The notes below the pieces were generated by a model, which worked only from the letters and a program-made list of their open reading frames with translations, ran no database searches and had not been told where the DNA came from. A DNA stretch of 63,105 nucleotides, counting the filler, from Folioceros fuciformis (Eukaryota): the NCBI GenBank assembly GCA_049999805.1. It is 26 parts of 26 records of this genome, joined end to end, with 100 filler letters (N's around TTAATTAATTAA, not from the genome) between each part and the next. Parts side by side here need not be neighbours in the genome. Positions count along the whole stretch, not along the records: positions 1 to 6,536 come from JBNGIO010000001.1; 25 more parts are not named here. One strand, given 5' to 3'. Shown piece after piece: positions 1-63,105 of the stretch. Numbering within the stretch: position 1 is the stretch's first letter; each line of letters begins with the position of its first letter. The translations under genes and the position numbers were made by a program.

Positions 1-3
1 ACA

Positions 4-16
4 TGGTATCAGAGCC
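4..16 (+). promoter_or_regulatory. Primer-binding site (tRNA-iMet) of E1
   Basis: TGGTATCAGAGCC directly after LTR-terminal CA. Confidence 0.95.
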
Positions 17-52
17 TTTTAAGGATCTGATGTTTTTCTCTCGTTATCGATA

Positions 53-682
53 ATGCCTCGGCACGGTGGATCTGTCGGTCAGGGGCGTGGCTCACGTTTT
101 TGCAGATGTGACAATTACACACAAGCCCCTAGGACAGCTCCAGCCGGACTCAACGCCCTTGCATATTCACTGGTGGGAAGAACTGGTCTTTGTAACCAAA
201 ATTGGTCAAGGGACAGAGAGCGTGCCGAACTACTTCGGCAACTCCAGCAAAGGGATTTTCAAATTAGAGATTACCAGGCCCGTGACCGTTTTTACAAAGA
301 TCAGAGGAGGGATAGGCAGCAGAGGCAATCTCGCATACCGCGGGCATCTGCTGCTACTACCAACTCCAACAGACCACCAAGACCGATTCGATATGTGGAT
401 ACAGTTCCTTCTTCTAGTGGAGGCTCCTCCTGCGATTGCCACAACGAGGCCGCCTCTAGATTGCTGAATGCTTCCCTCAAAGAGATTCTCAACACAACAG
501 AATCAATCAACACAAGAATTTTCGTCAACAACATGCAAGCTCAGGCAAATTTTGATGCTTTCAACGAGAAATGGACATTGAAGATAAAGGAAATCACTGA
601 TCACCTGCAAAGATTGGAGATTGCTGCTCCGATCATTCAGCAGGCTGCAGTGTTCCCACATCTTCCACCTTCCGCTGCCTGA
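53..682 (+). CDS. E1 5' accessory ORF0, 209 aa, unknown function (Arg-rich N-half, helical/coiled-coil-like C-terminus)
   Basis: ATG 49 nt after PBS start; homologous to 36132..36689 (NALAY, WSRDRERAELLRQ, KIKE..D.L.R.EI.AP...SAA*) with synonymous codon differences. Confidence 0.8.
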   Translation: MPRHGGSVGQGRGSRFCRCDNYTQAPRTAPAGLNALAYSLVGRTGLCNQNWSRDRERAELLRQLQQRDFQIRDYQARDRFYKDQRRDRQQRQSRIPRASAATTNSNRPPRPIRYVDTVPSSSGGSSCDCHNEAASRLLNASLKEILNTTESINTRIFVNNMQAQANFDAFNEKWTLKIKEITDHLQRLEIAAPIIQQAAVFPHLPPSAA

Positions 683-1307
683 GAGCAACGAGGTGTGAGG
701 CGTCGCGTGTGTCTTCACGCCTCTTCGCACAGCATCGCCAGCTGGCAGAACGGCACACCTGGAGCTTTGAGGTCAGAAGTGCTGTGTTCTCTCCAGGCGA
801 AGGGCGCCCTGCGTGATGTGAAGCGCCAGACTGCAACCGCCGCGACCTATTCCGAAGCCGCGTTATGGTTGCTGCCAGATGTACAGAAGCAGGGATTCTT
901 GCGACTGTTGAGGCAGAGATTGACACCTGCTGCAACCCCTTTTGTTGTTCTCATGAGTCCTGAAGAGACGTCTTTGCTCCTGCTTAACTTGAAACTGAAA
1001 CACCAACCGTCGTTTCTTGCATAAGTTAGGGCAAAACTGAAGCGATAAGCTGTTTATTGTTTTTTTTCGTCCACAGTCTGTATGCATAGTAACAGGAGTT
1101 ATTGACCTTGGACATCAGCACACCTGAGCTAGGATAGCTTTTCTATCCCTTCTCCTGTATGCTGTTGACCAGGTAACAGCTCCTGCATCTTATCTTGTTA
1201 GGTACACATCAGTAGATGCTGTAATTTTCATAGCAAAGTCTTAAGGGCATTTTGTACTCTGACCTGTGTAGTTTGAGCCATAGCTCACATTACCTCGTTA
1301 GCTTCAT

Positions 1308-4300
1308 ATGTCCACAGGACCCCTCTTATCTGTGGATACCTTAAGTAGCTTGTTTCAAGCACTTAGTCTTGGACAGTTTGTAACCGCTGTAATCCATAAC
1401 CAGAATACTCCAGCAATCATGTCTACAGTAGTTAAACCCACATACACGTCAGAGCTGAAAGAAAAAGATCGGTTTAACGGCTCACACTACGCTGTCTGGC
1501 GTATCCGGATGAAGTCCATCTTGTTAGCCCGACGTGTCTGGAAAATAGTGGATGGGACTACCCCCCAGCCCGACCCCAATGCAACTCCAGCACCATCTGC
1601 AGATCAGATCGCTGAGTGGGATGAATTGAACAACATTGCAATTGCTCTACTAATAGCAGGATTGCATACTGACCTCATTTCCCAGGTCGAGTTTCTCGAC
1701 AAAGCTTCTGAAATCTGGACACAACTGGAGAAGACATACAAGGCTACAAATGTACTGACCCTTGTTGGTGTTAAGTATGAGTTTTATGCCTTGAGGATGA
1801 AAGAGGGGGATAAGGTAGCGGCTTTCACAAGTAAATTCCGTCACCTTAGAGCCCAGATGGCTTCTCTATCTAGTACGAAGATGGAGGAAGTAGATGCTGT
1901 GGCTGAACTCCTCGCGAGACTCCCTTCATCGTACCAATCCTTTGTTACTAGCCAGAATGGACCCTTGAGAGCTGCGAATGTTGCTGCTGCTGCTGGAAGT
2001 GCTGCAAACATCACATTAGAGGATGTCATAGGCGCTTTGTATCAGGAGGAGCAAAGCCGGATGTTTTCTTCAAACACTTCTAAAATTAGAAAGGAGAAGG
2101 CATTATTCACAGCTCCCAAATCATTCAAAGGCAAAGGAAAAGTTGGAGGTAAACCTGGCCAAGGTTCTAATTCCGCTGGTCCAACTAAACGTCTAGGCAA
2201 CTGCAATTGGTGTGGTATAGCTGGACATTGGGCCAGGGAATGCAAGAAAAAGAAGGCAGGGGAACCTAAACGTGCTCCTAAAAGCTCAACTAGTTCTGCA
2301 ACTGTTGTGATTAAGGAGAAGACATCTGGTGACACCAAACCTGTGGTGAAGATCCTAACAATTTGCCTTGCTCGTTCCATATGTGATGAAGATGGTTGGT
2401 ACTTGGATTCTGGTGCCACATCTCACATCTGCAGAAGCAAAGATCAGTTTTATGTGCTGCAATCTAACAGAATGGCTGAAAGAGTGCTGTTGGGAGATGA
2501 ACGACATCAGTCCAGTCTCCAAATCCATGGCAGTGGCATGTGTAAATTCACTTTGCACGATGGATCCATTTTTACCCTGGAAAATGTACTCTATGTGCCA
2601 TCCATGGCGAAGAACTTGGTCTCTCTCAGCAAACTGATGCAGCTTCGAGCATATGACATGACAGCTAGTGAGGATACTTGTCTCTTCTACAAGAGGTCAG
2701 AGCCTTCAATGCTGGCATTTAAAGGTACATTAGATCATGATCTGTATAGACTTGATTTATGCACCCTCCGACACCAAGCTAGCCTTGTCTCTGAGAAGTT
2801 CCAACGTCTTGCTGTCCTGTGGCACGCACGGCTTGGTCACGTTAATAAGAGAAAACTAGTTGACATGTCACTGCAAGAGTGCCACCTTGAGCCTCTTCCA
2901 CAGATTTTCAAGGACTTACCTTCTTGTGAAGCCTGCATTGTTGCTAAACAGAAGGCCCATCCCTTTCCAGTTTCAGCAACCTACAGAGCATCAGTTGTCC
3001 TTGAGTTAGTTCATGCAGACATCTCAGGTAAGATACATGTCCCATCTCTGGGTGGTTCTATATATTACCTCTGCATCACTGACGACTATTCTCGGTATAC
3101 TTGGACGTTCCCGATGCACTTGAAGAGTGATACATTCGAGCTCTTCTGTGATTGGCTATTGACTGCTGAAAAACAGACTGGTTCTTTTGTCAAGTACCTT
3201 CGGACTGACAATGGAACAGAATTCGTCAATGAGGCTTTTGATACATTCCTGCAAGAGAGGGGGATCCAACGTCAACTTACAATCCCCTACACTCCGCAAC
3301 AGAATGGCGTAGCTGAAAGGAAAAATCAAACCTTGCTGGCCATGACACGGAGTATGTTATTGTGGGTTAACTTACCTCAAGAGTATTGGGCTGAAGCCAT
3401 TGTTGCTGCCACCTATATTCTCAATCGACTTTTTACAAGTTCAGTCCCCTCTCAGACTCCATATGAGGCTTTCTGGAAACGCAAACCCAGTTTGCTACAT
3501 CTACGCGTGTTTGGTTCACGTGCTTTTGCTCTCATCCCAGAGGAGAAGCGGAAGAAGCTGGATCCGAGAGCCCAAGCACTTGTTTTTGTCGGGTATAGTG
3601 AGCAGTCCAAAGCTTACAAACTTTATGACCCTGCAAATCAGCGCGTTGTGTTAGCACGTTCTGTCACATTTCTTGAGATTGACAGGCCCCTCATAATCGG
3701 CCACCCAGCAGCAGAGGGAGAAAATGACATACCTCAGCTATCAGACGACGCTGTTCATTTTCCTGATAATGACACTCATGACGAGGGAGATGATACAACT
3801 GTCCAACCTGCTGATATTGCACCTCCCCCTGCTCAACCAGTCCTCATACCCCCTCCACCTGTACAGCATCAGCCGGCAAATGTTGCTGTTAATCCTGACC
3901 CTGATCCATATGAGTATGAGGATGTACCTTTCCCTAATCCAGATGCTGATCTAGCAGCTGGAGATGATGATTATCAAATGGTCATGGAACATGTACCTGA
4001 GGACGATGAACAGCCTTTTCCTGTTCAAGATGAAGAGCCAGATCCTCCTCTACGACGTTCTACCAGAAATCGTCCTCCACCAGAACAATGGAAAGAGCCA
4101 CGTTATGAATCAATCGACTTTAGAACAGCATATGCCGACATCTGCAATTCTGCTTCTAGCACTATACACCTGGAGCCCAAGTCTTTAACAGAAGCATATT
4201 CAGGTCCTGAACGAGATAAGTGGAAGTTTGCAGTAGACGATGAATACAATTCTCTCGTCAAGAATAACACGTGGAAGTTAGTAGACCTCCCACCTAGCAG

Positions 4301-5759
4301 AAAACCTATCTCCTGCAAGTGGGTTTTCAAGTTAAAGTTGAATGCTAAGGGAGAGATTGCCAGATATAAAGCACGACTGGTTGCAAGGGGATTCACGCAA
4401 GTGGAAGGGCTAGACTATCAGGAAACATTCTCTCCTATTGTTAGGGCACAGTCAATTAGGATGATAATCGCCCTAGCAGCCGAGTTTGACCTGGACTTGC
4501 AGCAAATGGACGTATGCACAGCTTTCTTGTATGGTGCGTTAGATGAAGACCTTTACATGGTACAGCCAGAAGGGTATGAAGACTCTAAGTATCCAAAGAA
4601 AGTTCTGAAGCTACTGAAGACCATTTATGGTCTGAAACAGAGTGGCAGAGTCTGGTATTTCACTATACATGAGCACTTGATTAACAACTCATTTGTTCAA
4701 AGCTCAACTGATGGTACTGTTTACAAGCTAATGAAGGGAACTGCCTACGTCATTCTAGCACTGTATGTTGATGACGTGATTTTGGCCACTAATAGCCAAC
4801 CCTTGTTAGCTGAGGTCAAAGAAATGCTGAGCAACAAGTTTGAAATGAAGGATATCGGTGAGCTACGTTTCTGCCTTGGCATTCAGTTACTAAGGGTCAG
4901 ACCTGAGAAGTTGATCATCATTCATCAGTATCAATATGTTCAAGAACTGCTACATAAGTTTAAGCTTGAACATGCCCGGCCATCTACTACACCATATGCT
5001 ATAGGGACTAAGCTCACTAGTCTGCAATGTCCACAAGGTGCAGATGAGGTGAGGGAGATGGCACAGGTCCCTTACAGGCATGCCATAGGAAGCTTAATTT
5101 TTATAGCTAATTGGACAAGACCGGACATCCAGTATTCAGTCAGCACCCTATCCCAATTTCTGGAAAATTCAGGTCGAGTTCATTGGCAGGCAGCCAAAAG
5201 TGTCTTCCGCTACCTAAAGGGTACTCAGTCCTATGGACTAGCATACAGAAGCACTGGACAGCAGAAACTTACGCTGAAAGGCTTCACAGATGCTGATTGG
5301 GCATCAGACACAGAATCACGTCGAAGCCTTTCTACATATTGTTTTCTCCTCTCCTCAGCTGTCACCAACTGGAGCTGCAAGAAACAAACATCAGTTGCCC
5401 TCTCGTCAACTGAGGCCGAGTACAAGAGTCTGACAGAGGCCTCTAAGGAGGCAGAGTGGATACGAACCTTTTTGACAGATTTGGGGCAACAGCAAACAGA
5501 GCCAACCCCACTTCTATGTGACAACATGTCCGCTCTTGCGCTTGTTGCAAATCCTAAATTTCATGCACGCACGAAACACATTGAAATTCAACATCACTAT
5601 GTTAGAGATGTGGTTCATCGTGGTATTATAAAGGTCTGCCATGTTCCAACAAATGAAAATACGGCAGACATCCTTACAAAGGGCCTTCCCAAGCATCTAC
5701 ACTACCAGCATATGGAAGGCCTAGGGCTTATTGATTTCACAGCCTATGAGCAGAACTAA
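1308..5759 (+). CDS. gag-pol: Copia Gag-Pol polyprotein, intact, 1483 aa (alternative ATG at 1419)
   Basis: Zn knuckle CNWCGIAGHWAREC; protease WYLDSGAT; LWHARLGH; integrase DDYSR / RTDNGTEF / QQNGVAERKN; RT YKARLVARG and YVDD; RNase H DADWA, EAEY, CDN, KHI, ADILTK; Copia domain order. Confidence 0.97.
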   Translation: MSTGPLLSVDTLSSLFQALSLGQFVTAVIHNQNTPAIMSTVVKPTYTSELKEKDRFNGSHYAVWRIRMKSILLARRVWKIVDGTTPQPDPNATPAPSADQIAEWDELNNIAIALLIAGLHTDLISQVEFLDKASEIWTQLEKTYKATNVLTLVGVKYEFYALRMKEGDKVAAFTSKFRHLRAQMASLSSTKMEEVDAVAELLARLPSSYQSFVTSQNGPLRAANVAAAAGSAANITLEDVIGALYQEEQSRMFSSNTSKIRKEKALFTAPKSFKGKGKVGGKPGQGSNSAGPTKRLGNCNWCGIAGHWARECKKKKAGEPKRAPKSSTSSATVVIKEKTSGDTKPVVKILTICLARSICDEDGWYLDSGATSHICRSKDQFYVLQSNRMAERVLLGDERHQSSLQIHGSGMCKFTLHDGSIFTLENVLYVPSMAKNLVSLSKLMQLRAYDMTASEDTCLFYKRSEPSMLAFKGTLDHDLYRLDLCTLRHQASLVSEKFQRLAVLWHARLGHVNKRKLVDMSLQECHLEPLPQIFKDLPSCEACIVAKQKAHPFPVSATYRASVVLELVHADISGKIHVPSLGGSIYYLCITDDYSRYTWTFPMHLKSDTFELFCDWLLTAEKQTGSFVKYLRTDNGTEFVNEAFDTFLQERGIQRQLTIPYTPQQNGVAERKNQTLLAMTRSMLLWVNLPQEYWAEAIVAATYILNRLFTSSVPSQTPYEAFWKRKPSLLHLRVFGSRAFALIPEEKRKKLDPRAQALVFVGYSEQSKAYKLYDPANQRVVLARSVTFLEIDRPLIIGHPAAEGENDIPQLSDDAVHFPDNDTHDEGDDTTVQPADIAPPPAQPVLIPPPPVQHQPANVAVNPDPDPYEYEDVPFPNPDADLAAGDDDYQMVMEHVPEDDEQPFPVQDEEPDPPLRRSTRNRPPPEQWKEPRYESIDFRTAYADICNSASSTIHLEPKSLTEAYSGPERDKWKFAVDDEYNSLVKNNTWKLVDLPPSRKPISCKWVFKLKLNAKGEIARYKARLVARGFTQVEGLDYQETFSPIVRAQSIRMIIALAAEFDLDLQQMDVCTAFLYGALDEDLYMVQPEGYEDSKYPKKVLKLLKTIYGLKQSGRVWYFTIHEHLINNSFVQSSTDGTVYKLMKGTAYVILALYVDDVILATNSQPLLAEVKEMLSNKFEMKDIGELRFCLGIQLLRVRPEKLIIIHQYQYVQELLHKFKLEHARPSTTPYAIGTKLTSLQCPQGADEVREMAQVPYRHAIGSLIFIANWTRPDIQYSVSTLSQFLENSGRVHWQAAKSVFRYLKGTQSYGLAYRSTGQQKLTLKGFTDADWASDTESRRSLSTYCFLLSSAVTNWSCKKQTSVALSSTEAEYKSLTEASKEAEWIRTFLTDLGQQQTEPTPLLCDNMSALALVANPKFHARTKHIEIQHHYVRDVVHRGIIKVCHVPTNENTADILTKGLPKHLHYQHMEGLGLIDFTAYEQN

Positions 5760-5840
5760 GTAACTCTGGAAAATCCTGACAAACCAGGTTGGATGAAGCT
5801 CCAGTTCAGCATCTAATCACCTGGCTATTTGGTTCGGCCT

Positions 5841-6278
5841 TCACTCCTCCTCTCTCGGCATCACGTCCTTAATTCTGTCCAGCATTTCAATGGTGTCCTC
5901 CAGCTGGCTGATCAAGGTCTGTTTCCCTTCCTCCTCAATAGCGTACAAAGGCAGATTAGGAGTTTCCCCTCGCTTCACCTTTCCCCAGATTAGGTTCACG
6001 CTCAGTTCCATGTGATAGGCACCCAAGTGAATCCTCTGGCCCCAGCACGTCTTGTAGTCCCAGTCCCAGCCGCGGGCAGTAGCCTGCCTCTTGTCCAGCA
6101 GCTCGTAAACATTAGCTGGCAGAGTCGGTATGCTGTTCTTCCTGTTTTTCCTCGGTCGCGCAGCTCCCTTGTACGCCTTGCCACTTCGAGTCTTCATGGC
6201 GCACCGCAGGAGAAGATGTATGCACAGGAAACACAGCAGTTCAGCTCCGGCGATCAAAGAGGCAAGGTTGCTAGCCAT
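5841..6278 (-). CDS. E1 antisense accessory ORF, 145 aa, N-terminal hydrophobic (TM/signal-like) helix then basic region
   Basis: ATG in GCCATGG context; LASLIAGAELLCFLCIHLLL then MKTRSGKAY; counterparts at the same position in E2 and E5. Confidence 0.7.
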   Translation of the reverse strand: MASNLASLIAGAELLCFLCIHLLLRCAMKTRSGKAYKGAARPRKNRKNSIPTLPANVYELLDKRQATARGWDWDYKTCWGQRIHLGAYHMELSVNLIWGKVKRGETPNLPLYAIEEEGKQTLISQLEDTIEMLDRIKDVMPREEE

Positions 6279-6503
6279 GGCTCCAGCACTTGGTTTTATT
6301 CTTCTTCGGGCTGCCGCGGTACAGAGATTGTTGGGCGCTACTCAAGCACAGTGCCAGGAACGTGACTGTGAAGTTATGAGTTTGAGTCGTCCAGCTGCTA
6401 TGAGCAGCTTCACGTGGCATCGCGTACCGCTTTCGTTTACGAAGGGTTTGCTTTAGGATGATGCCGGGCTTGTTTATTGTTCGTTAGTTAAGCTTATGAG
6501 CTT

Positions 6504-6512
6504 AAGAGGGGG
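6504..6512 (+). promoter_or_regulatory. Polypurine tract of E1
   Basis: AAGAGGGGG immediately before TGTTACGGG (3' LTR start). Confidence 0.9.
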
Positions 6513-6536
6513 TGTTACGGGTTAAGCTGCCATATG

Positions 6537-6636
6537 NNNNNNNNNNNNNNNNNNNNNNNNNNNNNNNNNNNNNNNNNNNNTTAATTAATTAANNNNNNNN
6601 NNNNNNNNNNNNNNNNNNNNNNNNNNNNNNNNNNNN
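6537..6636. other. Artificial contig linker (N44-TTAATTAATTAA-N44). First of 25; others start at 7683, 8829, 9973, 11116, 12259, 13391, 14522, 15637, 16752, 17862, 19004, 20113, 30499, 35937, 42037, 43160, 44294, 45426, 50822, 52316, 53524, 54673, 55781, 61349
   Basis: Identical 100-nt spacer each time; TTAATTAATTAA gives stops in all six frames; many flanking pieces are about 1.0 kb in roughly descending size. Confidence 0.98.
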
Positions 6637-7983
6637 CGTGCATGCCATTGCTGGACGCGCCTACACCTGCCGTTGCTATGCTGATGTGTTGCTCCTCAAT
6701 TGACCCCATTCTGAACCTCCATAAAATCGATCTATCCCCCCTCCTTCAAACCCTCGCGAGGTGGAGTTCGCAGGTCGAGACCTCGCGGGAAAAATTTTAG
6801 CACTTAGGGTTTCTGTACATTGTAAGTAATTATTTCCACTGATTCAACTCATTTCATCTCAATTACATACAAATATAGAGGTACGCAGAGTCTGTTGATC
6901 TTGGCAATTGAACCATTTTCTTATTTGGCACCTCGGAACTCTCTGGAGACCTACCAAGCATAAAAATAAGTAGTATAAAATATTAAAATATATTATCTAT
7001 TTAATATATTTCATATATATTTAAATATAAGAAATTATATACGAACATTCGCACCGGAGTATTACTTATTGCTAACTTGTTTTGGCATTTCTATCAATCT
7101 CCTAAGGCCATAAAAGGCTTGCCACTCATTATATTGCACAATCGTGGTAAGTTATGGCTTTCCCGAGATCAAGCTATGCACATATGTTACCATGGTTTCA
7201 AGCTCATTTTGTCGAATTGTTGGACTCGAACAATGTAAAATGAGGTCAGGGTTACCAGCATTTAGGTAGGAAATCTTAGTTAGGGTAATCGTTACGTTAA
7301 TCACACACATTTTCTAAAGACCTTCTTTCAACAAGCTCCCACCACAAGTTGCTTTGTAAAGCTAGCTCAATCTTCGCAATGTGAGGAGCCATTGCAATAA
7401 AAGAGAATGTTCCAACTCACATTGCAGCCCTCAATTTTTAATTGCATTGTGATCTTTGCCATCTTAATTCATATAAATGTGGGCTACTTTGAAGCTTGCA
7501 TTTCAAGAATTAAATAATATAAATATTGCATAAGATAGTCTAGCTAGTGTTTAGGGAGAAGCTTGTACTTAGAAGCCAATGTGTATTTAGCAACATCATT
7601 AAGAAGAAGCTTAGACTTAAGATTAGATTAAAATGAATCTAACTTTGTGTACTACTATAGATGAACTAACTTTTGATGTGTCNNNNNNNNNNNNNNNNNN
7701 NNNNNNNNNNNNNNNNNNNNNNNNNNTTAATTAATTAANNNNNNNNNNNNNNNNNNNNNNNNNNNNNNNNNNNNNNNNNNNNGTGCAGCCCAGAGCACTC
7801 AGAAGCCTCACGTCTTTCCACATATCTTTATCCCAAGGCTTGCACATGTAACATCGAGCAACCTGACTTCCTTGCACATGCGACATCCATTAACCGGACA
7901 TGCATCTAAAGAGCCACGAATCGTGAACGTAAGCAGAACGTGGTACAGAAAATGTCTCCTCCGGGGAGCACGGTGATGCCAAA

Positions 7984-8043
7984 CAAACAGTGCCTAGAGC
8001 GTGATCATGGCCAAACAGTGCCTAGAGCGTGATCATGGCCAAA
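7984..8043. repeat. 28-bp tandem duplication
   Basis: CAAACAGTGCCTAGAGCGTGATCATGGC x2. Confidence 0.85.
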
Positions 8044-8570
8044 AACAGAAACTGCAAAATGGAAAGTGCAAAGGATGGATCCTCAGCAACTAAGACACGA
8101 CAAGGTGCAAATGTGGGTCACATGTCCGGCCGCCAATGCTACTATTGAATATCGGTATGTATGTGGAGGAGCCATCACAGTGTGTGTCAAGTTCCTGTGA
8201 CTAGGTTGTTGGAGGGCATACCTTACTGCAGTTCTTCTCCTTGCATGCAAATTCTTAAGGAAGCTATGGCGTCACATGCTATGTCCTGGTACCAAGGCAG
8301 GCGTGCACATGGAGGGTGGGACGCGACCAGATGGCTGTGATACTGGTATTTGGAGAAGGCAGCTGCGGGATGCCGCTGTAGCCATGCTGTCGCCAGTGGA
8401 GGCGCCGCCAAGCTTCGAACTAATCCAGATGCGTGAAAGATTTTCAGGGCGGGACCCAGCGAGCAGTTCCCTGTACTTGTGCAGCCTACAAATGGCAGGT
8501 CTTGGCTCCAGCATTGCAAAGCTCTTCGCTGCAGTTTTCTCCAGTCTTCTGACCTTTGTGACCCGCAAGC

Positions 8571-8828
8571 ATGGCGAAGAGGGCGGGTCTGACGCTCCTG
8601 CTCCTGGCGGTTCTGCTGGCGATGCTGGCAGTGGCAGCTGCAGGCCACGAGTCCGGGTATGGTCACTCTGGAGGCCACCACAAGAAGCATCATCATCACA
8701 AGAAGCATCACCATCACAAGAAGCCTCATCACAAGAGGGCCCACGTGAAAAAGCATCACGTGCATCACGAGAAGAAGTCGAAGGACGAGGAGTACAAGAA
8801 ATGCAAGACAGGTGACGATTCTGCTTCA
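8571..8828 (+). CDS. 5' part of a secreted His/Lys-rich protein (truncated by contig end; possible intron donor at 8812)
   Basis: MAKRAGLTLLLLAVLLAMLAVAAA signal peptide followed by HHKKHHHHKKHHHHKKPHH. Confidence 0.7.
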
Positions 8829-11800
8829 NNNNNNNNNNNNNNNNNNNNNNNNNNNNNNNNNNNNNNNNNNNNTTAATTAATTAANNNNNNNNNNNNNNNN
8901 NNNNNNNNNNNNNNNNNNNNNNNNNNNNACGCTGCCTGCCTCCCTGCTTGCCCTTGTTTATTATTATTTGAGCCCGGCTGCCCCGCGAACGGCGATGGCG
9001 CTACTTTCTTGACACGAAAGAAGCAGCGAAAATCGGCGCCTCTAGCGCTTCCTCACACGCCGTCCTTCTCCTCAGTCCCGAGCATTTGACGGAAGAGGTG
9101 CTATTCTAGGTGTGGTGCGGTGCGGTGCCGCGGTCCGGCCCGGCCCTGCATGCAGACTGGGACACGCAGAGTAAAATTTTTGTTTGACTTGAGACTTGAA
9201 TGTTTGTGTGAATATCTGTCTCCTTTCGTTGTTGCGATTGTCGCCCCGGGTTTTGGTTTGATTAAGGCTGATGCTGTCATTCCCCCGTCCCAGTCCCCGT
9301 CGTGCAACAAGCCAGCCAACCAGCCAGCCTTTCAACGCGCTTCCCACGCTCTCTTCCCTGCCTCCCTTCTACCAGGCTGGTCTGTGTTGGCCTCGCCTGT
9401 TGCCTTGCCTTCTTCTTTCCCCCTTCCCTGGATCTGTTTCTACTACTACTACTACCCGGGCAGTTCCTCCCGCGGCCTTAGATCCCTTTTCCCCTGCTCC
9501 TACCTTTGACGCCAGGAGGCCCCAGTGCGGGGTTCAGAGCGCACTCGAGCCTGCCCCTGCCCGCCTTGTGTGCCTGGCCGGATCTGATCTCTCTTGCGTA
9601 AACAAGCTAGCATTCTTGTGAGCTCATCCTTCTTTCCGTCCTGTGGTGGCCAGATCTGTGTGGTGTGGTGCGCGAGCCTTTCATGTAGTGCACCGGCGGG
9701 CCTGGTTCGGGATGTTGGCGACGGTGCGGGCGTTTTCGAGCTAGGCGGCGAATTGCACTTGCGGCTTGCGGCTCGGGCTCTTCCTGTTCGAGGCTCCGGT
9801 TCAGGCTAATTATTTAATTTTCTGGCTTTGGGAAGCGGCGGTAGTGGACTCAAGTCGGTGGGTTCGTGTGCGGCGCGAGCCATCTCCAAGAGAGTAGAGG
9901 AGGCAGCAGGGGGAGCTTCCTTGTGCAAGTGGAAGTGGCGGCGGAGGAGGAGGGAGTGGGAGTGGGAGGACANNNNNNNNNNNNNNNNNNNNNNNNNNNN
10001 NNNNNNNNNNNNNNNNTTAATTAATTAANNNNNNNNNNNNNNNNNNNNNNNNNNNNNNNNNNNNNNNNNNNNAGATTCACCACTGGACATCAACCCTGGG
10101 TATGCAGTGTCCTATGGTAAGTTGGTTGTAGGGAATGGGAACAACGTTAATATCTACTGTTCGTTGCATTTGGATCACGGGAGGTCTCAACTTCTGCAAG
10201 ATTATAGCCATATTATTCCAGCTCAAACTCATGGTCCAACTTGGGCTGGGATTAGGGCTCAAGCTCGAGCTATGGCTAATGCTTTGGTTCATGCATCAGA
10301 GGTGCCAACTATTGTGCATGTAAATGTGGGACCATGTCCATGGAAGGGAGTTCGGCGAGAAAAGATATTTGGCCACGATGGGGACTTCTACTTATGTAGC
10401 TCTAGAGCAGCAATTACTCATAGGTCTAAGAGTGGTATATTAAAGCCCAAGGGGAAATATGGCCTATGCATTCAGAAGCTAAACCAAAAGACGCTCATGT
10501 GGGAGCCTCAAGGACTTTCAAGTCACAAAAGTGCAATCAACAAGATGGATGAGGCAGAAACACAAGATCAAGTGAGCATAGCCCAATTTAGTAACAATGT
10601 GTACCATGAGTTTCCCTTTCTTGCGAGCTCTTATACCATAGAATATCATCATAGTGTGGTCATGGTAACATGAGGGTGAGCATACATCTCTATTCATGGA
10701 CCTTGGGACCAACATGTGGTTTGTTACAACTTGGTACATGGTGTGTGGAGTGATGTATTGACACATTTAGAACCCTATGCATGGAGCCGAAAGTGTTCTC
10801 CTCTACAACTACTTTGCCCTTAGACCTTGTTCAATGTTTAATAAGAGCCAAAGTTGGACTATGTTTGGCTTAGCTTTTTTAACAAACAATTTTAAAATTT
10901 AACAACATTTGTTTGTGGAGAAAGGGGTTTTTCTAATCAAGAGGGGTTTCAGCAAAAATCCCAATCAAAACTAATGACTACCCACAACAAAACTTAAGCA
11001 GTGTTGTCTCAAAAAGTGAATCCAAACATAAGTATTAATACAGATGTTGCATAAGTTATTTATAATTTTTTTTATTGACCCTAATCCCTAATCGAGTAAT
11101 GAATATAATCATCCCNNNNNNNNNNNNNNNNNNNNNNNNNNNNNNNNNNNNNNNNNNNNTTAATTAATTAANNNNNNNNNNNNNNNNNNNNNNNNNNNNN
11201 NNNNNNNNNNNNNNNCAGGGAGGGGACAGTAAGCGAGCAGGTGGACGAGGCAGGTTGCAATTCAGGGGGTGGGAAACAGTTTGGGATGTGGGGAGGATGC
11301 GAGGACAAGAGGAAGGTGGAGCAAAAAGGCCGGGGAACTGTAGAAGAAGAGCATGAATAGGTTGGGCAAACGATGGACATGGATCTATGTAGAAGGGAGA
11401 AAGGGACATCGTAGTAGTGCAAGAGTGGGATAGCAAGGGAGGCACAAGAGTGGAGGACCTTGCAAGGAGGGACATTGATCGGAGTAATGCACCAGATCAC
11501 ATGGAGTGCAACAAGAAGTGTAAGTTTGGTTACATATTTGTTGCTTGACATGAATAAGACCATGATGGTGGCTATTGGTTACTTGATGGCTAATGGTTGC
11601 ATTGGTGACAATTGTCCATGGAAGCTTGAGGTCAGCTGCGATAGTCTCCTGTGCGAGAATAGGAGCAGATGGAGTTGAGAATGGCAAAAAAGCAATAGCG
11701 AGGACTACAAAGAGAATGTTGGAGAACCTAGAAGATAGAGTGACCAAGGGGGGGAGGATCGAATAAGTGTGAAGAGGGGAACAACGAGGATGCAGCGAGT

Positions 11801-13490
11801 ACAAGGCTGGAATAAGAAGGAAGAAACTCTCTATCGAATGAAATTGCAATGTTGATACTAGAATAGACATAGATATGGGCATAACATTGTTAGACGTAGG
11901 CTTGCACATTTGCCTTAAGTGGGGCTAGAGGGTGCCTTTGCCATATATAGTGGACATTTTAAAGGGCAGGACCACAACATTCTATTGCGAACCCTCAAGC
12001 GGTGGCAGCAAACACTTTAGTTATAGTTCAAAAATGAAGTGGTAGTCCATGCGGCAAACCAACCCTAAACTATAGATTTCCAAATGGAGTAAATCTTGAT
12101 TGGCTAAGAATTTGGCTAGCATTGAGAATTGACAAGGGAACATGTTATAGCAGTAAAGAAGGTGGTCATAATCATGGCAGGGCAATAACGAGGGTGGCCC
12201 TAAACCTTAGGCCAACGAAGCGAAGAGAGCCCCAACCCAATGGTGGCACTAATTCCGANNNNNNNNNNNNNNNNNNNNNNNNNNNNNNNNNNNNNNNNNN
12301 NNTTAATTAATTAANNNNNNNNNNNNNNNNNNNNNNNNNNNNNNNNNNNNNNNNNNNNGTCCTCCTCTTGTGACTCAGCCTACCTGCATCCTCCGACTCG
12401 TCCCACAGCCCCTCTACTCGATCGCCCCGCTTCTTTCCAGCGCCCCTGTCCTCATCCACAACCTCAGAAAACCCGTCTTGCTCCTCGCCCCGACCTCGCC
12501 TCCCTGCCGGCTCCTTCTCGCTCTTACCTTTCCTCGACTTCCCATACCTATGCCGCCGATCCGACTCTTCCCACTCCCCTTCCCTACCCTTGTAGTACTC
12601 GGAGCCCTCCGAGATCTTCCGCCGTTTAGCGAGGTCGTGCTCCTTACTGCTGCCTTCGGGGCTATCCATGGATGCCCCTGCTCAAGCTGCTGCAGCAGAG
12701 TAGGGCAAAGTCCGCACGGACTGAAACAATGCCTCTTTCCAACAGGTCTCATCATCGTGCAGAGACCCGGGAGCCTCCATTTTCACCCGCACGTATCACA
12801 AATTCAGCAACCCGTAACCCCTAAACATTCCTAAATACTCCACCTCCTGCCACGATCTCCGCATGCCTGTTCTTTCACCCTGATAAAGGTTGGGCCAGCA
12901 TTCCCGGACTCTCCCAAACCCTAAAACCGGGCAATCACCAACTCCCGCTTCCTAAACCATGTTCCGCAGACAGGACACAGCATGCCCGAACGCTCCGCCA
13001 CAACCAATCCAACCAACAAACCCTTTCTGGACGTTTGCAAGCAGAGTAGGTTGCCAGACAAGACGCCGTCACCTCAGAGGCTGGACAGCCAAACTCCCAC
13101 AACCAATTTCCGCTGCTGCCTCCTGAACTTGAGCGCTCAAGACCAAGGCAAATCTACGGAACTCCAATTCGAAGTCCAGCCCCCATTCCCACAGCACACC
13201 CGATACCCAAGCGACTGTAGCTTCGCCCCAGACACAAGGTCAGACCAACCAGCGTGACGCTCCACCCGCAGCGCCCATTGCTAAAGTGGCCGCAGCAAGA
13301 TGCAACTTAACGGTGCAAAAATCACTCCATCTGCCGCCTAGAAAATATGAGAAATCAAGCAGCACAGCCAACAAAAGAGCTGTGCCGGGANNNNNNNNNN
13401 NNNNNNNNNNNNNNNNNNNNNNNNNNNNNNNNNNTTAATTAATTAANNNNNNNNNNNNNNNNNNNNNNNNNNNNNNNNNNNNNNNNNNNN

Positions 13491-14497
13491 CCGAGCTTGA
13501 GGTTCTCGTTGAAGAGACTGAAGAGGTAGACGTCGAGGCCCGCGTCTGGGCGGGCAGGGGTGGAGATGTTACCCTCCAGACGCTTCACCAGGTTGTAGAC
13601 GTAGGATTGCGCGTTCACCACATTGACGCCAACCTCATCGGCGTCTCCCGCCCAGGGCCACCCCGACTCGGACACCACCACGGCCAGGTTAACGATGCCG
13701 ATGTTGGCCAGAGCGTAGTACACGGCGTCCACCTGGGCGGAGAAGAGGTTGGAGTAGTGGATGCCGGTGCGGTTGTCCGTCTCGCCGTCGTTAGGTCCCT
13801 GTCCCAGCGCGTAGAGTCGGTCCTGTTCCGTGCGCTGCCCATCGCGGTAGGCGAAGTAGGGGTAGGCGTTCACCATGAAGCTGGAGCCGGTGTGCACCAG
13901 GAAGGCGGCCAGGGGCGTCAGGAGCCGGGCCAGGTAGGGCTTGAACACGGTGACGGAGGGCGGGAAGGACGGCGCCAGAATCTCCAGCGAGTGCGGGGTG
14001 GACACCTTGACGGCGGAGTCCAGCTTCAGGTTCACCAACGCCGTGTGGATGTTGGACATGGCGGGGAGGAGGAGAGTGCGCATGCTGTCCGAGGTCTCGT
14101 TGCTCGTCAGCACCTCGTTCCCTACTGCGATGACCCGGATGTCCGTGGCCGGCATGAAGGCGTGGACGTGCCGCTCCACCCACTCCTGCGCGTAGCCGCG
14201 CACTCCTCGGGAGAGGCACTCTATGACATCATTCGGCACTCCCACCACCACCTGAATCCCGCTGTTGGCCAGCGCCTTCAGCACCGCCGGGTTAGTGTCG
14301 TAGATCTTCACCTTCCGCACCGTGGTCTTGAGGATGAGCGCCACTGCCGCCTCGGGACTGGGCAGGTTATCGGCCACCGTGCCGTAGTTGATGCCAAGGC
14401 TACTTCCCGCCTCTGCACGTGAAACAATTCCGTCACCTTCTGCCTCTGTCATCCAAGAAATGCAGCACTCCGGCAACAACAAGGCAACGCAACTCAA
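13491..14497 (-). CDS. Glucan endo-1,3-beta-glucosidase (GH17), partial, 3' end truncated
   Basis: LGINYGTVADNLPSP, VKIYD, IAVGNEV (acid/base Glu), FMVNAYPYF, VVVSESGWP (nucleophile Glu), YLFSLFNENLK; exact 5' start uncertain. Confidence 0.95.
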
Positions 14498-14621
14498 TGC
14501 AATGCACGCAGCGTCCTGAGCNNNNNNNNNNNNNNNNNNNNNNNNNNNNNNNNNNNNNNNNNNNNTTAATTAATTAANNNNNNNNNNNNNNNNNNNNNNN
14601 NNNNNNNNNNNNNNNNNNNNN

Positions 14622-15427
14622 CGGGTGATCCAGGTAACCCATCCACAGAGACCCTGGCGACCCTCTCAATCCAATCCTGAATCGCATCTGTGATGTGAGG
14701 AACCACCTGCCACGCAAACAAGCGATTGAATTCACAAACTCTTGCTTGCCACGTGAGGAGCCGTCCACTCCAATACGCAACAACTTGCCACACGAAATAT
14801 TCAATCCAAAAACCTGGACAGTCTTGCCAAGGAAATCTCCCCGCCGCTCTTTCTCAATGACAGACTGCATCAGCGACAACTCACATCATCAGTACCCTAA
14901 ACGACAGATTAAAAAACCTTCCCGCAGCCTGTGCACACGCTACAACTAAATCCTCCATCCACCGACCTGGTATATTTTGCCAGTCGTGATATTGTTGGCC
15001 GCCGTCAAAGTAATATCCAGAAACCTCTCATAATTCCCAAGGTCCAAGTCAGCCTGCCGAAACAGCACACCACAATACGAATTACCCCTGCACACAAACA
15101 TGCACAACACAACAAAAAGAATCCTCCACCAAAAACTCACCTCTCCGCCATCATCCAGCACGAAGACTTCCCCGTGCTCGAAAGGCGACATCGTTCCCGC
15201 ATCCGTGTTCAAGTACGGATCTGCCAAACAAACTCACCGCTCAGAATTCCGCCTGCCTACGTCCTCCACTCCCCACTCCACCCCACGCCTGAACATAAAA
15301 TCCCCTCACCAATCTTAATCGAAGTAACGCGCAGCCCGCATCCCTTGAGAATGACTCCTATGCTGCTGGCGGTGACGCCCTTGCCGAGCCCACTCACCAC
15401 CCCGCCCGACACCAGCACGTACTTCAT
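14622..15427 (-). CDS. CTPS: CTP synthase, first five exons: 15427-15310, 15220-15141, 15053-14967, 14864-14814, 14706-14622 (truncated)
   Basis: Spliced translation [24 protein letters not shown]...[40 protein letters not shown]...[22 protein letters not shown]; four GT-AG introns of 89, 87, 102 and 107 nt. Confidence 0.97.
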
Positions 15428-16689
15428 CTTCCTCTCCTCTTCCGCGCCCCCGCCGTGCTCCGTCACCGACCCCGCCAGCACGCACTTCGCATGCACACCA
15501 GTCCCCCACTGCACCGCCGCAAATTGCACCTGACCCGGAGAACTCGCCTTCCGCGCCAGGAATTGACGTGGCAGCGACTGGCACAGCGAGCCAAACCTAC
15601 ATACACTGCTCAGCGCAAAGGTTGCAGGCATTGCAANNNNNNNNNNNNNNNNNNNNNNNNNNNNNNNNNNNNNNNNNNNNTTAATTAATTAANNNNNNNN
15701 NNNNNNNNNNNNNNNNNNNNNNNNNNNNNNNNNNNNGTCCCATACTATCTCTCTCTCTCTAACTTTCTCTCTCTCTCTAACTCTAGGGGTGACTTACCTC
15801 TCCTGGTTCACTCAAAACTTACTCGATGTTCCGGGGTTCCACACTACTCCCGGTGCTCACGACTACACAACCTCACACCCCGAGCATCACCACTCACTTG
15901 CCGATGCCACGCTCACTCACGGCCACGATCAGGCACCCCTCTCCCCATACACGCAACAGCTCACAATGAATCCCCGCGACTTCCTCATGCGCACATGCAT
16001 CAATCACATGGACACACGACTCAGGCTAAAACCTCCCCTCAGACCGCTCTCATCACACCATACAGCAAATCGGGTCCACACACAACAAACACGCTCCCTA
16101 CTCTCAAGCACACACTCCCAGCTCCACTCCAGACACCAGTCCGCTCAATCTTGGGGCTCTCGCTTAGCCCGCCTGCAACTCACACACACACACAAGGGTA
16201 ATCCCCACGGTAACAATCAGTTAACACCACCCCGGGCACACACCACGGTGCCTTCAGAGTCACTCCGTTTCCTCAATAACTCACACTCCGGACTCGGCAC
16301 GATCTCTCGGCCGGGCACTTACTGACATCAGACACATCAACCTCACTGACTCCTCAGCCCGCGGCGACCCGCCGTGCACACAACTAGTACAGCCACGCAT
16401 CGAAACTCAGATTTTCCACACACTGGATTTCTTTCCCTCACCTACGCTTGTGACTTTCTTGTCGACGCACTCCGACTCCGATCGGCAGTCACTCAACCTC
16501 ACTCTCACATGACACTCACTCACCAACTCCTCTCCTCCTCACACAACTTTTCACGTTTCCCTCTTCACACTCGACTCACTCAACTCACTGCTCTCGACTC
16601 TTCCTTCTCGTTTTGCCCTTCATCGGGCCTTCTCCTCTCTCTCTCTCGTTGTTTAAGGAGGCAGTGAGAACATCAGAGGGTAAGGGATG

Positions 16690-16751
16690 TGTGGAGGCAA
16701 AACCCCGGGCACTGATTGCTGTGAACCTCCGAAGTTTGGGGTAGTGGTTTG
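16690..16751 (+). mobile_element. Probable LTR start (TGTGGAGGCAAAACCCCGGG family) after a purine-rich tract
   Basis: GAGGGTAAGGGATG, then about 30 nt shared with 45224 and 55552. Confidence 0.5.
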
Positions 16752-17804
16752 NNNNNNNNNNNNNNNNNNNNNNNNNNNNNNNNNNNNNNNNNNNNTTAAT
16801 TAATTAANNNNNNNNNNNNNNNNNNNNNNNNNNNNNNNNNNNNNNNNNNNNCACCTGCCCTGCCACCCTCCACCCTATTTTATGCTTTTTATTTCTCTCT
16901 ACCTATCCCGAATCCTCTTCATCGTGATACGTGCCCTTTTCTTTTCTTTTTTTCTTTTTTTCGTACAAACAAAGTAAGTTGTATACAATACTACTATACA
17001 CTCCTTGACATGGTCTTTCTTTTCTTTTCTTCTTAATTTTCTTCATTTATTTTCTTACAAAATAAAATAATTATCAATATAAAAATTTATTATTAGCAGT
17101 AATTAGTAATTTGAAAGGATGAGTGACTTGTCTTAAGGAAAAAAAAATTATATTCTTCAACTTGAAAGTGTTCATGACTCAAGCCTTGGACAAGAGCTTA
17201 TGTGTCCCATTGAAAGAAAGCCTCACAGACAATACACATATGGAATCACCAATGCATCGCACTCCGCATGGCATCTTAATACACTTCTTGGTTTATGGGC
17301 TCCAAAATCCAGAACTCCTAGGTAAAAAAGCAGGCAGAGAGGTGATTATTAATTATATTACTAAAATATAAATAAACAAAAAAAATAAATGGAGAGAAAG
17401 GATGTGGTATGAGAAGGGTTGATTCCTTCGGAAGAATCCGAGAATATATGCATTCACATGTACGACAGGCAAAGTTGCACTTGCAAACAGTTTGGCAGCA
17501 ACATGCATGGACGTTACGTAGATTGTGTGCACGATCCCCGCTGCTACAAAACAAGGTGCCTGCTTATCACATATGTATGTAGTGGCACGATGCACCAGGT
17601 ATGCAGGTATGCAGCTGGAGATGGAAAATAAAAATAGAAAAGGGTGAGAAAAGCAAGGGCAACACGGACCATGCGGTGCGGGTGCATTTAAGGCAATCGC
17701 AGCGCCATTGGAAGCACAGCATTCTAGTTGGATCGCATACATGTGCAACACAAGGTTGAGTAGGCCAGGTCCAGGTCCAGGGCTGGGTCCGGGTCACAGT
17801 TTCT

Positions 17805-17861
17805 CACAGCCCCTGTCCCAGCCCCAGCCCCAGCCCCAGCCCCAGCCCCAACCCCAACCCC
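17805..17861. repeat. (CCCCAG)n-type microsatellite at contig end
   Basis: Direct reading. Confidence 0.85.
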
Positions 17862-17961
17862 NNNNNNNNNNNNNNNNNNNNNNNNNNNNNNNNNNNNNNN
17901 NNNNNTTAATTAATTAANNNNNNNNNNNNNNNNNNNNNNNNNNNNNNNNNNNNNNNNNNNN

Positions 17962-18138
17962 CAACCCACAACCCACAACCCACAACCCACAACCCACAAC
18001 CCACAACCCACAACCCACAACCCACAACCCACAACCCACAACCCACAACCCACAACCCACAACCCACAACCCACAACCCACAACCCACAAGTTACCCACA
18101 ACCCACAAGTTACCCACAACCCCCAACCCGCAACCTAC
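17962..18138. repeat. (CAACCCA)n / (TTGTGGG)n heptamer array, about 18 perfect units then degenerate
   Basis: Direct reading; runs off the contig start. Confidence 0.95.
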
Positions 18139-18908
18139 AACAGGACAGAGGAGGGAGACGTGGAAGTCATTGGGCCTTGTCCTATGTTGTTGGAAGCATG
18201 AGGAGGAGGAGGAGGAGATGAAGGAGAAGCAGGAAGAAGGCAGCGAGGGTTGGAGTTTGTCCGGCTGGGAAGGGCCGGCCTGGCAGCAGCAGCAGCAGCA
18301 GCGACAGCAGCGATGAGATGCAGGGTGCTGCAGTGCAGCGGTCACCGTTTCCGATGTGCAACTCCACAGCAGCAGCAGCAAGTGACATGAGATTAGCAGA
18401 AGCACGCGTCTTGAAATGTGTTCCCCACGATCCATGTCAGGCAGTTCCATGGAAAGTTTGGAAACCTTGTGAGAAGCGAGCGACGAGACGCGGGGAGGGC
18501 GGATGCGTGCATTATGGAAGGCCCGTGCCAACAAGTACGCGCTGGGCGGACAGCACCAGGGGGGGGGAGGTACGTAACAGATGCAGGCCCCTCCGCGCAG
18601 GTTTCACGCTCCACTCCATACCCGCAATATTCTAAACAATTATATACCAAGCGTAGACTACGCCCACGTACCGCCTCCTCCGGCTCTGGCTGAGCGCGAA
18701 ACTTTCTCCCCTGGTTCCTCACTCGGATTCAGTTGCCTCCAGCTTCCATTCTTATCCCAACCTCCGCCATAGCATTCCGGGTGAAGGAGGAGGCAGGGAG
18801 GAGGAAAGGAAAATCGCATTTGGGGAGAAGGGAAAATGCCGCATTGGCTGAATGTCGAGGAAAAGGGGTGAGAGCATAGATAGAGAGAGAGAGCGAGTCA
18901 TGCAAGCT

Positions 18909-18980
18909 GCCTGGCCTGGCCTGGCCTGGCCCGGGCTGGGCTGGTCTGGGCTGGCCAGGCCTGGGCTGGGCTGGCCTGGC
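18909..18980. repeat. (CCTGG/GCTGG)n pentamer microsatellite
   Basis: Direct reading. Confidence 0.8.
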
Positions 18981-19103
18981 GTGGGAAGAGAGAGAGAGAG
19001 GAGNNNNNNNNNNNNNNNNNNNNNNNNNNNNNNNNNNNNNNNNNNNNTTAATTAATTAANNNNNNNNNNNNNNNNNNNNNNNNNNNNNNNNNNNNNNNNN
19101 NNN

Positions 19104-20112
19104 GGTTTTCTATTCTAATTTATAGTATTTCTAGATATAAGTCTATATATTGAAGATACTTCTCTTATACTAATACTTAATTAATTATTATAGTACTTTT
19201 AGTACTTCTTTTATTAATAGATTAATCTATTTAGTATAAATAAGTATAAGTATTCTATACTAAAAGTATTATCTAAGTATAGCTTTCTCTTTTAAATAAT
19301 TCTTTTAAAAATAGTTAGTAATTATATTAGTAAAGTTATAATAAGTTACTTTTAGATAGTAAAAGTTATTATTATTATAAAAGTACTTAGTATAGTTTTA
19401 ATTCTATTAATCTCTAGTTTAAGATAGCTCTTTTAATATATAAGCTACTTATATATTTTAAGTAGTAACTTTCTACTAGTTAAAATAAAGTATATATTAG
19501 ATACGTAATTTTTTAATACTATAATTACTTAAGATCTATATAGTTAGTAGAGAAGCTTTATTAATATTAGTAGACTCTAACTATATAAGAGATTACTTAT
19601 ACTAGCTCTATATATACTTATATAGCTCGCTATTAATAATAGTTTATTAGCGTAGTTATAGTATTAATAGTTAAATAGTTCTTACTATTACTAGAGTACT
19701 AGACGTTTTTATAATACTCTAAATAGAAGAGAATAATAACTATTATAATAGTTCTAGAGAGCTAGATAGAATATATAAGTAGCTTAAAGTAGTTTTAGTT
19801 ATTATAAGTAGTATTTCTACTTTAGTTACTAATCTACTAGTTATTATAAATAGTAATATTACGCTTCTAAGGCTACTAGAAAGTAGAATAGCTAATCTAA
19901 TATTATCTATATAGTAAGAATATAGTTCTTTACTAGAGAGGTAGCTTAGATATTTCTATCTAGTAGTAATATCTCTATTAAAGTACTAATTAATTAAAAT
20001 ATATATATAATAAGATTTTTTTAACCTATACTTAATAATATTTCTTAGTACTTTCTTTATAGTTAGCTTTAAATTATTAAAGAATAATAGAATACTATTT
20101 TCTAAAATAATA
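19104..20112. other. Very AT-rich contig with RIP-like dinucleotide signature (probable ascomycete repeat DNA)
   Basis: TpA everywhere, CpA/TpG almost absent, several CpG retained, no ORF in the track. Confidence 0.75.
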
Positions 20113-20318
20113 NNNNNNNNNNNNNNNNNNNNNNNNNNNNNNNNNNNNNNNNNNNNTTAATTAATTAANNNNNNNNNNNNNNNNNNNNNNNNNNNNNNNN
20201 NNNNNNNNNNNNAAAGAGTCTTCACTACCACTAGAGTCCTAGGTCCTGGCATCGAGCAAGGGTCTAACTACCACTAAAGTCATAGGAAGCTTCCAATCTT
20301 AGGACCTAGGAAACTTCA

Positions 20319-20479
20319 CAAGAAGCGCATCGGAAGCTGCGCAAGAAGCGTATCGGAAGCTACGCAAGAAGTGCATTGAAAGCTGCGCAAGGAGCGCATC
20401 GGAAGCTGCGCAAGAAGCGTATCGGAAGCTACGCAAGAAGCGCATTGAAAGCTGCGCAAGGAGCGCATCGGAAGCTGCG
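20319..20479. repeat. 23-bp minisatellite x7 with 69-bp higher-order period
   Basis: CAAGAAGCGCATCGGAAGCTGCG variants in the order A,B,C,A',B,C',A'. Confidence 0.9.
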
Positions 20480-21582
20480 CAAGAAGCTTCCAACTGATTA
20501 GCTTAAGCTAATCTAAACTAATGGTACTGAACTAGACACTAATCTTACACTAAACACATTAGTCTAAGCACATTGGACTTTATTAACCCGATAAAACGTC
20601 CAAAACATGGAACACCATGCTTGACCATGGAGAAAAGCCTAAAACATGGGACACACTGGGTGCATGAGTTACAATGCTTGAGCATGGAGAAAAGTCTAAA
20701 ATGTTAGGCTAGGGTGATGTCTCCTATGAAGAACCAGCCAACCTGTGTACAAACAAGAAGAGGGAGGGGCTGGTGGGAGGAGGAAGAAGCAAAAGGAGAA
20801 AAAATAAGTGTCCTCCTTATGCTTGTTGTTGCCTTAGTTGTTAATCTGACATAACTCCTATGGTCATGCACACCCTAGTCGAAGTCCTCTCTAGAGTTTT
20901 CTTCGATAATGATCCTTCCCTTTTAGACCTATAAGCAGTTTAGCTTCTTTCACAAGCTCTAAGACTTGGTTAATGGCTACCGCAATAGACTTTGGCCTTG
21001 CCACTTCTACAATCTAAAATCAAAGAGCAAATCAAACATTAAAAATTAATAATACAATAATTGTAACAACTTCGGCCGACTGTACACAGAGAGAGACTTC
21101 AGATAGTCCCAATTTATTAATTCCATAGTGTACGACCAACCTTACTAGGGCAGTGGAGGTTTGCTTCGTCCTAATAATTGATGTTAATTCCAGTAGGATG
21201 TTGTTTTAATAGCAACATGCCAAGGCACTAAGCCTCCAATTGCCCTTAGCCAAAAAGGTAGATAACGTATGTTACCTTTTGTTAAGTGTGTACGAAGTTC
21301 AGCCACCACGTTCCCTTTTGCTAGGTGTGTAAGGAGTTTGGCCACAAGGTTTCCTTATGCCATGTTTGGAAGAAGTTAAACCACACTGTTAGTGATCCAG
21401 TGGTCCATGGTGCTCCAATGTCATGTGCGTTGTTCCTCTTGAAGGATCGCTCCAGGAGCTACATGGTGAAGGAGGAGAGGAGGAGGCAAGGAGGAGAGGA
21501 GAAAGAGAGGTCACACTCTCATAATGAGTCTTAATATGCAAGGGAGCTCAAGGGGGTATTTATACCCTCTAGAAGAGCTCCC

Positions 21583-21727
21583 TAGGAAGCTTCACAAGAA
21601 GCGCACAGGAAGCTGCACAAGAAGCTTCCTACATATTAGCTTAAGCTAATCAAAACTAATGATACTTAACTAGACACTAATCTTAGACTAAACACATTAG
21701 TCTAAACACATTGGGCTTTAATAACCC
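21583..21727. repeat. Second copy of a direct repeat (first copy about 20307-20589), holding only one 23-bp unit
   Basis: Shared ATTAGCTTAAGCTAATC...ACTAGACACTAATCTTA.ACTAAACACATTAGTCTAA.CACATTGG.CTTTA.TAACCC. Confidence 0.8.
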
Positions 21728-22318
21728 TACACCACCATGGTCATGAGTGAATGTTTTGAAACCTACAACAAATAATACATACATGAATGCCAAGATGCTC
21801 ATTATTGTCACATCTACACCTATTTTGTAATTAGAGGCAAAGTTTCGAAAGTGTCCGTCTGTAAGAAGGATTTATTTGTGAAGCGACGAGTACATTGATC
21901 TCGGTGTCCATTTGAGGTGCGAGTGGAATATTCCATCTGGAATGCTATGAGACTAGGTATGCCAAGCACGGGCTTGCTCGAACAGGAAGCACTAGTTGTG
22001 TGTGGACGACTAGAGCCGAAGGGCCTCATTTTCGCTGACCATGTTACTTTGCTGTGCTTGAAAAAGGCTAGTGCATAGCACTGGTGCCTTTCAGAAGAGC
22101 ATGGAGGTGCACATGTTGATTGCCCAAACATTGACTGTAGGGTATCAAAGGTGGGCCTGTTATTAATGCATATCTACTGCCTAGGTTAGGGCACATTTCG
22201 GTCTACTGACTAGATACCAAAAGTCGGACTTAAGCGAACGGTTACGAGTACGCTCGCAACGTTTCACCTCTGTACTTAACGATCAGGTTTCAATGCAAAT
22301 CTAATCCTGATAATTACA

Positions 22319-24275
22319 TGGTATCAGAGCAGGATCCCTTCCCTCTGATCATTGATCTCATCCATACCAGCCACACCATAATGCCCCGCCAATTGCGACC
22401 TAGTGCCTGGTGATCAGAGGCTTAAGGCGCCTTGCAAAGAAGGCAAAGAAAAAAAAAAGCCAAATACCTTCAATGGCAAAGGTCCAACAGAGAGATTCAA
22501 TACCTCAAAGAGGCACAGGAAAACCTTTGTCATTATGGCTGGTTCAGGACCTGCGGTGTCCTACTTTTTAATTGGCGAAGAACTACTCCTCATAGGTCAC
22601 CTAGAACATAATGATTATGACTTCTCATACATCCAGGTAGAATACCTCTTCCATCAACAATGAAAAGGGAATTTACCACATGTCTAGACATCATCGCTCC
22701 CATCTCACTCACAGAAAGTAATCTCTCACCTCAGTTCTCTATGTAGACAGCACAACCTCTTCATGCTCCCATCTGCGAAGGAAATTCAAGAAACACAAAC
22801 CTCAATAATACATAAAATCAACAGTCTAGACGAATCACATTCCCACATCAAATTCCCTCAACGAACTTACAGAGTTGTCCTCGCCATGCAGTTAGATGTA
22901 TCTAGTATAATTAGAAACACTGTCTTCAGCGTTTAGAACGCCACCAACACCATGTCCTCCCACACCAGCCTGTCCAAAGAAGACAAGTTTGATGGTTAGT
23001 AGCAAACCTTTCCAACATGGAAATGTAGAATAAAAATATCCTAAAGGAGAGAAAATTATGGGGCTACGTAGAAGGCATAGGCAACCCCCCTGTTCCCATA
23101 GCCTACCCAACCAACGGAACAACAAAAGAAAAGGAGGACTAGGAAGACGCTAATCAACAAGCACACAACGTGATCATCCAGGCTATGCGTCATGGGAATG
23201 TCCAACAGATCGAAAACACAGACACTAGACACTGCAGCAGCTGCCTGGCAGCAATTGCACGATATAATATTATGCACACCGTACACACTTCTTTGGCCTG
23301 CGCACACAAGAGGGAGGTCTCGTTGACCAACATACTATGCACTTCCGTAGCTGGTCAACAAAATTCAAGGCCACTGGATTTGCCCTTACCAAAGATCTTT
23401 CTGCTGCCCTACTCCTTTCCACGCTGCCCGAGTCCTGGGTTAGTGTTGTGTAGTCCCTTCAAGGAGTAACCCCCCTGACAGTCAACAAAGTTATTAGCTC
23501 TATGCTAACAGAAGAAGCAAGACGCAAATTATCCAACACTTTTTATGCTGGAGAATCTTCCTCCAGCGCCTATTTTACAGGCAAAAGATTTAGGGGTAGG
23601 GGCCCTGGCATGGGAGGACAACCACATCCCCGTGGACCGGGCAATTATTAGGGTACTTACCATAGTCGAGGAAGAGGATACTACAATCCCCCTTGGAAAC
23701 CCGTCTGCGGGTACTGTAAAATTCTAGGACATACCTATGAGGAATGTCGGAAAAGACAAGCTGCAAACAACCCACAACGTCGACGTGAGCAGATAGGACA
23801 ACTCGCCCTCACAATAGAAAGACATACAAGAGCATATTTAACACACACACCTCAATCATCCCAAGATCAGCTAGATCAACCAAGTTCCTCTAATCCAACA
23901 GCTTATGTGGCATCCTGCCTTGCACCTCAGGGACATCACACATGGTACATTGACTCAGGTGCCTCCCAACACATGACATGGAACCTAGAATACTTCACAG
24001 AGATCAACCCTACACAGCCACCTCAGTATGTTAGTCTAGGAGATGACTCCAGACACAAAATACAGGGTCATGGGTCCTTCAAAATTAACCTTAAAACAAC
24101 ATCTACCTTGCACATATCAGGCGTTCTTTATGTACCAGGGCTTACAAAGAACCTTTTCTCAGTTAGAAAGGTAGATGAATCAAGCTATTACGTATGCTTC
24201 GGGGATGGTCACTGCATCATTGAAACCCCGCAAAGGGAACTCCTTGCTACAGGAGCCTTACAAAACAACGACTTG
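22319..24275 (+). pseudogene. Decayed Ty1/Copia 5' half (PBS, accessory-ORF remnants, gag, protease) related to E3, interrupted by a Gypsy insertion
   Basis: CA then TGGTATCAGAGC at 22319; ILKERKLWGYVEG; HTWYIDSGASQHMT and VLYVPGLTKNLFSVRKVD closely match E3; many frameshifts and stops. Confidence 0.88.
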
Positions 24276-24611
24276 TGTTACGGGGCAGCTCTGGATTCCG
24301 GCTTTGGGAAAATGGACGTTCTCTTCATGTTCGGATTCGCTACAAATACATGTGTGCGAGCAGTGCCAAGAAGGATGTGCCTGCCCGCCTAACTACCCTA
24401 CTTCTTGGGATTCTACTGGTATAACAATTTAGTTATCCGGATATCCTATATACTGGCATTTATCTATTTAATTAGTATCTGTTTAATTATTTCGTATCAG
24501 CTGGGCATTCGCTAAAACCATGAGTGTTTCGTAGGGTTCCTGCTACCTGTTTCGTGGTAGCTTCGGTTCCTCGGCGGATGACTTGAGTGGCCTGCTCGTC
24601 ATCACGTTTCA
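24276..24611 (-). repeat. 3' LTR of the chromovirus (336 bp)
   Basis: Matches 30176-30498 apart from about 15 substitutions and two indels (counted by eye). Confidence 0.95.
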
Positions 24612-27600
24612 TTCTCCCCCACTTGCTGGGGCTGGGTCCTCCTGGCCATCTGGAATCTGCTCGCGCAAACGGGGGAACTGTAGATAGAAATCCTCGGGTT
24701 CCCATGTTGCTGCTGAATCGGGCTCGCCCTCCCACGCAACCAGGAAGTCACGGATGTGTCGGTGCCGGAGGTGCCGGTCTCGACGTTGGAGGATGCGGGT
24801 CGGTTGGTGGGGTATTGGTGATACCGTCGGGAGGGGTTCAGAGGGAAGACTGTGGCTGGCCTCCGAAGAGGGAATGGGAGTCTGTGTCCTAGAATGGGTG
24901 ACTGAGGGTTGGCTGGTTACTAGCACAGACTCAACTGGTGTCGGCAATGAGGGAAGTTCAGCACGGCAGTGGATCATTGGTTTCAACAGGGACACATGGA
25001 ATGTTCAGCAGAGGCGCCAAACGGCGGGCAGTTCAAGCTGGTACGTGACCTTGTTGATGCGTTTCAACACCCGGAAAGGACCTGCAAAGCGGTAGGTTGC
25101 GTTGCTGAATCATGTCAGGATACCTGTGGGGCTTGACTCGGAGCCAAACAAACTGGCCAACGGAGTAGTTGATGTCGCGTCGGTGACGGTTTGCTGTGAT
25201 GCAGGTCTGGTCTTGTGTTGCTTGGAGTTTTGTCGAGCCATCTTGGCCTCGTGCCATATGTCCTCGGCGATTTCAACAGCGCTTCGCCACTTGTCTTGAC
25301 TGTTGGGCCATAAGCCTGAAGGTGGGGGTGTCTCACCATACAGGAGTTTGAAGGGAGTAACCCCTGTGGCTGCGTGCTTCAAGGAATTGTACGCATACTC
25401 CAATAAGGGAAGGAGTTCCTCCCACTTCGTCTGCTTCTCGTATGTGACGAAGCATGTCTTCTAACACCTGATTCTGCTTCTCTGTCTGGCCGTCCGTCTT
25501 TGGGTGATAGGCTGAAGACATGTTCTGTTTGATGCCTAGTGTGTCCATGAAGTTCCGCCAAAACCCGAAGGTGAATTTCGCGTCCTTGTCCGACACAATG
25601 TCCTCTGGTGTTTCGTGTAATCGGAAGATTTCACGGACAAAAAGGGTGGCCAGTTTGGGGGCAGTGATGGTCGAGGTGACTGGAATGAAGTGGTAGACCT
25701 TGGAAAACCTACCTGTCACCACCTACATGCTGTCCTTACCAGAGCGGGTACGAGGTAGGTGTGTAATGAAGTCCATGGCTATTGACAGCCACTGGGGATT
25801 TGGAGGGGTTGGAGTAGACCTGGGTATTTCTGATGGCTAGGTTTGGCTTGTTGGTAGGATTGACAGGAGCGCACCTACTCTATGCAATCGGAGCGCATGC
25901 CTTCCCAGTGGAAATGTTCCTGAACCTTGGCATAGGTTTTGTCAATACCCAAGTGCCCCAAGATTGGGGAATCATGCAGATAATGGAGGATGGCCTGTTT
26001 GACAGCAGTGAGCTAGGAGGGGATGACCAACCGGTCCTTACGGTAAACACAGGCATCCTTGAGGGAATAGAGTTGGGTAAGTGCTGTGGGAATACTTGTT
26101 GCTGCATCTGCTAAGAAATTTTGATACAGCTGCCACAACTCTAGGTCTTGAGGCAATCCATCCCGGACTAACTGCACCGTTTGGGACTGTGTGGTCATGA
26201 GTGTGCAGGCTCTCCTGCTCAAGGCATCTGCGACCACGTTAGAAGTCCCAGTGACATACTTGATCCCGAGGTCAAAATCCGCCAGGTATTTGGCCCACCT
26301 GCGTTGTCTGGAGTTGAGGTTGGGTTGTGAGAAGAAATGTTGCAAGGAGTGGTGGTATGTGTGACACACCACCTTCTGGCCTAAAAGGTAAGGCCTCCAC
26401 ACCTTGAGAGCGTGGGTGATCGCCAACACCTCTTTGTCATGTATAGCGTAATTCAACTGTGCCCCTTGCAACTTCCTAGATTCTTAGACAATAGCTCGAC
26501 CCTGTTGTGACAGTACTGCACCCATAGCAAAATCTGATGCGTCTATGTGCAGGGTGTATGGGGCTTGGGGGTCTGCCACCGCTAGCACGGGAGCCGACCT
26601 AAGGGCTTGCTTGAGCTATTCAAATGCCTGGATGGCCGCTGGCCCCAATTGTAAGGGTTTGATGGTTGAGTGCCTGAGGGCATTCGTTAGGGGAACAACT
26701 ATCTTACTGAAACTTTAGATGGAGCGGCGGTAAAATCCGGCCATGCCCAGGAACCCACGTAGTTTGTGTGATATCCTGGGGTAGGGGCCAGTCCACCACG
26801 GCTTTGACCTTGCGGGGATCTACCCGGATACATGTTGCACTAATGATGTGGCCCAGGTATTCACAATCTTGCCTCATGAAGTCACACTTACTTCTTTTGG
26901 CCAACAACTTGTTTGCACGTAGCAGCTCAAGTACCTTTCTGACCAAGGTGTAATGTTTCTCTAGGTCAGGTGTGTATATGAGGATGTCGTTGAGGAAAAC
27001 TTCTACGCCGTGCCCCAACAATGGTCGTAAGATGTCTTGCATGAGACATTGGAATGTTGCAGGTGCGTTTGTCAAGCCAAACGGCATGACCCTGAACTCG
27101 AAGTGGCCATGTTTTGTGCGGAAGGCGGTTTTAGACTCATCCCCTTCCTTGATCCTGATCTGGTGGAAGCCGGATCTCAGATCAATCTTGGTAAACCACT
27201 TTGCATCGTGAAGTTGGTCCAGGATCTCATCGATCCTCGGCATCTGGTAGACATTTCTGACTGTGGCCCGGTTGAGTCCTCGATAGTCAATGCATAGTCG
27301 CCAACCACCATCTGGTTTGCCAACAAGAAGGACTGGGGCTCCGAAGGGGGACACTGAAGGGCATACAAACCCTTTCTGTAGAAGTTCGCCTACTTGTTTT
27401 TTTATTTCCTCGTTTTCAGTGGCTAACGTACGGTATCGCTGGATACTGATGGGTTTATGGCCTGGCAGGAGCGCTATGGCATGGTCGATAGGACGTCTAG
27501 GGGGGAGTTTTGCTGGTTCAGTGAACACATCTTGGAACTCCTGTAGTAGTGACTTCATGGTGGGTGGTAGGAGTTCCTCATGAGCCTTGGCTTCTACAGC

Positions 27601-29414
27601 TCTGGACTCTGGGGTTCCTTCTAGGGGTAAGACTTTTTTCAGCTTAGCTACGTACATGAACCTGCCAGAGGCAATGGCTATATTGAAAGCAGATACTGCA
27701 AACAACTGTTTGTCGGGGGTATACTGTTCACCCTGCATGGTGTATGTCTTGTCCCCCTTTGTAAGACTCACTATGTTAGACAACTAGTCTATGTCTAATG
27801 TGTGGGTATGCTTGGCCAGCCAGGGCTTACTAATAATGATGTCATGACACAAGGACGGCATTACAGTCAGCTTGAAGACTTTTGCAAAACCACATGGGAA
27901 GGTGATTAGTGCATTAGTCCACTCTTGTTGGTTTCATGCTCGCCCAACGGTGTCACTACTATGGACACATGTCCTGAGGTACGGATCTGCAAGCCAACCT
28001 TTTCATCAGCGGATCTTGACACATAATGATGATTGGCACCAGAGTCTAGCAGGGCTTTGGCTCGGGCACCTTCTAGACCAACCTCTAGTTTGATGGGCAC
28101 GTGGGTCAGGTAACCCTCTTGGAGATTTGACTTCCTTGAGATCATTGCAGCTATGGCATGGGTACTGACCTCGGTTGTGTTGATGGCATGTCCGCTCTTG
28201 GGAGGGTTTGGGTTTGGGTTTGGTTGGCTCACTCTGGTGGTCTTCCCAGTTTCTCTCAACCAGCTGATGAAGTCCTTGCGGAAAGGGCAGTTCTTTGAAC
28301 CGTGGTCTTGTGCCATGCAAGTGAAACATTTCCTCTTCTCACTATATCCCTTCTTCTCCTCCTCCATCAGTATTTTGAAAGTTGGTTTCTTGTTTGACGC
28401 GTTAGCTGTCTTGTTCCACTTAGGCTTGGAGGGACCTGCGGAAGAGAAGTGTTTGTATTTGTTCATACCATAATTGATGGCTGCTCGCATCGCTTCGACC
28501 AAAGTTGCTAGGTTTGTTTGGTTCACATCCGCTCTCATGTTGAATTTCAGTCCGTCGATGAATTTCTCGATCTTTTGCTCCTCATCCAGCCTGGGCATGT
28601 CAAGTGTGAGTTGGAGAAACTTATCACAGTACTCTTGTACACTACCTTGTTGGAATATCTTTCGGAATTGTTGATACAAGTCTCTGCGATGATTCACCGG
28701 CAGGAACTGTTCCAAGAAGAGCTACTTGAGGACTGGCCAGGAGTACACAGGCGGTTCCATGCCGAGGTCCACCTGTTTTTCTCTCTAGCGCCACCAACGG
28801 TAGGCATATCCTTCAAGCGACATCACGTAGAACGGGATCTTTTGCAAATCGTCTTTGTCAAAGGCTACAAGGTACTTGTTGAGTTTGTCCAACCAGTCAT
28901 GCACACTTTGAGCATCTTTGGCACTTCCGTCCAACGTTGTGGTCTTGATTTTCTGGTGTAACTCCTTGTCGAGCTGGGGCTTCGGTTTGAACGGGTATTC
29001 TTCTCCCCCTTGAGCTTCTCCACTCGATCGACCTCGTTGGCGCTCCCAATGCTCATATCTCATCATCTGCAGATGCCTCACCATTGCTTTGATGTCTTTG
29101 TTCTCTTCCTCGCCAGGTTGGAGTTCTACGATGAGTTTCTTCCTCAACTCCCCTTCCTCCAGGTGGGATTCCCTCTCAGCACAAGGTACGGTGGTGTACC
29201 TCCGTTCTTCTCCCCTTCCCTTGTCTTGATGGGTTGCTCCTGATAGTCTTCCATCCACAGGTGTGGAGAGGTGTGTCCCGTCCATCGATGGTACGGGTCT
29301 GGTCACCTCAGCGTCCGAGGGTGGGAATTGGTGAGCGCCTGGGGGTGTTGGTTGCTCCAGCGTCTGGAGCACACCCTCTAGCTGCCTCTCCAGTCGGGCT
29401 TGGCCCTCCCCCAC
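24609..29414 (-). pseudogene. gag-pol: Gypsy gag-pol, fragmented
   Basis: Gag QQGSVQEYCDKF and CFTCMAQDHGSKNCP; PR ALLDSGANH; RT WRLCIDYRGLN, MPFGLTNAPATFQ, FLNDILIY (catalytic D lost); RH NYAIHDKEVLAI; IN SAYHPKTDGQTE; chromodomain FLVAWEGEPDSAATWEPE. Confidence 0.93.
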
Positions 29415-30175
29415 CTGGACTTCGATCCGATCGACAGCCCGCTTCTACCTTAGCCAGCTGTTGGTCTTGTCGAGACAAGGATGAGCGCAGTTCGTCGCAG
29501 GTATGTTTGACGTTGGCTGTCCTTTCCTCCATTCTTCGCAAGGTGTCTGTTCGATTTGCTTCACTCCCGGTTGGCTCACCTATTGTGTTCTGTGCAGGAG
29601 GGTGGCGTGATTCCGCTGGAGTGCTGTGCTTCCTCGGGCGTCCACGTTGCCGGCTTACCTACTATGAGGCATAGTCAGCAAGAATTCATGGAGCGTCCGG
29701 TTTGGGGTCCAACCTCTGCAACCGATTCTCGACCTCCTCTCGAGCCAGGAGGCGGCGAGTGTGTTCCCGGCTCTGGCGCTCCTGGGGAGCCGGCACTTCT
29801 GCGATTTATGGCCCCAGTGGTGGAACAAGGGGGAGATGGCCTCCTGAGGAATCGTGGAGGTGCTACTGTGCGCGGCGGCACACCCTCTCTCCAATTCCTT
29901 TGAATGGGTCTTCTTCCTCGCTTGCGCTGGAGATTGCTGGTTCCTCTGCTAGGGTCAAGGCGCGACTATCCATGCTACCTTTCTTGGAGAAATTTCCAAG
30001 ACTCCTCCTGGTTTCTGCCCTCCTCCTGGTTGGTCCGTTCTCTGTCGCTGGTGATGGTTGCTGGGAAGCTGCTGCTACCACCTCTAGGTGCTCCCGAACT
30101 CGGCCTCTAGATCCTGGCTGCCGACCTTGATCCTAGATCTAAGGGTGGCTAGCTCATAGGCTCTGATACCAAAGA

Positions 30176-30498
30176 TGTTACGGGGCAGCTCTGGATTCCA
30201 ACTTTGGGAAAATGGACGTTCTCTTCATGTTCGGATTCGCTACAAATACATGTGTGTGAGCAGTGCCAAGAAGGTTGTGCCTGCCCGCCTAACTACCCTA
30301 CTTCTCGGGATTCTACTGGTATAACAATTTTTAGTTATCTAGATATCCTGTATATTGGCATTTATCTATTTAATTAGTTCGTATCAGCTGGGTATTCGCT
30401 AAAACCATGAGTGTTTTGTAGGGTTCATGCTACCTATTTCGTGGTAGCTTCGGTTCCTTGGCGGATGACTTGAGTGGCCTGCTTGTCATCACGTTTCA
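30176..30498 (-). repeat. 5' LTR of the chromovirus (323 bp)
   Basis: TGAAACG...GTAACA on minus strand, followed 4 nt later by the PBS. Confidence 0.95.
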
Positions 30499-30833
30499 NN
30501 NNNNNNNNNNNNNNNNNNNNNNNNNNNNNNNNNNNNNNNNNNTTAATTAATTAANNNNNNNNNNNNNNNNNNNNNNNNNNNNNNNNNNNNNNNNNNNNAC
30601 CTGTATGTCTAACCTATGTTAGGGTTAGACACGCCTATACTAACACTCCCACTCAGGTCTTAGAGTTAGGATGTGTACTATTTATAGTTTGTGTTTATAG
30701 ATATAGAAATATATATGTATGTTTTGTTCACTACTTAACTGCTACGAAACGCAAACAAACCTAGCTAAAGAAACTTGATTATCCTGCAAAGAAACTCGTC
30801 AGCCCTAAGCAGGAATCGCCGCCCCTTCAGACT

Positions 30834-33800
30834 TCAATCTTCACGCTCCGTGCTTGCTCTCCGGTCCGCCGCTGTGCTCCACCTCAAGGGATTGCCTGCT
30901 GATCTCAGCCCCATGGCCGCCGCATGCTCATAATGCTTGATGCGCCCCAAGGCCTTCGTCAGTATGTCTGCGGTCATTGCTTCTGTGGGGCAGTAGGAGA
31001 TCCTTACCAGGCCTTGAGCTACAGATTCGCGGATGTAGTGATGCTCAATTCCAATATGCTTGGTCCTGGCGTGGAAGCGAGGATTCATCGTTAGCGCGAT
31101 TGCGCTCTGGTTGTCACACAGCAAATCTATTGGCAGTTCCTGCGGTATGCCCAGCTCTCTCAATGCTCCCACTGACCAGGTGATTTCTTTGCACGCCTCC
31201 GTGAGGCTCTTGTATTCCTCTTCCGTAGAGGACAGGGCAATGGTTGACTGCTTCTTGCTGCTCCATGAGATTGCCCCGCCTGCTAGGATTGTCACATAAC
31301 TACTAATGCTCTTGCGGCTGTCTGGGTCTCCACCCCAGTCAGCGTCGCTGTAGACTGTAAGACGCAGTGCATTCTTTGCCTTCGAGCTGTACAAGATCCC
31401 CCACTCAGCTGTCCCAGCAATATACCTATAGACCCTTGTCATCAGGTCTTGATGTGCTCGATTGGGATTTGAGACAAACCGTGAGGTCAGTCCAGAGGTG
31501 AACGCCAGATCAGGCCTGCTGCCTATCATCAAATGCATTATGCTTCCGTTCTCCGATGAATACAACTCGACATAGTGTGCGTCCTCCTCAGGTATCTCTC
31601 CCTGCTGCTGAGTGTACTTTACATTCTGCTCTACTGAAGTAGCTACAGGCTTGCAGCCAGTCATGCCATATCTGGCCAAAATCTACTGAGCATACTTGTG
31701 CTGGTGCAGGAAAATGGTGCCCGCACCCCGATTTCGAAGTAGCTGCATGCCCAAGCAGTAGGAGAGAGCACCAGCCTCTGTAGTCTTAAATGCTCTTCTC
31801 AGGTTTTCCTTCAAGTCAGATATCATGCGTAGAGAGTTACTGAGGATGATGATATCATCCACATAAATGGCGAGTGCCAGGAAGCTTGTCCCTTCTCTTT
31901 TCACATAGACGTTACTGTCAGCGTGCAAGCTTCCATATCCGAGCTATGTCAGGTACGTGTGGATTCTTTCGTACCATGCTCGGGGGCTTTGCTTAAGCCC
32001 ATACAAAGTCTTTCTAAGTTTGCATACGGGACGAGACAAATTCGTAGGCACTGATACTCCTTCAGGCACTTGCATATATATCTCCTCCTGCAGGTTCCCA
32101 TAAAGAAATGCTGTGGTGACATCGAGCTGCTCCAGCTCGAGATTGTTCACCGCGGCAAGTGCCACAAACATTCGCAAGGTAGTGAGCTTAACAACAGGGC
32201 TGAACGTGTCATCATAGTCCACCCCAGGTATTTGTGAATACCCTTTTGCTACTAACCTTGCTTTATACCTCGCGATGCTTCCATCAGCTTTTAGTTTAAT
32301 CTTGAACACCCACTTACTGCCCACTGGTTTCCTGTCTGCAGGGAGACTAGCTATAGTCCAGGTTTGGTTCTCATACAGAGAAGCTAGTTCAGACTGGATG
32401 GCGTTATGCCAATGTTCAGCATCAGGGCAGCTGAGTGCTGCTTCATACGTAGGAGGTTCGTATAGAACGGTGTTGGCAGCTAGGCAGTAGGACAGGTTTG
32501 ATTTAGGATGCCGAAAATCTTCGGGTGCAAACATATCTGGTGGTCGGCGTGTTCTCTGAGACTGCCGAGGCTTCCTTCTGTGCTGCTCAACTGGAGAAGC
32601 TGACGGAATCACTGTCTCGGGCTCTTCAAAGGTCAAAGACCCAGCTGAAGGTGTGTCTTGCAGATTCCGGCTGCTAATTATGCGTCCAGGTGTGCGCATA
32701 GGTGTCTGCATAATGGGTGACTGTGGTGCTGGAGGTCTGACTGGTGGCGCCTGTGGTTGTGCTGCAGGTACTGCTGGCGCAGCAGGAAGAGGAACGCGTA
32801 TATCGCCAACCATCATCTCCTCCTCCTCTTCTGCTGAGCCATCATCCGAGCTGGAATAGTCAGGAGGAGTTGCTCCCACTGGCTGTTGGGACTCCACTCC
32901 TTCGACGAACACCACGTCCCTGGAATGGGTGACGACCTTCGTTCGCCGATTGAGCACCTTATACCCTTTGATGCCGTCAGTGAACCCGATAAAAATACAA
33001 TGGTTGGACTTGGGTTCGAACTTTCTACGCAGGTCCTTGTGGATTTGGGTGTACACCGACGAGCCAAAGACACGGAGGTGAGCAAGGTTGGGCTTCCTGC
33101 CTGTCCACATTTCATAAGGTGTTTTTCCCTTCACAGATTTGTGGGCTACCCGGTTTTGAATGTAGGTAGCATACCCTACTGCCTCTGCCCAGTAAGCTTT
33201 TGGCAGATTTGCGTACTGGAGCATGCTGGAAGCCGAAGTCTCCAAGGACTGATTCTTGTGTTCAGAAACCCCATTCTGTTGTGGGGTATAGGCGTTCGTC
33301 AGCTGCCTAGCGATGCCATGCTGGGTGCAAAAAGCATCGAATTCCTTGGATGTGTACTCACCGCCGTTGTCGGACCTCAGGATTTTCAGACGATGACCAG
33401 TTTGGGTCTCAGCCCAAGCCTTGTACTCCACAAAGCATGCGAAAGTTTCTGACTTCTGCTTCAGGAAATATACTACACAAAAACGGGTGTAGTCATCGAT
33501 GAAAGTGGTAAAATACTCCTTCCCTCCAAGAGATACTGGTAGCTTTCCGCATACATCACTGTGTACGAGCCCTAAGATTTCTGTGGCTCTTGTTGCTTGT
33601 CCAACAGGGAAGGATGTGCGCTTGTGTTTGCCCAACACACAAGCCTCACACACTCCAAAATTCTGGAGGTTGTCAAGTGTGATACCGTCCACCAGCTTAT
33701 CTTTGTACATGCTCACAAGCTTCTGAAAATTAATATGACCCAGGCGAAGGTGCCAAAGGTACGTGAGAGATGGCTTTGCATAATGCGAGTGATCAGAAGC

Positions 33801-35165
33801 GGAGAGGGCCTGCTCTTCCGTCACATCTAAATGATATAGGTCGTCCTGCTGTAGGTGTCCAGTGGCCAAGAGGGTGCCATCCTTGTTCTCGACGACACAT
33901 CTACCATCTCCAAAACACACATAGCAGCCCGACTGGTCAATTTTCCGAACTGAAACAAGATTCTTCGCTAGTCCAGGTACATACAGCACATCCGGAATTT
34001 CCAGGTGCTGATCAGGCTTCAGGTCGAGCTGTACAGTCCCCTGTCCAGCAATCGCATGCTGGGAGTTGTCTCCTAGGCACACAAACTTGGCAGGTGTGCT
34101 CTCGTTCAACTCTGTAAAGTATGCAGCATACGGTGTCATATGCTGAGAGGCTCCGCTGTCGATATACCAGGTGTGTGCAGGTTGGCTGGCGAAACAGGTG
34201 ACTACATTGCATTGTTTAGAAGAGTGATCTCGAGGTGAGGTCACTGAGGTGTCATAAATAACACTTGTACAAAATGCTCTGCTGTACTTCTGCATGGTCA
34301 CTGCCAGGTGCCCTGAAGGTCCACCTTCTCCAGCCAGTCTCTTGCGGCAGACTTCCCAGGTGTGATTTGTCATGCCGCAGTGCCCACATGGGGGCCTTCC
34401 TCTGCCACTACCAGAATTTTGAGGCCTAGAGCTAGTGCCTCGGCCTCTGCCTCGGCCTCTACCAAATGGACGACCTCGACCTCGACCTCTGCCAGGTTTG
34501 CCAGTCCACAGGGCCTTGTCTCCTCCTCCAGAGAGAGACGAACTTGCAATTTTCCTTCGAGATTCTTCTGTGAGCATGGCTGCTATCACACGATTGACTG
34601 AAATAGCTTGTATGCCTTGCAGGCCCTGAACCACACTTGACCATGTCTCGGGCAAGGTGGTGAGGAGGATGACCGCCAGGAGCTCCTCCTCAATATTGAA
34701 GCCTGCTGATACCACTCTTGCTCTTGAGTTACGGAACTCGAGTACATGCTGATCCACGGAGTCTGACTCCTTCATTTTCAGGCTCATAAATTGTCTAAGT
34801 ACAAATGTTTGCAGCATGAGATCCCTTGAATCGTACAATGCCTTGATTTGTCTCCACCAGGCAGCAGCACTCTCTTCTGCACCTTGAAACACTCCGGTAT
34901 GGCTGCTCTTTACACTGAAGTGCAGCAAGGTACGCGCCAACTGGTCAGCCTCCTCCCATGCAACCACTTCTTCTGGTGTGGCTCCAACTCCTGGCTTGGG
35001 TGTGGGTACGGGAGGTTTACCCACACCATAGACGTGTGCCCACAGTTTTCTCGATTTGAGAATCTCCTCCATGCTTTTCTGCCATACATGATAATTAGAT
35101 CCATCAAACTTATCCTCCTTTGGTATGTTGATTGCAGGATGTTGAGGAGTCTGCTGCTGGGCCAT
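30834..35165 (-). pseudogene. gag-pol: E3 Gag-Pol with a stop at 31944-31946, a frameshift near 31930 and a stop at 31683-31685
   Basis: GR-repeat plus CGHCGMTNHTWEVC; WYIDSGAS; RSDNGGEY; YKARLVAKG; YVDD; YSDADWG; KHI; ADILTK. Confidence 0.93.
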
Positions 35166-35181
35166 GTTCTTGGACTGCCCC

Positions 35182-35463
35182 TTAGGGCTTCAGGCTCAGC
35201 CAGTCGGCCTTGAGGGAAGCTTCTTTCCCTGTCTCCTTGCAAATATGCAGTTTAACTCTCAAGGTATTGGCCTCAGTCAATGCATGTTCCAGGCGTATGT
35301 TGTACAGGATATGAGAGGCAAACTGCTTGATGACATAAAGTGGCTGATAAACTTGTGCTTTGTAAAACAGGCACGTCACATGATAATGCAGATGCACAAA
35401 GGCTTCATCTGCTGTTATTGGGAGGTGCAGGTCCAGGATCTCCTCGCTGGAAAGGAGCAACAT
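35182..35463 (-). CDS. E3 5' accessory ORF B, 93 aa, unknown function
   Basis: ATG 5 nt after the ORF A stop; stop 16 nt before the gag ATG; weak homologue (LDIIAPIS vs LDLHLPIT) at 22660 onward. Confidence 0.5.
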   Translation of the reverse strand: MLLLSSEEILDLHLPITADEAFVHLHYHVTCLFYKAQVYQPLYVIKQFASHILYNIRLEHALTEANTLRVKLHICKETGKEASLKADWLSLKP

Positions 35464-35468
35464 CGCAT

Positions 35469-35708
35469 TCAGAGTAGATCCGACACATCTATGTTACTCC
35501 AGTCGTAACCGTCCAGGGCTGGATAACCTTGTACAATGTTCGTGGCCATTAGTTCACAAATGATGCAAATTTTGATCCAAACCTGCTGCCAGCGCGTGGG
35601 TGCAAGAGAACGCATGTAAGCCTCCTCCTGCCTTCGTTCCCAGTCTCGCAGTGCTTGTTGTCTGCTGGCCCTCCTTGCAAGGCGCTGCTGTTTTCGCAAA
35701 CCAGGCAT
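35469..35708 (-). CDS. E3 5' accessory ORF A, 79 aa from MPGLRK, unknown function
   Basis: Homologous remnant at 22403-22663 (PG start, RRLAKKAK vs QRLARRAS, DYDFSYIQVEYLF vs GYDWSNIDVSDLL). Confidence 0.6.
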   Translation of the reverse strand: MPGLRKQQRLARRASRQQALRDWERRQEEAYMRSLAPTRWQQVWIKICIICELMATNIVQGYPALDGYDWSNIDVSDLL

Positions 35709-36131
35709 TGTCACTAACCCATGCTTGCTGCCATCGACATTCTCCAGAGAGAATTCTCCAGATGCATTTGTGACAGCAGCGCAACCGAGATAGCAACGCT
35801 CAGGCTGACGAAGTGAAGACGCCGTGCAAGCCTGCCACCAGAGAAGTGGCCATGGCTTCGAACCAGATCTAAAATGCAGACACAACGCAGCGTGACTGGA
35901 AAAATTCACCAAGGGATGGAGAAAATCCCAGCGCCGNNNNNNNNNNNNNNNNNNNNNNNNNNNNNNNNNNNNNNNNNNNNTTAATTAATTAANNNNNNNN
36001 NNNNNNNNNNNNNNNNNNNNNNNNNNNNNNNNNNNNCTCTCTCGCCCTCCGGCTCTCACCTCCCGCTACATGCGAACTTAACATGGTATCAGAGCCATCT
36101 TGGTTCTGATGATTCCTCATCGTCGCTAAGA

Positions 36132-36689
36132 ATGCCTCGGCGAGGCGGTTCCGCCAACAAGGGGCGCGGATCACATTTCTACAAGTGCGACAACTCGCCC
36201 CGCTTTCCTAAGACGGTTCCGGCTGAAATCAACGCCTTGGCGTATTATCTTGCTGGTGGAGCAGGCTCCCACAGCCCATTCTGGTCCCGCGATCGGGAAC
36301 GGGCTGAATTGCTTCGGCAATTCTACAGACAGGACCGAAGCCCTGGCGACCACAAATCGGAGCGGCGGCAGCGACAATTCTACCCCCACCCTGCATTGAA
36401 TTCCTTCCGCGACCTGCCCAGGGAGGTGCGCCCAGGATATTCATTACATGCCAGCGGCGGGGTTCCTGTACGCGCTCCCCACGGCCAATTCAACGACCAC
36501 TTCGAGGAGACCTCCACCACCTCAGAATCCGTCCACGTTAGAACTCTTATCAGTGAAATGACGAACCTAATGGACGGATTGACGATGAAGATCAAGGAAT
36601 TGGCTGATTACCTGCTTCGATTTGAGATCTCTGCACCCAGTATCTCGCAGGCATCAGCTCTTCCTGACCACACACATTCCGCTGCCTGA
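36132..36689 (+). CDS. E2 5' accessory ORF0, 185 aa, homologue of 53..682
   Basis: ATG 48 nt after PBS start; 39/63 identical N-terminal residues with E1 ORF0; same SAA-TGA end. Confidence 0.8.
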   Translation: MPRRGGSANKGRGSHFYKCDNSPRFPKTVPAEINALAYYLAGGAGSHSPFWSRDRERAELLRQFYRQDRSPGDHKSERRQRQFYPHPALNSFRDLPREVRPGYSLHASGGVPVRAPHGQFNDHFEETSTTSESVHVRTLISEMTNLMDGLTMKIKELADYLLRFEISAPSISQASALPDHTHSAA

Positions 36690-36878
36690 GAGCTGCGAGG
36701 CGCGAAGCGCCGCGTTTGCCCTCGCGACTTTTCGGCTTGTGGAGACAGCTGCCTGAGCGGCATGTCCACGTTGCCGAAGGTGTGAGAGCGAGGCCAGAAA
36801 CGCCGCGCAACCATAGGTACAGAGTCGCTGTCGTTTGGCGGTGCCCCATGCCAGCGGACACCTCTAACTGAAAACCCG

Positions 36879-39800
36879 TTGACTCGAAGGGGAAGGAGAG
36901 TAACAGCAGTTAGCAGAGTTGGGTCAGTCATACCTTCGTCACCCCTGCGTATGTCAGACAGCTCTGAGTCCCCTGACGTCGGCAGCGACGTTCCGGAGTC
37001 AGACCTCAACAGCAATCCTCCCCCATCGGCAATTGCTGTGGAGCGCTTGCAGTCACTCAATTCCATTGCTCTTGCTTTCTTGATAAACGGGCTTGATGAG
37101 GACCTCGTACCTACAGTGGAATTCCATACGAAAGCACACCAGGTTTGGGATCAGCTTGCAAGTACGTATCAAGTTAAAAACCTTATGTCCCTTTGTGCCG
37201 TCAGGCAGGAATTCTATACCTTGAAGATGAGAGAGGGGGAAAAGATGGCTGCACACATCACCAAATTTCGTCAGCTCCGCTCTCAGTTGCTGAGTATGGG
37301 CACGAAAATGGATGAGTTGGATGCAGCTGCTCACCTCCTCACGACGTTGCCACCTTCTTACCAAGGCTTCATCACTACACAGAACATTCCCTATTTGACT
37401 GCCTCGGCTGGCCGTACCTCCACTTATACAGTTGACATCCTTATCGGAGCCCTTTTTCAGGAGGAACAAGCCAGGAGTCATTCTTCAGGGAGCTCTCGCT
37501 CCAAGGGAGATAAGATTCTGTCAGCTCGGCACACACCTAACAAAGGCAAGAGCAAATTTCAGAAACCTGATTCAAGCCCTGCTAACCCTCCCAAAAGGAC
37601 AGGGACTTGTAACTGGTGTGGAATTGCTGGGCACTGGGCCCGTGAGTGTAAAAAGAAGAGGGCTGGCGAACCGCAGCGAACATCCAAGACTTCGGCTAGC
37701 GTTGCTAAGGAGAAATCCAGTGATACTAAGAACGTGGTCAAGATACTCACAGTTTGCTTGACTAGTTCTTGTTCGGACACAGAAAGCTGGTACCTGGATT
37801 CTGGTGCCACGGCTCACATTTGTCGAAACAAGAATCACTTCACCTCTCTGACCCCTTGTTGTGAGAATGACAAGGTGTTCCTTGGAGATGAACAGCTCGA
37901 TAGCAGTTTGCAAGTCAAAGGACAAGGCAAGGTTACTTTCCGATTGAAGGACGGTTCAGATCTTACTCTTGAACGCGTTCTGTACGTACCAGCCATGGCG
38001 AAGAATCTACTGTCCATGAGTCAGCTCCTGAAGCTGCGGACGTTTGAGATGCAAGCCACCGGTGATACGTGCACCTTCTACAGGAAGGTTGCCCCAGACA
38101 CTTGCTTTTTCAAGGGTTTCCTTGATAATGATCTGTATTGCCTTGATCTGCTGTCTGTAAGGAATGCCACCGTGCATAGCACTGGATTAGCTAACCTGGA
38201 CACCAAGCAGCTGGCTATGTTATGGCACGCAAGACTCGGACATCCCAACAAACAGAAGTTGCTGGACATGTCCGTCAAACAATGTTTTAGGGAACCCCTT
38301 CCCCGTTGTTTCAAGGACTTACCGTCCTGTGAGGCGTGCATAATAGCCAAGCAAAAGGAACACCCCTTTCCTTCCACTCCAGCATACAGAGCTACCTCTG
38401 CCTTAGGCTTGGTCCATGCGGACATCTCTGGAAGGATACAGGTGCCGTCTATAGGTGGTTCCAATTACTACCTTACCTTAACGGACGACTACAGCTGTTA
38501 CACTTGGACATTCCCTATGCAGAGGAAGAACGATGTCTTCGACATCTTCAAAGAATGGCTTCCTGCAGTACAACGCCAAACGGGTTTGCTGTTAAAGTAC
38601 CTGCGTACAGATAATGGCACCGAGTTTGTTAATGATGCCTTTGATGAATACCTAGCTGCGGAGGGGATTCAGCGGCAACTTACCGTTCCTTATACACCCC
38701 AGCAAAATGGGGTTTCTGAGAGGAAGAATCAGTCCTTGTTGGCCATGACCCGGAGCATGTTGCTCTGGTCCGGCCTCCCTCAAGCGTATTGGGCAGAAGC
38801 CATTTGTGCAGCAACATACATTCTGAACAGAATTCTTACGAGCTCTGTCCCGAATCAAACACCCTATGAGGTCTTCCATAAGAGGAAACCAAGTCTGCTG
38901 CACATGAGAGTTTTTGGTTCCCGAGCATATGCGTTTATTCCTGCGAAGAAACGCCAGAAGTTAGACCTGAGAGCTCAAGCCCTTGTTTTTGTAGGGTACA
39001 GTGAGCAGTCTAAGGCTTATCGACTGTATGACCCGACTCTCAGGAAGATGTCACTCGCACGGAGTGTCACCTTCATTGAGCCCCATTCTCCATTGCTCAC
39101 ACATGCTCCGCAGACAGAGGGAGCTTCGGACATACCTGAGGAGACAGAGGGAGGATCTACGTACCCTGTGAATGAGGGACAGGTCACTTATCAGATGTAT
39201 CCTCAGGATGCCGAACCTCAGGATGCCGAACCCCAGGATGCCGAACTCCAGGATGCTGAACCCTTGGACGCTGTCTTGCCGACACCCGATTTGGTCGCAC
39301 CTCTTCCCGCTGAACCAGACCCTCAGGATGACCCGGACCTCATCCCTTTTGACGACCCAGGTGCTCCTGTCCAAGTTGCTGCGGACTTACCAGATGCTGC
39401 TCTTTTCGACGAGCCGGATCCAGCACCCATTATGGATGAGCATCTACCGGAGGTCATTGAAACTCCACCAATCCCTCCTGCAGTAGTTGCCCGCGACACC
39501 GAGGAAGTGGTACCTCGCCGTTCTGACCGCCACCGACCACCACCTGATCAATGGGCTGAACCGCGTTACCAATCTATTGACTTCCGCCATCGGGCAGCCC
39601 CAGCTACAGCACACACTGCTCCGTCGGCCATCCCGGATGAGCCACGCACTTTGGCCGAGGCTTACAACGGACCTGACAGTAAGCAGTGGCGTGCGGCCGT
39701 CGAAGACGAGTACCAGTCTCTGATTAAAAACAAGACCTGGACTCTTGTGGACTTGCCACCCGGCCGCAAACCCATTTCATGTAAATGGGTCTTCAAACAC

Positions 39801-41231
39801 AAACTGAATGCTGAGGGCGAGATCGCCCGGTACAAGGCCCGTCTCGTGGCCCGTGGTTTTACCCAGGTGGAGGGTCTGGACTATCAGGAGACATTCTCCC
39901 CTGTCGTCCGGTCCCAATCCATACGCATGCTGTTGGCTCTGGCTGCAGAATTCGACCTTGACTTATGGCAGATGGATGTCTGCACAGCATACCTTTATGG
40001 GTCTCTGGATGAAGAACTGTACATGCAACAGCCGGAAGGTTACGTTAGTAAGCAGCACCCCAAGCAGGTTCTTAAACTTTTAAAATGCATCTACGGACTG
40101 AAGCAATCTGGTAGGGTTTGGTATTTTACCATCCACGTCTATCTGTTGGACTTGTCTTTTGTTCAAAGTGCCGCAGATACCAATGTTTACCGGCTGACTA
40201 GGGGCACAGCTTTCGTCATAGTTGCCTTGTATGTCGATGATGTCATTCTGGTCACAAACAGTAAAACTCTGTTAGATGAAGTCAAGCAAATGCTCAGCGA
40301 CAGGTTCGAAATGAAAGACATTGGTGATCTAAAGTTCTGTTTAGGGATACAGATCCTCCGAGTTCGTGAGGAGGGTCTTCTGGTTATCCACCAGCATAAA
40401 TACATTCGGGAAATCCTGCATAAGCTCAAGATGGATCAAGCCCGTCCAGCCACCACTCCTTCAGCTGTGGGCATCAAGTTAACAACTGATCAGTGCCCTA
40501 CCACTAAGGAAGCTAAGCAGGATATGGCGGATGTACCTTACAGGCATGCTGTTGGCAGTCTTTTGTTTGTGGCAAACTGGACTCGCCCAGACATACAGTA
40601 TGCAGTGAGCACCGCTTCTCAGTTTACGGAAAACCCTGGACGCCCCCACTGGTCAGCCGTAAAAAGAATCTTCCGTTACCTGCAGGGCACACACACATAT
40701 GGGTTATTCTATAAACGAAGTGGCACAGGCACATTCCATCTATCTGGCTTCACGGATGCTGACTGGGGTTCTGACAGTGACGGACGTCGCAGTTTATCTA
40801 CTTACTGTTTCTTGCTGGCCAATGCGTCTGTAAGTTGGAGCTGCAAGAAACAAACTACAATAGCACTGTCCTCATCGGAGGCTGAATACAAATCTCTTAC
40901 AGAAGCCTCCAAGGAGGCAGAGTGGGCTCGATAGTTTCTGGCCGACCTTGGTCATCCTCAACGTGCTCCCACTCCTATTCTCTGTGACAACACTGGTGCT
41001 CTTGACCTTGTGGCAAATCCCCGATATCATGCTCGTACAAAGCATATCGAAATCCAACACCACTATATTCGTGATGTATCTGCACGAGGCGTGGTGAGAG
41101 TGGGTTATGTTGATACCGAGCTGAATACTGCCGACATTTTTACTAAGCCACTACCTAAGCTCAAGCACTATACACACATGACGGGACTTGGCCTGCAGGA
41201 TTACTCTGCTCATTTTGATTTAGTGCCATGA
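36879..41231 (+). pseudogene. gag-pol: E2 Gag-Pol, apparently lacking the Gag N-terminus, with a premature TAG (40932-40934) in RNase H
   Basis: Similarity to E1 starts only at LNSIALAFLINGL; all PR, IN and RT motifs present; the frame continues after TAG through KHIEIQHH / ADIFTK to 41231. Confidence 0.92.
39201..39263 (+). repeat. 15-bp in-frame tandem repeat x4 (PQDAE) in the IN-RT linker
   Basis: CCTCAGGATGCCGAA variants. Confidence 0.9.
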
Positions 41232-41413
41232 CTCTAGCTACTGCAGCTGGATATGAACACTTATCTGGGGGGGGGGAGGGTGGGAACCTAAGTTCCCTAA
41301 TTGCTGCTCCTCTCCAGACACCGTCTTTCTGCAGCCCACTTCCACAGTCTGTCAGTGTTTTTCCTCGCCGTCAAGCTGGTGCAGGTGGATGAAGCTTCAC
41401 TTACCTGATCTAA

Positions 41414-41839
41414 TCACTCTGCTCCAGCCTCCACAGTACTCCCTTCCATCCCTCTGGTGGCCGGCACGAACTCCATTGGCAAGGGAATCTTGGCAGCCAT
41501 TTGCAGCAGTTCGCGGGCGTGCTCCGTGCTGGTGTCTTCAGGTCGCTTGAGGACTTCTTCGGCACGCCTAACTCTGGCTATGGCGACCTCCATTGACCAC
41601 TTGCCCTCCCAGCCGGCAAACCTGATCAAATGTTCCACCCTCACAGGCGTCCAGCTCTGGCCTACCCTCTTCTTCTCTTCTGGTGGCGGCGCTGCTCTCC
41701 TTGCCCTTGCTTTTTTCTCTTCTGGGGGTCTTGCACAACTGTGAAGATCCAATCCATATCTACGACCACTGCGCGTTGCCATAATCCAGCGGTGGATCCC
41801 TATGCTCAGTGTAGCTAGCGCAACGAGGAGAGCCGTCAC
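41414..41839 (-). CDS. E2 antisense accessory ORF (GTG start with hydrophobic leader; first ATG at 41782, MATRSGRRY)
   Basis: Same position as in E1 and E5; motifs MxTRSG.xY, LIRFAGWE, KIPLP. Confidence 0.65.
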   Translation of the reverse strand: MTALLVALATLSIGIHRWIMATRSGRRYGLDLHSCARPPEEKKARARRAAPPPEEKKRVGQSWTPVRVEHLIRFAGWEGKWSMEVAIARVRRAEEVLKRPEDTSTEHARELLQMAAKIPLPMEFVPATRGMEGSTVEAGAE

Positions 41840-43259
41840 CGCAAGGGTTCTCTGTCAGGGTCTTGCCCATCGTGGGCGCCTGGAGCTCGTCAGTGCCGGG
41901 CAATGGCGCTTCCTCTTCTCTACGGAACGGAACGCAGTGTTGCCCTCGCCGCCGCCGTAAGTAGTTGACGCCGTTAGGTTAAGAGGGAGTGACGAAGGGG
42001 TAACCCTACACTTGGTCAACTAACTAGCCGAGTTAGNNNNNNNNNNNNNNNNNNNNNNNNNNNNNNNNNNNNNNNNNNNNTTAATTAATTAANNNNNNNN
42101 NNNNNNNNNNNNNNNNNNNNNNNNNNNNNNNNNNNNCCTTAGGAGCGTGCAGAAGGGGGTTGGGCATAGGCATGTGGGTGGCGTGCTTAACTTGCCCTGG
42201 CCTTACCCAAGTGCGCCGGGGGCTGAGGATCTGAAGGCAGGCAGCTCATCTGGCTGGCAGGCTTGGCAAGCTATCCTGGCCTCTAGGCGAACGAATCCGA
42301 CAAGCAGCCAGGCCGGGCAGGTTGGCTCCCTGGCTGGATATGGAGGCCAGAGGTTGGCTAGCAGCCTTTGGCCAGTCGGCCTAGGCAAGCAAGCGACGGC
42401 CCAGGGGGCCAGCCAGCCAGGCCGGGGGGGAAAAGGGCTGAACGGATGTGGAGGAGCTGCAAGGGGGCACCGCACCGGGCTGGCTGCAACGGAGGCCGCA
42501 TCGGGTGGCCGACAGGTGGCTCGGCAATTGCTGGATCTGGAAGCCGGCAGGAGGCCCACAAGCAGTCGGATCCAGGCCAGGCGGCTGCAGGCTTCGGGTG
42601 ATTCGGGCTCTGGCCGATCAGCCAGTAGCTGCCAACCCAACAGATCGGGCTGCAGGCAGCCAGAAGCGGCCGGGGAAGCTGGGCAGTGTCTGGCTGCAGG
42701 TACCCAAGCAACCAGGCAGGCTGGCTATTGGCCTCCAAGCAGACGAACTCGACAGGTAGCCAAGCCGGGCAGGCTGGCTGCCTAACTGGATCCGAAGGCA
42801 GGAGGCTGGGGTGTGACCTCGAAGTGGGCAGCCTGGCTGGCGCTGACGGCTGGCTGCCTACCAGATTCGGAAGGCAGGAGGCCGGGTTGCGGCCTCTGAG
42901 GTCGAAGGATCTAGGCGGTTTGGTAGCGGCAGTGGAGCAGGCAGTGGCTGACTGATCTTGGAGCCAGGCAATTGGTGGCTGGCGGTGAGGCCAGGTGGGC
43001 TGTAGGTAGGTAGGCCGGCTTGCAGCAGCTTGTAAGCGGCCTAGCAGATGCCGGATCGCCAGGCAGCCAAGCTGCTGCCTGGCGGCTGGCAGCAGTGGCT
43101 GAGATGGCTAGCCAGCGGGATTAGGGGCAGCAGGCCTCTGGCAGCTTGGCCGGATCCGGNNNNNNNNNNNNNNNNNNNNNNNNNNNNNNNNNNNNNNNNN
43201 NNNTTAATTAATTAANNNNNNNNNNNNNNNNNNNNNNNNNNNNNNNNNNNNNNNNNNNN

Positions 43260-43741
43260 GGCATTAAGGGGGCGAGTGCCCGTTCGGACATGAAGGGGCT
43301 TGGGGAGAACCTCTTGGCAGCCGCCATGGGGTCGTAGTTGCCAAGCTGCGGGTAGGGTCTGGGCACATGGCGGGGAAGCGAGATCTCGGTGAGGATTCTG
43401 GGGTGAAAGGGCTGCGGCAGGGGAATGTGCACCACGAAATCGGGGCGACCTTCGAGGTCGGAGCCAGGCTGCTGGCCCTGGATCATTTTCTCATGCTGTT
43501 CTACCATCTTCTCTCCGTAAGGGCTGTGGGAGGCCGGAGGTGTGTTGTGACTAGCGTTGCAATGGTCGTGAGAATGGTCCGGGGGAAGGGGGCACCCCAT
43601 GTCCGTGTGAGTCGGGAACGAGGGACCCATTCCAGGAGGCACCCGTGGGGTGCCAGCCTTTCCATATTTGTTTTTCCCCTCCGAGCCAGCTGTTGTCTGA
43701 AGGGAAGCATCTTGGACGGTTTTGGATCCTGAACAGCCCAT
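43260..43741 (-). CDS. 5' part of an unknown Pro/His-rich protein with an MGCSGSK N-terminus (predicted myristoylation and S-acylation)
   Basis: Open to the contig end; canonical MGCxxS(K) motif. Confidence 0.6.
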
Positions 43742-44689
43742 GCTTGACTTGGTGTGACGATCATCACACTTTTAGTAACAGCTGCATCTTCTCTACCTAT
43801 GTACAACCACCCAATCTCCCACTCTCATGCTCTCTACCCATCATCCTACACTCCCCACACCTACACTACAGCAGCAGCAGTAGCAGGAGCAGCAGCACGT
43901 CATTCACATTCAGACTCTGGGTTTTTTGAATTTGAATTTGGCACCGCTTCAGCGAGGTTGATTATTCATTGGCGTGATTGGGAACTTGATCGAATCGCTG
44001 CTAGTCCAGCTTTGCATCTGAACCCCTTACCAACCGTGTATGCCGAAAGATGGGTTGGTAATGCCAAAAGAAATGCCATGCTTTGACCAGGAATCGGAGT
44101 AAGAAAGCTCGCCTAGAGATGAAGTGACTTTTGGGGATCCTGAACCGGACTTGTTCTTCCATTTTCCTGCTTTTCTCGCTGCTTTCCTGGGAGAATTCAT
44201 TCATGCCACCCACCCACCTGCCCCTCCCTCCCCTCTTCTTCCACCCCTCCCACCCTTCTATCTAGATATCCTAAAAATCCTCCCACACGCAATNNNNNNN
44301 NNNNNNNNNNNNNNNNNNNNNNNNNNNNNNNNNNNNNTTAATTAATTAANNNNNNNNNNNNNNNNNNNNNNNNNNNNNNNNNNNNNNNNNNNNTGGTCAG
44401 GTTCCTCAGCAGCCAGGGGGCCCCTGGCTTGCTTGTGCTACCCACTCAAATGGGCTGGGCTGGGCTGTCTAGCGTTCCGGCCAAACCCGCTTGGATCGCC
44501 TGCCGAGCGACCTGCCCCTCAGCACCCGCTGCCATCCATTACCGCTTGGATCAGCCCAAGGCCCGTCTGGCTTGGATCCAGCGCCACCTCGGGCTGCTTG
44601 CCTGACCACCTCTAGCTGCAGCCAGCCAGCGGCCGCATGGCGATCCGGCCGGGCCCGCCTACCAGGATCCGCCCAACCAGCCGCCCGTT

Positions 44690-44892
44690 CTATTCCCCCG
44701 TTACCTTACCCCGAGGAACCAGAGCCCGTGCCCTATCTACCACACAACCTACCTACTCTATCGACTCACCATAAATCTAGCTACTATTCTAGCCTAATCT
44801 CCCAACCTTTCCTCTACAACACTCACTCACAGATCCAAAAAAAAAGAAAACCTATCCTTTCCCAGGGGTCTGTTCAGCATGTGGAGTCCACA
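44690..44892. repeat. LTR terminus shared with 53236-53437
   Basis: About 200 nt near-identical, both ending ...GCATGTGGAGTCCACA; here it abuts the first 21 nt of a Copia 3' LTR. Confidence 0.8.
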
Positions 44893-45223
44893 ATAGAGCT
44901 TGATAACTCAACACTCCCCCTCAAGCTCAACATAGCATTTGTATGCCTAACATAGCTCGGAATTTCTTCAGCTTCTCCACTCCCATTGGCTTAGTAAATA
45001 TATCGGCTATTTGCTTGTTTGTGTTGACATACACAAGATCAATAGCTCCAAATAAAATCCTTTCTCGATGAAAATGATAATGTACCTCAATGTTTTTCGT
45101 CCTGGCATGAAACACAGGGTTTCGTGCCAACTGTATGCTGCTAAGATTGTCATATTAGATAACAACCTTGTCGTTGACCTGCAACCCAAAAACTCCGAGT
45201 AACTTACAAATCCAAGTCACTTC
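44893..45223 (-). pseudogene. Copia RNase H 3' fragment with PPT and start of 3' LTR
   Basis: ARNPVFHARTKNIEVHYHF...QIADIFTKP; GAGGGGGAG then TGTTGAG at 44913. Confidence 0.9.
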
Positions 45224-45616
45224 TGTGGAGGCAAAACCCCGGGCACTGATTGCCAACGGGTTCCACCTTTAGTGGCCACACTTATCCCGCTGTCGTTGAG
45301 ACATTGGGTTTCGTTCCCACAAAGGAGCGATGGGGTTCCTTGCTGTTGTGGATGGAGGGTCCGACTTGATCGACTCGCTGATGGATTCGAGGGCTTCCCT
45401 CCAGCTCCGATCAGGCGTAGGACAGNNNNNNNNNNNNNNNNNNNNNNNNNNNNNNNNNNNNNNNNNNNNTTAATTAATTAANNNNNNNNNNNNNNNNNNN
45501 NNNNNNNNNNNNNNNNNNNNNNNNNCCTCACACGCACATTCATTTTTAATCTGAACACAAGCTTTCTCTCTATGCTGCGTGCTATCGATCCTACGCTATG
45601 GTATCAGAGCAGGTCT

Positions 45617-45796
45617 ATGGATTCCGCTGCTCCTCCCGCTAGTACCTGTGAGACCTGCAAGTCAGAGTCCTGCATCAGAAGCCTGTCCCATGAACAATTT
45701 CGCGCAGCCATTGCAGCACTCAGGATTGCACTCACCCGGTTTGGGAGCATGGCGGACACATTCTTGGCGGAGGCAGTCAACCACTACTACTCCTAG
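45617..45796 (+). CDS. E4 small 5' ORF, 59 aa, with CxxC-x4-C-x5-H
   Basis: ATG 6 nt after the PBS; no second copy for validation. Confidence 0.35.
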   Translation: MDSAAPPASTCETCKSESCIRSLSHEQFRAAIAALRIALTRFGSMADTFLAEAVNHYYS

Positions 45797-46117
45797 TACT
45801 TGCGCACCTCCTGCCGAAGAGGTCTGTGTCTCATCTGATGGATTTGCGCTCTCTAGTGGGCTGTTTGCAATTTCCTGCACATTCTCACTCGACAGGTTTG
45901 ATCAGTGCGCACCCCTCAGATCTCTGAGACTCAGCCTACTGTAGAAAAGAATCTAGAGCGACAGACCGAGGTCAAGTTACACTGATATCCCAGTGTCTAA
46001 TCACACACCAGGGCACTAGCGTAGCCAACCCGGTCCGTCGCTCACACAACGGTCAGTCCGTAGATTTGCACAAAGCATGTCAAAAATTCATACTCAAAAT
46101 TCAGACTCTCTAAAACA

Positions 46118-46708
46118 ATGCCTCGCAATGGTCGCACAAAGCGCACGCTCACTCCACATAGGGAAACAGCATCTTCACTTCTCCCAGCGACGAGTTCCTG
46201 CAACAACTGTGGAAGGAGTGGACACCCGCGCCCATCTGTGAGCACATCTGCCTCTGCACCTGCCCAGACAGAGCTGGTATTGAAGGCTGTTCGGGGCCTG
46301 TTTGTTGTAGAACGCCGTCATACCCACGCAACTCTGTGCGATTTCCGTCGCATGCGCGAAGTGCAAGAAGAACACCTCCGCTGCAAGATTGACAACATCA
46401 ATCGCAGGTGCAGACAACTCTCAAAGGACTTGAACACACTCTTCTCACAGGTCGCACACCTGGAGAGAGCGTCAAAACAACAAGACTCAAAGTCAGCACC
46501 AAGCCGAAATTTGCCAACTTACTCTCCGAATTCGTCAGAGAGAGTATCTGAAGGAAGAACTAAGGACGATATCATTTCTGAAGTGGCTGCAGCGCTAACA
46601 CGCATGTCACTCGAGGCCAAATCCGGGAAGATGGTGCTAGAGCATGTCGGCACCTTGGGATTCCAGCCCAGCGGGACGTCCTCCTCGCAGGATTCCTGCC
46701 AGATCTGA
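46118..46708 (+). CDS. E4 5' accessory ORF, 196 aa (CNNCGRSGH motif, predicted coiled coil)
   Basis: ATG-initiated, upstream of and overlapping the gag frame; heptad-like LRCKIDNINRRCRQLSKDLNTLFSQVAHLE. Confidence 0.5.
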   Translation: MPRNGRTKRTLTPHRETASSLLPATSSCNNCGRSGHPRPSVSTSASAPAQTELVLKAVRGLFVVERRHTHATLCDFRRMREVQEEHLRCKIDNINRRCRQLSKDLNTLFSQVAHLERASKQQDSKSAPSRNLPTYSPNSSERVSEGRTKDDIISEVAAALTRMSLEAKSGKMVLEHVGTLGFQPSGTSSSQDSCQI

Positions 46709-49256
46709 AAGGACTTCTCCAGGGACGAGACCTGAAACATCAACTGCTGCCACCGGATCTGAAGAGACACGTGAATCGTCACCAGTTGAAGAGGCACTTG
46801 AAGCACCGTTTGCATTCTTTGCACCTGAAACGTCGCTTGCATCTGTCCTTCCAGAAGACCCCTTTGGTGTCTCAGAACTAGAAGACTACACGGTCTCAGA
46901 TCCTCCACCAAATCCTTCTCATACAGCAGACACATTGGCATCACCAGTAACTGCTCCTGAGCGGGATCATCAGCAGTCAGAGTCTCCCCCTAGTAGTCCG
47001 TCCCTGTCATATAAGTCTTCCTCCAGCAGTTCAGAGTCTTCGTTAGGATCCTTTGATAGTGCATCTTCGTTTTCCCTCAATAGATTATTTGACCTCAGTC
47101 AAACACAATTCGGTCAGCATACTGTCATGGGTACCAATCCTCCTACAAACGTCACTGTCAACAATTTCAAGTATGACTTTAAAGATAGAGACAGGTTCAA
47201 TGGTCAGCACTTTGACATCTGGATGATTAGAGTTCGTACCATTCTACAAGAGCAGGAACTTTGGGATTTTGTTACTGGCGCAACTCCAAGGCCAGCAACA
47301 CCTGCTGGAGGTGCAACTGCTGCAAGTCGAGCAGACCAGCATGCCTGGAAGCTCAAGGATCTTCGGGCACAAAATGTGATCCAGTCAGCACTGGACTTAA
47401 GCATGATGTCTCATGCTCGAGAGGCCTCAAGTTCCAAGGCAATCTGGGACTCTCTCTGCCAAGTTCACCAAAAGAAAAGCGTGACATCACTGGTTCATGC
47501 TACACGTGACTTCTACAATTTAAGAATGCGTGATAATGACACAGTTGAGAATCATGTCAGCCGGTTTCGGATGCTACGCACCAAACTTATTACTGCTGGC
47601 ACAACTGTGGATGAGCTCCAAGCAGCAGTGGCTCTCCTTATGTCGCTCCCAGAAAAGTACAACAGCTTTGTGAGTACACAAAATCAGCACATTACCACTG
47701 CCCAAGCAGCAGTGGCAGCAGGGACACAACCGACAATCACATTGTCAGACATCATTGGTGCTCTACTAAATGAGGAAGCCACTCACATTCGGGGTCGAGG
47801 CTCCTCCTCTCACAATCCGGCACGAGCCATGTTCATCTCCAGAGGACGAGGACGGCGTGCTCCAGGTGGACAACGACCACCTTACAAGCCCAGCACTCCT
47901 CGTGCACCTTCATGGCCTGCTTCGAAATCAAGCACATCAAAGAAGGGTCCCTGCACTTGGTGCAGAATTCCTGGCCACACAGAGCCAGAATGCCGTAAGA
48001 AACAAAACGGCGAACCAAAACGAGAAGCTCCACCTTCAGCCCATGTATCCTCAAAGAAAAGCACAGGGGCCATACTTACTGTATGCATGGTTTCCTTGTC
48101 ACAAGACATGCATGGTTGGTATCTAGATTCAGGTGCCACTACACATGTCTGTAATACACGTACAGCATTCACCACCTTTACTCCTTCTCCTAAGGGACAG
48201 TTCGTCCTTCTAGGTGATGACAGTGGTCTATGCATTGAGGGCACGGGTACAGTGGTCCTCTCTCCCATACATGGACAGCCAATCACATTAGTAGACGTCA
48301 TCTATGTTCCACAAATGGCAAAGAACTTAGTGTCTCTTAGACGTCTCTCACCTCCACTGCTTCGGCTTGAGATGACAACAGAGGGCCTTGCTCTCCGAGA
48401 GGCAGCTGCCCCAAATAAGCTGCTGGCTACCTGTACTCTTCACAATGAGCTGTACAAGTTTGATCTCACCAGCAACCCGGGGCAGCACCTGAAGGCCTCC
48501 ACTGCTAACATGGCCGTCTCCTCCAACGAGACCCAACTTTGGCACTGTCGACTGGGCCATGTACACTTACAGCGGCTGCAGTCACTGCCTGCTTCATCCT
48601 TGTATCGGACCTCTCTGAAGTTCAAATCCGATAAGTCACTCTTCTGCGAGGCCTGCATACAAGGGAAGCATCATAAAGCTCCTCACCCAAGTCATGAGGC
48701 TACCAGGGCCACTCATCTACTTCAAACTGTGCATACTGACCTCTGTGGCCCTATGTCCACACGCTCACTTGGTGGTGCCCTGTACTTTATGCACCTTATT
48801 GATGACTGGAGTCGGTTTACAGTCACTTATTTTTTTAAAGCATAAAAATGAAGCATTCTCTTGCTTCCTTCTGTACCTGGCCTATGCTCAACGCTTCACA
48901 GGTCAGAAACTTAAATGCCTCAGAAGTGACAATGGTGGTGAGTTTACCTCCGGCGAATTCATGGAGTTCTGCTAACGGGAGGGCATTCAACGGCAACTTA
49001 CCGTTCCCTATGAACATGAGCAAAACCCCCTGCCAGAAAATATGAACAAAATCACCCAGGCAGCTGCTAAGGCCATGCTTCACCTTGCCAAGCTTCCTCG
49101 CAGCTTTTGGGCCGAGGCAGTTGCAACAGCTGTGTATGTCCAGAACAGGCTGCCCACTCGAGCTTTCCCTGACGCCACTCCCTTCGAAAGGTGGACTGGT
49201 GTCAAGCCTCGTGTGGATCACCTTCGGATATGGGGCTGCCCTGCGTATGCACATAC
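46644..49256 (+). pseudogene. gag-pol: E4 Gag-PR-IN (Ser/acidic N-terminal extension; core Gag from ATG 47127)
   Basis: Copia motifs as listed for E4. Confidence 0.9.
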
Positions 49257-49340
49257 ACCACGGTTTATGGCCATAAACCGTGGTTTATGGCCTCAGTAGG
49301 AGTTCTCGCTAACAAGCACAAGCACACAATAACCGGCCCA

Positions 49341-49865
49341 AGGAAAAACTTGTTGGTCGTTGGACATAGGGAGATGAGCAGCTAGATCGTTGCGGAAGGT
49401 GTTGTGAGGAGACTTGTGAGGAAGGGGTGTTGGGTGTAGGGAGGTAGAAATCGGTAGGGGAAGGTACTGGGGCCCTTCCAAGTGAACGAATGGTGCCTTC
49501 CTACCGACTGGACGTGTTGAAGGTACGCGCTGGGAAAGGTTGAATGTCGTCGGCAAACGATAAACAGAGTTGGAGGGAGCAGAGTAGGCTTGGAGGAAAA
49601 CTTGTTGGTCGCTAGGCATAGGGTGACGAGCAGCTAGATTGTGGGTAGAGGAAGGTGCTGTAGAGAGCCTTGTGAGGAAAAGGTAGTGAGTGTAGGTTGG
49701 TAGAAATCGGTAGGGGAGGTACTGGGCCCTTCCAAGTGAAGGAATGGTGCCTACCTATTGACGGGATGTGTTGTAGGAATGGTAGAAACGTGATTGGAAA
49801 GTAGAAATCAGTAGGGGAGATACTGAGGCCTTCCAAGTGAACGAATGATGCCTACCTACTGACAT
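49341..49865. repeat. Degenerate ~250-bp direct repeat with a thrice-repeated ~55-bp core
   Basis: GTAGAAATC.GTAGGGGA...ACTG.G.CCTTCCAAGTGAA.GAATG.TGCCT near 49444, 49700 and 49801. Confidence 0.75.
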
Positions 49866-49929
49866 ACATGGATTCTTAGTTACCCTAGAAGAGGTCCCAC
49901 TAGGAGCACTAAGTGCATTCAAGAGGCCA

Positions 49930-50017
49930 AAGCGGAAGGGTCAGGATAACAAGCGGAAGGGTCAGGATAACAAGCCGAAGGGTCAGGATAACAAGCCGAA
50001 GGGTCAGGATAACAAGC
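49930..50017. repeat. 21-bp tandem repeat x4, with further units at about 50110-50144 inside a ~130-bp duplication
   Basis: AAGC(G/C)GAAGGGTCAGGATAAC. Confidence 0.9.
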
Positions 50018-50139
50018 CCAGAGCACAAATCTTTCTCTTCCTTCTATCTTTCTCTTCCTTCTATCTTTCTCTTCCTTCTCGAGGAGTGCCTTCACTGCCA
50101 CATTCATGACAGGATAACAAGCCGAAGGGTCAGGATAAC

Positions 50140-50600
50140 AAGCCCACAGCACAAATCTTTCTCTTCCTTCTCGAGGAGTGCCTTCACTGCCACATTCATG
50201 ACTGGTACGTGGCCTCCTCCTGGCTTTAGACGGGCGTTCCTGCATCCTGCCTTTGAAGCGTGATATGCTCTATCCTTTTCCCCACCAGGAATGTGCTTGC
50301 CTGCAGAGAACGTCACATGGTTAAACGACGCAGGCCCCCCTGTTCCAATATTCAGCTATATCCTCAACAGCGTGCATCCTGTCCGAGCCCTTGCTGTGTA
50401 TGCCCCGCGATCGGAGGCGTACAAGTCACCACATTCTTTGTGGCCAAGCTTTCAAAACCTTGTCGCGCATCGTTCAAGTGATCACGACTTTTTGCATACA
50501 AATCCACAAGCTTGGTACCCAACCCTACGTCATTCAGCAGTTCTCTATCCACGATCTGTGAGTGCAGCTTCCTGCCCTTCTGCAACGTTATCGCGTGTCG
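50140..50600 (-). pseudogene. PLS-class PPR gene remnant with a DYW(:KP)-like N-terminal fragment
   Basis: LQKGRKLHSQIVDRELLNDVGLGTKLVDLYAK..LNDARQGFESLATKNVVT....IAGHTQQGLGQDA (L/S motifs); GGHVPVMNVAVKALLEKEEKDLCCG. Confidence 0.8.
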
Positions 50601-50921
50601 CAGTCCTGTTCCTGTGTGTGATTGTGGTTGACAACTTTTGTTACCAGGGCATGGCAAGTGGAAATCGGGAAGCTTACAGGCCTCAGCTGCTTGCAGTAGT
50701 GTACGGTACAAAGCTTACTAGTAAATCCGGCTCATTCAGATTGAGCTGGTTGAACGCAAGGCCGTCGCCTCCTTGTGATGTTTATGGTGAAGCATACTGG
50801 TAACAGCTGATCGCGATGGTCNNNNNNNNNNNNNNNNNNNNNNNNNNNNNNNNNNNNNNNNNNNNTTAATTAATTAANNNNNNNNNNNNNNNNNNNNNNN
50901 NNNNNNNNNNNNNNNNNNNNN

Positions 50922-51076
50922 ACACCCCCAAACCCTGAAGCCCAAGGTGGACTTTGGGTATAAACACCCTGGTCTTACTCGCTTACTAAGCCGATTCGCC
51001 TGTCCCTTCACAAAAAGAATCACAACCTGCTCATTCCGTCGCTCAAAATGGGGATTCCGAAAGTTTTTTTCGTTCA
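50922..51076 (-). repeat. LTR-like dispersed repeat (TGAACGAAAAAA... start on minus); further copies at 53624-54114 and 61449-61966
   Basis: Three near-identical copies sharing one boundary; copies 1 and 2 also share adjacent internal sequence (CCGCGAGGTCCACA...ATGATTTGTG). Confidence 0.8.
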
Positions 51077-51663
51077 TACCAGGCCCCGCAGCCTCGGCCC
51101 CCAAGGCCTGGCGGCGCCCTCTTGGTGCCCCATCGGCCTGTCCGTTGCAGCTGCCTGCGCCCTTTTGTGCCCGCTCTGTGGTAGCACCCTGAGCTACGGG
51201 GTGGCAGAGTGGCGCCCTTCTCGATGCTCCTCGGTGCTTCGCGTTACTCGGTTGTGCACACCGCCTTGTGCGCGAACAAGGCAACAGCGCCCTGACCAAG
51301 CTTCGCAGCCCACTCTTGCATACCACATGCCTTGTTGCTCCATGTGGTGTTAAAATATGATACCCGGGGGTACCGCGAGGTCCACACAAGCCCTCTTTGT
51401 CGTTGTAGCTCTGGGATTCAATCCCAAGGGAATGATTTGTGTTAAACTACACAGGTTAGCTTCTAAAGTCAATTAACACCTAAAGCTCGACTGACCCACA
51501 CACAAAAGTCTAGTGCTCGGACCTTACCAAGCCTCCTTACTTCTTCCACCAGACGACCCCTCAACCACCCAGTCGCACCAGGGACTACCTCCCCCTGGAC
51601 TACTCTTGGTTGCCCACCGGGCTACCCTCCGTTCCCCAATGGACTACTACCGTCGCCCCTTGG

Positions 51664-51761
51664 ACTACCTCCGTGGCTTTTCAGGCTACCTCCGTGGCTT
51701 TTCGGGCTACCTCCGTGGCTTTTCGGGCTACCTCCGTCGCTTTTCGGGCTACCTCCGTCGC
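51664..51761. repeat. 21-bp tandem repeat x4-5
   Basis: CTACCTCCGTGGCTTTTCGGG variants. Confidence 0.9.
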
Positions 51762-52536
51762 CTGAAAGGCGACGGTCTACCGCTCGTGGGTCCCACTCTC
51801 TCTCTCTCTCTCTCAGTTCCCTCTCTCTAGGGTTTTCTCTCCCTAGGATTTCCTCTCTCCCACCGGGTCGTTACTACCCGACTAATTACCTCTTGCACGC
51901 GCATCCCCTTTTGCGCTTCCCTTCCTTGGTTCACCACAAAACCGGCTCACTCACCTCAGGAACAAGCGCACGCACACATGAACAGCAGCAATCTGTTGGA
52001 CGCCTTCCACCCGCGTGATCTCACACCTTAGATACACCCCCTGCGGTCTCAATTCAGCTTCTTCACAGCCTCTCCAATCTCATCGCGACTAGTCACACAT
52101 ACACACCACGTCTCGTTGCACCCCACACACATTACTCACCTCGCCTCCAGGGTTTCCCCGGCTTTGTTCTCTCTTACCCCACTCACCAGCTCTCTGTATA
52201 CATTTTGCCCATCTTAACAGTCGTCAGATCACTTCCACTCCGCTTCACTTCCTGCTTCCACTCCTTCAAGCTTCCTTTTCGCATTCGCTCTTACCCACTA
52301 CTCGGCCACTCGCTCNNNNNNNNNNNNNNNNNNNNNNNNNNNNNNNNNNNNNNNNNNNNTTAATTAATTAANNNNNNNNNNNNNNNNNNNNNNNNNNNNN
52401 NNNNNNNNNNNNNNNGCCTGCGGCCCGACTGTGCTGCTGGGCAGCCTGCCTGCCAGCATGCCCCCCCGGATCTAGCCGCCTGCAGCCAGTCGCTTGCTGG
52501 TATAGCGGCTGCGATCGCCAGCCCGCCTGGATCCGA

Positions 52537-52624
52537 GCAACCCGTCACGACGATTCGGGCAACCCGTCACGACGATTCGGGCAACCCGTCACGACGATTC
52601 GGGCAACCCGTCACGACGATCCGG
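52537..52624. repeat. 22-bp tandem repeat x4
   Basis: GCAACCCGTCACGACGATTCGG. Confidence 0.9.
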
Positions 52625-55188
52625 CGCTGGCCGCCTGCCAACTTCCAAATCCAGCCCGACTGGTCGAGCAGTCAGGCCAAACTGGCTGTGCCGACCTGTT
52701 TGCAGCTCGCTAGGCCGACTGGTCGAGCAGCCCCCAACTAGCCATCCGCCTACCTAGCTCTAGCGAACCCCCCATCAGGCTGCTACTTGCTTGTGCTCCG
52801 CCGCCGCCCGCCTAGCCTACACGACTGCCTGCTAGGCAACCTGTCCGATCTGGCCCAGCCCCCGGCCTAGGTCTGGCCATGCGGCCTGCCAGCAGCCAGG
52901 CCGCCTACCTGGCTGCTGCCTACTCCTCCCTTGGCCAACTGGCTGCCTGGCCTCGCCCAGGCCAAGTTAGCGGACCCGTGTGGCTAGCCGAACAGCCGGT
53001 CCATTAGTCACCCGACTACCCTCTAGCCTACTGACCCTGAGGCGACACTCCCCCTACCTGGCCATCTGGCTGGCTAACTTTCCCCGAACCTGATGCTCCC
53101 ACAACCTTAGGCCCTCCTTGCGTGACTGCCTGCTCTCGGGCCCGTCTGTCCCAGGCACCGCTATCCCCGTCTCCCGCTTCCACCAGCATCGACTAGAGAG
53201 AGCCCCGCTTGCCTTCCATGACGTCCTAGGGTTTACTATTCCTCCGTCACCTTACCCCAGGAACCAGAGCCCACGTCCTATCTACCACACAACCTACCTA
53301 CCCTATCGACTCACCATCATTCTAGCTACTATTCTAACCTAATCTCCCCACCTTTCCTCTACAACACTCCCTCACAAATCCAAAAAAAAAGAAAACCTAT
53401 CCTTTCCCAGGGGTCTGTTCAGCATGTGGAGTCCACACTTACCTTAGGGAAGCCTAGAATGTTGGACGGACCTTAGAGATGCTTAAAGATGGACTCAACA
53501 AGATAAGATCATCCACATATATGNNNNNNNNNNNNNNNNNNNNNNNNNNNNNNNNNNNNNNNNNNNNTTAATTAATTAANNNNNNNNNNNNNNNNNNNNN
53601 NNNNNNNNNNNNNNNNNNNNNNNCTGCTCGACCCTTACGCCCTGCGCCGTCTGTCCCGTCGTCCTGGCGCCTTCGCCTTCCTCAGCCACTTTACGCTTCA
53701 CGTTACTCCCGCTCCCCACGCTTCCGGATACTGGACAAAGCTCCCCTTTCTCTAGGGTTTTTATACCCTGCCTGCTTTCTCTTCTTACCGCCCATCGGGC
53801 TACCACCAGTCGTTCCTCCGGCGACGGTTGCCCTGCCGGCTACCGTCACCCCGTCGTCTCGGCCCTTACTTTGGCCTACCTTAATGTTCTAAAGGACTCG
53901 AGGGTCACGGAGGCACTCGTTGCTTCCTCCTTCCTCCTTGTCCTGATCTCGAGTACACCCCAAACCCCGAAGCCCAAGGTGGACTTTGGGTATAAACACC
54001 CTGGTATACACACCTTTGGCTTACTAAGCCGATTCGCCTGTCCCTTCACAAAAAGAATCACAACCTGCTCATTCCGTCGCTCAAAATGGGGATTCCGAAA
54101 GTTTTTTTCGTTCACACCCGGCCTCGCCTATTGTGGAGTGAAATGTTGTGTCCGGGGACACCGCGAGGTCCACATTCACCCTCTATGTCGTTGTACTCGT
54201 AGGATTCGCTCCTAAGGAAATGATTTGTGCTAAGTAATGTGGATTTCTACTACTATTGACTCTTACCTAGGTTAGGACTCCCCTACTACCACCCCTACTA
54301 CCTACTAGCTCCCTACCTCTACCCCCAGGTAGCCCAGCTACCACGAACCCTACTCTACACTCCAGTTCCTACTCCACAACCGCGATCACTGGTTCCGCAA
54401 CCGGTAGTGGTCTCCACGATTGTGGTGGGTCCCACCCAATGCCCTAACTAATATTTTCCGGCACATGCACCGCCAAGGGTTTCCACCACGGGTTTCTGCC
54501 CCAGGAGCTTCCCGACTAACAAATCTGGTCTTATTGGATGCCCTCCACACATGCAAATGCTAATCCTTGGGGAACAAGACCCCGCAGATCAGCCACACTT
54601 CTCCACACACACACACACACACAAACTATGGTGCACACTCTTTCTTCACAAGCCTAGTTCTAGAGGTCTCCANNNNNNNNNNNNNNNNNNNNNNNNNNNN
54701 NNNNNNNNNNNNNNNNTTAATTAATTAANNNNNNNNNNNNNNNNNNNNNNNNNNNNNNNNNNNNNNNNNNNNGCCGGTCCTGTGCAGGCGTCCCTGCTGA
54801 GTTACAGCGACCTCGTCGACGGGAAGGCATTATAGGCTAATTCTGTCTTGCAGGCAGGAGAGCATGGCCTTCGACAGAGCTCAGCCAGCATCAAGAGATG
54901 ATGTTGAGTTGCGTTGAAGTCTCTGTTGCTCTTCCTGGAAAATCAGATTAGTCTGAAAAAGATAGGATTCTTATTTCTTCATCCTGCTAGGCAGCGGAAG
55001 GACATATGATGGTAATACTAAATCAAGGCTTGTATATGCACGCCTATTTAGGCGCATTGACGATACGCAGTGTACGTTATGGTAAGAGCCATTGATTGTA
55101 TAAGAATACCAATCTGATAGCCCTAGGTATCGATATCTGAAGGCTTGGCCACGAGTATCAGAAGCCATCACAATTGTTCATGATTCAT

Positions 55189-55408
55189 GGCTCTGATACC
55201 ATGTAAAGAAAAGTACAGCAGGAGAAGAGAGCATAAACAAAGATATTGAAATATGCATAAGTTAATAATACAAAGAGTTGTGTAATGTATATAAGCCTAT
55301 CCTCTAGGCTAAGCACCCCTTGAATTAATAACCTAAATATAATTAACCGAGAGGTTAATGTAAATCAATCTAGGTGAAACCCTAAGCAAGGGAGGTTACC
55401 CCGTAACA
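55189..55408 (-). mobile_element. Complete 207-bp 5' LTR (55408-55202) and PBS (55201-55189) of another element, probably Copia
   Basis: Minus strand reads TGTTACGGGGTAACC...TTTACA then TGGTATCAGAGCC; LTR start resembles the E1/E2 LTR starts. Confidence 0.85.
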
Positions 55409-55779
55409 TTTCGTTCCCACGAAGGAGCGATGGAATTCCTTGCTGCTGTGGATGGAGGGTCGGACTCAATCGACTCGATGATGGATTCGAGGGCTCCCCT
55501 CCAGCTTTGATTAAGCGTAGGACGGGCCTCGCTGTCCAGCGGTTAGCTGCATGTGGAGGCAAAACCTTGGGCACTGATTGCCGACGGGTTCCACCTTTAG
55601 TGCCCACACTTATCTCACTGTCGTTGAGACATTGGGTTTCGTTCCCACGAAGGAGCGATGGGGTTCCTTGCTGCTGTGGATGGAGGGTCGGATTCAATCG
55701 ACTCGATGATGGATTCGAGGGCTCCCCTCCAGTTCCGATCAGGCGTAGGACAGGCCTCGCTGTCCAGCGGTCAGCTGCA
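55409..55779 (+). repeat. 228-bp TG...CA unit in head-to-tail tandem (partial unit plus full unit 55552-55779); further copy at 45224-45425
   Basis: Period of 228 nt; junction GCTGCA|TGTGGAGG. Confidence 0.85.
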
Positions 55780-55935
55780 CNNNNNNNNNNNNNNNNNNNN
55801 NNNNNNNNNNNNNNNNNNNNNNNNTTAATTAATTAANNNNNNNNNNNNNNNNNNNNNNNNNNNNNNNNNNNNNNNNNNNNAGACCTTCATTCGAAGGTCT
55901 ACAGTTGGACCTTGCAGTTGTGAATCTCTTCGGCG

Positions 55936-58900
55936 ATGAGTACCAGGGGGATACAGTTTGGTTCTGGTGACGAGGATGACTCGGCAGAAGCAGACGGCTT
56001 GGCCTCTCCCGCAACGCGCACGGGAGGTGGTGGAAGCTCTCCTGCTTCGACTGCGGGCCATCCTGGAGGCGTCGCTGCACAAGCTCACGGAACTCAGACT
56101 CCTCTCGGGAGATTCGGGACAGGGAATACAGGGGGAGCCACCGTTCCTGGCAGAGTTCCTGCGGCAGGGGGTGTCTCTAATGTGCCTGGGGGAAGCGCCC
56201 AGCACATACCTGGTGCGCCTGCTCTCGGAAGCGGTGGATTGTTTCCGAATCCTCTGGCTGGTCTTTATGCTGCACCGGGAGGCTTCGGGATTCCAAATTG
56301 GTACACAGGTCTTAGTGGAAATTATGGTTCGTATGGTGGCCCAGCTGGCTATGTACAAGTCCCGCCCGTGCCACCTCCACCTACATTTCCTCCTGTACCA
56401 TCTTCTAATCCACCACCGCCCGTCCCTCCTGTTCCTCCTGTACAACCGACATCTCCTGGTCCTGGTTCACCAACGACACCACAGCACGTTTATCAGCCTG
56501 CCTATACCATTGAGTTCAAAGAACGTGACAGGTTTAATGGAACTAAATACCCTGTCTGGAGTGTGCGTATGCGAGCTGCACTTGAAGCTCGACACGTTTG
56601 GTCCGTTGTGACAGGACAGTACCCTGAACCTCAACCCACTGCTACTCAGGATGATAGAGACAGGTGGGTTAATGCAAACAGTGTTGCTCGTGCTTTGCTC
56701 ATTAGTGGGCTGGATGAAGTGCTTGTTCCCGATGTTGCTTATCTCTTAAAGGCTGAGGACATCTGGAAGCAACTGGCACAGACACATGATGTGAGGAACA
56801 TTCATACCCTGTGCCACGTACGAACCGAGCTATTCTCCCTGCGCATGAAGGAGGGTGAGAAAGTTGGTACCTTTGTTGCCAAGTTCAGGCTCTTACGTTC
56901 CCAGCTGATTTCATTGGGGACACAACTTGATGATGTCAATGCCGTTGCACAATTACTAAGCAGCTTGCCTCCCAGTTATCAATCCTTTGTATCCAGCTAC
57001 GGTGCCATTCTCAATGCTGCACAGCAAGCTGCAGCTCTTGGATTGGCTCCCCAGATTTCATTCACTGAAGTGGTTGGCGCCTTACTCCAAGAAGAGCAAA
57101 GTCGGGGCCACCATTCACCTGGAAAGACAAAGGTTGATAAGGTCCTTTACTTGAATAAACAAAAATTTCAAGGGAAAGGAAAACACACGTCTGGTGTTGG
57201 TGCTTCCAAACCAGTATCTGGCAAGCGGGCAGGCTCATGTAATTGGTGTGGCATCCCAGGGCACTGGGAACGTGAATGCAAGAAGAAGAAAAATGGAGAA
57301 CCGAAAAAGGCCGAGAAGACCCAGAAGGTGGTTGAGGCGCATTCAGTTTCCAAAGACAGGTCTTCTTCCTCCAGCAAGCCGCCTGTGGTGATGACTGTGT
57401 GTCATCACATTTCCGTTTGTGAACCTGATTCGTGGTATCTGGATTCGGGAGCAACTTCCCATATTTGCCACAATAAGAACCTGCTTACTAATTTCATTCC
57501 TACAAGAACAAATGAGAAGGTTCTTCTGGGAGATGAACTTTCACAGACAGGCCTTAAGATTCACGGCAAAGGCTCTTGTACCTTTCAACTGAAGGATGGC
57601 ACCGCTCTTCAGCTTGATCACGTCTTATATGTCCCTACCATGGCCAAGCACCTCCTGTCCGTTAGCCAGCTTATGAAGCTTCGAAAATTTAATCTCAGCT
57701 TTTCGGTATCTGGTTGCACGCTTACGCACACAGATGCTGCACAAGGCGTTCCCCTAGCTCGAGGGATCTTGGTCGATGACCTTTATAAGCTGGACATATG
57801 TTGTCAACCTGCGCACAGGGTTTCTGTGGCTGCCAACACACAGTCCTCGTTAGCCCTACTTTGGATTGCTCGTTTAGGACATGCAAACAAAAACAGACTT
57901 CTAAAAATGTCCACTGTGGACTGCTATAGGGAGCCGCTGCCTAAATGTTTCAAGGAACTTCCCCTTTGTGACTCATGTATTTTGGCCAAGCAAAAGGAGT
58001 TACCTTTTCCAACTGCTGTTGCTCACAGGACCTCTAACGTCCTTGATCTTGTGCACACGGACATATCTGGCAAGATACATGTTCCTTCTTTGGGAGGCTC
58101 CAATTACTACCTCACCTTGATTGACGACTATAGCAGATACTGCTGGACATATCCTCTTACTAAGAAATCAGATACCTTCCTGGTATTTCAAGAGTGGCTT
58201 CCCATGGTTCAGCGTCAGACGGGTCGGCTTCTTCGCTGCTTGCGTTCTGACAACGGGGGCGAGTTTGTGAATCCAGCTTTTGACCAGTTTCTTGCAGACC
58301 GTGGCATCCTACGCCAGCTTGCTGTTCCCTACACCCAAACAACAAAACGGTGTAGCCGAACGTCGTCAGCAAACTCAGCTGGGCATGACTCGCAGCATGC
58401 TTCAGTGGTCTGGCCTGCCCAAATCGTACTGGGCAGAGGCTGTTGTTACAGCAACATATATTATGAATCGTCTACTTACGGATTCTGTACCAGGGCGTAC
58501 TCCATTCGAAGTTATGTGGCAGCGTCGACCCAGCATACTCCATCTTCGTGTCTTTGGGTCTCCTGCATATGCCTATGTTCCTGCAGAAAAACGCAAGAAG
58601 TTAGATGCCCGTGCACTGCCCTATATTTTTGTTGGTTATGGTGAAGAGACCAAGGCTTACAAGCTTTATGACCCTATTTCTCGGTCATGTATTTATGCCC
58701 GCAGTGTCACTTTCAAGGAGCTTACTCAACCTGCTGTTTCTCATCCTGCTGATGTACCTCCTCCCGTCTTTACTGCGGATGATTTTGACACTTCTGTTTC
58801 CGAATTTCCTCACGACCTATATATGGTTTCTTCTTCAGAGGGAATGCCTGCTAGTGGTTCAGGGGGTGATCCCTTACCATCATCTGAAAATCCGCAGCCT

Positions 58901-60868
58901 ACTTCTCCGCTGGCATCTCCTTTGCCTGATCAACAACAGGAGGATGCCTCCACACCTGCAGATTTGATTATGTCTGATGATGACTTGAATGAACCTCTCG
59001 CAGCACACTCTGAAGACTTACCTACTGCTGTAGTGTCTCCAGCCCCTCTGACTGATTCACTGGACGAGAATATTGTTGCTTCAGATGATGACCAAGATCC
59101 TCCTGTTCCGGATATTCCCATCCCTGCCGAGCCTAGGTATCCTAGCAGGACACGGAACCCTAGATCTCAGTGGCAGGAAAGACCATACGAAGCTATTGAT
59201 TTTCGGAACACTAGATCTACCAGGTTGGTCACGAGTTTACCTGCCGTTTTCTCCTCTTCCTTGGAGCATCCTCCTGAGCCCAGATCCTATAAGGAGGCCA
59301 TTACCGGTCGCGACAAAGATAAGTGGCTTCCCTCTATACAAGATGAATACAATTCACTTGTTAAAAATGGAACTTGGGAGCTGTGCCCTTTACCTGCTGG
59401 CCGTAAGGCCGTCAGTTGCAAGTGGGTATTTAAGCATAAACTGAATGCTCAAGGACAGATTGCAAGATACAAGTCCAGACTCGTTGCTCGAGGGTTTTCC
59501 CAAGTGGCTGGTGTAGACTACACAGATACCTTTAGCCCTGTGGTCAAAACTCAATCCATCAGGATGATTCTAGCTTTAGCAGCTGCTCGTGACTGGGATC
59601 TAGAACAGATGGACGTATCAACGGCTTTCCTTTATGGGGAGCTGGAAGAAGATATTTTTATGGAACAGCCGGAGGGCTTCGTAGATCCTCAGCATCCAAC
59701 TTGGGTTTGCAAGCTTAAGAAAACGATATACGGGCTTAAACAAAGTGCAAGGGAATGGTATAAAACTATCGATGCTTACCTCAAATCGATAGGTTTCACA
59801 CAGAGCTCTGCTGATTCCAACGTCTACATCCACATTAGGCACGGACACATTGTTATTCTAGCTCTCTATGTTGATGATGCCATTCTAGCATCAGATAGCC
59901 GAGAGCTCATGGATTGGATTAAGCAGATGCTTCACAAACAATACGAGATGAAAGACATCGGAGCTCTTACTTTTGTGCTTGGAGTTCAGCTCCTAAGGGA
60001 TCGTGCTCAGAAGACTCTTATTCTGCACCAGACAAAGTATATAAATGAAACCCTGCGACGTTTCCATCTTGATCAAGCAAAACCCGTTAGTACCCCGGGA
60101 GTAGTTGGTGCAAGGCTTACTTCTGCACACTCTCCACAGACAGATGCTGAATTCCAGGACATGGCAGAAGTTCCTTACCGCCATGCCGTTGGCTGTCTTA
60201 ATTATATAGCTTGCTGGACCCGTCCCGATATCCAGCATGCCGTCAGCTGTGTTTCGCAGTTCCTCGAAAAACCTGGCAAAGAGCATTGGGGTGCTGTTAA
60301 ACGCATTCTGCGGTATTTGAAGGGCACGTCAACATATGGAGTTTGTTACCGAGGTACTTCTCCAGAGTCTGACTTTGTTCTTCAAGGCTTCGCTGATGCC
60401 GACTGGGCTTCCGATCCAGAGACTCGTCGCAGCCTTTCAGCTTACTGTTTCACTTTATGTGGTGCTGTGGTCACCTGGAGTACGAAAAAGCAAGTCACTA
60501 TAGCCCTTTCCTCCACCGAGGCTGAATACAAGGCCTTGACTGATTCAGCGAAGGAGGCAGTATGGGCCCGCAGTTTCCTTGCAGATCTTCAGTTTCCACA
60601 GGCTCAACCAACCCGCGTGTATTGTGACAACCAATCGACAATAGCGTTAGTCGGCAACCCTCGTTTCCATGCCCGGACGAAACATATCGGAATCCAGCAC
60701 CATTTTGTGCGACATTCAGTTGAGCGCAAGATTGTGAAGATTGAATACATCCCAACAGATCTAAACCTAGCCGACTTGCTTACCAAGGCTCTTTCTAAGG
60801 CTAAGCATATGTTCTTTCTTGAAGAGATGGGGATTACCGATTCCCTTGAGTATCTCCCATCCAGTTGA
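55936..60868 (+). pseudogene. gag-pol: E5 Gag-Pol with a single frameshift near 58335 in integrase
   Basis: ORFs 55936..58644 and 58280..60868 join at YTP|QQNGVAER; all Copia motifs present. Confidence 0.93.
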
Positions 60869-60945
60869 CATGAAATCTGCTGGGGAGCGCACCAGGTCTT
60901 TGCGGATGAAGCCTTCACGCCTGCATCCAGTCGCATGGCCTGCTG

Positions 60946-61248
60946 TTATTCTGGCAATGGGATTCGCACTCCTGCTGCTAATCTCTCCACCAGCTCAGAT
61001 CTTCTGCGTTGTGCCCGGGTGGCCGCCTCCGTCCCATTTTCCGGCTTCACGGTTACCATCAATGCCAGCTCAATGTCCCATCCTGCTAGGGCGATCAGCC
61101 TTCTTGCTTCCAGTTTTCTCTTGTATTTTCGTGCTTGTGCCTTGCGCGCTTCTTTCCGCAGTCTCTTCTGTATGTGATTGGCGAGCAAGAACAATGCGAT
61201 GGCAAGTGCACAGCTTGAGATCGCCAGATGCCCTGCTGTGCTGATCAT
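60946..61248 (-). CDS. E5 antisense accessory ORF, 100 aa from ATG 61248
   Basis: LAISSCALAIALFLLA hydrophobic helix; KRLRKEARKAQARKYKRK basic tract; LIALAGWD; RIPLP. Confidence 0.7.
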   Translation of the reverse strand: MISTAGHLAISSCALAIALFLLANHIQKRLRKEARKAQARKYKRKLEARRLIALAGWDIELALMVTVKPENGTEAATRAQRRRSELVERLAAGVRIPLPE

Positions 61249-62199
61249 TGTTGCTGGAGTTCTGACCGTGTCGTGGTTAAGGGGGTGTGTTAAGACTGAA
61301 AAGTCTGTAACCACGCCACTAGGGTTACTCTGATTAGGGTTAGTTTATNNNNNNNNNNNNNNNNNNNNNNNNNNNNNNNNNNNNNNNNNNNNTTAATTAA
61401 TTAANNNNNNNNNNNNNNNNNNNNNNNNNNNNNNNNNNNNNNNNNNNNTCGCGCCTTGGAGATCTTCCACTCCCCTGTGCTTGCTCAACCCTTACGCCCT
61501 GCGCCGTTTGTCCCGTCGTCCTGGCGCTTTCGCCTCCCTCAGCCACTTTACGCTTCAAGTTACTCCCGCTCCCCACGCTTCTGGATACTGGACAAAGCTC
61601 CCCTTTCTCTAGGGTTTTTATACCCTGCCTGCTTTCTCTTCTTACCGCCCATCGGGCTACCACCAGTCGTTCCTCCGTCGACGGTTGCCCTGCCGGCTAC
61701 CGTCCGTTCTGTCGTCTCGGCCCTTACTTTGGCCTACCTTAATGTTCTCAAGGACTTGAGGGTCAGGGAGGCACTCGTTGCTTCCTCCTTCCTCCTTGTC
61801 CCGATCTCCAGTACACCCCAAACCCCGAAGCCCAAGGTGGACTTTGGGTATAGACACCCTGGTCTTACTCGCTTACTAAGCCGATTCGCCTGTCCCTTCA
61901 CAAAAAGAATCACAACCTGCTCATTTCGTCGCTCAAAATGGGGATTCCGAAAGGTTTTTTCGTTCACACCCACGGATGAGACTCCTCATAATTGAGGGCT
62001 GCCCTTATAGCCCTGTCCACATCTTTTTCTGAGAACAATTTCACATGGCCACCCATCCTCGATCCTAAGCCTCCAGCGAATCACCTAATGGCTTGTAAGT
62101 CTGAATGAGGTCCACAGCGATCTCGCAGGCTGTGGAACCTCTCCACATAGGCCTGCAAGGTCTCCTTCGCCCTCCTCCTCAAGGCCTCCAGCTTGGACA

Positions 62200-62600
62200 G
62201 CACATAGCCCTAAATGTCTATCCCCCTGAACCACTCACAAAAGGCCCTCGTCAACACATCAAAAGTTGCTGGAAATGTGCCAACCTTGAGGTATTCTCTC
62301 CTGTACCACTTTGCAGGCCCTCCAACGCAGTACACCATAGAACAACTAGATGCACTGTGCATCCGCTAATTCCTGGTTAGCAAGGGTCAGCTACTCAAAC
62401 CTCTCCACAAATTCATCTGGGTCCTCATACCCCTTCTTCTCCCCATACAAGGGGTACAACTGCTTGGTGGACATTGTAACAGCTGGGGCCGCCATGGTGC
62501 CTGCACTCACCACAGCAGTTGCGGATCCAGCAGCTCCAGCAACTGGAGTTGGGCTGATGTTGCTGAATCCTTCAGCCCCTGCACTCCTAATCACCTGCAC
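62200..62600 (-). pseudogene. Probable Ty3/Gypsy gag remnant
   Basis: YPLYGEKKGYEDPDEFVERFE resembles a retrotransposon capsid N-terminus; followed by stops. Confidence 0.5.
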
Positions 62601-63105
62601 CAGTCTAGGATGAAGACCAAGGAGCAGACTTGGATTAGGTTGCCCCTGGTTGCTGAAAGTTGAGGGTCTTGTTCCACCGTGATTGATTCCCCCAAGATCT
62701 GCTGGTTGCTTGCCCCTCTCCTCCTCCTCTCTAGTGTATGCCCTGGTTGTGCCCTCCTTAGCTCCCTCTCCACTGCTCTTTGCTCATGCTCCAATACTTG
62801 CTGCTGTCTCCTTGCTTGAGCTTGAGCTCCCCCTTCAAAGCTAGAGTTGAAATCTTCAGCTCCTATGCGGGGCATCCATCAACCCTGCCACATTCCCTTG
62901 TACAGTTCCCTATCCAGGTCAGTCCTCTCCAAACCTTGACAGCAACGTCACTCCCCGGCAACGGAGCCAAAATGTGGAGTGATTTCTTACACACCCAAGA
63001 ACCACCAAGGGGCCACACTTCCCCTTATTATCGTTGCAGTCTTATGATTCGCTCCCAAGGGAGTGAACTAATGTCAAGGTTACCTACATCTCCCTAATCT
63101 CACCC

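Follow-up and report, generated by a model that had tools for sequence, protein, structure and literature searches.

Among LTR retrotransposons, Copia elements are regarded as the simplest, having a single Gag-Pol ORF, and the question raised by the Folioceros fuciformis DNA analysed here is whether a clade of such elements has gained additional genes, one ahead of gag (ORF0) and one on the opposite strand behind pol. The whole stretch analysed (63,105 nt, here called the window) consists of 26 short contigs of assembly GCA_049999805.1 joined by 25 artificial linkers of the form N44-TTAATTAATTAA-N44, so that E1, E2 and E5 are three separate LTR-less Ty1/Copia internal regions. The contigs carrying them end 3–50 nt inside the LTRs, without any LTR, and a related Logan contig ends at the same place as the window contig. 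Because no LTR is present, the word intact, applied to E1 in a sequence-only reading of this DNA, holds for its reading frames and not for the element as a whole. Our main reading, to which we give a probability of about 0.55, is that E1, E2 and E5 belong to one plant Ty1/Copia clade that gained both ORF0 and the antisense ORF.

The gag-pol frame of E1 (1308..5759, + strand) encodes an uninterrupted polyprotein of 1483 aa with GAG, PR, INT and RT, and with RNase H assigned by position. Pfam domains follow each other in the order Retrotran_gag_2 (68–251), Pol_BBD (364–445), gag_pre-integrs (478–548), rve (567–663), SH3_retrovirus (724–790) and RVT_2 (986–1230). The same order was found in E2 and E5, and by this order, GAG-PR-INT-RT(-RH), the three elements are assigned to Ty1/Copia (Pseudoviridae), which bears out the earlier classification. 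Gag-Pol identity is 60% between E1 and E2 and 49–51% between E5 and either of them. E2 and E5 are defective copies. The frame of E2 (36951..41231, + strand, ATG at 36951) contains an in-frame stop at 40932-34 in RNase H, ends at 41229-31 and is without the start of gag (DUF4219 region), and gag-pol of E5 (55936..60868, + strand) is split into two overlapping frames, 55936–58644 and 58385–60868, by a break in integrase between 58385 and 58644. The end of the E5 contig cuts the element 55 nt before the gag ATG. The Gag of E5 has a Gly/Pro-rich N-terminal extension of ~190 aa.

The PBS of E1, TGGTATCAGAGCC (4..16, + strand), follows ACA, with which the 5' LTR ends, and that of E2 lies at 36084..36096 (+ strand). 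The sequence TGGTATCAGAGC, found in both, is presumably the complement of the initiator tRNA-Met 3' end, and the window holds seven PBS matches with at most one mismatch against 0.39 expected. In the available part of Neumann et al. 2019, the Osser and Bryco Copia lineages of REXdb have a PBS complementary to half-molecule tRNA-Met. The PPT is AAGAGGGGG in E1 (6504..6512), AAGAGGGAG in E2 (41981..41989) and AAGGGGG in E5 (61279..61285), each on the + strand and directly followed by TG, with which the 3' LTR stub of E1 (6513–6536) begins. The layout PBS-ORF0-gag/pol-motif-antisense ORF-PPT, earlier described for E1, was recovered. Its repetition in E2 (36037–42036) stood as regards the order of parts and not as regards gag-pol, given the stop and the missing gag start, and E5 (55881–61348), with its 5' end cut, indeed repeats the 3' part, its gag-pol being followed by the motif, a 100-aa antisense ORF and the PPT.

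ORF0 occupies 53..682 in E1 (+ strand, 209 aa) and 36132..36689 in E2 (+ strand, 185 aa), and its start has the same location in the two copies, 36–37 nt past the PBS. The E1 product has a Gly/Arg-rich N-terminus followed by long predicted helices, and the two proteins are identical at 82 of 210 positions (39%, E 1e-39). It might be supposed that neither extra ORF is functional and that this region is a cis-acting RNA leader, serving packaging, dimerisation or primer use and open by chance. With such a leader would agree the conservation of DNA past the ORF0 stop, where a non-coding block across and after the stop (664..800 in E1 and 36671-36821 in E2, both + strand) contributes to 71% E1/E2 identity over 157 nt, and the failure to find an ORF0 homologue in any of the databases searched, which contain no close relative of this lineage. 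The substitutions inside the frame oppose it. Over 184 aligned codons the E1/E2 differences are distributed 71/63/106 by codon position, with an excess at the third, and the substitution check, proposed as dN/dS in the sequence-only reading, disclosed a coding pattern with pN (0.342) far below pS (0.735), much as in the gag control (0.322 and 0.769); many synonymous changes occur already in the first 16 codons. The ATG ORF is also longer than in dinucleotide shuffles (n = 2000), with p 0.0015 for E1 and 0.0075 for E2, and we regard a leader open by chance as highly improbable. On codon usage, stop codons excluded, the ORF0 frame scored first of six in both elements. Judged by its pattern of substitution, ORF0 is a real protein-coding first cistron of the genomic RNA, maintained by purifying selection from the split of E1 and E2 onward.

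Neither a plant mobile domain nor any other Pfam family was found in ORF0, and structure models were of low confidence (pLDDT 55.9 for ORF0 and 52.5 for the antisense ORF). The product would be an orphan protein, basic and mostly helical, whose N-terminus is RGG-like. Its target may be the RNA of the element itself, on which it would serve as a chaperone, in packaging or in the control of translation.

A conserved cistron before gag raises the question of how ribosomes get to gag-pol past a 200-codon ORF. In E1, ORF0 is itself preceded by a mini-uORF of 7 codons (30..53, + strand), whose stop overlaps the ORF0 start (TAATG), and in E2 by one of 6 codons (36109-36129, + strand), which ends 2 nt before the ATG. 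As an upstream cistron of 185–209 codons, ORF0 would have to throttle Gag-Pol translation, and ribosomes would come to gag-pol by reinitiating, by internal entry or on a processed RNA; a candidate signal for this access is the structured block conserved at the ORF0 stop, where a predicted stem-loop begins at the UGA. The position of this conserved stem-loop also suits a different proposal, namely that ORF0 is the N-terminal part of Gag, joined to it by stop-codon readthrough, splicing or frameshifting, in which case there would be an extended Gag and no accessory protein. In E2, ORF0 and gag-pol share a frame, with two stop codons and 31 codons lying between them, and the E1 frame remains open for 113 codons beyond its UGA; in our reading of the ~10 codons after the stop, E1 and E2 differ at second and third positions only. 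Similarity after the stop nevertheless fades beyond ~35 codons, and in E1, the sole copy with an open gag-pol, the two ORFs are in different frames across a gap of 626 nt with 7–15 stops per frame. The Gag proteins of E4 and E5 do carry N-terminal extensions of 180–190 aa, but ORF0 is unlike either of them and has no similarity to gag (hhalign probability 0.2%). An extended Gag is in our estimate quite unlikely, and ORF0 is preferred as a separate cistron and a candidate element-encoded regulator.

Extra ORFs have been described mostly outside Copia. In the available sections of the papers cited, 5' aORFs and antisense 3' aORFs are assigned to Gypsy (Tekay, Ogre, Tat/Retand, Grande and RIRE2; PMC7264820, PMC6317226, PMC4093653, PMC11728184, PMC11963269) and the sense env-like ORF of SIRE is the only extra ORF of Copia (PMC6317226, PMC4093653), in agreement with the earlier placing of extra ORFs (sense and 3' in SIRE, 5' and antisense in Gypsy). 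The Gypsy 5' aORFs (rice Retrosat2 ORF0, RIRE3/8 and sunflower Tekay 13-2 of Tekay, and Ogre ORF1) resemble our ORF0 in being sense ORFs in the interval between 5' LTR/PBS and gag (PMC11728184, PMC4093653), and their proteins, as far as the available text describes them, are likewise orphan, lineage-conserved and largely disordered with few helices (PMC11728184). In chromoviruses and Ogre they reach ~400 aa or more, whereas the Copia ORF0 encodes 185–209 aa without similarity to anything searched. A 5' aORF of Tekay/Ogre type was rejected, as the element is Copia and ORF0 has no plant mobile domain or Pfam family; the position agrees.

The second candidate gene lies between pol and the PPT on the − strand. 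It spans 5841..6278 in E1 (145 aa) and 60946..61248 in E5 (100 aa, with its ATG ~37 nt from the PPT), with hydrophobic residues 5–23 in both; the E2 frame (41414..41854) includes an ATG ORF at 41414-41782 (122 aa) and has its hydrophobic segment in the upstream open part, with no ATG before it. The Kyte-Doolittle 19-residue maxima are 2.15, 1.95 and 2.05 (here and below in the order E1, E2, E5), at residues 3–5 of the frames, and the 35 residues after the segment contain 10, 10 and 13 K/R, so that the design shared by the three is an N-terminal hydrophobic segment (residues 3–23) followed by a basic stretch. As background, a value of 1.6 is attained in the first 45 residues by 11 of the 79 window ORFs of at least 90 aa, and the antisense ORFs of E1 and E5 are among these 11. 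All three elements keep a long antisense open frame in a region where their DNA no longer aligns, no similarity being detected by blastn at E ≤0.01. The open frames measure 166, 146 and 112 codons, with shuffle p values of 0.0035, 0.0305 and 0.126 (~0.001 by our own Fisher combination).

Alternatively, ORF0 could be the sole gene, and these frames could result incidentally from base composition or from a cis-acting 3' region that is conserved, with T-rich second codon positions, and no conserved protein, accounting for the hydrophobic starts. Within gag-pol of the same elements there are spurious antisense ORFs of 97–175 codons and 16 out-of-frame or antisense ORFs of at least 80 codons, and in E5, where the p value is highest, an overlapping sense ORF of 124 aa exceeds the antisense ORF. 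The antisense frame is not singled out by codon usage (second, first and third of six), and its sequence-level tests failed or were marginal. The E2 and E5 frames are mutual best non-self tblastn matches in the window (120–124 residues, E 0.067 and 0.098 without composition correction), and their proteins gave E 0.047 in BLASTP; the E value was 50 for E1/E2, and no BLASTP alignment was obtained for E1/E5. In Smith-Waterman comparisons of 6x6 frames the antisense pair ranked third of 36 for E1/E2, fourth for E1/E5 and first, by one point, for E2/E5. When two members were used to build an HMM and the third was sought among 562 open frames, the third was not retrieved, E1 being the fifth non-self match (E 0.38) and E5 and E2 being absent from the best six. 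No Pfam family was found in the three proteins at E ≤0.01, and within the E1 antisense ORF 115 nt, a length not divisible by three, are skipped in a related contig (runs X1 and X2). A by-product would nevertheless hardly be expected to stay open in three lineages whose DNA does not align, nor to begin with the same hydrophobic-then-basic arrangement at the same residues, and in E1 and E2 the sense strand is not open to a comparable degree (open-frame p 0.17, 0.54 and 0.14 in the three 3' regions). We consider it a possible but less likely explanation, and the antisense ORF, on the recurrence of its frame and design, is probably a gene. The earlier statement that diverged copies keep the accessory proteins was upheld for ORF0; the antisense proteins are barely similar, only the open frame and the architecture being kept. 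Transcription of such a gene might start from an antisense promoter situated within the 3' LTR or at its edge. The gene product would be a fast-evolving small protein, which could be a signal-anchored membrane protein or else a basic protein that is secreted. Silencing suppression and movement, earlier proposed as roles of the accessory genes, were not supported by this analysis.

SIRE (Sirevirus) elements are likewise Copia and have, between pol and the 3' LTR, an extra ORF whose product may include a transmembrane segment, according to the sections available (PMC6317226, PMC4093653), but this env-like ORF is sense and long (381–393 aa in bean), in contrast to the short antisense candidate. 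Membership in SIRE was rejected, the longest sense ATG ORFs being 108, 62 and 124 aa, with the sense p values given above. The Gypsy aORF-3R (maize Grande gene23, rice RIRE2, Silene Retand and bean ORF2 families) share the antisense orientation and the location between pol and PPT/3' LTR, and Grande gene23 is served by a promoter of its own (PMC7264820, PMC4093653, PMC11963269). In the same partial sources they are, like the ORF described here, fast-evolving and without homologues outside elements; those of Tat/Retand encode ~200–940 aa, many with Transposase_28 or SMC-like domains, and the Grande product is nuclear, whereas here the element is Copia and the products have 100–145 aa, a hydrophobic start and no Pfam domain. 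A Retand/Tat-type aORF-3R was rejected on the Copia domain order and the lack of a Pfam family; position and orientation alone agree. Among retroviral antisense genes, HIV-1 ASP is a small hydrophobic protein associated with membranes. ASP and HTLV-1 HBZ resemble the present candidate in being antisense genes at the 3' end, with a 3' LTR promoter that is inferred here, but the elements and hosts are unrelated and there is no sequence relation. In HTLV the antisense promoter is in the 3' LTR, as the available text has it (PMC7264820). The antisense RNAs of the Copia-type yeast element Ty1, which lower retrotransposition and control copy number (PMC12786077, available part), are non-coding and map to the 5' part, whereas here the antisense unit is at the 3' side with a kept ORF.

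The combination of ORF0 and an antisense ORF in Copia had no prior description in the literature searched, and it is plausible that this architecture has not been described before. According to the sections available, Neumann et al. 2019 counted extra ORFs in 582 Copia elements of 45 groups, with a minimum of 250 codons per ORF (PMC6317226), and since systematic surveys are limited to extra ORFs of at least 250 codons, small accessory genes would be missed. A bolder proposal, which we hold to be doubtful, is that this plant Ty1/Copia clade would represent a 'complex' retroelement whose two strands both carry genes, in which an RNA-binding ORF0 would govern how the genomic RNA is divided between translation and packaging and a small membrane protein would be made antisense from the 3' LTR, by a logic like that of HBZ and ASP. 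If true, no gene set of this kind would have been described in Pseudoviridae before. The antisense gene, if real, would extend antisense coding from Gypsy and retroviruses to Copia, and its small protein would be amenable to localisation tests. As the case is based on sequence from two to three copies (two of ORF0 and three of the antisense ORF, with two of the three elements defective), its present value is that of a lead.

The third component of what had been called a three-part module is a hairpin; ORF0 passed the coding-constraint test, while the module did not hold for the cross-validation of the antisense ORF or for the structure of this hairpin. In E1 a 9-nt motif, GGATGAAGC (5791-5799), lies in a possible stem-loop (5784..5826). 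The motif stems are no more stable than shuffles (z −1.95 to +0.53), and the consensus fold around the motif is weak (−3.46 kcal/mol). What is conserved of the hairpin is the 9-mer itself, which is found also in E2 (41387..41395) and E5 (60904..60912); it has four matches in the window against 0.71 expected, and three of the four are at the homologous place.

The window (63,105 bases) is not a single chromosomal stretch but a chain of 26 pieces, with the same artificial linker (44 N, TTAATTAATTAA, 44 N) at each of the 25 joints (6537-6636 and 24 more places), and the order of the pieces and their adjacency across linkers have no biological or genomic meaning. The 'repeats' detected across the linkers, including family D1, are partly due to the linkers themselves. 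Three of the pieces are the related Ty1/Copia internal regions under study, designated E1 (1-6536), E2 (36037-42036) and E5 (55881-61348), and LTRs are absent from each of them. The E1 piece opens on ACA, directly before its primer binding site, and retains 24 nt after the polypurine tract, while in the E2 piece 47 nt precede the primer binding site and 47 nt remain after the polypurine tract. Assembly was evidently interrupted at the LTR repeats, which accounts both for their absence from the pieces and for a piece order devoid of genomic meaning; a Logan contig from a public sequencing run terminates at base 6536, as the E1 piece does.

The Gag-Pol polyprotein of E1 (1483 aa) is uninterrupted and has the domain order of Copia. 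E2 shares 799 of 1337 Gag-Pol residues with it (60%), has its RNase H interrupted by an in-frame stop (40932-34) and is missing the initial part of gag; E5, with a frame break in the integrase, shows 49-51% identity to each of these two. E3 (30599-35936, minus strand) and E4 (45526-50821) are additional, more distant Copia pieces with identities of only 31-41% to E1, E2 and E5, which by this comparison of protein identities are members of one deeply diverged clade. The Gag of E5 carries an N-terminal extension of ~190 aa that is Gly/Pro-rich, of low complexity (55936-56520) and absent from E1. The gag of E4 also has an N-terminal extension, of 180 aa, and is overlapped by a 196-aa upstream ORF; the E4 pol is truncated after the integrase. 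In E3, a 79-aa upstream ORF starts with MPG, and the 235 nt that separate the pol stop from the contig end are too few to accommodate an antisense ORF. In all four elements with the leader present (E1-E4), the pre-gag ORF starts with Met-Pro followed by a basic stretch.

An extra conserved ORF ahead of gag, here called ORF0, had been proposed from the sequence alone and is borne out. It occupies 53-682 in E1 (plus strand, 209 aa) and 36132-36689 in E2 (plus strand, 185 aa), starting in both 36-37 nt past the primer binding site; the comparison is of these two copies, since the E5 contig is cut 55 nt before the gag ATG. The two proteins are 39% identical (E 1e-39), and over 184 aligned codons the differences at codon positions 1, 2 and 3 number 71, 63 and 106. 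The non-synonymous and synonymous proportions (0.342 and 0.735) are near those of the gag control (0.322 and 0.769) and looser than those of the reverse transcriptase (0.162 and 0.915); the resulting ratio of ~0.15 is a rough figure only, as synonymous sites are saturated. An ORF of this length is rare in dinucleotide shuffles of the leader (2000 each; p 0.0015 for E1, 0.0075 for E2), and with stop codons left out the ORF0 frame ranks first of six by a codon-usage score trained on gag-pol genes. From identity, codon-position pattern, rarity in shuffles and codon usage we conclude that ORF0 codes for a protein and has been maintained by selection, and we regard it as a well-founded new orphan accessory gene in a clade of Copia elements. 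Its AlphaFold model is poor (pLDDT 55.9), with a disordered Gly/Arg-rich N-terminus and helices at residues 50-93 and 128-198. An origin of ORF0 as a duplicate of gag was ruled out (hhalign probability 0.2%). The pre-gag ORF of E4 (46118-46708, starting MPRNG) was considered as a homologue and has no detectable similarity to ORF0 (E 24), although its frame is nonetheless first of six by codon usage; its weak match to 15904-15990 is to low-complexity sequence.

Conserved features flank ORF0 on both sides. A mini-uORF of 6-7 codons precedes it in both elements; in E1 (30-53) its stop overlaps the ORF0 start (TAATG), and in E2 (36109-36129) it ends 2 nt before the ORF0 ATG. At the other end, the ORF0 stop falls within a non-coding block that is conserved (E1 664-800, E2 36671-36821), with DNA conservation extending beyond the stop (157 nt at 71%). 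The consensus fold predicts a stem-loop starting at the ORF0 UGA, in which five of 31 predicted pairs are preserved despite changes on both sides, as judged from two sequences only. This block may be a readthrough signal, a reinitiation signal or a packaging element. The frames lend some colour to a joining of ORF0 to Gag: the E1 frame stays open for 113 further codons past the UGA, and in E2 ORF0 and gag-pol lie in one frame with two stops between, 31 open codons and the second stop being followed directly by the gag-pol frame. In E1, however, a distance of 626 nt and a difference in frame separate ORF0 from gag-pol, and we consider such a fusion improbable.

The second component put forward by the sequence-only reading was an antisense membrane-protein gene. 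In the stretch from the end of pol to the polypurine tract, the minus strand of all three elements contains an ORF of 145 aa in E1 (5841-6278), 122 aa in E2 (41414-41782) and 100 aa in E5 (60946-61248), counted from ATG; from stop to stop the frames measure 166, 146 and at least 112 codons, respectively. Shuffling gave p values of 0.0035, 0.0305 and 0.126 for frames this open (combined ~0.001, Fisher), and the sense strand of the same regions is not significantly open (0.17, 0.54 and 0.14). No DNA similarity among the three 3' regions was detectable by blastn, so that neutral decay should have closed the antisense frames. Each frame opens with a hydrophobic segment (19-residue hydropathy 1.95-2.15 from residues 3-5 onward), with 10-13 Lys/Arg within the 35 residues after it; as background, only 11 of the window's 79 ORFs of at least 90 aa attain 1.6 within the first 45 residues, two of these antisense ORFs being counted among them. 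The E2 and E5 products are reciprocal best non-self matches over their full length.

Sequence similarity among the antisense proteins is marginal, BLASTP giving E 0.047 for E2/E5, E 50 for E1/E2 and no alignment for E1/E5, and among 36 frame pairs the antisense one is no clear winner. When HMMs were made from two of the members, they failed to recover the third among 562 open frames. The codon-usage rank of the frame (second in E1, first in E2, third in E5) is not decisive, a longer sense ORF overlaps the antisense ORF of E5, and in E2 no ATG precedes the hydrophobic segment. The protein model is of low confidence (pLDDT 52.5) and all-helical. With a Gag-Pol identity of only ~50%, similarity near the limit of detection is to be expected of a small accessory protein. 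The antisense ORF is probably a real, fast-evolving gene, at a rough probability of 0.6; as a gene for a membrane-type product it is a reasonable but unproven candidate.

Of the conserved hairpin claimed as the third component, only a 9-nt motif is upheld. The motif GGATGAAGC has four matches in the window against 0.71 expected, a number reached in none of 100 shuffles. Three of these are found downstream of pol, 32-156 nt past its stop, with the stop codon of the antisense ORF 19-42 nt away, and the fourth is inside the E4 gag. On neither strand does the stability of 82-86-nt folds enclosing the motif exceed that of shuffles (z -1.95 to +0.53), and the consensus structure of the three sequences is weak (-3.46 kcal/mol, 11 pairs, three with compensatory changes). 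The motif may serve the antisense unit as a 3' signal or act as a cis element in the genomic RNA. The proposed three-part module is in sum partly confirmed as an observation and partly supported in its interpretation, ORF0 standing, the antisense ORF being a candidate and the hairpin reduced to a motif.

Database searches with ORF0 returned no homologue at E <=0.001 in a word-indexed set of 5.8 billion proteins, no profile match among 1.84 billion representatives, none among PDB sequences, and no confirmed case among 595 pattern matches in metagenome contigs. Neither ORF0 nor any of the three antisense proteins belongs to a Pfam family, and the Protein Atlas gave no usable match for ORF0 or the antisense protein. 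The antisense profile had one match among PDB sequences, the MS2 coat protein (E 0.0063), which included no passing stretch and was taken as spurious. The closest match to Gag-PR-INT of the E1 lineage was only 27% identical, with four proteins at E <=1e-10 among 7999 scored candidates; the collections evidently contain few plant retrotransposons and almost no relatives of this lineage, and the blank searches therefore weigh little for plants. A gag profile found four loci in metagenome contigs (23-36% identity), and the one inspected is an ordinary Copia element with no extra ORF of at least 80 aa outside gag-pol.

Among public sequencing runs, copies in Logan contigs differ from E1 by ~10-12 positions per 2.3 kb, too few for dN/dS. 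Related contigs in two runs (X1 and X2) skip 87 nt in ORF0 (112-200), a multiple of three, and 115 nt in the antisense ORF (5884-6000), which is not; the latter skip counts against the antisense ORF as a gene. A third run (X3) was left out of the variation data because C>T (562) and G>A (593) make up nearly all of its differences over 1-6536, a bisulfite-like pattern. No RNA run was listed as containing this DNA; a fourth run (X4), guessed to be RNA, has two contigs matching ~40 nt each of conserved pol. No further fragments of the family were detected in the window by blastn with the 5' and 3' regions.

Additional ORFs are known from most lineages of LTR retrotransposons, according to a 2025 review (PMC12786077). 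Antisense ORFs behind pol are reported for the Gypsy elements Grande, RIRE2 and Retand and for 15 bean families, likewise all Gypsy (Vicient and Casacuberta 2020, PMC7264820; PMC4093653; PMC11963269, a Retand study), and ORFs ahead of gag for Tekay and Ogre, also Gypsy (PMC11728184, a sunflower study, and PMC4093653, Gao et al. 2014). For Copia, the sense env-like ORF of SIRE is the only extra ORF reported in the compared papers (PMC6317226, PMC4093653). Neumann et al. 2019 (PMC6317226) found 582 Copia elements, falling into 45 similarity groups, that carry extra ORFs, and counted only ORFs of at least 250 codons. A Copia element with both a 5' ORF and an antisense 3' ORF was not found described in full-text literature searches, and the novelty of the layout is claimed with respect to that literature. 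The arrangement in E1, E2 and E5 represents an additional-ORF variant in Copia and merits a genome-wide census and stranded RNA data.

We infer the following mechanism. Being the long cistron that comes first on the genomic RNA, ORF0 would necessarily limit the access of ribosomes to gag-pol, and candidates for controlling their passage are the short uORF ahead of it and the structured block conserved around its stop. The ORF0 protein, basic with an RGG-like N-terminus and helical elsewhere, would most plausibly bind the RNA of the element. In E5 the antisense ATG is only ~37 nt from the polypurine tract, and the antisense unit is therefore predicted to begin inside the 3' LTR or at its border; the product of this unit would be a small basic protein, signal-anchored or secreted.

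The window also includes a Gypsy-type LTR retrotransposon on the minus strand (24276-30498) with both LTRs (24276-24611 and 30176-30498, 94-97% alike), a tRNA-Met-type primer binding site (30160-30171), an RVT_1 domain (26704-27738) and a protease-like ORF. This retrotransposon seems to have inserted into another element, whose primer binding site is at 22319 and whose Copia protease-like ORF occupies 23973-24392. The sole clear host gene noticed, an intronless GH17 (beta-1,3-glucanase) gene on the minus strand (13439-14452, 337 aa), shows the host to be a plant: its product is most like plant beta-1,3-glucanases, the best solved structure being a conifer pollen allergen glucanase (E 8e-66).

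Follow-up and report, generated by a model that had tools for sequence, protein, structure and literature searches.

ORF0, a reading frame between the primer-binding site and gag of two Ty1/copia families, is conserved at the protein level in its first third

Two copia elements and their leaders

The window analysed in this study, i.e., the whole stretch of 63105 bases, is a chain of about 26 contigs of 1–10 kb each, which are separated by spacers of the form N44-TTAATTAATTAA-N44. Two of these contigs, belonging to one assembly, carry the elements E1 (contig 1-6536) and E2 (contig 36037-42036), and both elements were assigned to Ty1/copia by their Pfam domain order of gag, protease, integrase and RVT_2 (Table 1). 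The complete series in E1 consists of DUF4219, Retrotran_gag_2, Pol_BBD, gag_pre-integrs, rve, SH3_retrovirus and RVT_2; E2 features the same series without DUF4219. The gag match of E2 starts at position 30 of the Retrotran_gag_2 profile, so that the first ~29 positions are missing, and an in-frame stop interrupts its gag-pol frame. E2 is consequently a defective copy and not an intact element, and the first-pass annotation needs changing in this respect.

The contig of E1 begins 3 nt 5' of the primer-binding site (PBS), while that of E2 retains 47 nt of the 5' LTR end, and most of the R-U5 region or LTR leader lies outside both contigs. In each element, the LTR-end ACA is directly followed by an exact TGGTATCAGAGC, which we take to be a PBS of the tRNA-Met type, here of the initiator type (tRNA-iMet), and which was found seven times across the window versus 0.39 expected matches. 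The same assignment of TGGTATCAGAGC is given in passages of Neumann et al. (2019, PMC6317226). A hairpin at the PBS is predicted for both elements, involving pairing with positions 23-32 in E1 at a z of -0.71, which is not significant, and reaching a z of -2.46 in E2. Regarding the host, the best database matches of a GH17 glucanase gene, found on a different contig, come from a lycophyte and from mosses at only about 50% identity; the host is therefore a land plant whose closer relatives are thinly covered in protein databases.

Both elements contain a further open reading frame between PBS and gag, termed ORF0, which starts at +49 (E1) and +48 (E2) from the PBS start, exactly where it had previously been placed. 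Its AUG had also been proposed to be the first one of the RNA, which does not apply to either element: ATGs at 3 and 30 precede it in E1, both belonging to one short upstream ORF (uORF), and ATGs at 36070, 36083 and 36109 precede it in E2. Here, each uORF closes 0–2 nt before the next ATG, and the last one closes 2 nt before the ATG of ORF0. ORF0 may thus be, but need not be, the main product of full-length RNA that the first-pass annotation had deduced from its AUG position. Downstream of ORF0 in E1, eight ATGs precede that of gag, which lies ~740 nt further along. An obvious possibility is the translation of gag from a spliced or internally started mRNA.

Three more copia leaders in the window harbor an ORF that shares the a-a-ATG-cc context and whose product opens with MPR or MPS and continues with basic residues (Table 1). 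Comparison of ORF0 with the 196-aa leader ORF of E3, a third copia family, yielded an hhalign probability of 1% and was rejected as homology, and database searches with this E3 ORF gave no homolog. We regard the MPR/MPS leader ORFs as a lead rather than as a finding.

Table 1. Features of the copia elements in the window, with positions along the full stretch.
Feature	Position	Strand	Remarks
E1 uORF, 16 codons	3..53	+	starts at LTR-end/PBS ATG; TAA overlaps ORF0 ATG (TAATG)
E1 PBS	4..15	+	exact TGGTATCAGAGC
E1 ORF0, 209 codons + TGA	53..682	+	between PBS and gag (gag from 1419)
E1 ORF0 N-terminal conserved block, 63 codons	53..241	+	ungapped vs E2; clear purifying selection
E1 ORF0 residues 128-198, predicted long helix	434..646	+	AlphaFold2, pLDDT 60-78
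E1 nucleotide-conserved block across ORF0 stop	666..727	+	79% identical to E2 36673-36734 (blastn)
E1 TTCCGCTGC box	670..678	+	overlaps ORF0 codons S-A-A; candidate second tRNA-iMet contact
E1 gag-pol	1419..5759	+	frame open from 1308; DUF4219, copia gag, protease barrel, integrase, RVT_2
Leader ORF, 10 aa then stop	22381		MPR/MPS-basic start
E2 chain of three uORFs (3, 8, 6 codons)	36070..36129	+	ATGs 36070, 36083, 36109
E2 PBS	36084..36095	+	exact TGGTATCAGAGC
E2 ORF0, 185 codons + TGA	36132..36689	+	between PBS and gag (gag from 36951)
E2 TTCCGCTGC box	36677..36685	+	overlaps final ORF0 codons
E2 gag-pol, defective	36951..41213	+	in-frame stop 40932; DUF4219 missing
E3 (third copia family) TTCCGCTGC box	45622..45630	+	10 nt past PBS end (PBS 45599-45610)
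E3 leader ORF, 196 aa	46118		MPR/MPS-basic start
Leader ORF running off contig	54830	-	MPR/MPS-basic start
Fourth copia family TTCCGCTGC box	54991..54999	-	202 nt past PBS start (PBS 55201-55190, minus strand)

Protein-level constraint on ORF0

The ORF0 products of E1 and E2 are homologous, as BLASTP over the full length revealed 82 identical residues among 210 positions (39%) with 26 gap positions and an E-value of 1e-39. Upon base shuffling, the ORF0 body stayed open in 3 of 100000 cases for E1 and in 135 of 100000 for E2, and none of the remaining five frames holds an ATG-ORF longer than 77 aa (E1) or 71 aa (E2).

In line with the first-pass annotation, the 63 N-terminal residues of both proteins align gap-free and 39 of them are identical. 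The corresponding 189 nt contain 70 differences, distributed as 14/19/37 over codon positions 1/2/3 (chi-square p 0.002). When the number and kind of these differences were kept and their placement was randomised in 20000 trials, a mean of 25.7 identical residues (sd 2.7, maximum 37) was obtained and no trial reached 39, and the control frames +1 and +2 of the same block gave 17 and 22 identical residues, which is under their respective nulls. The different codon usage already described for WSRDRERAELLRQ was likewise recovered, this stretch being encoded by TGG TCA AGG GAC AGA GAG CGT GCC GAA CTA in E1 and by TGG TCC CGC GAT CGG GAA CGG GCT GAA TTG in E2.

According to Nei-Gojobori counts, the 63 codons show a pN of 0.226 and a (saturated) pS of 0.80, compared with 0.36 and 0.74 for all 185 aligned codons of ORF0 and with 0.26 and 0.81 for the gag-pol frames of E1 and E2 (1381 codons). 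By window, pN of gag-pol amounts to 0.35 in two capsid windows, 0.18–0.22 in the integrase and 0.12–0.16 in the reverse transcriptase (RT). The constraint on the N-terminus of ORF0 matches that on protease and integrase, and it is stronger than that on the capsid. Since silent sites are saturated, E1 and E2 represent old families; ORF0 was inherited from their common ancestor before synonymous saturation and has been kept by protein-level selection.

The remainder of ORF0 behaves differently along its length. Residues 64-130 are barely alignable, which agrees with the variable middle reported before, and the last 37 codons, aligned without gaps, contain 19 identical residues versus a null of 15.6, a value reached in 1444 of 20000 shuffles (p ~0.07), with differences of 12/8/16 by codon position. 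The earlier statement that conservation concerns the protein and not the DNA therefore holds for the N-terminal third, given its pN, pS and permutation result, but the signal in the C-terminal 37 codons is weak. Judged from these codon tests, which compare two complete sequences with E2 being a defective copy, purifying selection is demonstrable from the E1/E2 pair in the first third of ORF0 only. In an unconstrained MAFFT alignment of the DNA, each of the five indels within ORF0 has a length divisible by three (18, 12, 9, 15, and 18 nt), versus one of the five small indels outside of it (1, 14, 3, 7, and 4 nt).

Further copies were obtained from Logan contigs of public DNA runs with the same organism label, matched to positions 1-1500 at 80% likeness. 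One run presumed to be RNA (X5) yielded no matching contig, which has no bearing on expression. In each of the runs X1 and X2, which stem from one sample, a contig of 2348 nt carries the E1 stretch gaplessly with eight differences in 1500 nt. Four of these are inside ORF0 (two synonymous, I112V and Y114S), and none creates a stop. This contig may be the same locus as E1 rather than an independent copy, as the sample is perhaps the source of the window assembly. Six further pieces, 80–90% alike, cover positions 1-112, 200-267, and 476-711. These positions correspond to the N-terminal and WSRDRERAELLRQ blocks and to the helix at the C-terminus, leaving out the variable middle, and the sole gap in the six pieces is found at place 17 in the leader, outside ORF0. 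Among the variants listed inside ORF0 (at least 29), scored one by one and taken as supportive only, 14 are synonymous, 15 nonsynonymous and none is a stop, with 7/7/15 over the three codon positions.

Manual translation of three loose contig ends in frame with ORF0 revealed conservative or synonymous changes. The first encodes A-A-L-K-E-I-C-I-T-I in place of A-S-L-K-E-I-L-N-T-T at residues 140-149 of E1 (six of ten residues identical, four of them via different codons), the second R-L-L-V-N-N-L-Q-T in place of R-I-F-V-N-N-M-Q-A, and the third V-F-P-N-H-A-P-S-A-T with a subsequent TG where E1 has its ORF0 stop. Contigs of public DNA runs contain at least three further diverged copies of ORF0 with the same conserved ends, and the frame is open in all three complete views, namely E1, E2, and the X1/X2 contig, the latter perhaps being the E1 locus itself. 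Altogether, it is very probable that ORF0 is a genuine accessory gene maintained by purifying selection.

A nucleotide motif across the ORF0 stop

Both copies of ORF0 share the SAA-TGA end that had been put forward as a sign of protein conservation. The common end is indeed present; it is, however, no evidence on the protein level, since it falls inside a nucleotide motif, TTCCGCTGC. Around it, a block of 62 nt spanning the stop is 79% identical between the DNA of E1 and E2, versus 63% for the N-terminal coding block. The 9-mer has five exact matches in the window versus 0.53 expected, and none of 100 shuffles contained as many. Four of these matches follow a tRNA-iMet PBS on the same strand (E1 +666, E2 +593, E3 +23, and a fourth copia family +202). 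In the latter two families, the motif is read in other frames, which in the fourth family is the frame of a different small ORF.

The D-arm stretch of plant initiator tRNA is the same as that of the human one. Reverse-complementing the 10-nt core of the E1 box, CTTCCGCTGC, yields GCAGCGGAAG, which belongs to the D arm of human tRNA-iMet (PMC12775451), and a primer printed in PMC5087684 shows the same stretch of initiator tRNA-Met. The TTCCGCTGC box looks like a candidate second contact with the primer tRNA, with the complementarity scored on human tRNA-iMet; a search for tRNA genes in the window returned none. Between the PBS and this box, E1 and E2 accommodate the complete ORF0. A motif complementary to the T arm of the printed human tRNA was also considered and rejected, as its 17 matches with up to two mismatches compare with 12.2 expected and 11 of 100 shuffles reached this number.

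Past the box, similarity extends into the -1 frame, which reads TFRCLRATRCEASRVSSRLFAQHRQLAERH in E1 and TFRCLRAARREAPRLPSRLFGLWRQLPERH in E2. Over 30 codons from 667 and 36674, respectively, 21 residues are identical, a count attained in 9 of 20000 shuffles (null expectation 14.5), and the other five frames show no excess. This similarity ends at a 14-nt indel after ~30 codons, and a stop is present just upstream in E2 (36665-36667). Reading the sequence after the box revealed no ATG in this frame of E1 or E2 and no canonical X_XXY_YYZ slippery site. RNAalifold predicted small hairpins in the post-stop block, based on two sequences, which are too few for covariation. Possible interpretations of the stretch are an RNA element or a segment accessed by frameshift or splicing.

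Under the latter option, ORF0 would contribute the first exon, or an alternative N-terminus, to a larger product in which splicing, frameshifting or readthrough joins it to gag or to the conserved -1 frame. The similarity in this frame would fit such a scenario, as would frame 0 of E1, which is open for 113 further codons past the TGA, the AT-rich region 945-1400 of E1 with its splice-site-like strings and the eight ATGs between ORF0 and gag. We nevertheless consider such a product unlikely: the TGA is found at the same place in both elements and frame 0 of E2 is closed 31 codons past it, the -1 frame lacks a start or slippery site in either element, meets a stop in E2 and is broken by the 14-nt indel, and the high DNA identity of the block is explained equally well by a cis-acting RNA element.

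ORF0 as a putative accessory protein gene

The ORF0 products have a pI of 10.2 and 9.5, with values of 10–11.5 for the N-terminal 100 residues, which include a GRGS stretch and a helix rich in Arg, Asp, Glu, and Gln (residues 50-93), whereas the C-terminal third is neutral to acidic. For E1, AlphaFold2 predicted helices at residues 31-42, 50-93, and 128-198, in a poor model (mean pLDDT 55.9) built from a two-sequence alignment. An amphipathic helix at the C-terminus had been suggested by the first-pass annotation, and a helix is predicted there, but its hydrophobic moment is ordinary (the observed values were attained in 352 and in 88 of 500 shuffles). A complex prediction with two copies of residues 125-209 scored 0.05.

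As anticipated earlier, ORF0 carries no recognisable domain according to Pfam, homolog and structure-database searches. Pfam gave nothing at E<=1 except MIC19_MIC25 (E 0.099, 13.5 bits versus a cut-off of 33), and no match to Athila ORF-1 (PF03078), the plant mobile domain (PF10536) or Transposase_28 (PF04195). In protein databases, no homologs of E1 ORF0 at near lengths were found, and a profile of E1 and E2 searched against 1.84 billion representatives had no match at E<=0.001. Pattern searches returned 595 matches in metagenome contigs and 36 in viral contigs, none of which was confirmed, and there was no match among PDB sequences and no usable one in the ESM Atlas. As illustrated by the GH17 gene with its ~50% identity, these searches have low power for the host's own lineage.

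Capture of host sequences by LTR retrotransposons is documented in parts of the review by Vicient and Casacuberta (2020, PMC7264820), and a lineage-specific parent gene could be missed in such thinly populated databases. An origin of ORF0 by transduction of part of a host gene is still very unlikely, given the empty searches and the presence of ORF0 at the same position in two synonymously saturated families as well as in further diverged copies, as transduced genes are typically found in one or few copies according to the same passages (PMC7264820). A non-coding leader kept for RNA signals (packaging, dimerisation or priming), with the frame as a by-product or a uORF acting independently of its peptide, would be in line with the PBS hairpin, the TTCCGCTGC box and the 62-nt block as nucleotide-level elements and with the little protein-level signal of the pair in the middle and C-terminal parts of ORF0, but is very unlikely in view of residues kept despite differences at 37 of 63 third positions, the permutation test and negative control frames, the exclusively in-frame indels, an openness far above that of shuffles and, for a uORF of 185–209 codons, the unexpected retention of 39 of 63 residues although synonymous sites are saturated.

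The best explanation, to which we assign a probability of roughly 60%, is that ORF0 is an element-encoded accessory protein gene with a basic, RNA-acting product, which is reached after uORFs and lies between two putative tRNA contacts. Judging from composition and position, this product is probably a basic, helical, RNA-binding accessory protein. It would be a protein of 21–24 kDa (pI 9.5–10.2), in which a Gly/Arg-rich and probably disordered N-terminus could be followed by the Arg/Asp/Glu/Gln-rich helix opening with the invariant WSRDRERAELLRQ, a fast-evolving linker and the predicted long C-terminal helix. Its most likely role would be binding of the element's own RNA as a chaperone or as a packaging or priming cofactor; alternatively, it could serve as a regulator switching between translation and packaging. 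Ribosomes probably reach the ORF0 AUG by reinitiation after the tiny uORFs ending 0–2 nt upstream, and would then cross an RNA that is putatively bridged by the primer tRNA from the PBS to the D-arm-complementary box.

A more far-reaching, and distinctly unlikely, extension would regard ORF0 and the TTCCGCTGC box as one tRNA-bridged and ribosome-gated module with protein feedback. The 3' end of tRNA-iMet would pair with the PBS and its D arm with the box, thereby looping out the ~600 nt of ORF0, and the uORF relay would bring ribosomes to ORF0, which would strip or block the tRNA bridge. The ORF0 protein could then represent a new class of retroelement RNA-binding factor, feeding back on translation versus priming or packaging, and the MPR/MPS-basic leader ORFs of the three other copia families would trace back to the same ancient gene as strongly diverged members.

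LINE-1 ORF1p offers a parallel to the proposed ORF0 protein, being encoded by the first ORF of a retroelement RNA, basic, equipped with a long helix and acting on its own RNA. It serves here as a working analogy only, as it is part of a different element class and no similarity to ORF0 in sequence or fold was found.

Extra ORFs are a known and common feature of LTR retrotransposons in plants, and one sense class, eORF-5'F, is situated upstream of gag, as described in sections of Neumann et al. (2019, PMC6317226) and Vicient and Casacuberta (2020, PMC7264820). Like ORF0, members of this class, as characterised in these sections, are sense ORFs between 5' LTR/PBS and gag without similarity to gag-pol or a known domain; they are heterogeneous and retained in the copies of a family. 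As far as the corresponding passages go, the REXdb survey counted 582 copia elements with an eORF of at least 250 codons, falling into 45 unrelated groups, named the 3' ORF of SIRE as the only lineage-typical copia case and doubted any function of eORFs (PMC6317226). With its 185–209 codons, ORF0 stays under this threshold, a survey cut-off rather than a biological criterion, and would consequently be unlisted there; unlike the eORFs questioned in those passages, it shows protein-level selection across two saturated families.

The SIRE ORF (eORF-3'F, “env-like”) resembles ORF0 as a fast-evolving copia accessory ORF in the excerpts concerned (PMC6317226), but lies downstream of pol, whereas ORF0 is positioned upstream of gag right after the PBS and has no transmembrane-type features in the AlphaFold2 model. 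In Ogre, excerpts of PMC2533021 describe an ORF upstream of gag as well; Ogre/Tat elements are Ty3/gypsy, whereas ORF0 resides in Ty1/copia. The review on additional ORFs (aORFs), in the parts covered here, mainly deals with 3' ORFs and applies the term to those found in all or most copies of a family rather than in one or few (PMC7264820). An ORF between PBS and gag of a Ty1/copia element was not described in the literature searched, while the additional files of PMC6317226 may list cases. ORF0 fits a known kind of eORF and yet is a new, unrelated member of it, in a copia element of a non-seed-plant-like host.

With respect to the TTCCGCTGC box, yeast Ty1 and Ty3 show multipartite PBS pairing with the T and D arms of tRNA-iMet, as outlined in passages of PMC4974528. 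Parts of the multipartite PBS of Ty3 are far apart on the RNA (PMC4974528, same passages). To the extent of that description, the box is likewise short and located downstream of the PBS on the same strand, and it would be complementary to an internal arm of tRNA-iMet, judged from the human one; the likeness concerns the box and not the ORF0 protein, the distance of the box from the PBS varies between 23 and 666 nt, and a complete ORF separates the two in E1 and E2. A second primer-tRNA contact in plant copia elements was not found in our literature search.

Taken together, eORFs catalogued so far mostly exceed 250 codons and belong to Ty3/gypsy or SIRE, whereas ORF0 is shorter, belongs to Ty1/copia and, unlike most eORFs, comes with direct evidence of purifying selection. 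Owing to a constraint on par with protease and integrase across saturated families, ORF0 is a good candidate for a functional test of eORFs. In this context, the overlapping box points to the possible use of a second primer-tRNA contact by plant copia elements, as is the case for Ty1 and Ty3 in yeast.

Leaders upstream of ORF0

In both E1 and E2, two Ty1/copia elements, ORF0 (the frame lying between the PBS, or primer binding site, and gag) is preceded by tiny uORFs, each ending 0–2 nt ahead of the following ATG, with the stop-start junctions TAATG in E1 and TAA-C-ATG, TGATG and TAA-GA-ATG in E2, so that the ORF0 AUG is the last station of a stop-start uORF relay. In three copia leaders, the PBS is predicted to be masked by a hairpin with a UCUGAU stretch 3' of it. 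As the window consists of about 26 contigs of 1.0–10.3 kb strung together by N44-TTAATTAATTAA-N44 spacers, features on either side of a spacer are without genomic linkage.

Features discussed in this section (window positions)
Feature	Position	Strand	Remark
Tiny uORF(s), E1	3-53	+	start in LTR end/PBS
Tiny uORFs, E2	36070-36131	+	start in LTR end/PBS
Predicted PBS hairpin	7-32	+	z -0.71
Predicted PBS hairpin	36087-36111	+	z -2.46
Predicted PBS hairpin	55198-55150	-	z -3.98
Contig spacers (examples)	6537-6636; 35937-36036
-1-frame block after ORF0 stop	E1 667-756; E2 36674-36763	+	residue-level identity
Leader ORF, 196 aa (E3)	46118-46708	+	MPR/MPS start
Leader ORF, 10 aa	22381-22413	+	MPR/MPS start
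Leader ORF, cut by contig end	54830-54773	-	MPR/MPS start
E2 gag-pol, defective	36951-41213	+	in-frame stop, gag start missing
Glycosyl hydrolase family 17 (GH17) gene	13439-14452	-	337 codons, uninterrupted
TTCCGCTGC box, E1	670-678	+	3' of tRNA-iMet PBS
TTCCGCTGC box, E2	36677-36685	+	3' of tRNA-iMet PBS
TTCCGCTGC box, E3	45622-45630	+	3' of tRNA-iMet PBS
TTCCGCTGC box, fourth copia family	54991-54999	-	3' of tRNA-iMet PBS
TTCCGCTGC 9-mer	13108-13116	+	unrelated context

Coding capacity around and beyond ORF0

Past the ORF0 stop, 21 of 30 residues in the -1 frame are identical between E1 and E2 (equalled by 9 of 20,000 permutations), and this frame contains neither an ATG nor a slippery site in either element. 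The cause may be an RNA element, an extension by frameshifting, or an exon joined by splicing. ORF0 of E2 is open despite a defective gag-pol, in which a single stop interrupts the frame (at 40932) and some 43 residues at the start of gag, DUF4219 included, are missing, apparently by deletion of the counterpart of E1 ~945-1560. The AT-rich ORF0-gag spacer is present in E1 and absent from E2; within it, E1 1112-1189 (+, 78 nt) is a small dispersed repeat, recurring in contigs of public DNA runs with unlike flanks and similar depth.

Three further copia leaders contain an ORF that starts with MPR or MPS and then basic residues; the ATG of each lies in the context seen at ORF0. No homology between these ORFs and ORF0 was detected (hhalign probability 1% for the 196-aa ORF of E3, a third copia family), and a database search with the latter returned no homologs. 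In E3 (45599-47200, +), about 1.5 kb separate the PBS from DUF4219 of gag. The open frame of gag runs from 46644, and its Ser/Pro-rich N-terminal extension of 184 residues overlaps the leader ORF by 65 nt.

As for the host GH17 gene, top database matches (~50% identical) come from a lycophyte and mosses, which suggests a land plant lineage thinly represented in protein databases.

A candidate second contact for the primer tRNA

In four different copia families, the tRNA-iMet PBS is followed by TTCCGCTGC at +23 to +666 nt, and the window holds five matches vs 0.53 expected. The box's reverse complement is a match to the D arm of human tRNA-iMet (sequence given in PMC12775451), and the box may therefore be a second contact for the primer tRNA, resembling those of yeast Ty1/Ty3 (PMC4974528).

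Follow-up and report, generated by a model that had tools for sequence, protein, structure and literature searches.

Three related Ty1/Copia retrotransposons of Folioceros fuciformis, here called E1, E2 and E5, carry an ORF on the strand opposite gag-pol, between the pol stop codon and the polypurine tract (PPT), and these ORFs are real and longer than chance predicts. The antisense ORF is kept in place and orientation across three elements whose pol sequences are only 50–60% identical. On the basis of this position and orientation, the length of the ORFs and the similarity between the E2 and E5 products, the best explanation is a genuine, lineage-specific and fast-evolving antisense accessory ORF that would start near the PPT or the 3′ LTR and encode a small basic protein. 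We give this reading a probability of about 0.5.

The window, that is, the whole stretch of DNA that was analyzed, has 63,105 bases and is made up of 26 short contigs, with a 100-base spacer (N runs around TTAATTAATTAA) at each of the 25 junctions. The surroundings of the elements in the window are artificial and do not represent one chromosome stretch. E1, E2, and E5 are each represented by one short contig (1–6536, 36037–42036, and 55881–61348, respectively), which comprises the internal region of a Copia element, truncated at the borders of the LTRs; the contigs end 24–63 nt into the LTR, and the LTRs themselves are missing. The E1 and E2 contigs start a few bases ahead of the primer binding site (PBS), which is the same 12-mer, TGGTATCAGAGC, in both. 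In E1 it was read directly at positions 4–15 of the plus strand, right after the last bases of the 5′ LTR (…ACA), and in E2 it is found at 36084–36095. The PPT block TTAAGRGGGNGTG is conserved in the three elements, on the plus strand, at positions 6504–6512 in E1 (LTR from 6513, TGTTAC…; contig end 6536), 41981–41989 in E2 (LTR from 41990; contig end 42036), and 61279–61285 in E5 (LTR from 61286; contig end 61348).

All three elements encode gag-pol on the plus strand. In E1 it is an intact ORF of 1483 aa (1308–5759) with gag matches in Pfam, in E2 it is a single frame with one in-frame stop codon at 40932–40934 (36951–41231), and in E5 it is split by a frameshift into two ORFs overlapping at 58385–58644 (55936–60868); the pol stops are therefore at 5759, 41231, and 60868, respectively. 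A sense ORF of 209 aa, ORF0, is located between the PBS and gag of E1 (53–682, plus strand) and showed no Pfam family match, and E2 has an ORF0 of 185 aa (36132–36689, plus strand). The assignment to Ty1/Copia is supported by the directly read PBS and PPT and by the Copia gag families found by Pfam in E1. The full Copia order of protease, integrase, RT and RNase H was found in E3, and the alignments of E1 and E2 to this element span about 1100 residues. By pol, E1 and E2 are the closest pair (60% identity), and E5 is about 50% identical to either. E3, with 33% pol identity, belongs to a different Copia lineage and has no antisense ORF; because its gap between pol and the PPT is only about 190 nt, there is no room for one of this kind.

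The antisense ORF of E1 (5841–6278, minus strand) encodes 145 aa from an ATG (gccATGg), and that of E5 (60946–61248, minus strand) encodes 100 aa, also from an ATG (acaATGa), its frame continuing without a stop as far as a GTG at 61314, within the LTR. The ORF of E2 (41414–41839, minus strand) encodes 141 aa from a GTG, or 122 aa from its first ATG, at 41782 (attATGg). These three minus-strand ORFs between the pol stop and the PPT had been proposed, with the same coordinates, in a sequence-only reading of the window, and all of them were recovered; its caveat that the E2 leader has only a GTG start was also borne out, as no ATG lies ahead of the hydrophobic leader of E2. In all three elements of this lineage in the window (3/3), the ORF is tail-to-tail with pol, within a spacer of 410–749 nt. 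From the pol stop to the PPT there are 744 nt in E1, 749 nt in E2, and 410 nt in E5, of which the ORF takes up 59%, 57%, and 74%, respectively. The stop of the ORF is 81, 182, and 77 nt away from the pol stop, and its start is 225, 141, and 30 nt away from the PPT, in the same order. Each of the three thus lies on the strand opposite gag-pol and between the pol stop and the PPT or 3′ LTR, which is the position that defines the antisense ORFs known as aORF-3R.

Internal methionines were found in two of the products. In E1, Met-28 (ATG at 6197, gccATGa) opens the sequence MKTRSGKAY, and in E2, Met-20, encoded by the first ATG, opens MATRSGRRY. A purine occupies position −3 in all the ATG contexts of the three antisense ORFs. 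Neither AATAAA nor ATTAAA was found within 540 nt downstream on the antisense strand, where host signals may differ. Searches by tblastn detected no further copies of the three ORFs in the rest of the window or in 80 metagenome Copia loci.

The alternative that best withstands the evidence, which we regard as a possible but rather unlikely one, is that the spacer separating pol from the PPT codes for no protein (3′ untranslated, cis-acting) and that the antisense frames result from base composition and chance. A pyrimidine-rich tract in the sense strand is purine-rich and stop-poor on the antisense strand, and would look "hydrophobic then basic" when read backwards. The length of the ORFs bears directly on this alternative. 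In dinucleotide shuffles (2000 per spacer), the probability of an antisense ATG ORF at least as long as the observed one was 0.002 for E1, 0.0175 for E2, and 0.0495 for E5, and for the frame from stop to stop the values were 0.003, 0.032, and 0.133. When local composition was preserved (blocks of 30–120 nt, 5000 shuffles each), the ATG ORFs gave p values of 0.003–0.009, 0.02–0.03, and 0.007–0.01. The Fisher combination ranged from 1.8e-4 to 2.4e-4 for ATG ORFs and from 1e-3 to 2.5e-3 for open frames. Combined values of about 2e-4 to 2.5e-3, which hold when local composition is preserved as well, argue against a non-coding spacer, while the per-element values for E2 and E5, of only 0.02–0.13 depending on the null model, are compatible with it. 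Because the strand and the pattern were picked post hoc in the sequence-only reading, the length p values should be discounted by perhaps one order of magnitude, and the choice of the pattern from 63 kb is in itself a point for the non-coding spacer.

The antisense strand is not simply free of stops, since the other two antisense frames carry 3–8 of them each over the span of the ORF (8 + 7 in E1, 8 + 3 in E2, and 8 + 3 in E5), which is not what composition by itself would suggest; on the other hand, the most open sense frame across each ORF span is interrupted by a single stop, as might be the case in a non-coding spacer. An outside control was provided by the 80 metagenome Copia loci, which are distant (best pol identity of 43%) and of which 45 extended at least 800 nt beyond a pol stop. 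Downstream of pol, an antisense ATG ORF of at least 100 aa was present in only 2 of these 45 loci, a low rate that also counts against the non-coding spacer, and a sense one was present in 3 of the 45. One of the two antisense ORFs of the control reads as a nested reverse-transcriptase fragment.

All the motifs quoted in the sequence-only reading were found in the products (ARGWDW, LIRFAGWE, LIALAGWD, NLPL, KIPLP, RIPLP, MKTRSGKAY, and MATRSGRRY), and the N-terminal hydrophobic stretch followed by an Arg/Lys tract was seen in the antisense products of E1, E2, and E5. The best N-terminal hydrophobic 19-mers have Kyte-Doolittle means of 2.15 in E1, 1.66 in E2, and 2.05 in E5, and the 30 residues after the hydrophobic stretch include 10, 9, and 13 Lys and Arg, respectively. 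In the E1 product, residues 5–23 are hydrophobic and residues 24–53 form the basic tract. Among the ATG ORFs of 100–200 aa, the same layout occurred in 3 of 45 in the window, including those of E1 and E5 (1/43 among the others), and in 1 of 247 in the metagenome Copia loci, with thresholds that were set after the candidates were seen and that the E2 product passes only from its GTG.

The third ORF of the window with this layout is a sense ORF (6130–6456) on the same E1 DNA as the antisense one, a coincidence that favors the non-coding spacer. In all three spacers, the sense strand has a pyrimidine-rich tract of 20–30 nt, which corresponds to the Lys/Arg tract when read backwards, and then a purine-richer stretch. 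This composition gives "hydrophobic then basic" on either strand, and the layout may partly mirror it. Since composition yields the layout on both strands, it is weaker evidence for a protein than it appears. The membrane anchor proposed for the antisense products is likewise uncertain, because the E2 leader lacks an ATG and the E1 sense ORF has the same layout. No RNA structure explaining the pattern was found in the spacers (sense fold z-scores of 0.21, −1.94, and −1.24), and Rfam gave no match in the window; that no stable RNA structure accounts for the conserved composition speaks against the non-coding spacer. Short inverted repeats were observed in E1 only, and tandem repeats were negligible.

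The three products had been presented as one family, and this claim was supported for one pair. E2 and E5 form a collinear alignment of about 97 columns with 30% identity, in which LIxxAGW(E/D) and (K/R)IPLP are in register. Their BLASTP E-value was 0.14, full shuffles gave p values of 0.003 (local) and 0.0005 (semi-global), and shuffles of blocks of 10–20 residues, a stricter test in which the hydrophobic and basic zones stay in place, gave 0.003–0.009. Among the 36 frame pairs of the spacers this pair ranked first, with a score of 56 (46 for the next pair), a result that counts against a non-coding spacer. The antisense products of E2 and E5 are plausibly homologous, as judged from these alignments. 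For E1 and E2 the result was borderline: the BLASTP E-value was 29, the full-shuffle values were 0.02 (local) and 0.0035 (semi-global), the block-shuffle values were 0.04–0.07, and the pair ranked third, with a tie that consists of the nine-residue M-x-TRSG-(K/R)-x-Y only. For E1 and E5 the claim was not supported, as BLASTP returned no alignment, the full shuffles gave 0.06 and 0.07, the block shuffles gave 0.17–0.25, and the rank was 6; by sequence comparison, the E1 product is not detectably related to that of E5. The lack of significant homology in the two pairs that include E1 is in line with a non-coding spacer. The Fisher p over the three ranks was 0.015, for pairs that are not independent.

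The order of similarity of the antisense ORFs conflicts with the pol tree, since pol places E1 nearest to E2, and the antisense ORF places E2 nearest to E5. No DNA similarity is left among the spacers of E1, E2, and E5, and for this reason it is unlikely that the ORF was kept by descent alone. An accessory gene can stay recognizable at the divergence of E1 and E2, as seen in ORF0, which is 39% identical between the two (E = 1e-39). The antisense ORF, if real, would evolve much faster than ORF0.

Codon usage was scored as log-odds, stops excluded, with a model trained on the pol genes of other elements. The antisense ORFs of E1, E2, and E5 had values of 0.018, −0.015, and 0.005, between those of coding and non-coding sequence (0.06–0.08 for pol windows and about −0.06 for wrong frames), and ORF0, at 0.02, was on the same level as the antisense frames. 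This intermediate score would be compatible with a non-coding spacer, as would the outcome of the word-index and profile searches, in which no homologue was found. Word-index protein searches with the three products found nothing at E ≤ 1 within 0.55–1.75 times the query length. A profile of the three ORFs against 1.84 billion representative proteins returned three matches at E ≤ 1e-3, which were rejected as spurious, being long bacterial repeat proteins with 2–6 matching stretches each. Scanning the three ORFs against Pfam at E ≤ 0.1 gave no accepted family, and no Transposase_28 (TRP28, PF04195), bZIP or SMC domain. A match of the E1 product to the lambda-integrase arm family was below threshold (E = 0.032; 14.7 bits, with 22 required).

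Sequence searches of the PDB gave nothing below E = 0.03, and the scan of viral contigs found no related loci. The ESM Atlas gave no usable match, and its recognition value of 1845 for the E1 product carries no information, given that ORF0, although clearly conserved, has a lower one (1391). The AlphaFold2 models were all-helical, with mean pLDDT values of 56.5 and 51.1 for the alignments of three and two sequences, respectively, and are too weak for a fold search; as modeled, the shared layout is predicted to be a hydrophobic N-terminal helix, a Lys/Arg tract, and a mostly helical tail. When E1 was compared with one sequencing run (X1 contigs, 80% likeness), only two 40-nt matches were obtained, both in pol, and they are uninformative on expression.

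Improbable, in our estimate, is that an antisense transcript acts as RNA, pairing with the genomic RNA in silencing or copy number control, and that the ORFs are incidental or only weakly constrained. Antisense promoters without coding capacity are described for the Copia elements AtRE1 and Mdoryco1-1, and a double-stranded RNA function for antisense transcripts is raised, in the available part of the same source (PMC7264820). A protein sequence that changes very fast in a position that is kept would also agree with such a role. However, it does not explain why a frame of 100–145 codons is open in three diverged lineages, and the antisense transcript on which it depends is itself hypothetical here. 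Very improbable is a remnant of an env-like third ORF on the sense strand, or of a host fragment that was captured, with the antisense frame as the mirror of a former coding sequence. In its favor, sense frames of 95–141 codons overlap the antisense ORFs, and in E1 a single stop is all that interrupts one sense frame between about 5829 and 6365. Against it, all the sense frames are interrupted while the antisense frame is not, no sense/sense pair stands out within the ORF spans (the highest-ranking E1–E2 sense pair is located beyond them, close to the ORF starts), no captured-gene match was found in Pfam or the protein databases, and the same arrangement in three diverged lineages disfavors a one-off capture.

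Under the preferred reading, that of a genuine antisense accessory ORF, a small gene at the 3′ end of the internal region would be read in the reverse direction, starting 30–225 nt inside the PPT, from an antisense transcript that would begin either in the 3′ LTR or close to the PPT. The gene would encode a fast-evolving protein of 100–145 aa, whose basic tract could bind nucleic acid or direct nuclear import. Where translated, the hydrophobic head would serve as a membrane anchor, with the basic part toward the cytosol. In E1 and E2, the true start may be the Met that heads M-x-TRSG-(K/R)-x-Y, which would give a soluble basic protein lacking the anchor. The protein would modulate the expression or replication of the element itself, a role that has also been suggested for Gypsy antisense ORFs and for the antisense proteins of retroviruses.

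A broader and more tentative proposal, which we consider doubtful at present, is that these elements form a "complex" Copia lineage with two accessory genes, the sense ORF0 and a 3′ antisense gene encoding a small basic protein with or without an anchor, possibly as two isoforms made from two starts. Such a lineage would be the Copia counterpart of the accessory sets of complex retroviruses, with an antisense gene evolving so fast that only its position, its layout, and a few motifs survive.

As far as the available parts of the sources go, the closest known systems are the aORF-3R located between pol and the 3′ LTR of maize Grande (gene23), rice RIRE2, Silene Retand, Phaseolus PvRetro13, and Botrytis Boty (PMC7264820, PMC11963269). 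Their function is given as not known, some of their products are nuclear, and Grande and Retand are transcribed (PMC7264820). In Retand, a TRP28 domain is present in 97% of the clusters, and the region from pol to the LTR has 2.9–6.6 kb (PMC11963269). The ORFs of E1, E2, and E5 are similar to these in being antisense, in lying between pol and the 3′ LTR, and in having orphan sequences; for the known cases, a regulatory or nuclear role has been proposed. Unlike them, they belong to Copia elements, the named examples being Gypsy or, in the portions of the articles at hand, not described as Copia. They are also shorter (100–145 aa vs. more than 200 aa), and their spacers have 410–749 nt compared with the 2.9–6.6 kb of Retand. 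In contrast to Retand, the Pfam search detected neither TRP28 nor SMC nor any other domain in them, and while Grande and Retand are transcribed, the ORFs described here are known from sequence alone.

An analogy in layout with HTLV-1 HBZ, which is a nuclear bZIP protein, had also been drawn, and it holds for the layout but not for the domain, as neither bZIP nor any other Pfam domain was detected at E ≤ 0.1. Shared with HBZ, as presented in the available parts of PMC11963269 and PMC7264820, are the location of an antisense gene at the 3′ end of a reverse-transcribing element and a basic region in its product. The promoter of HBZ is in the 3′ LTR, of which the contigs of E1, E2, and E5 carry just 24–63 nt, and the basic tract is predicted to lie about 70 residues from the C-terminal helix. 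HIV-1 ASP, in turn, is a hydrophobic, probably membrane-associated protein of about 190 aa, with two modeled transmembrane segments, which overlaps env and was originally postulated because the complementary strand has an ORF exceeding 100 codons, according to the available part of PMC10186651. The ORFs of E1, E2, and E5 resemble it in being antisense-encoded and in having a hydrophobic part, but they lie in an otherwise non-coding spacer and have a single hydrophobic stretch, at the N-terminus, with a Lys/Arg tract after it.

Within Copia, antisense promoters are reported for Arabidopsis AtRE1 and apple Mdoryco1-1, and are not described as protein-coding in the available part of PMC7264820. 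These elements share the superfamily with E1, E2, and E5, and what they have is antisense transcription from within the element or near its end, whereas here it is an ORF. Antisense RNAs also exist in yeast Ty1, which is of the Copia type. A full-text literature search with partial coverage found no description of a coding antisense ORF in Copia. PMC6317226 has no mention of antisense, aORF or additional ORF, and in the available part of PMC8220671 the subject of antisense ORFs appears only in the introduction.

The case for the antisense accessory ORF is thus one of position and shape. Homology is plausible just for the E2–E5 pair, and the promoter, the transcript, the anchor, and the isoforms may be taken as working hypotheses. 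Additional antisense ORFs are recognized yet unexplained in some Gypsy retrotransposons, in deltaretroviruses, and in lentiviruses. If those of E1, E2, and E5 are not real, they illustrate that a "protein architecture" can be imitated, on both strands, by base composition. If they are real, they would offer a compact and simple system in which to study the function of such genes, with a spacer of 410–749 nt, an ORF of 100–145 aa and, in E1, an intact gag-pol, and they would help to show whether antisense genes arise repeatedly, since the ORF of E1 may be unrelated to those of E2 and E5.

Twenty-six contigs, mostly of about 1.0–1.4 kb, make up the window (1–63,105), and they are chained by 25 identical 100-nt filler spacers, each consisting of N runs flanking TTAATTAATTAA (6537–6636, 7683–7782, and so on to 61,349–61,448). 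Adjacent features on separate contigs are therefore unlinked in the genome. On the minus strand of the 10-kb contig at 20,213–30,498, domain matches revealed pieces of a different retroelement. This is probably a fragmented element of the Gypsy type, because the contig carries a reverse transcriptase match (RVT_1, E = 4.5e-35) together with weak aspartyl-protease and Ty3-capsid matches.

The three related Copia elements differ in the integrity of their coding regions. The gag-pol of E1 is an intact ORF of 1483 aa, the pol of E2 is broken by a single in-frame stop codon (40,932–40,934), and that of E5 is broken by a single frameshift (58,385–58,644). No recognisable primer binding site (PBS) was found at the start of the E5 contig.

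In each element, the antisense ORF lies on the minus strand between the pol stop and the polypurine tract (PPT). A pyrimidine-rich tract of 20–30 nt is present on the sense strand of all three of these pol-to-PPT spacers (E1, 6133–6153; E2, about 41,695–41,723; E5, about 61,100–61,130), at the position where the antisense ORF encodes its Lys/Arg tract. The sense strand of E1 also encodes an ORF with a hydrophobic and then a basic stretch (6130–6456). When the frames of the E1 and E2 spacers were paired, the top-scoring pair was a short match in the sense frame (plus strand, 6255–6360 versus 41,821–41,905), which adjoins the starts of the antisense ORFs immediately upstream. This match may represent a small conserved DNA block (…GTGGGCGC…CAGTGCCRGG) located between the ORF start and the PPT, and the putative block is possibly a cis element. 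Among the metagenome Copia loci, one (L037, 2299–3099) has an antisense ORF of 109 aa downstream of pol. Its product looks like part of a second reverse transcriptase, and the ORF was accordingly taken for a nested insertion and rejected as an accessory gene.

A further plus-strand ORF, ORF0, follows the PBS and precedes gag in both E1 (53–682, 209 aa) and E2 (36,132–36,689, 185 aa). Neither a Pfam family nor an Atlas match was found for it, and it was not found in the N-terminal extension of E5, in the remaining window or in the 80 metagenome Copia loci. The two ORF0 products are conserved, with 39% identity (E = 1e-39), and DNA similarity between E1 and E2 is present at either end of the ORF. 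As an extra gene of these elements, ORF0 is better supported than the antisense ORF.
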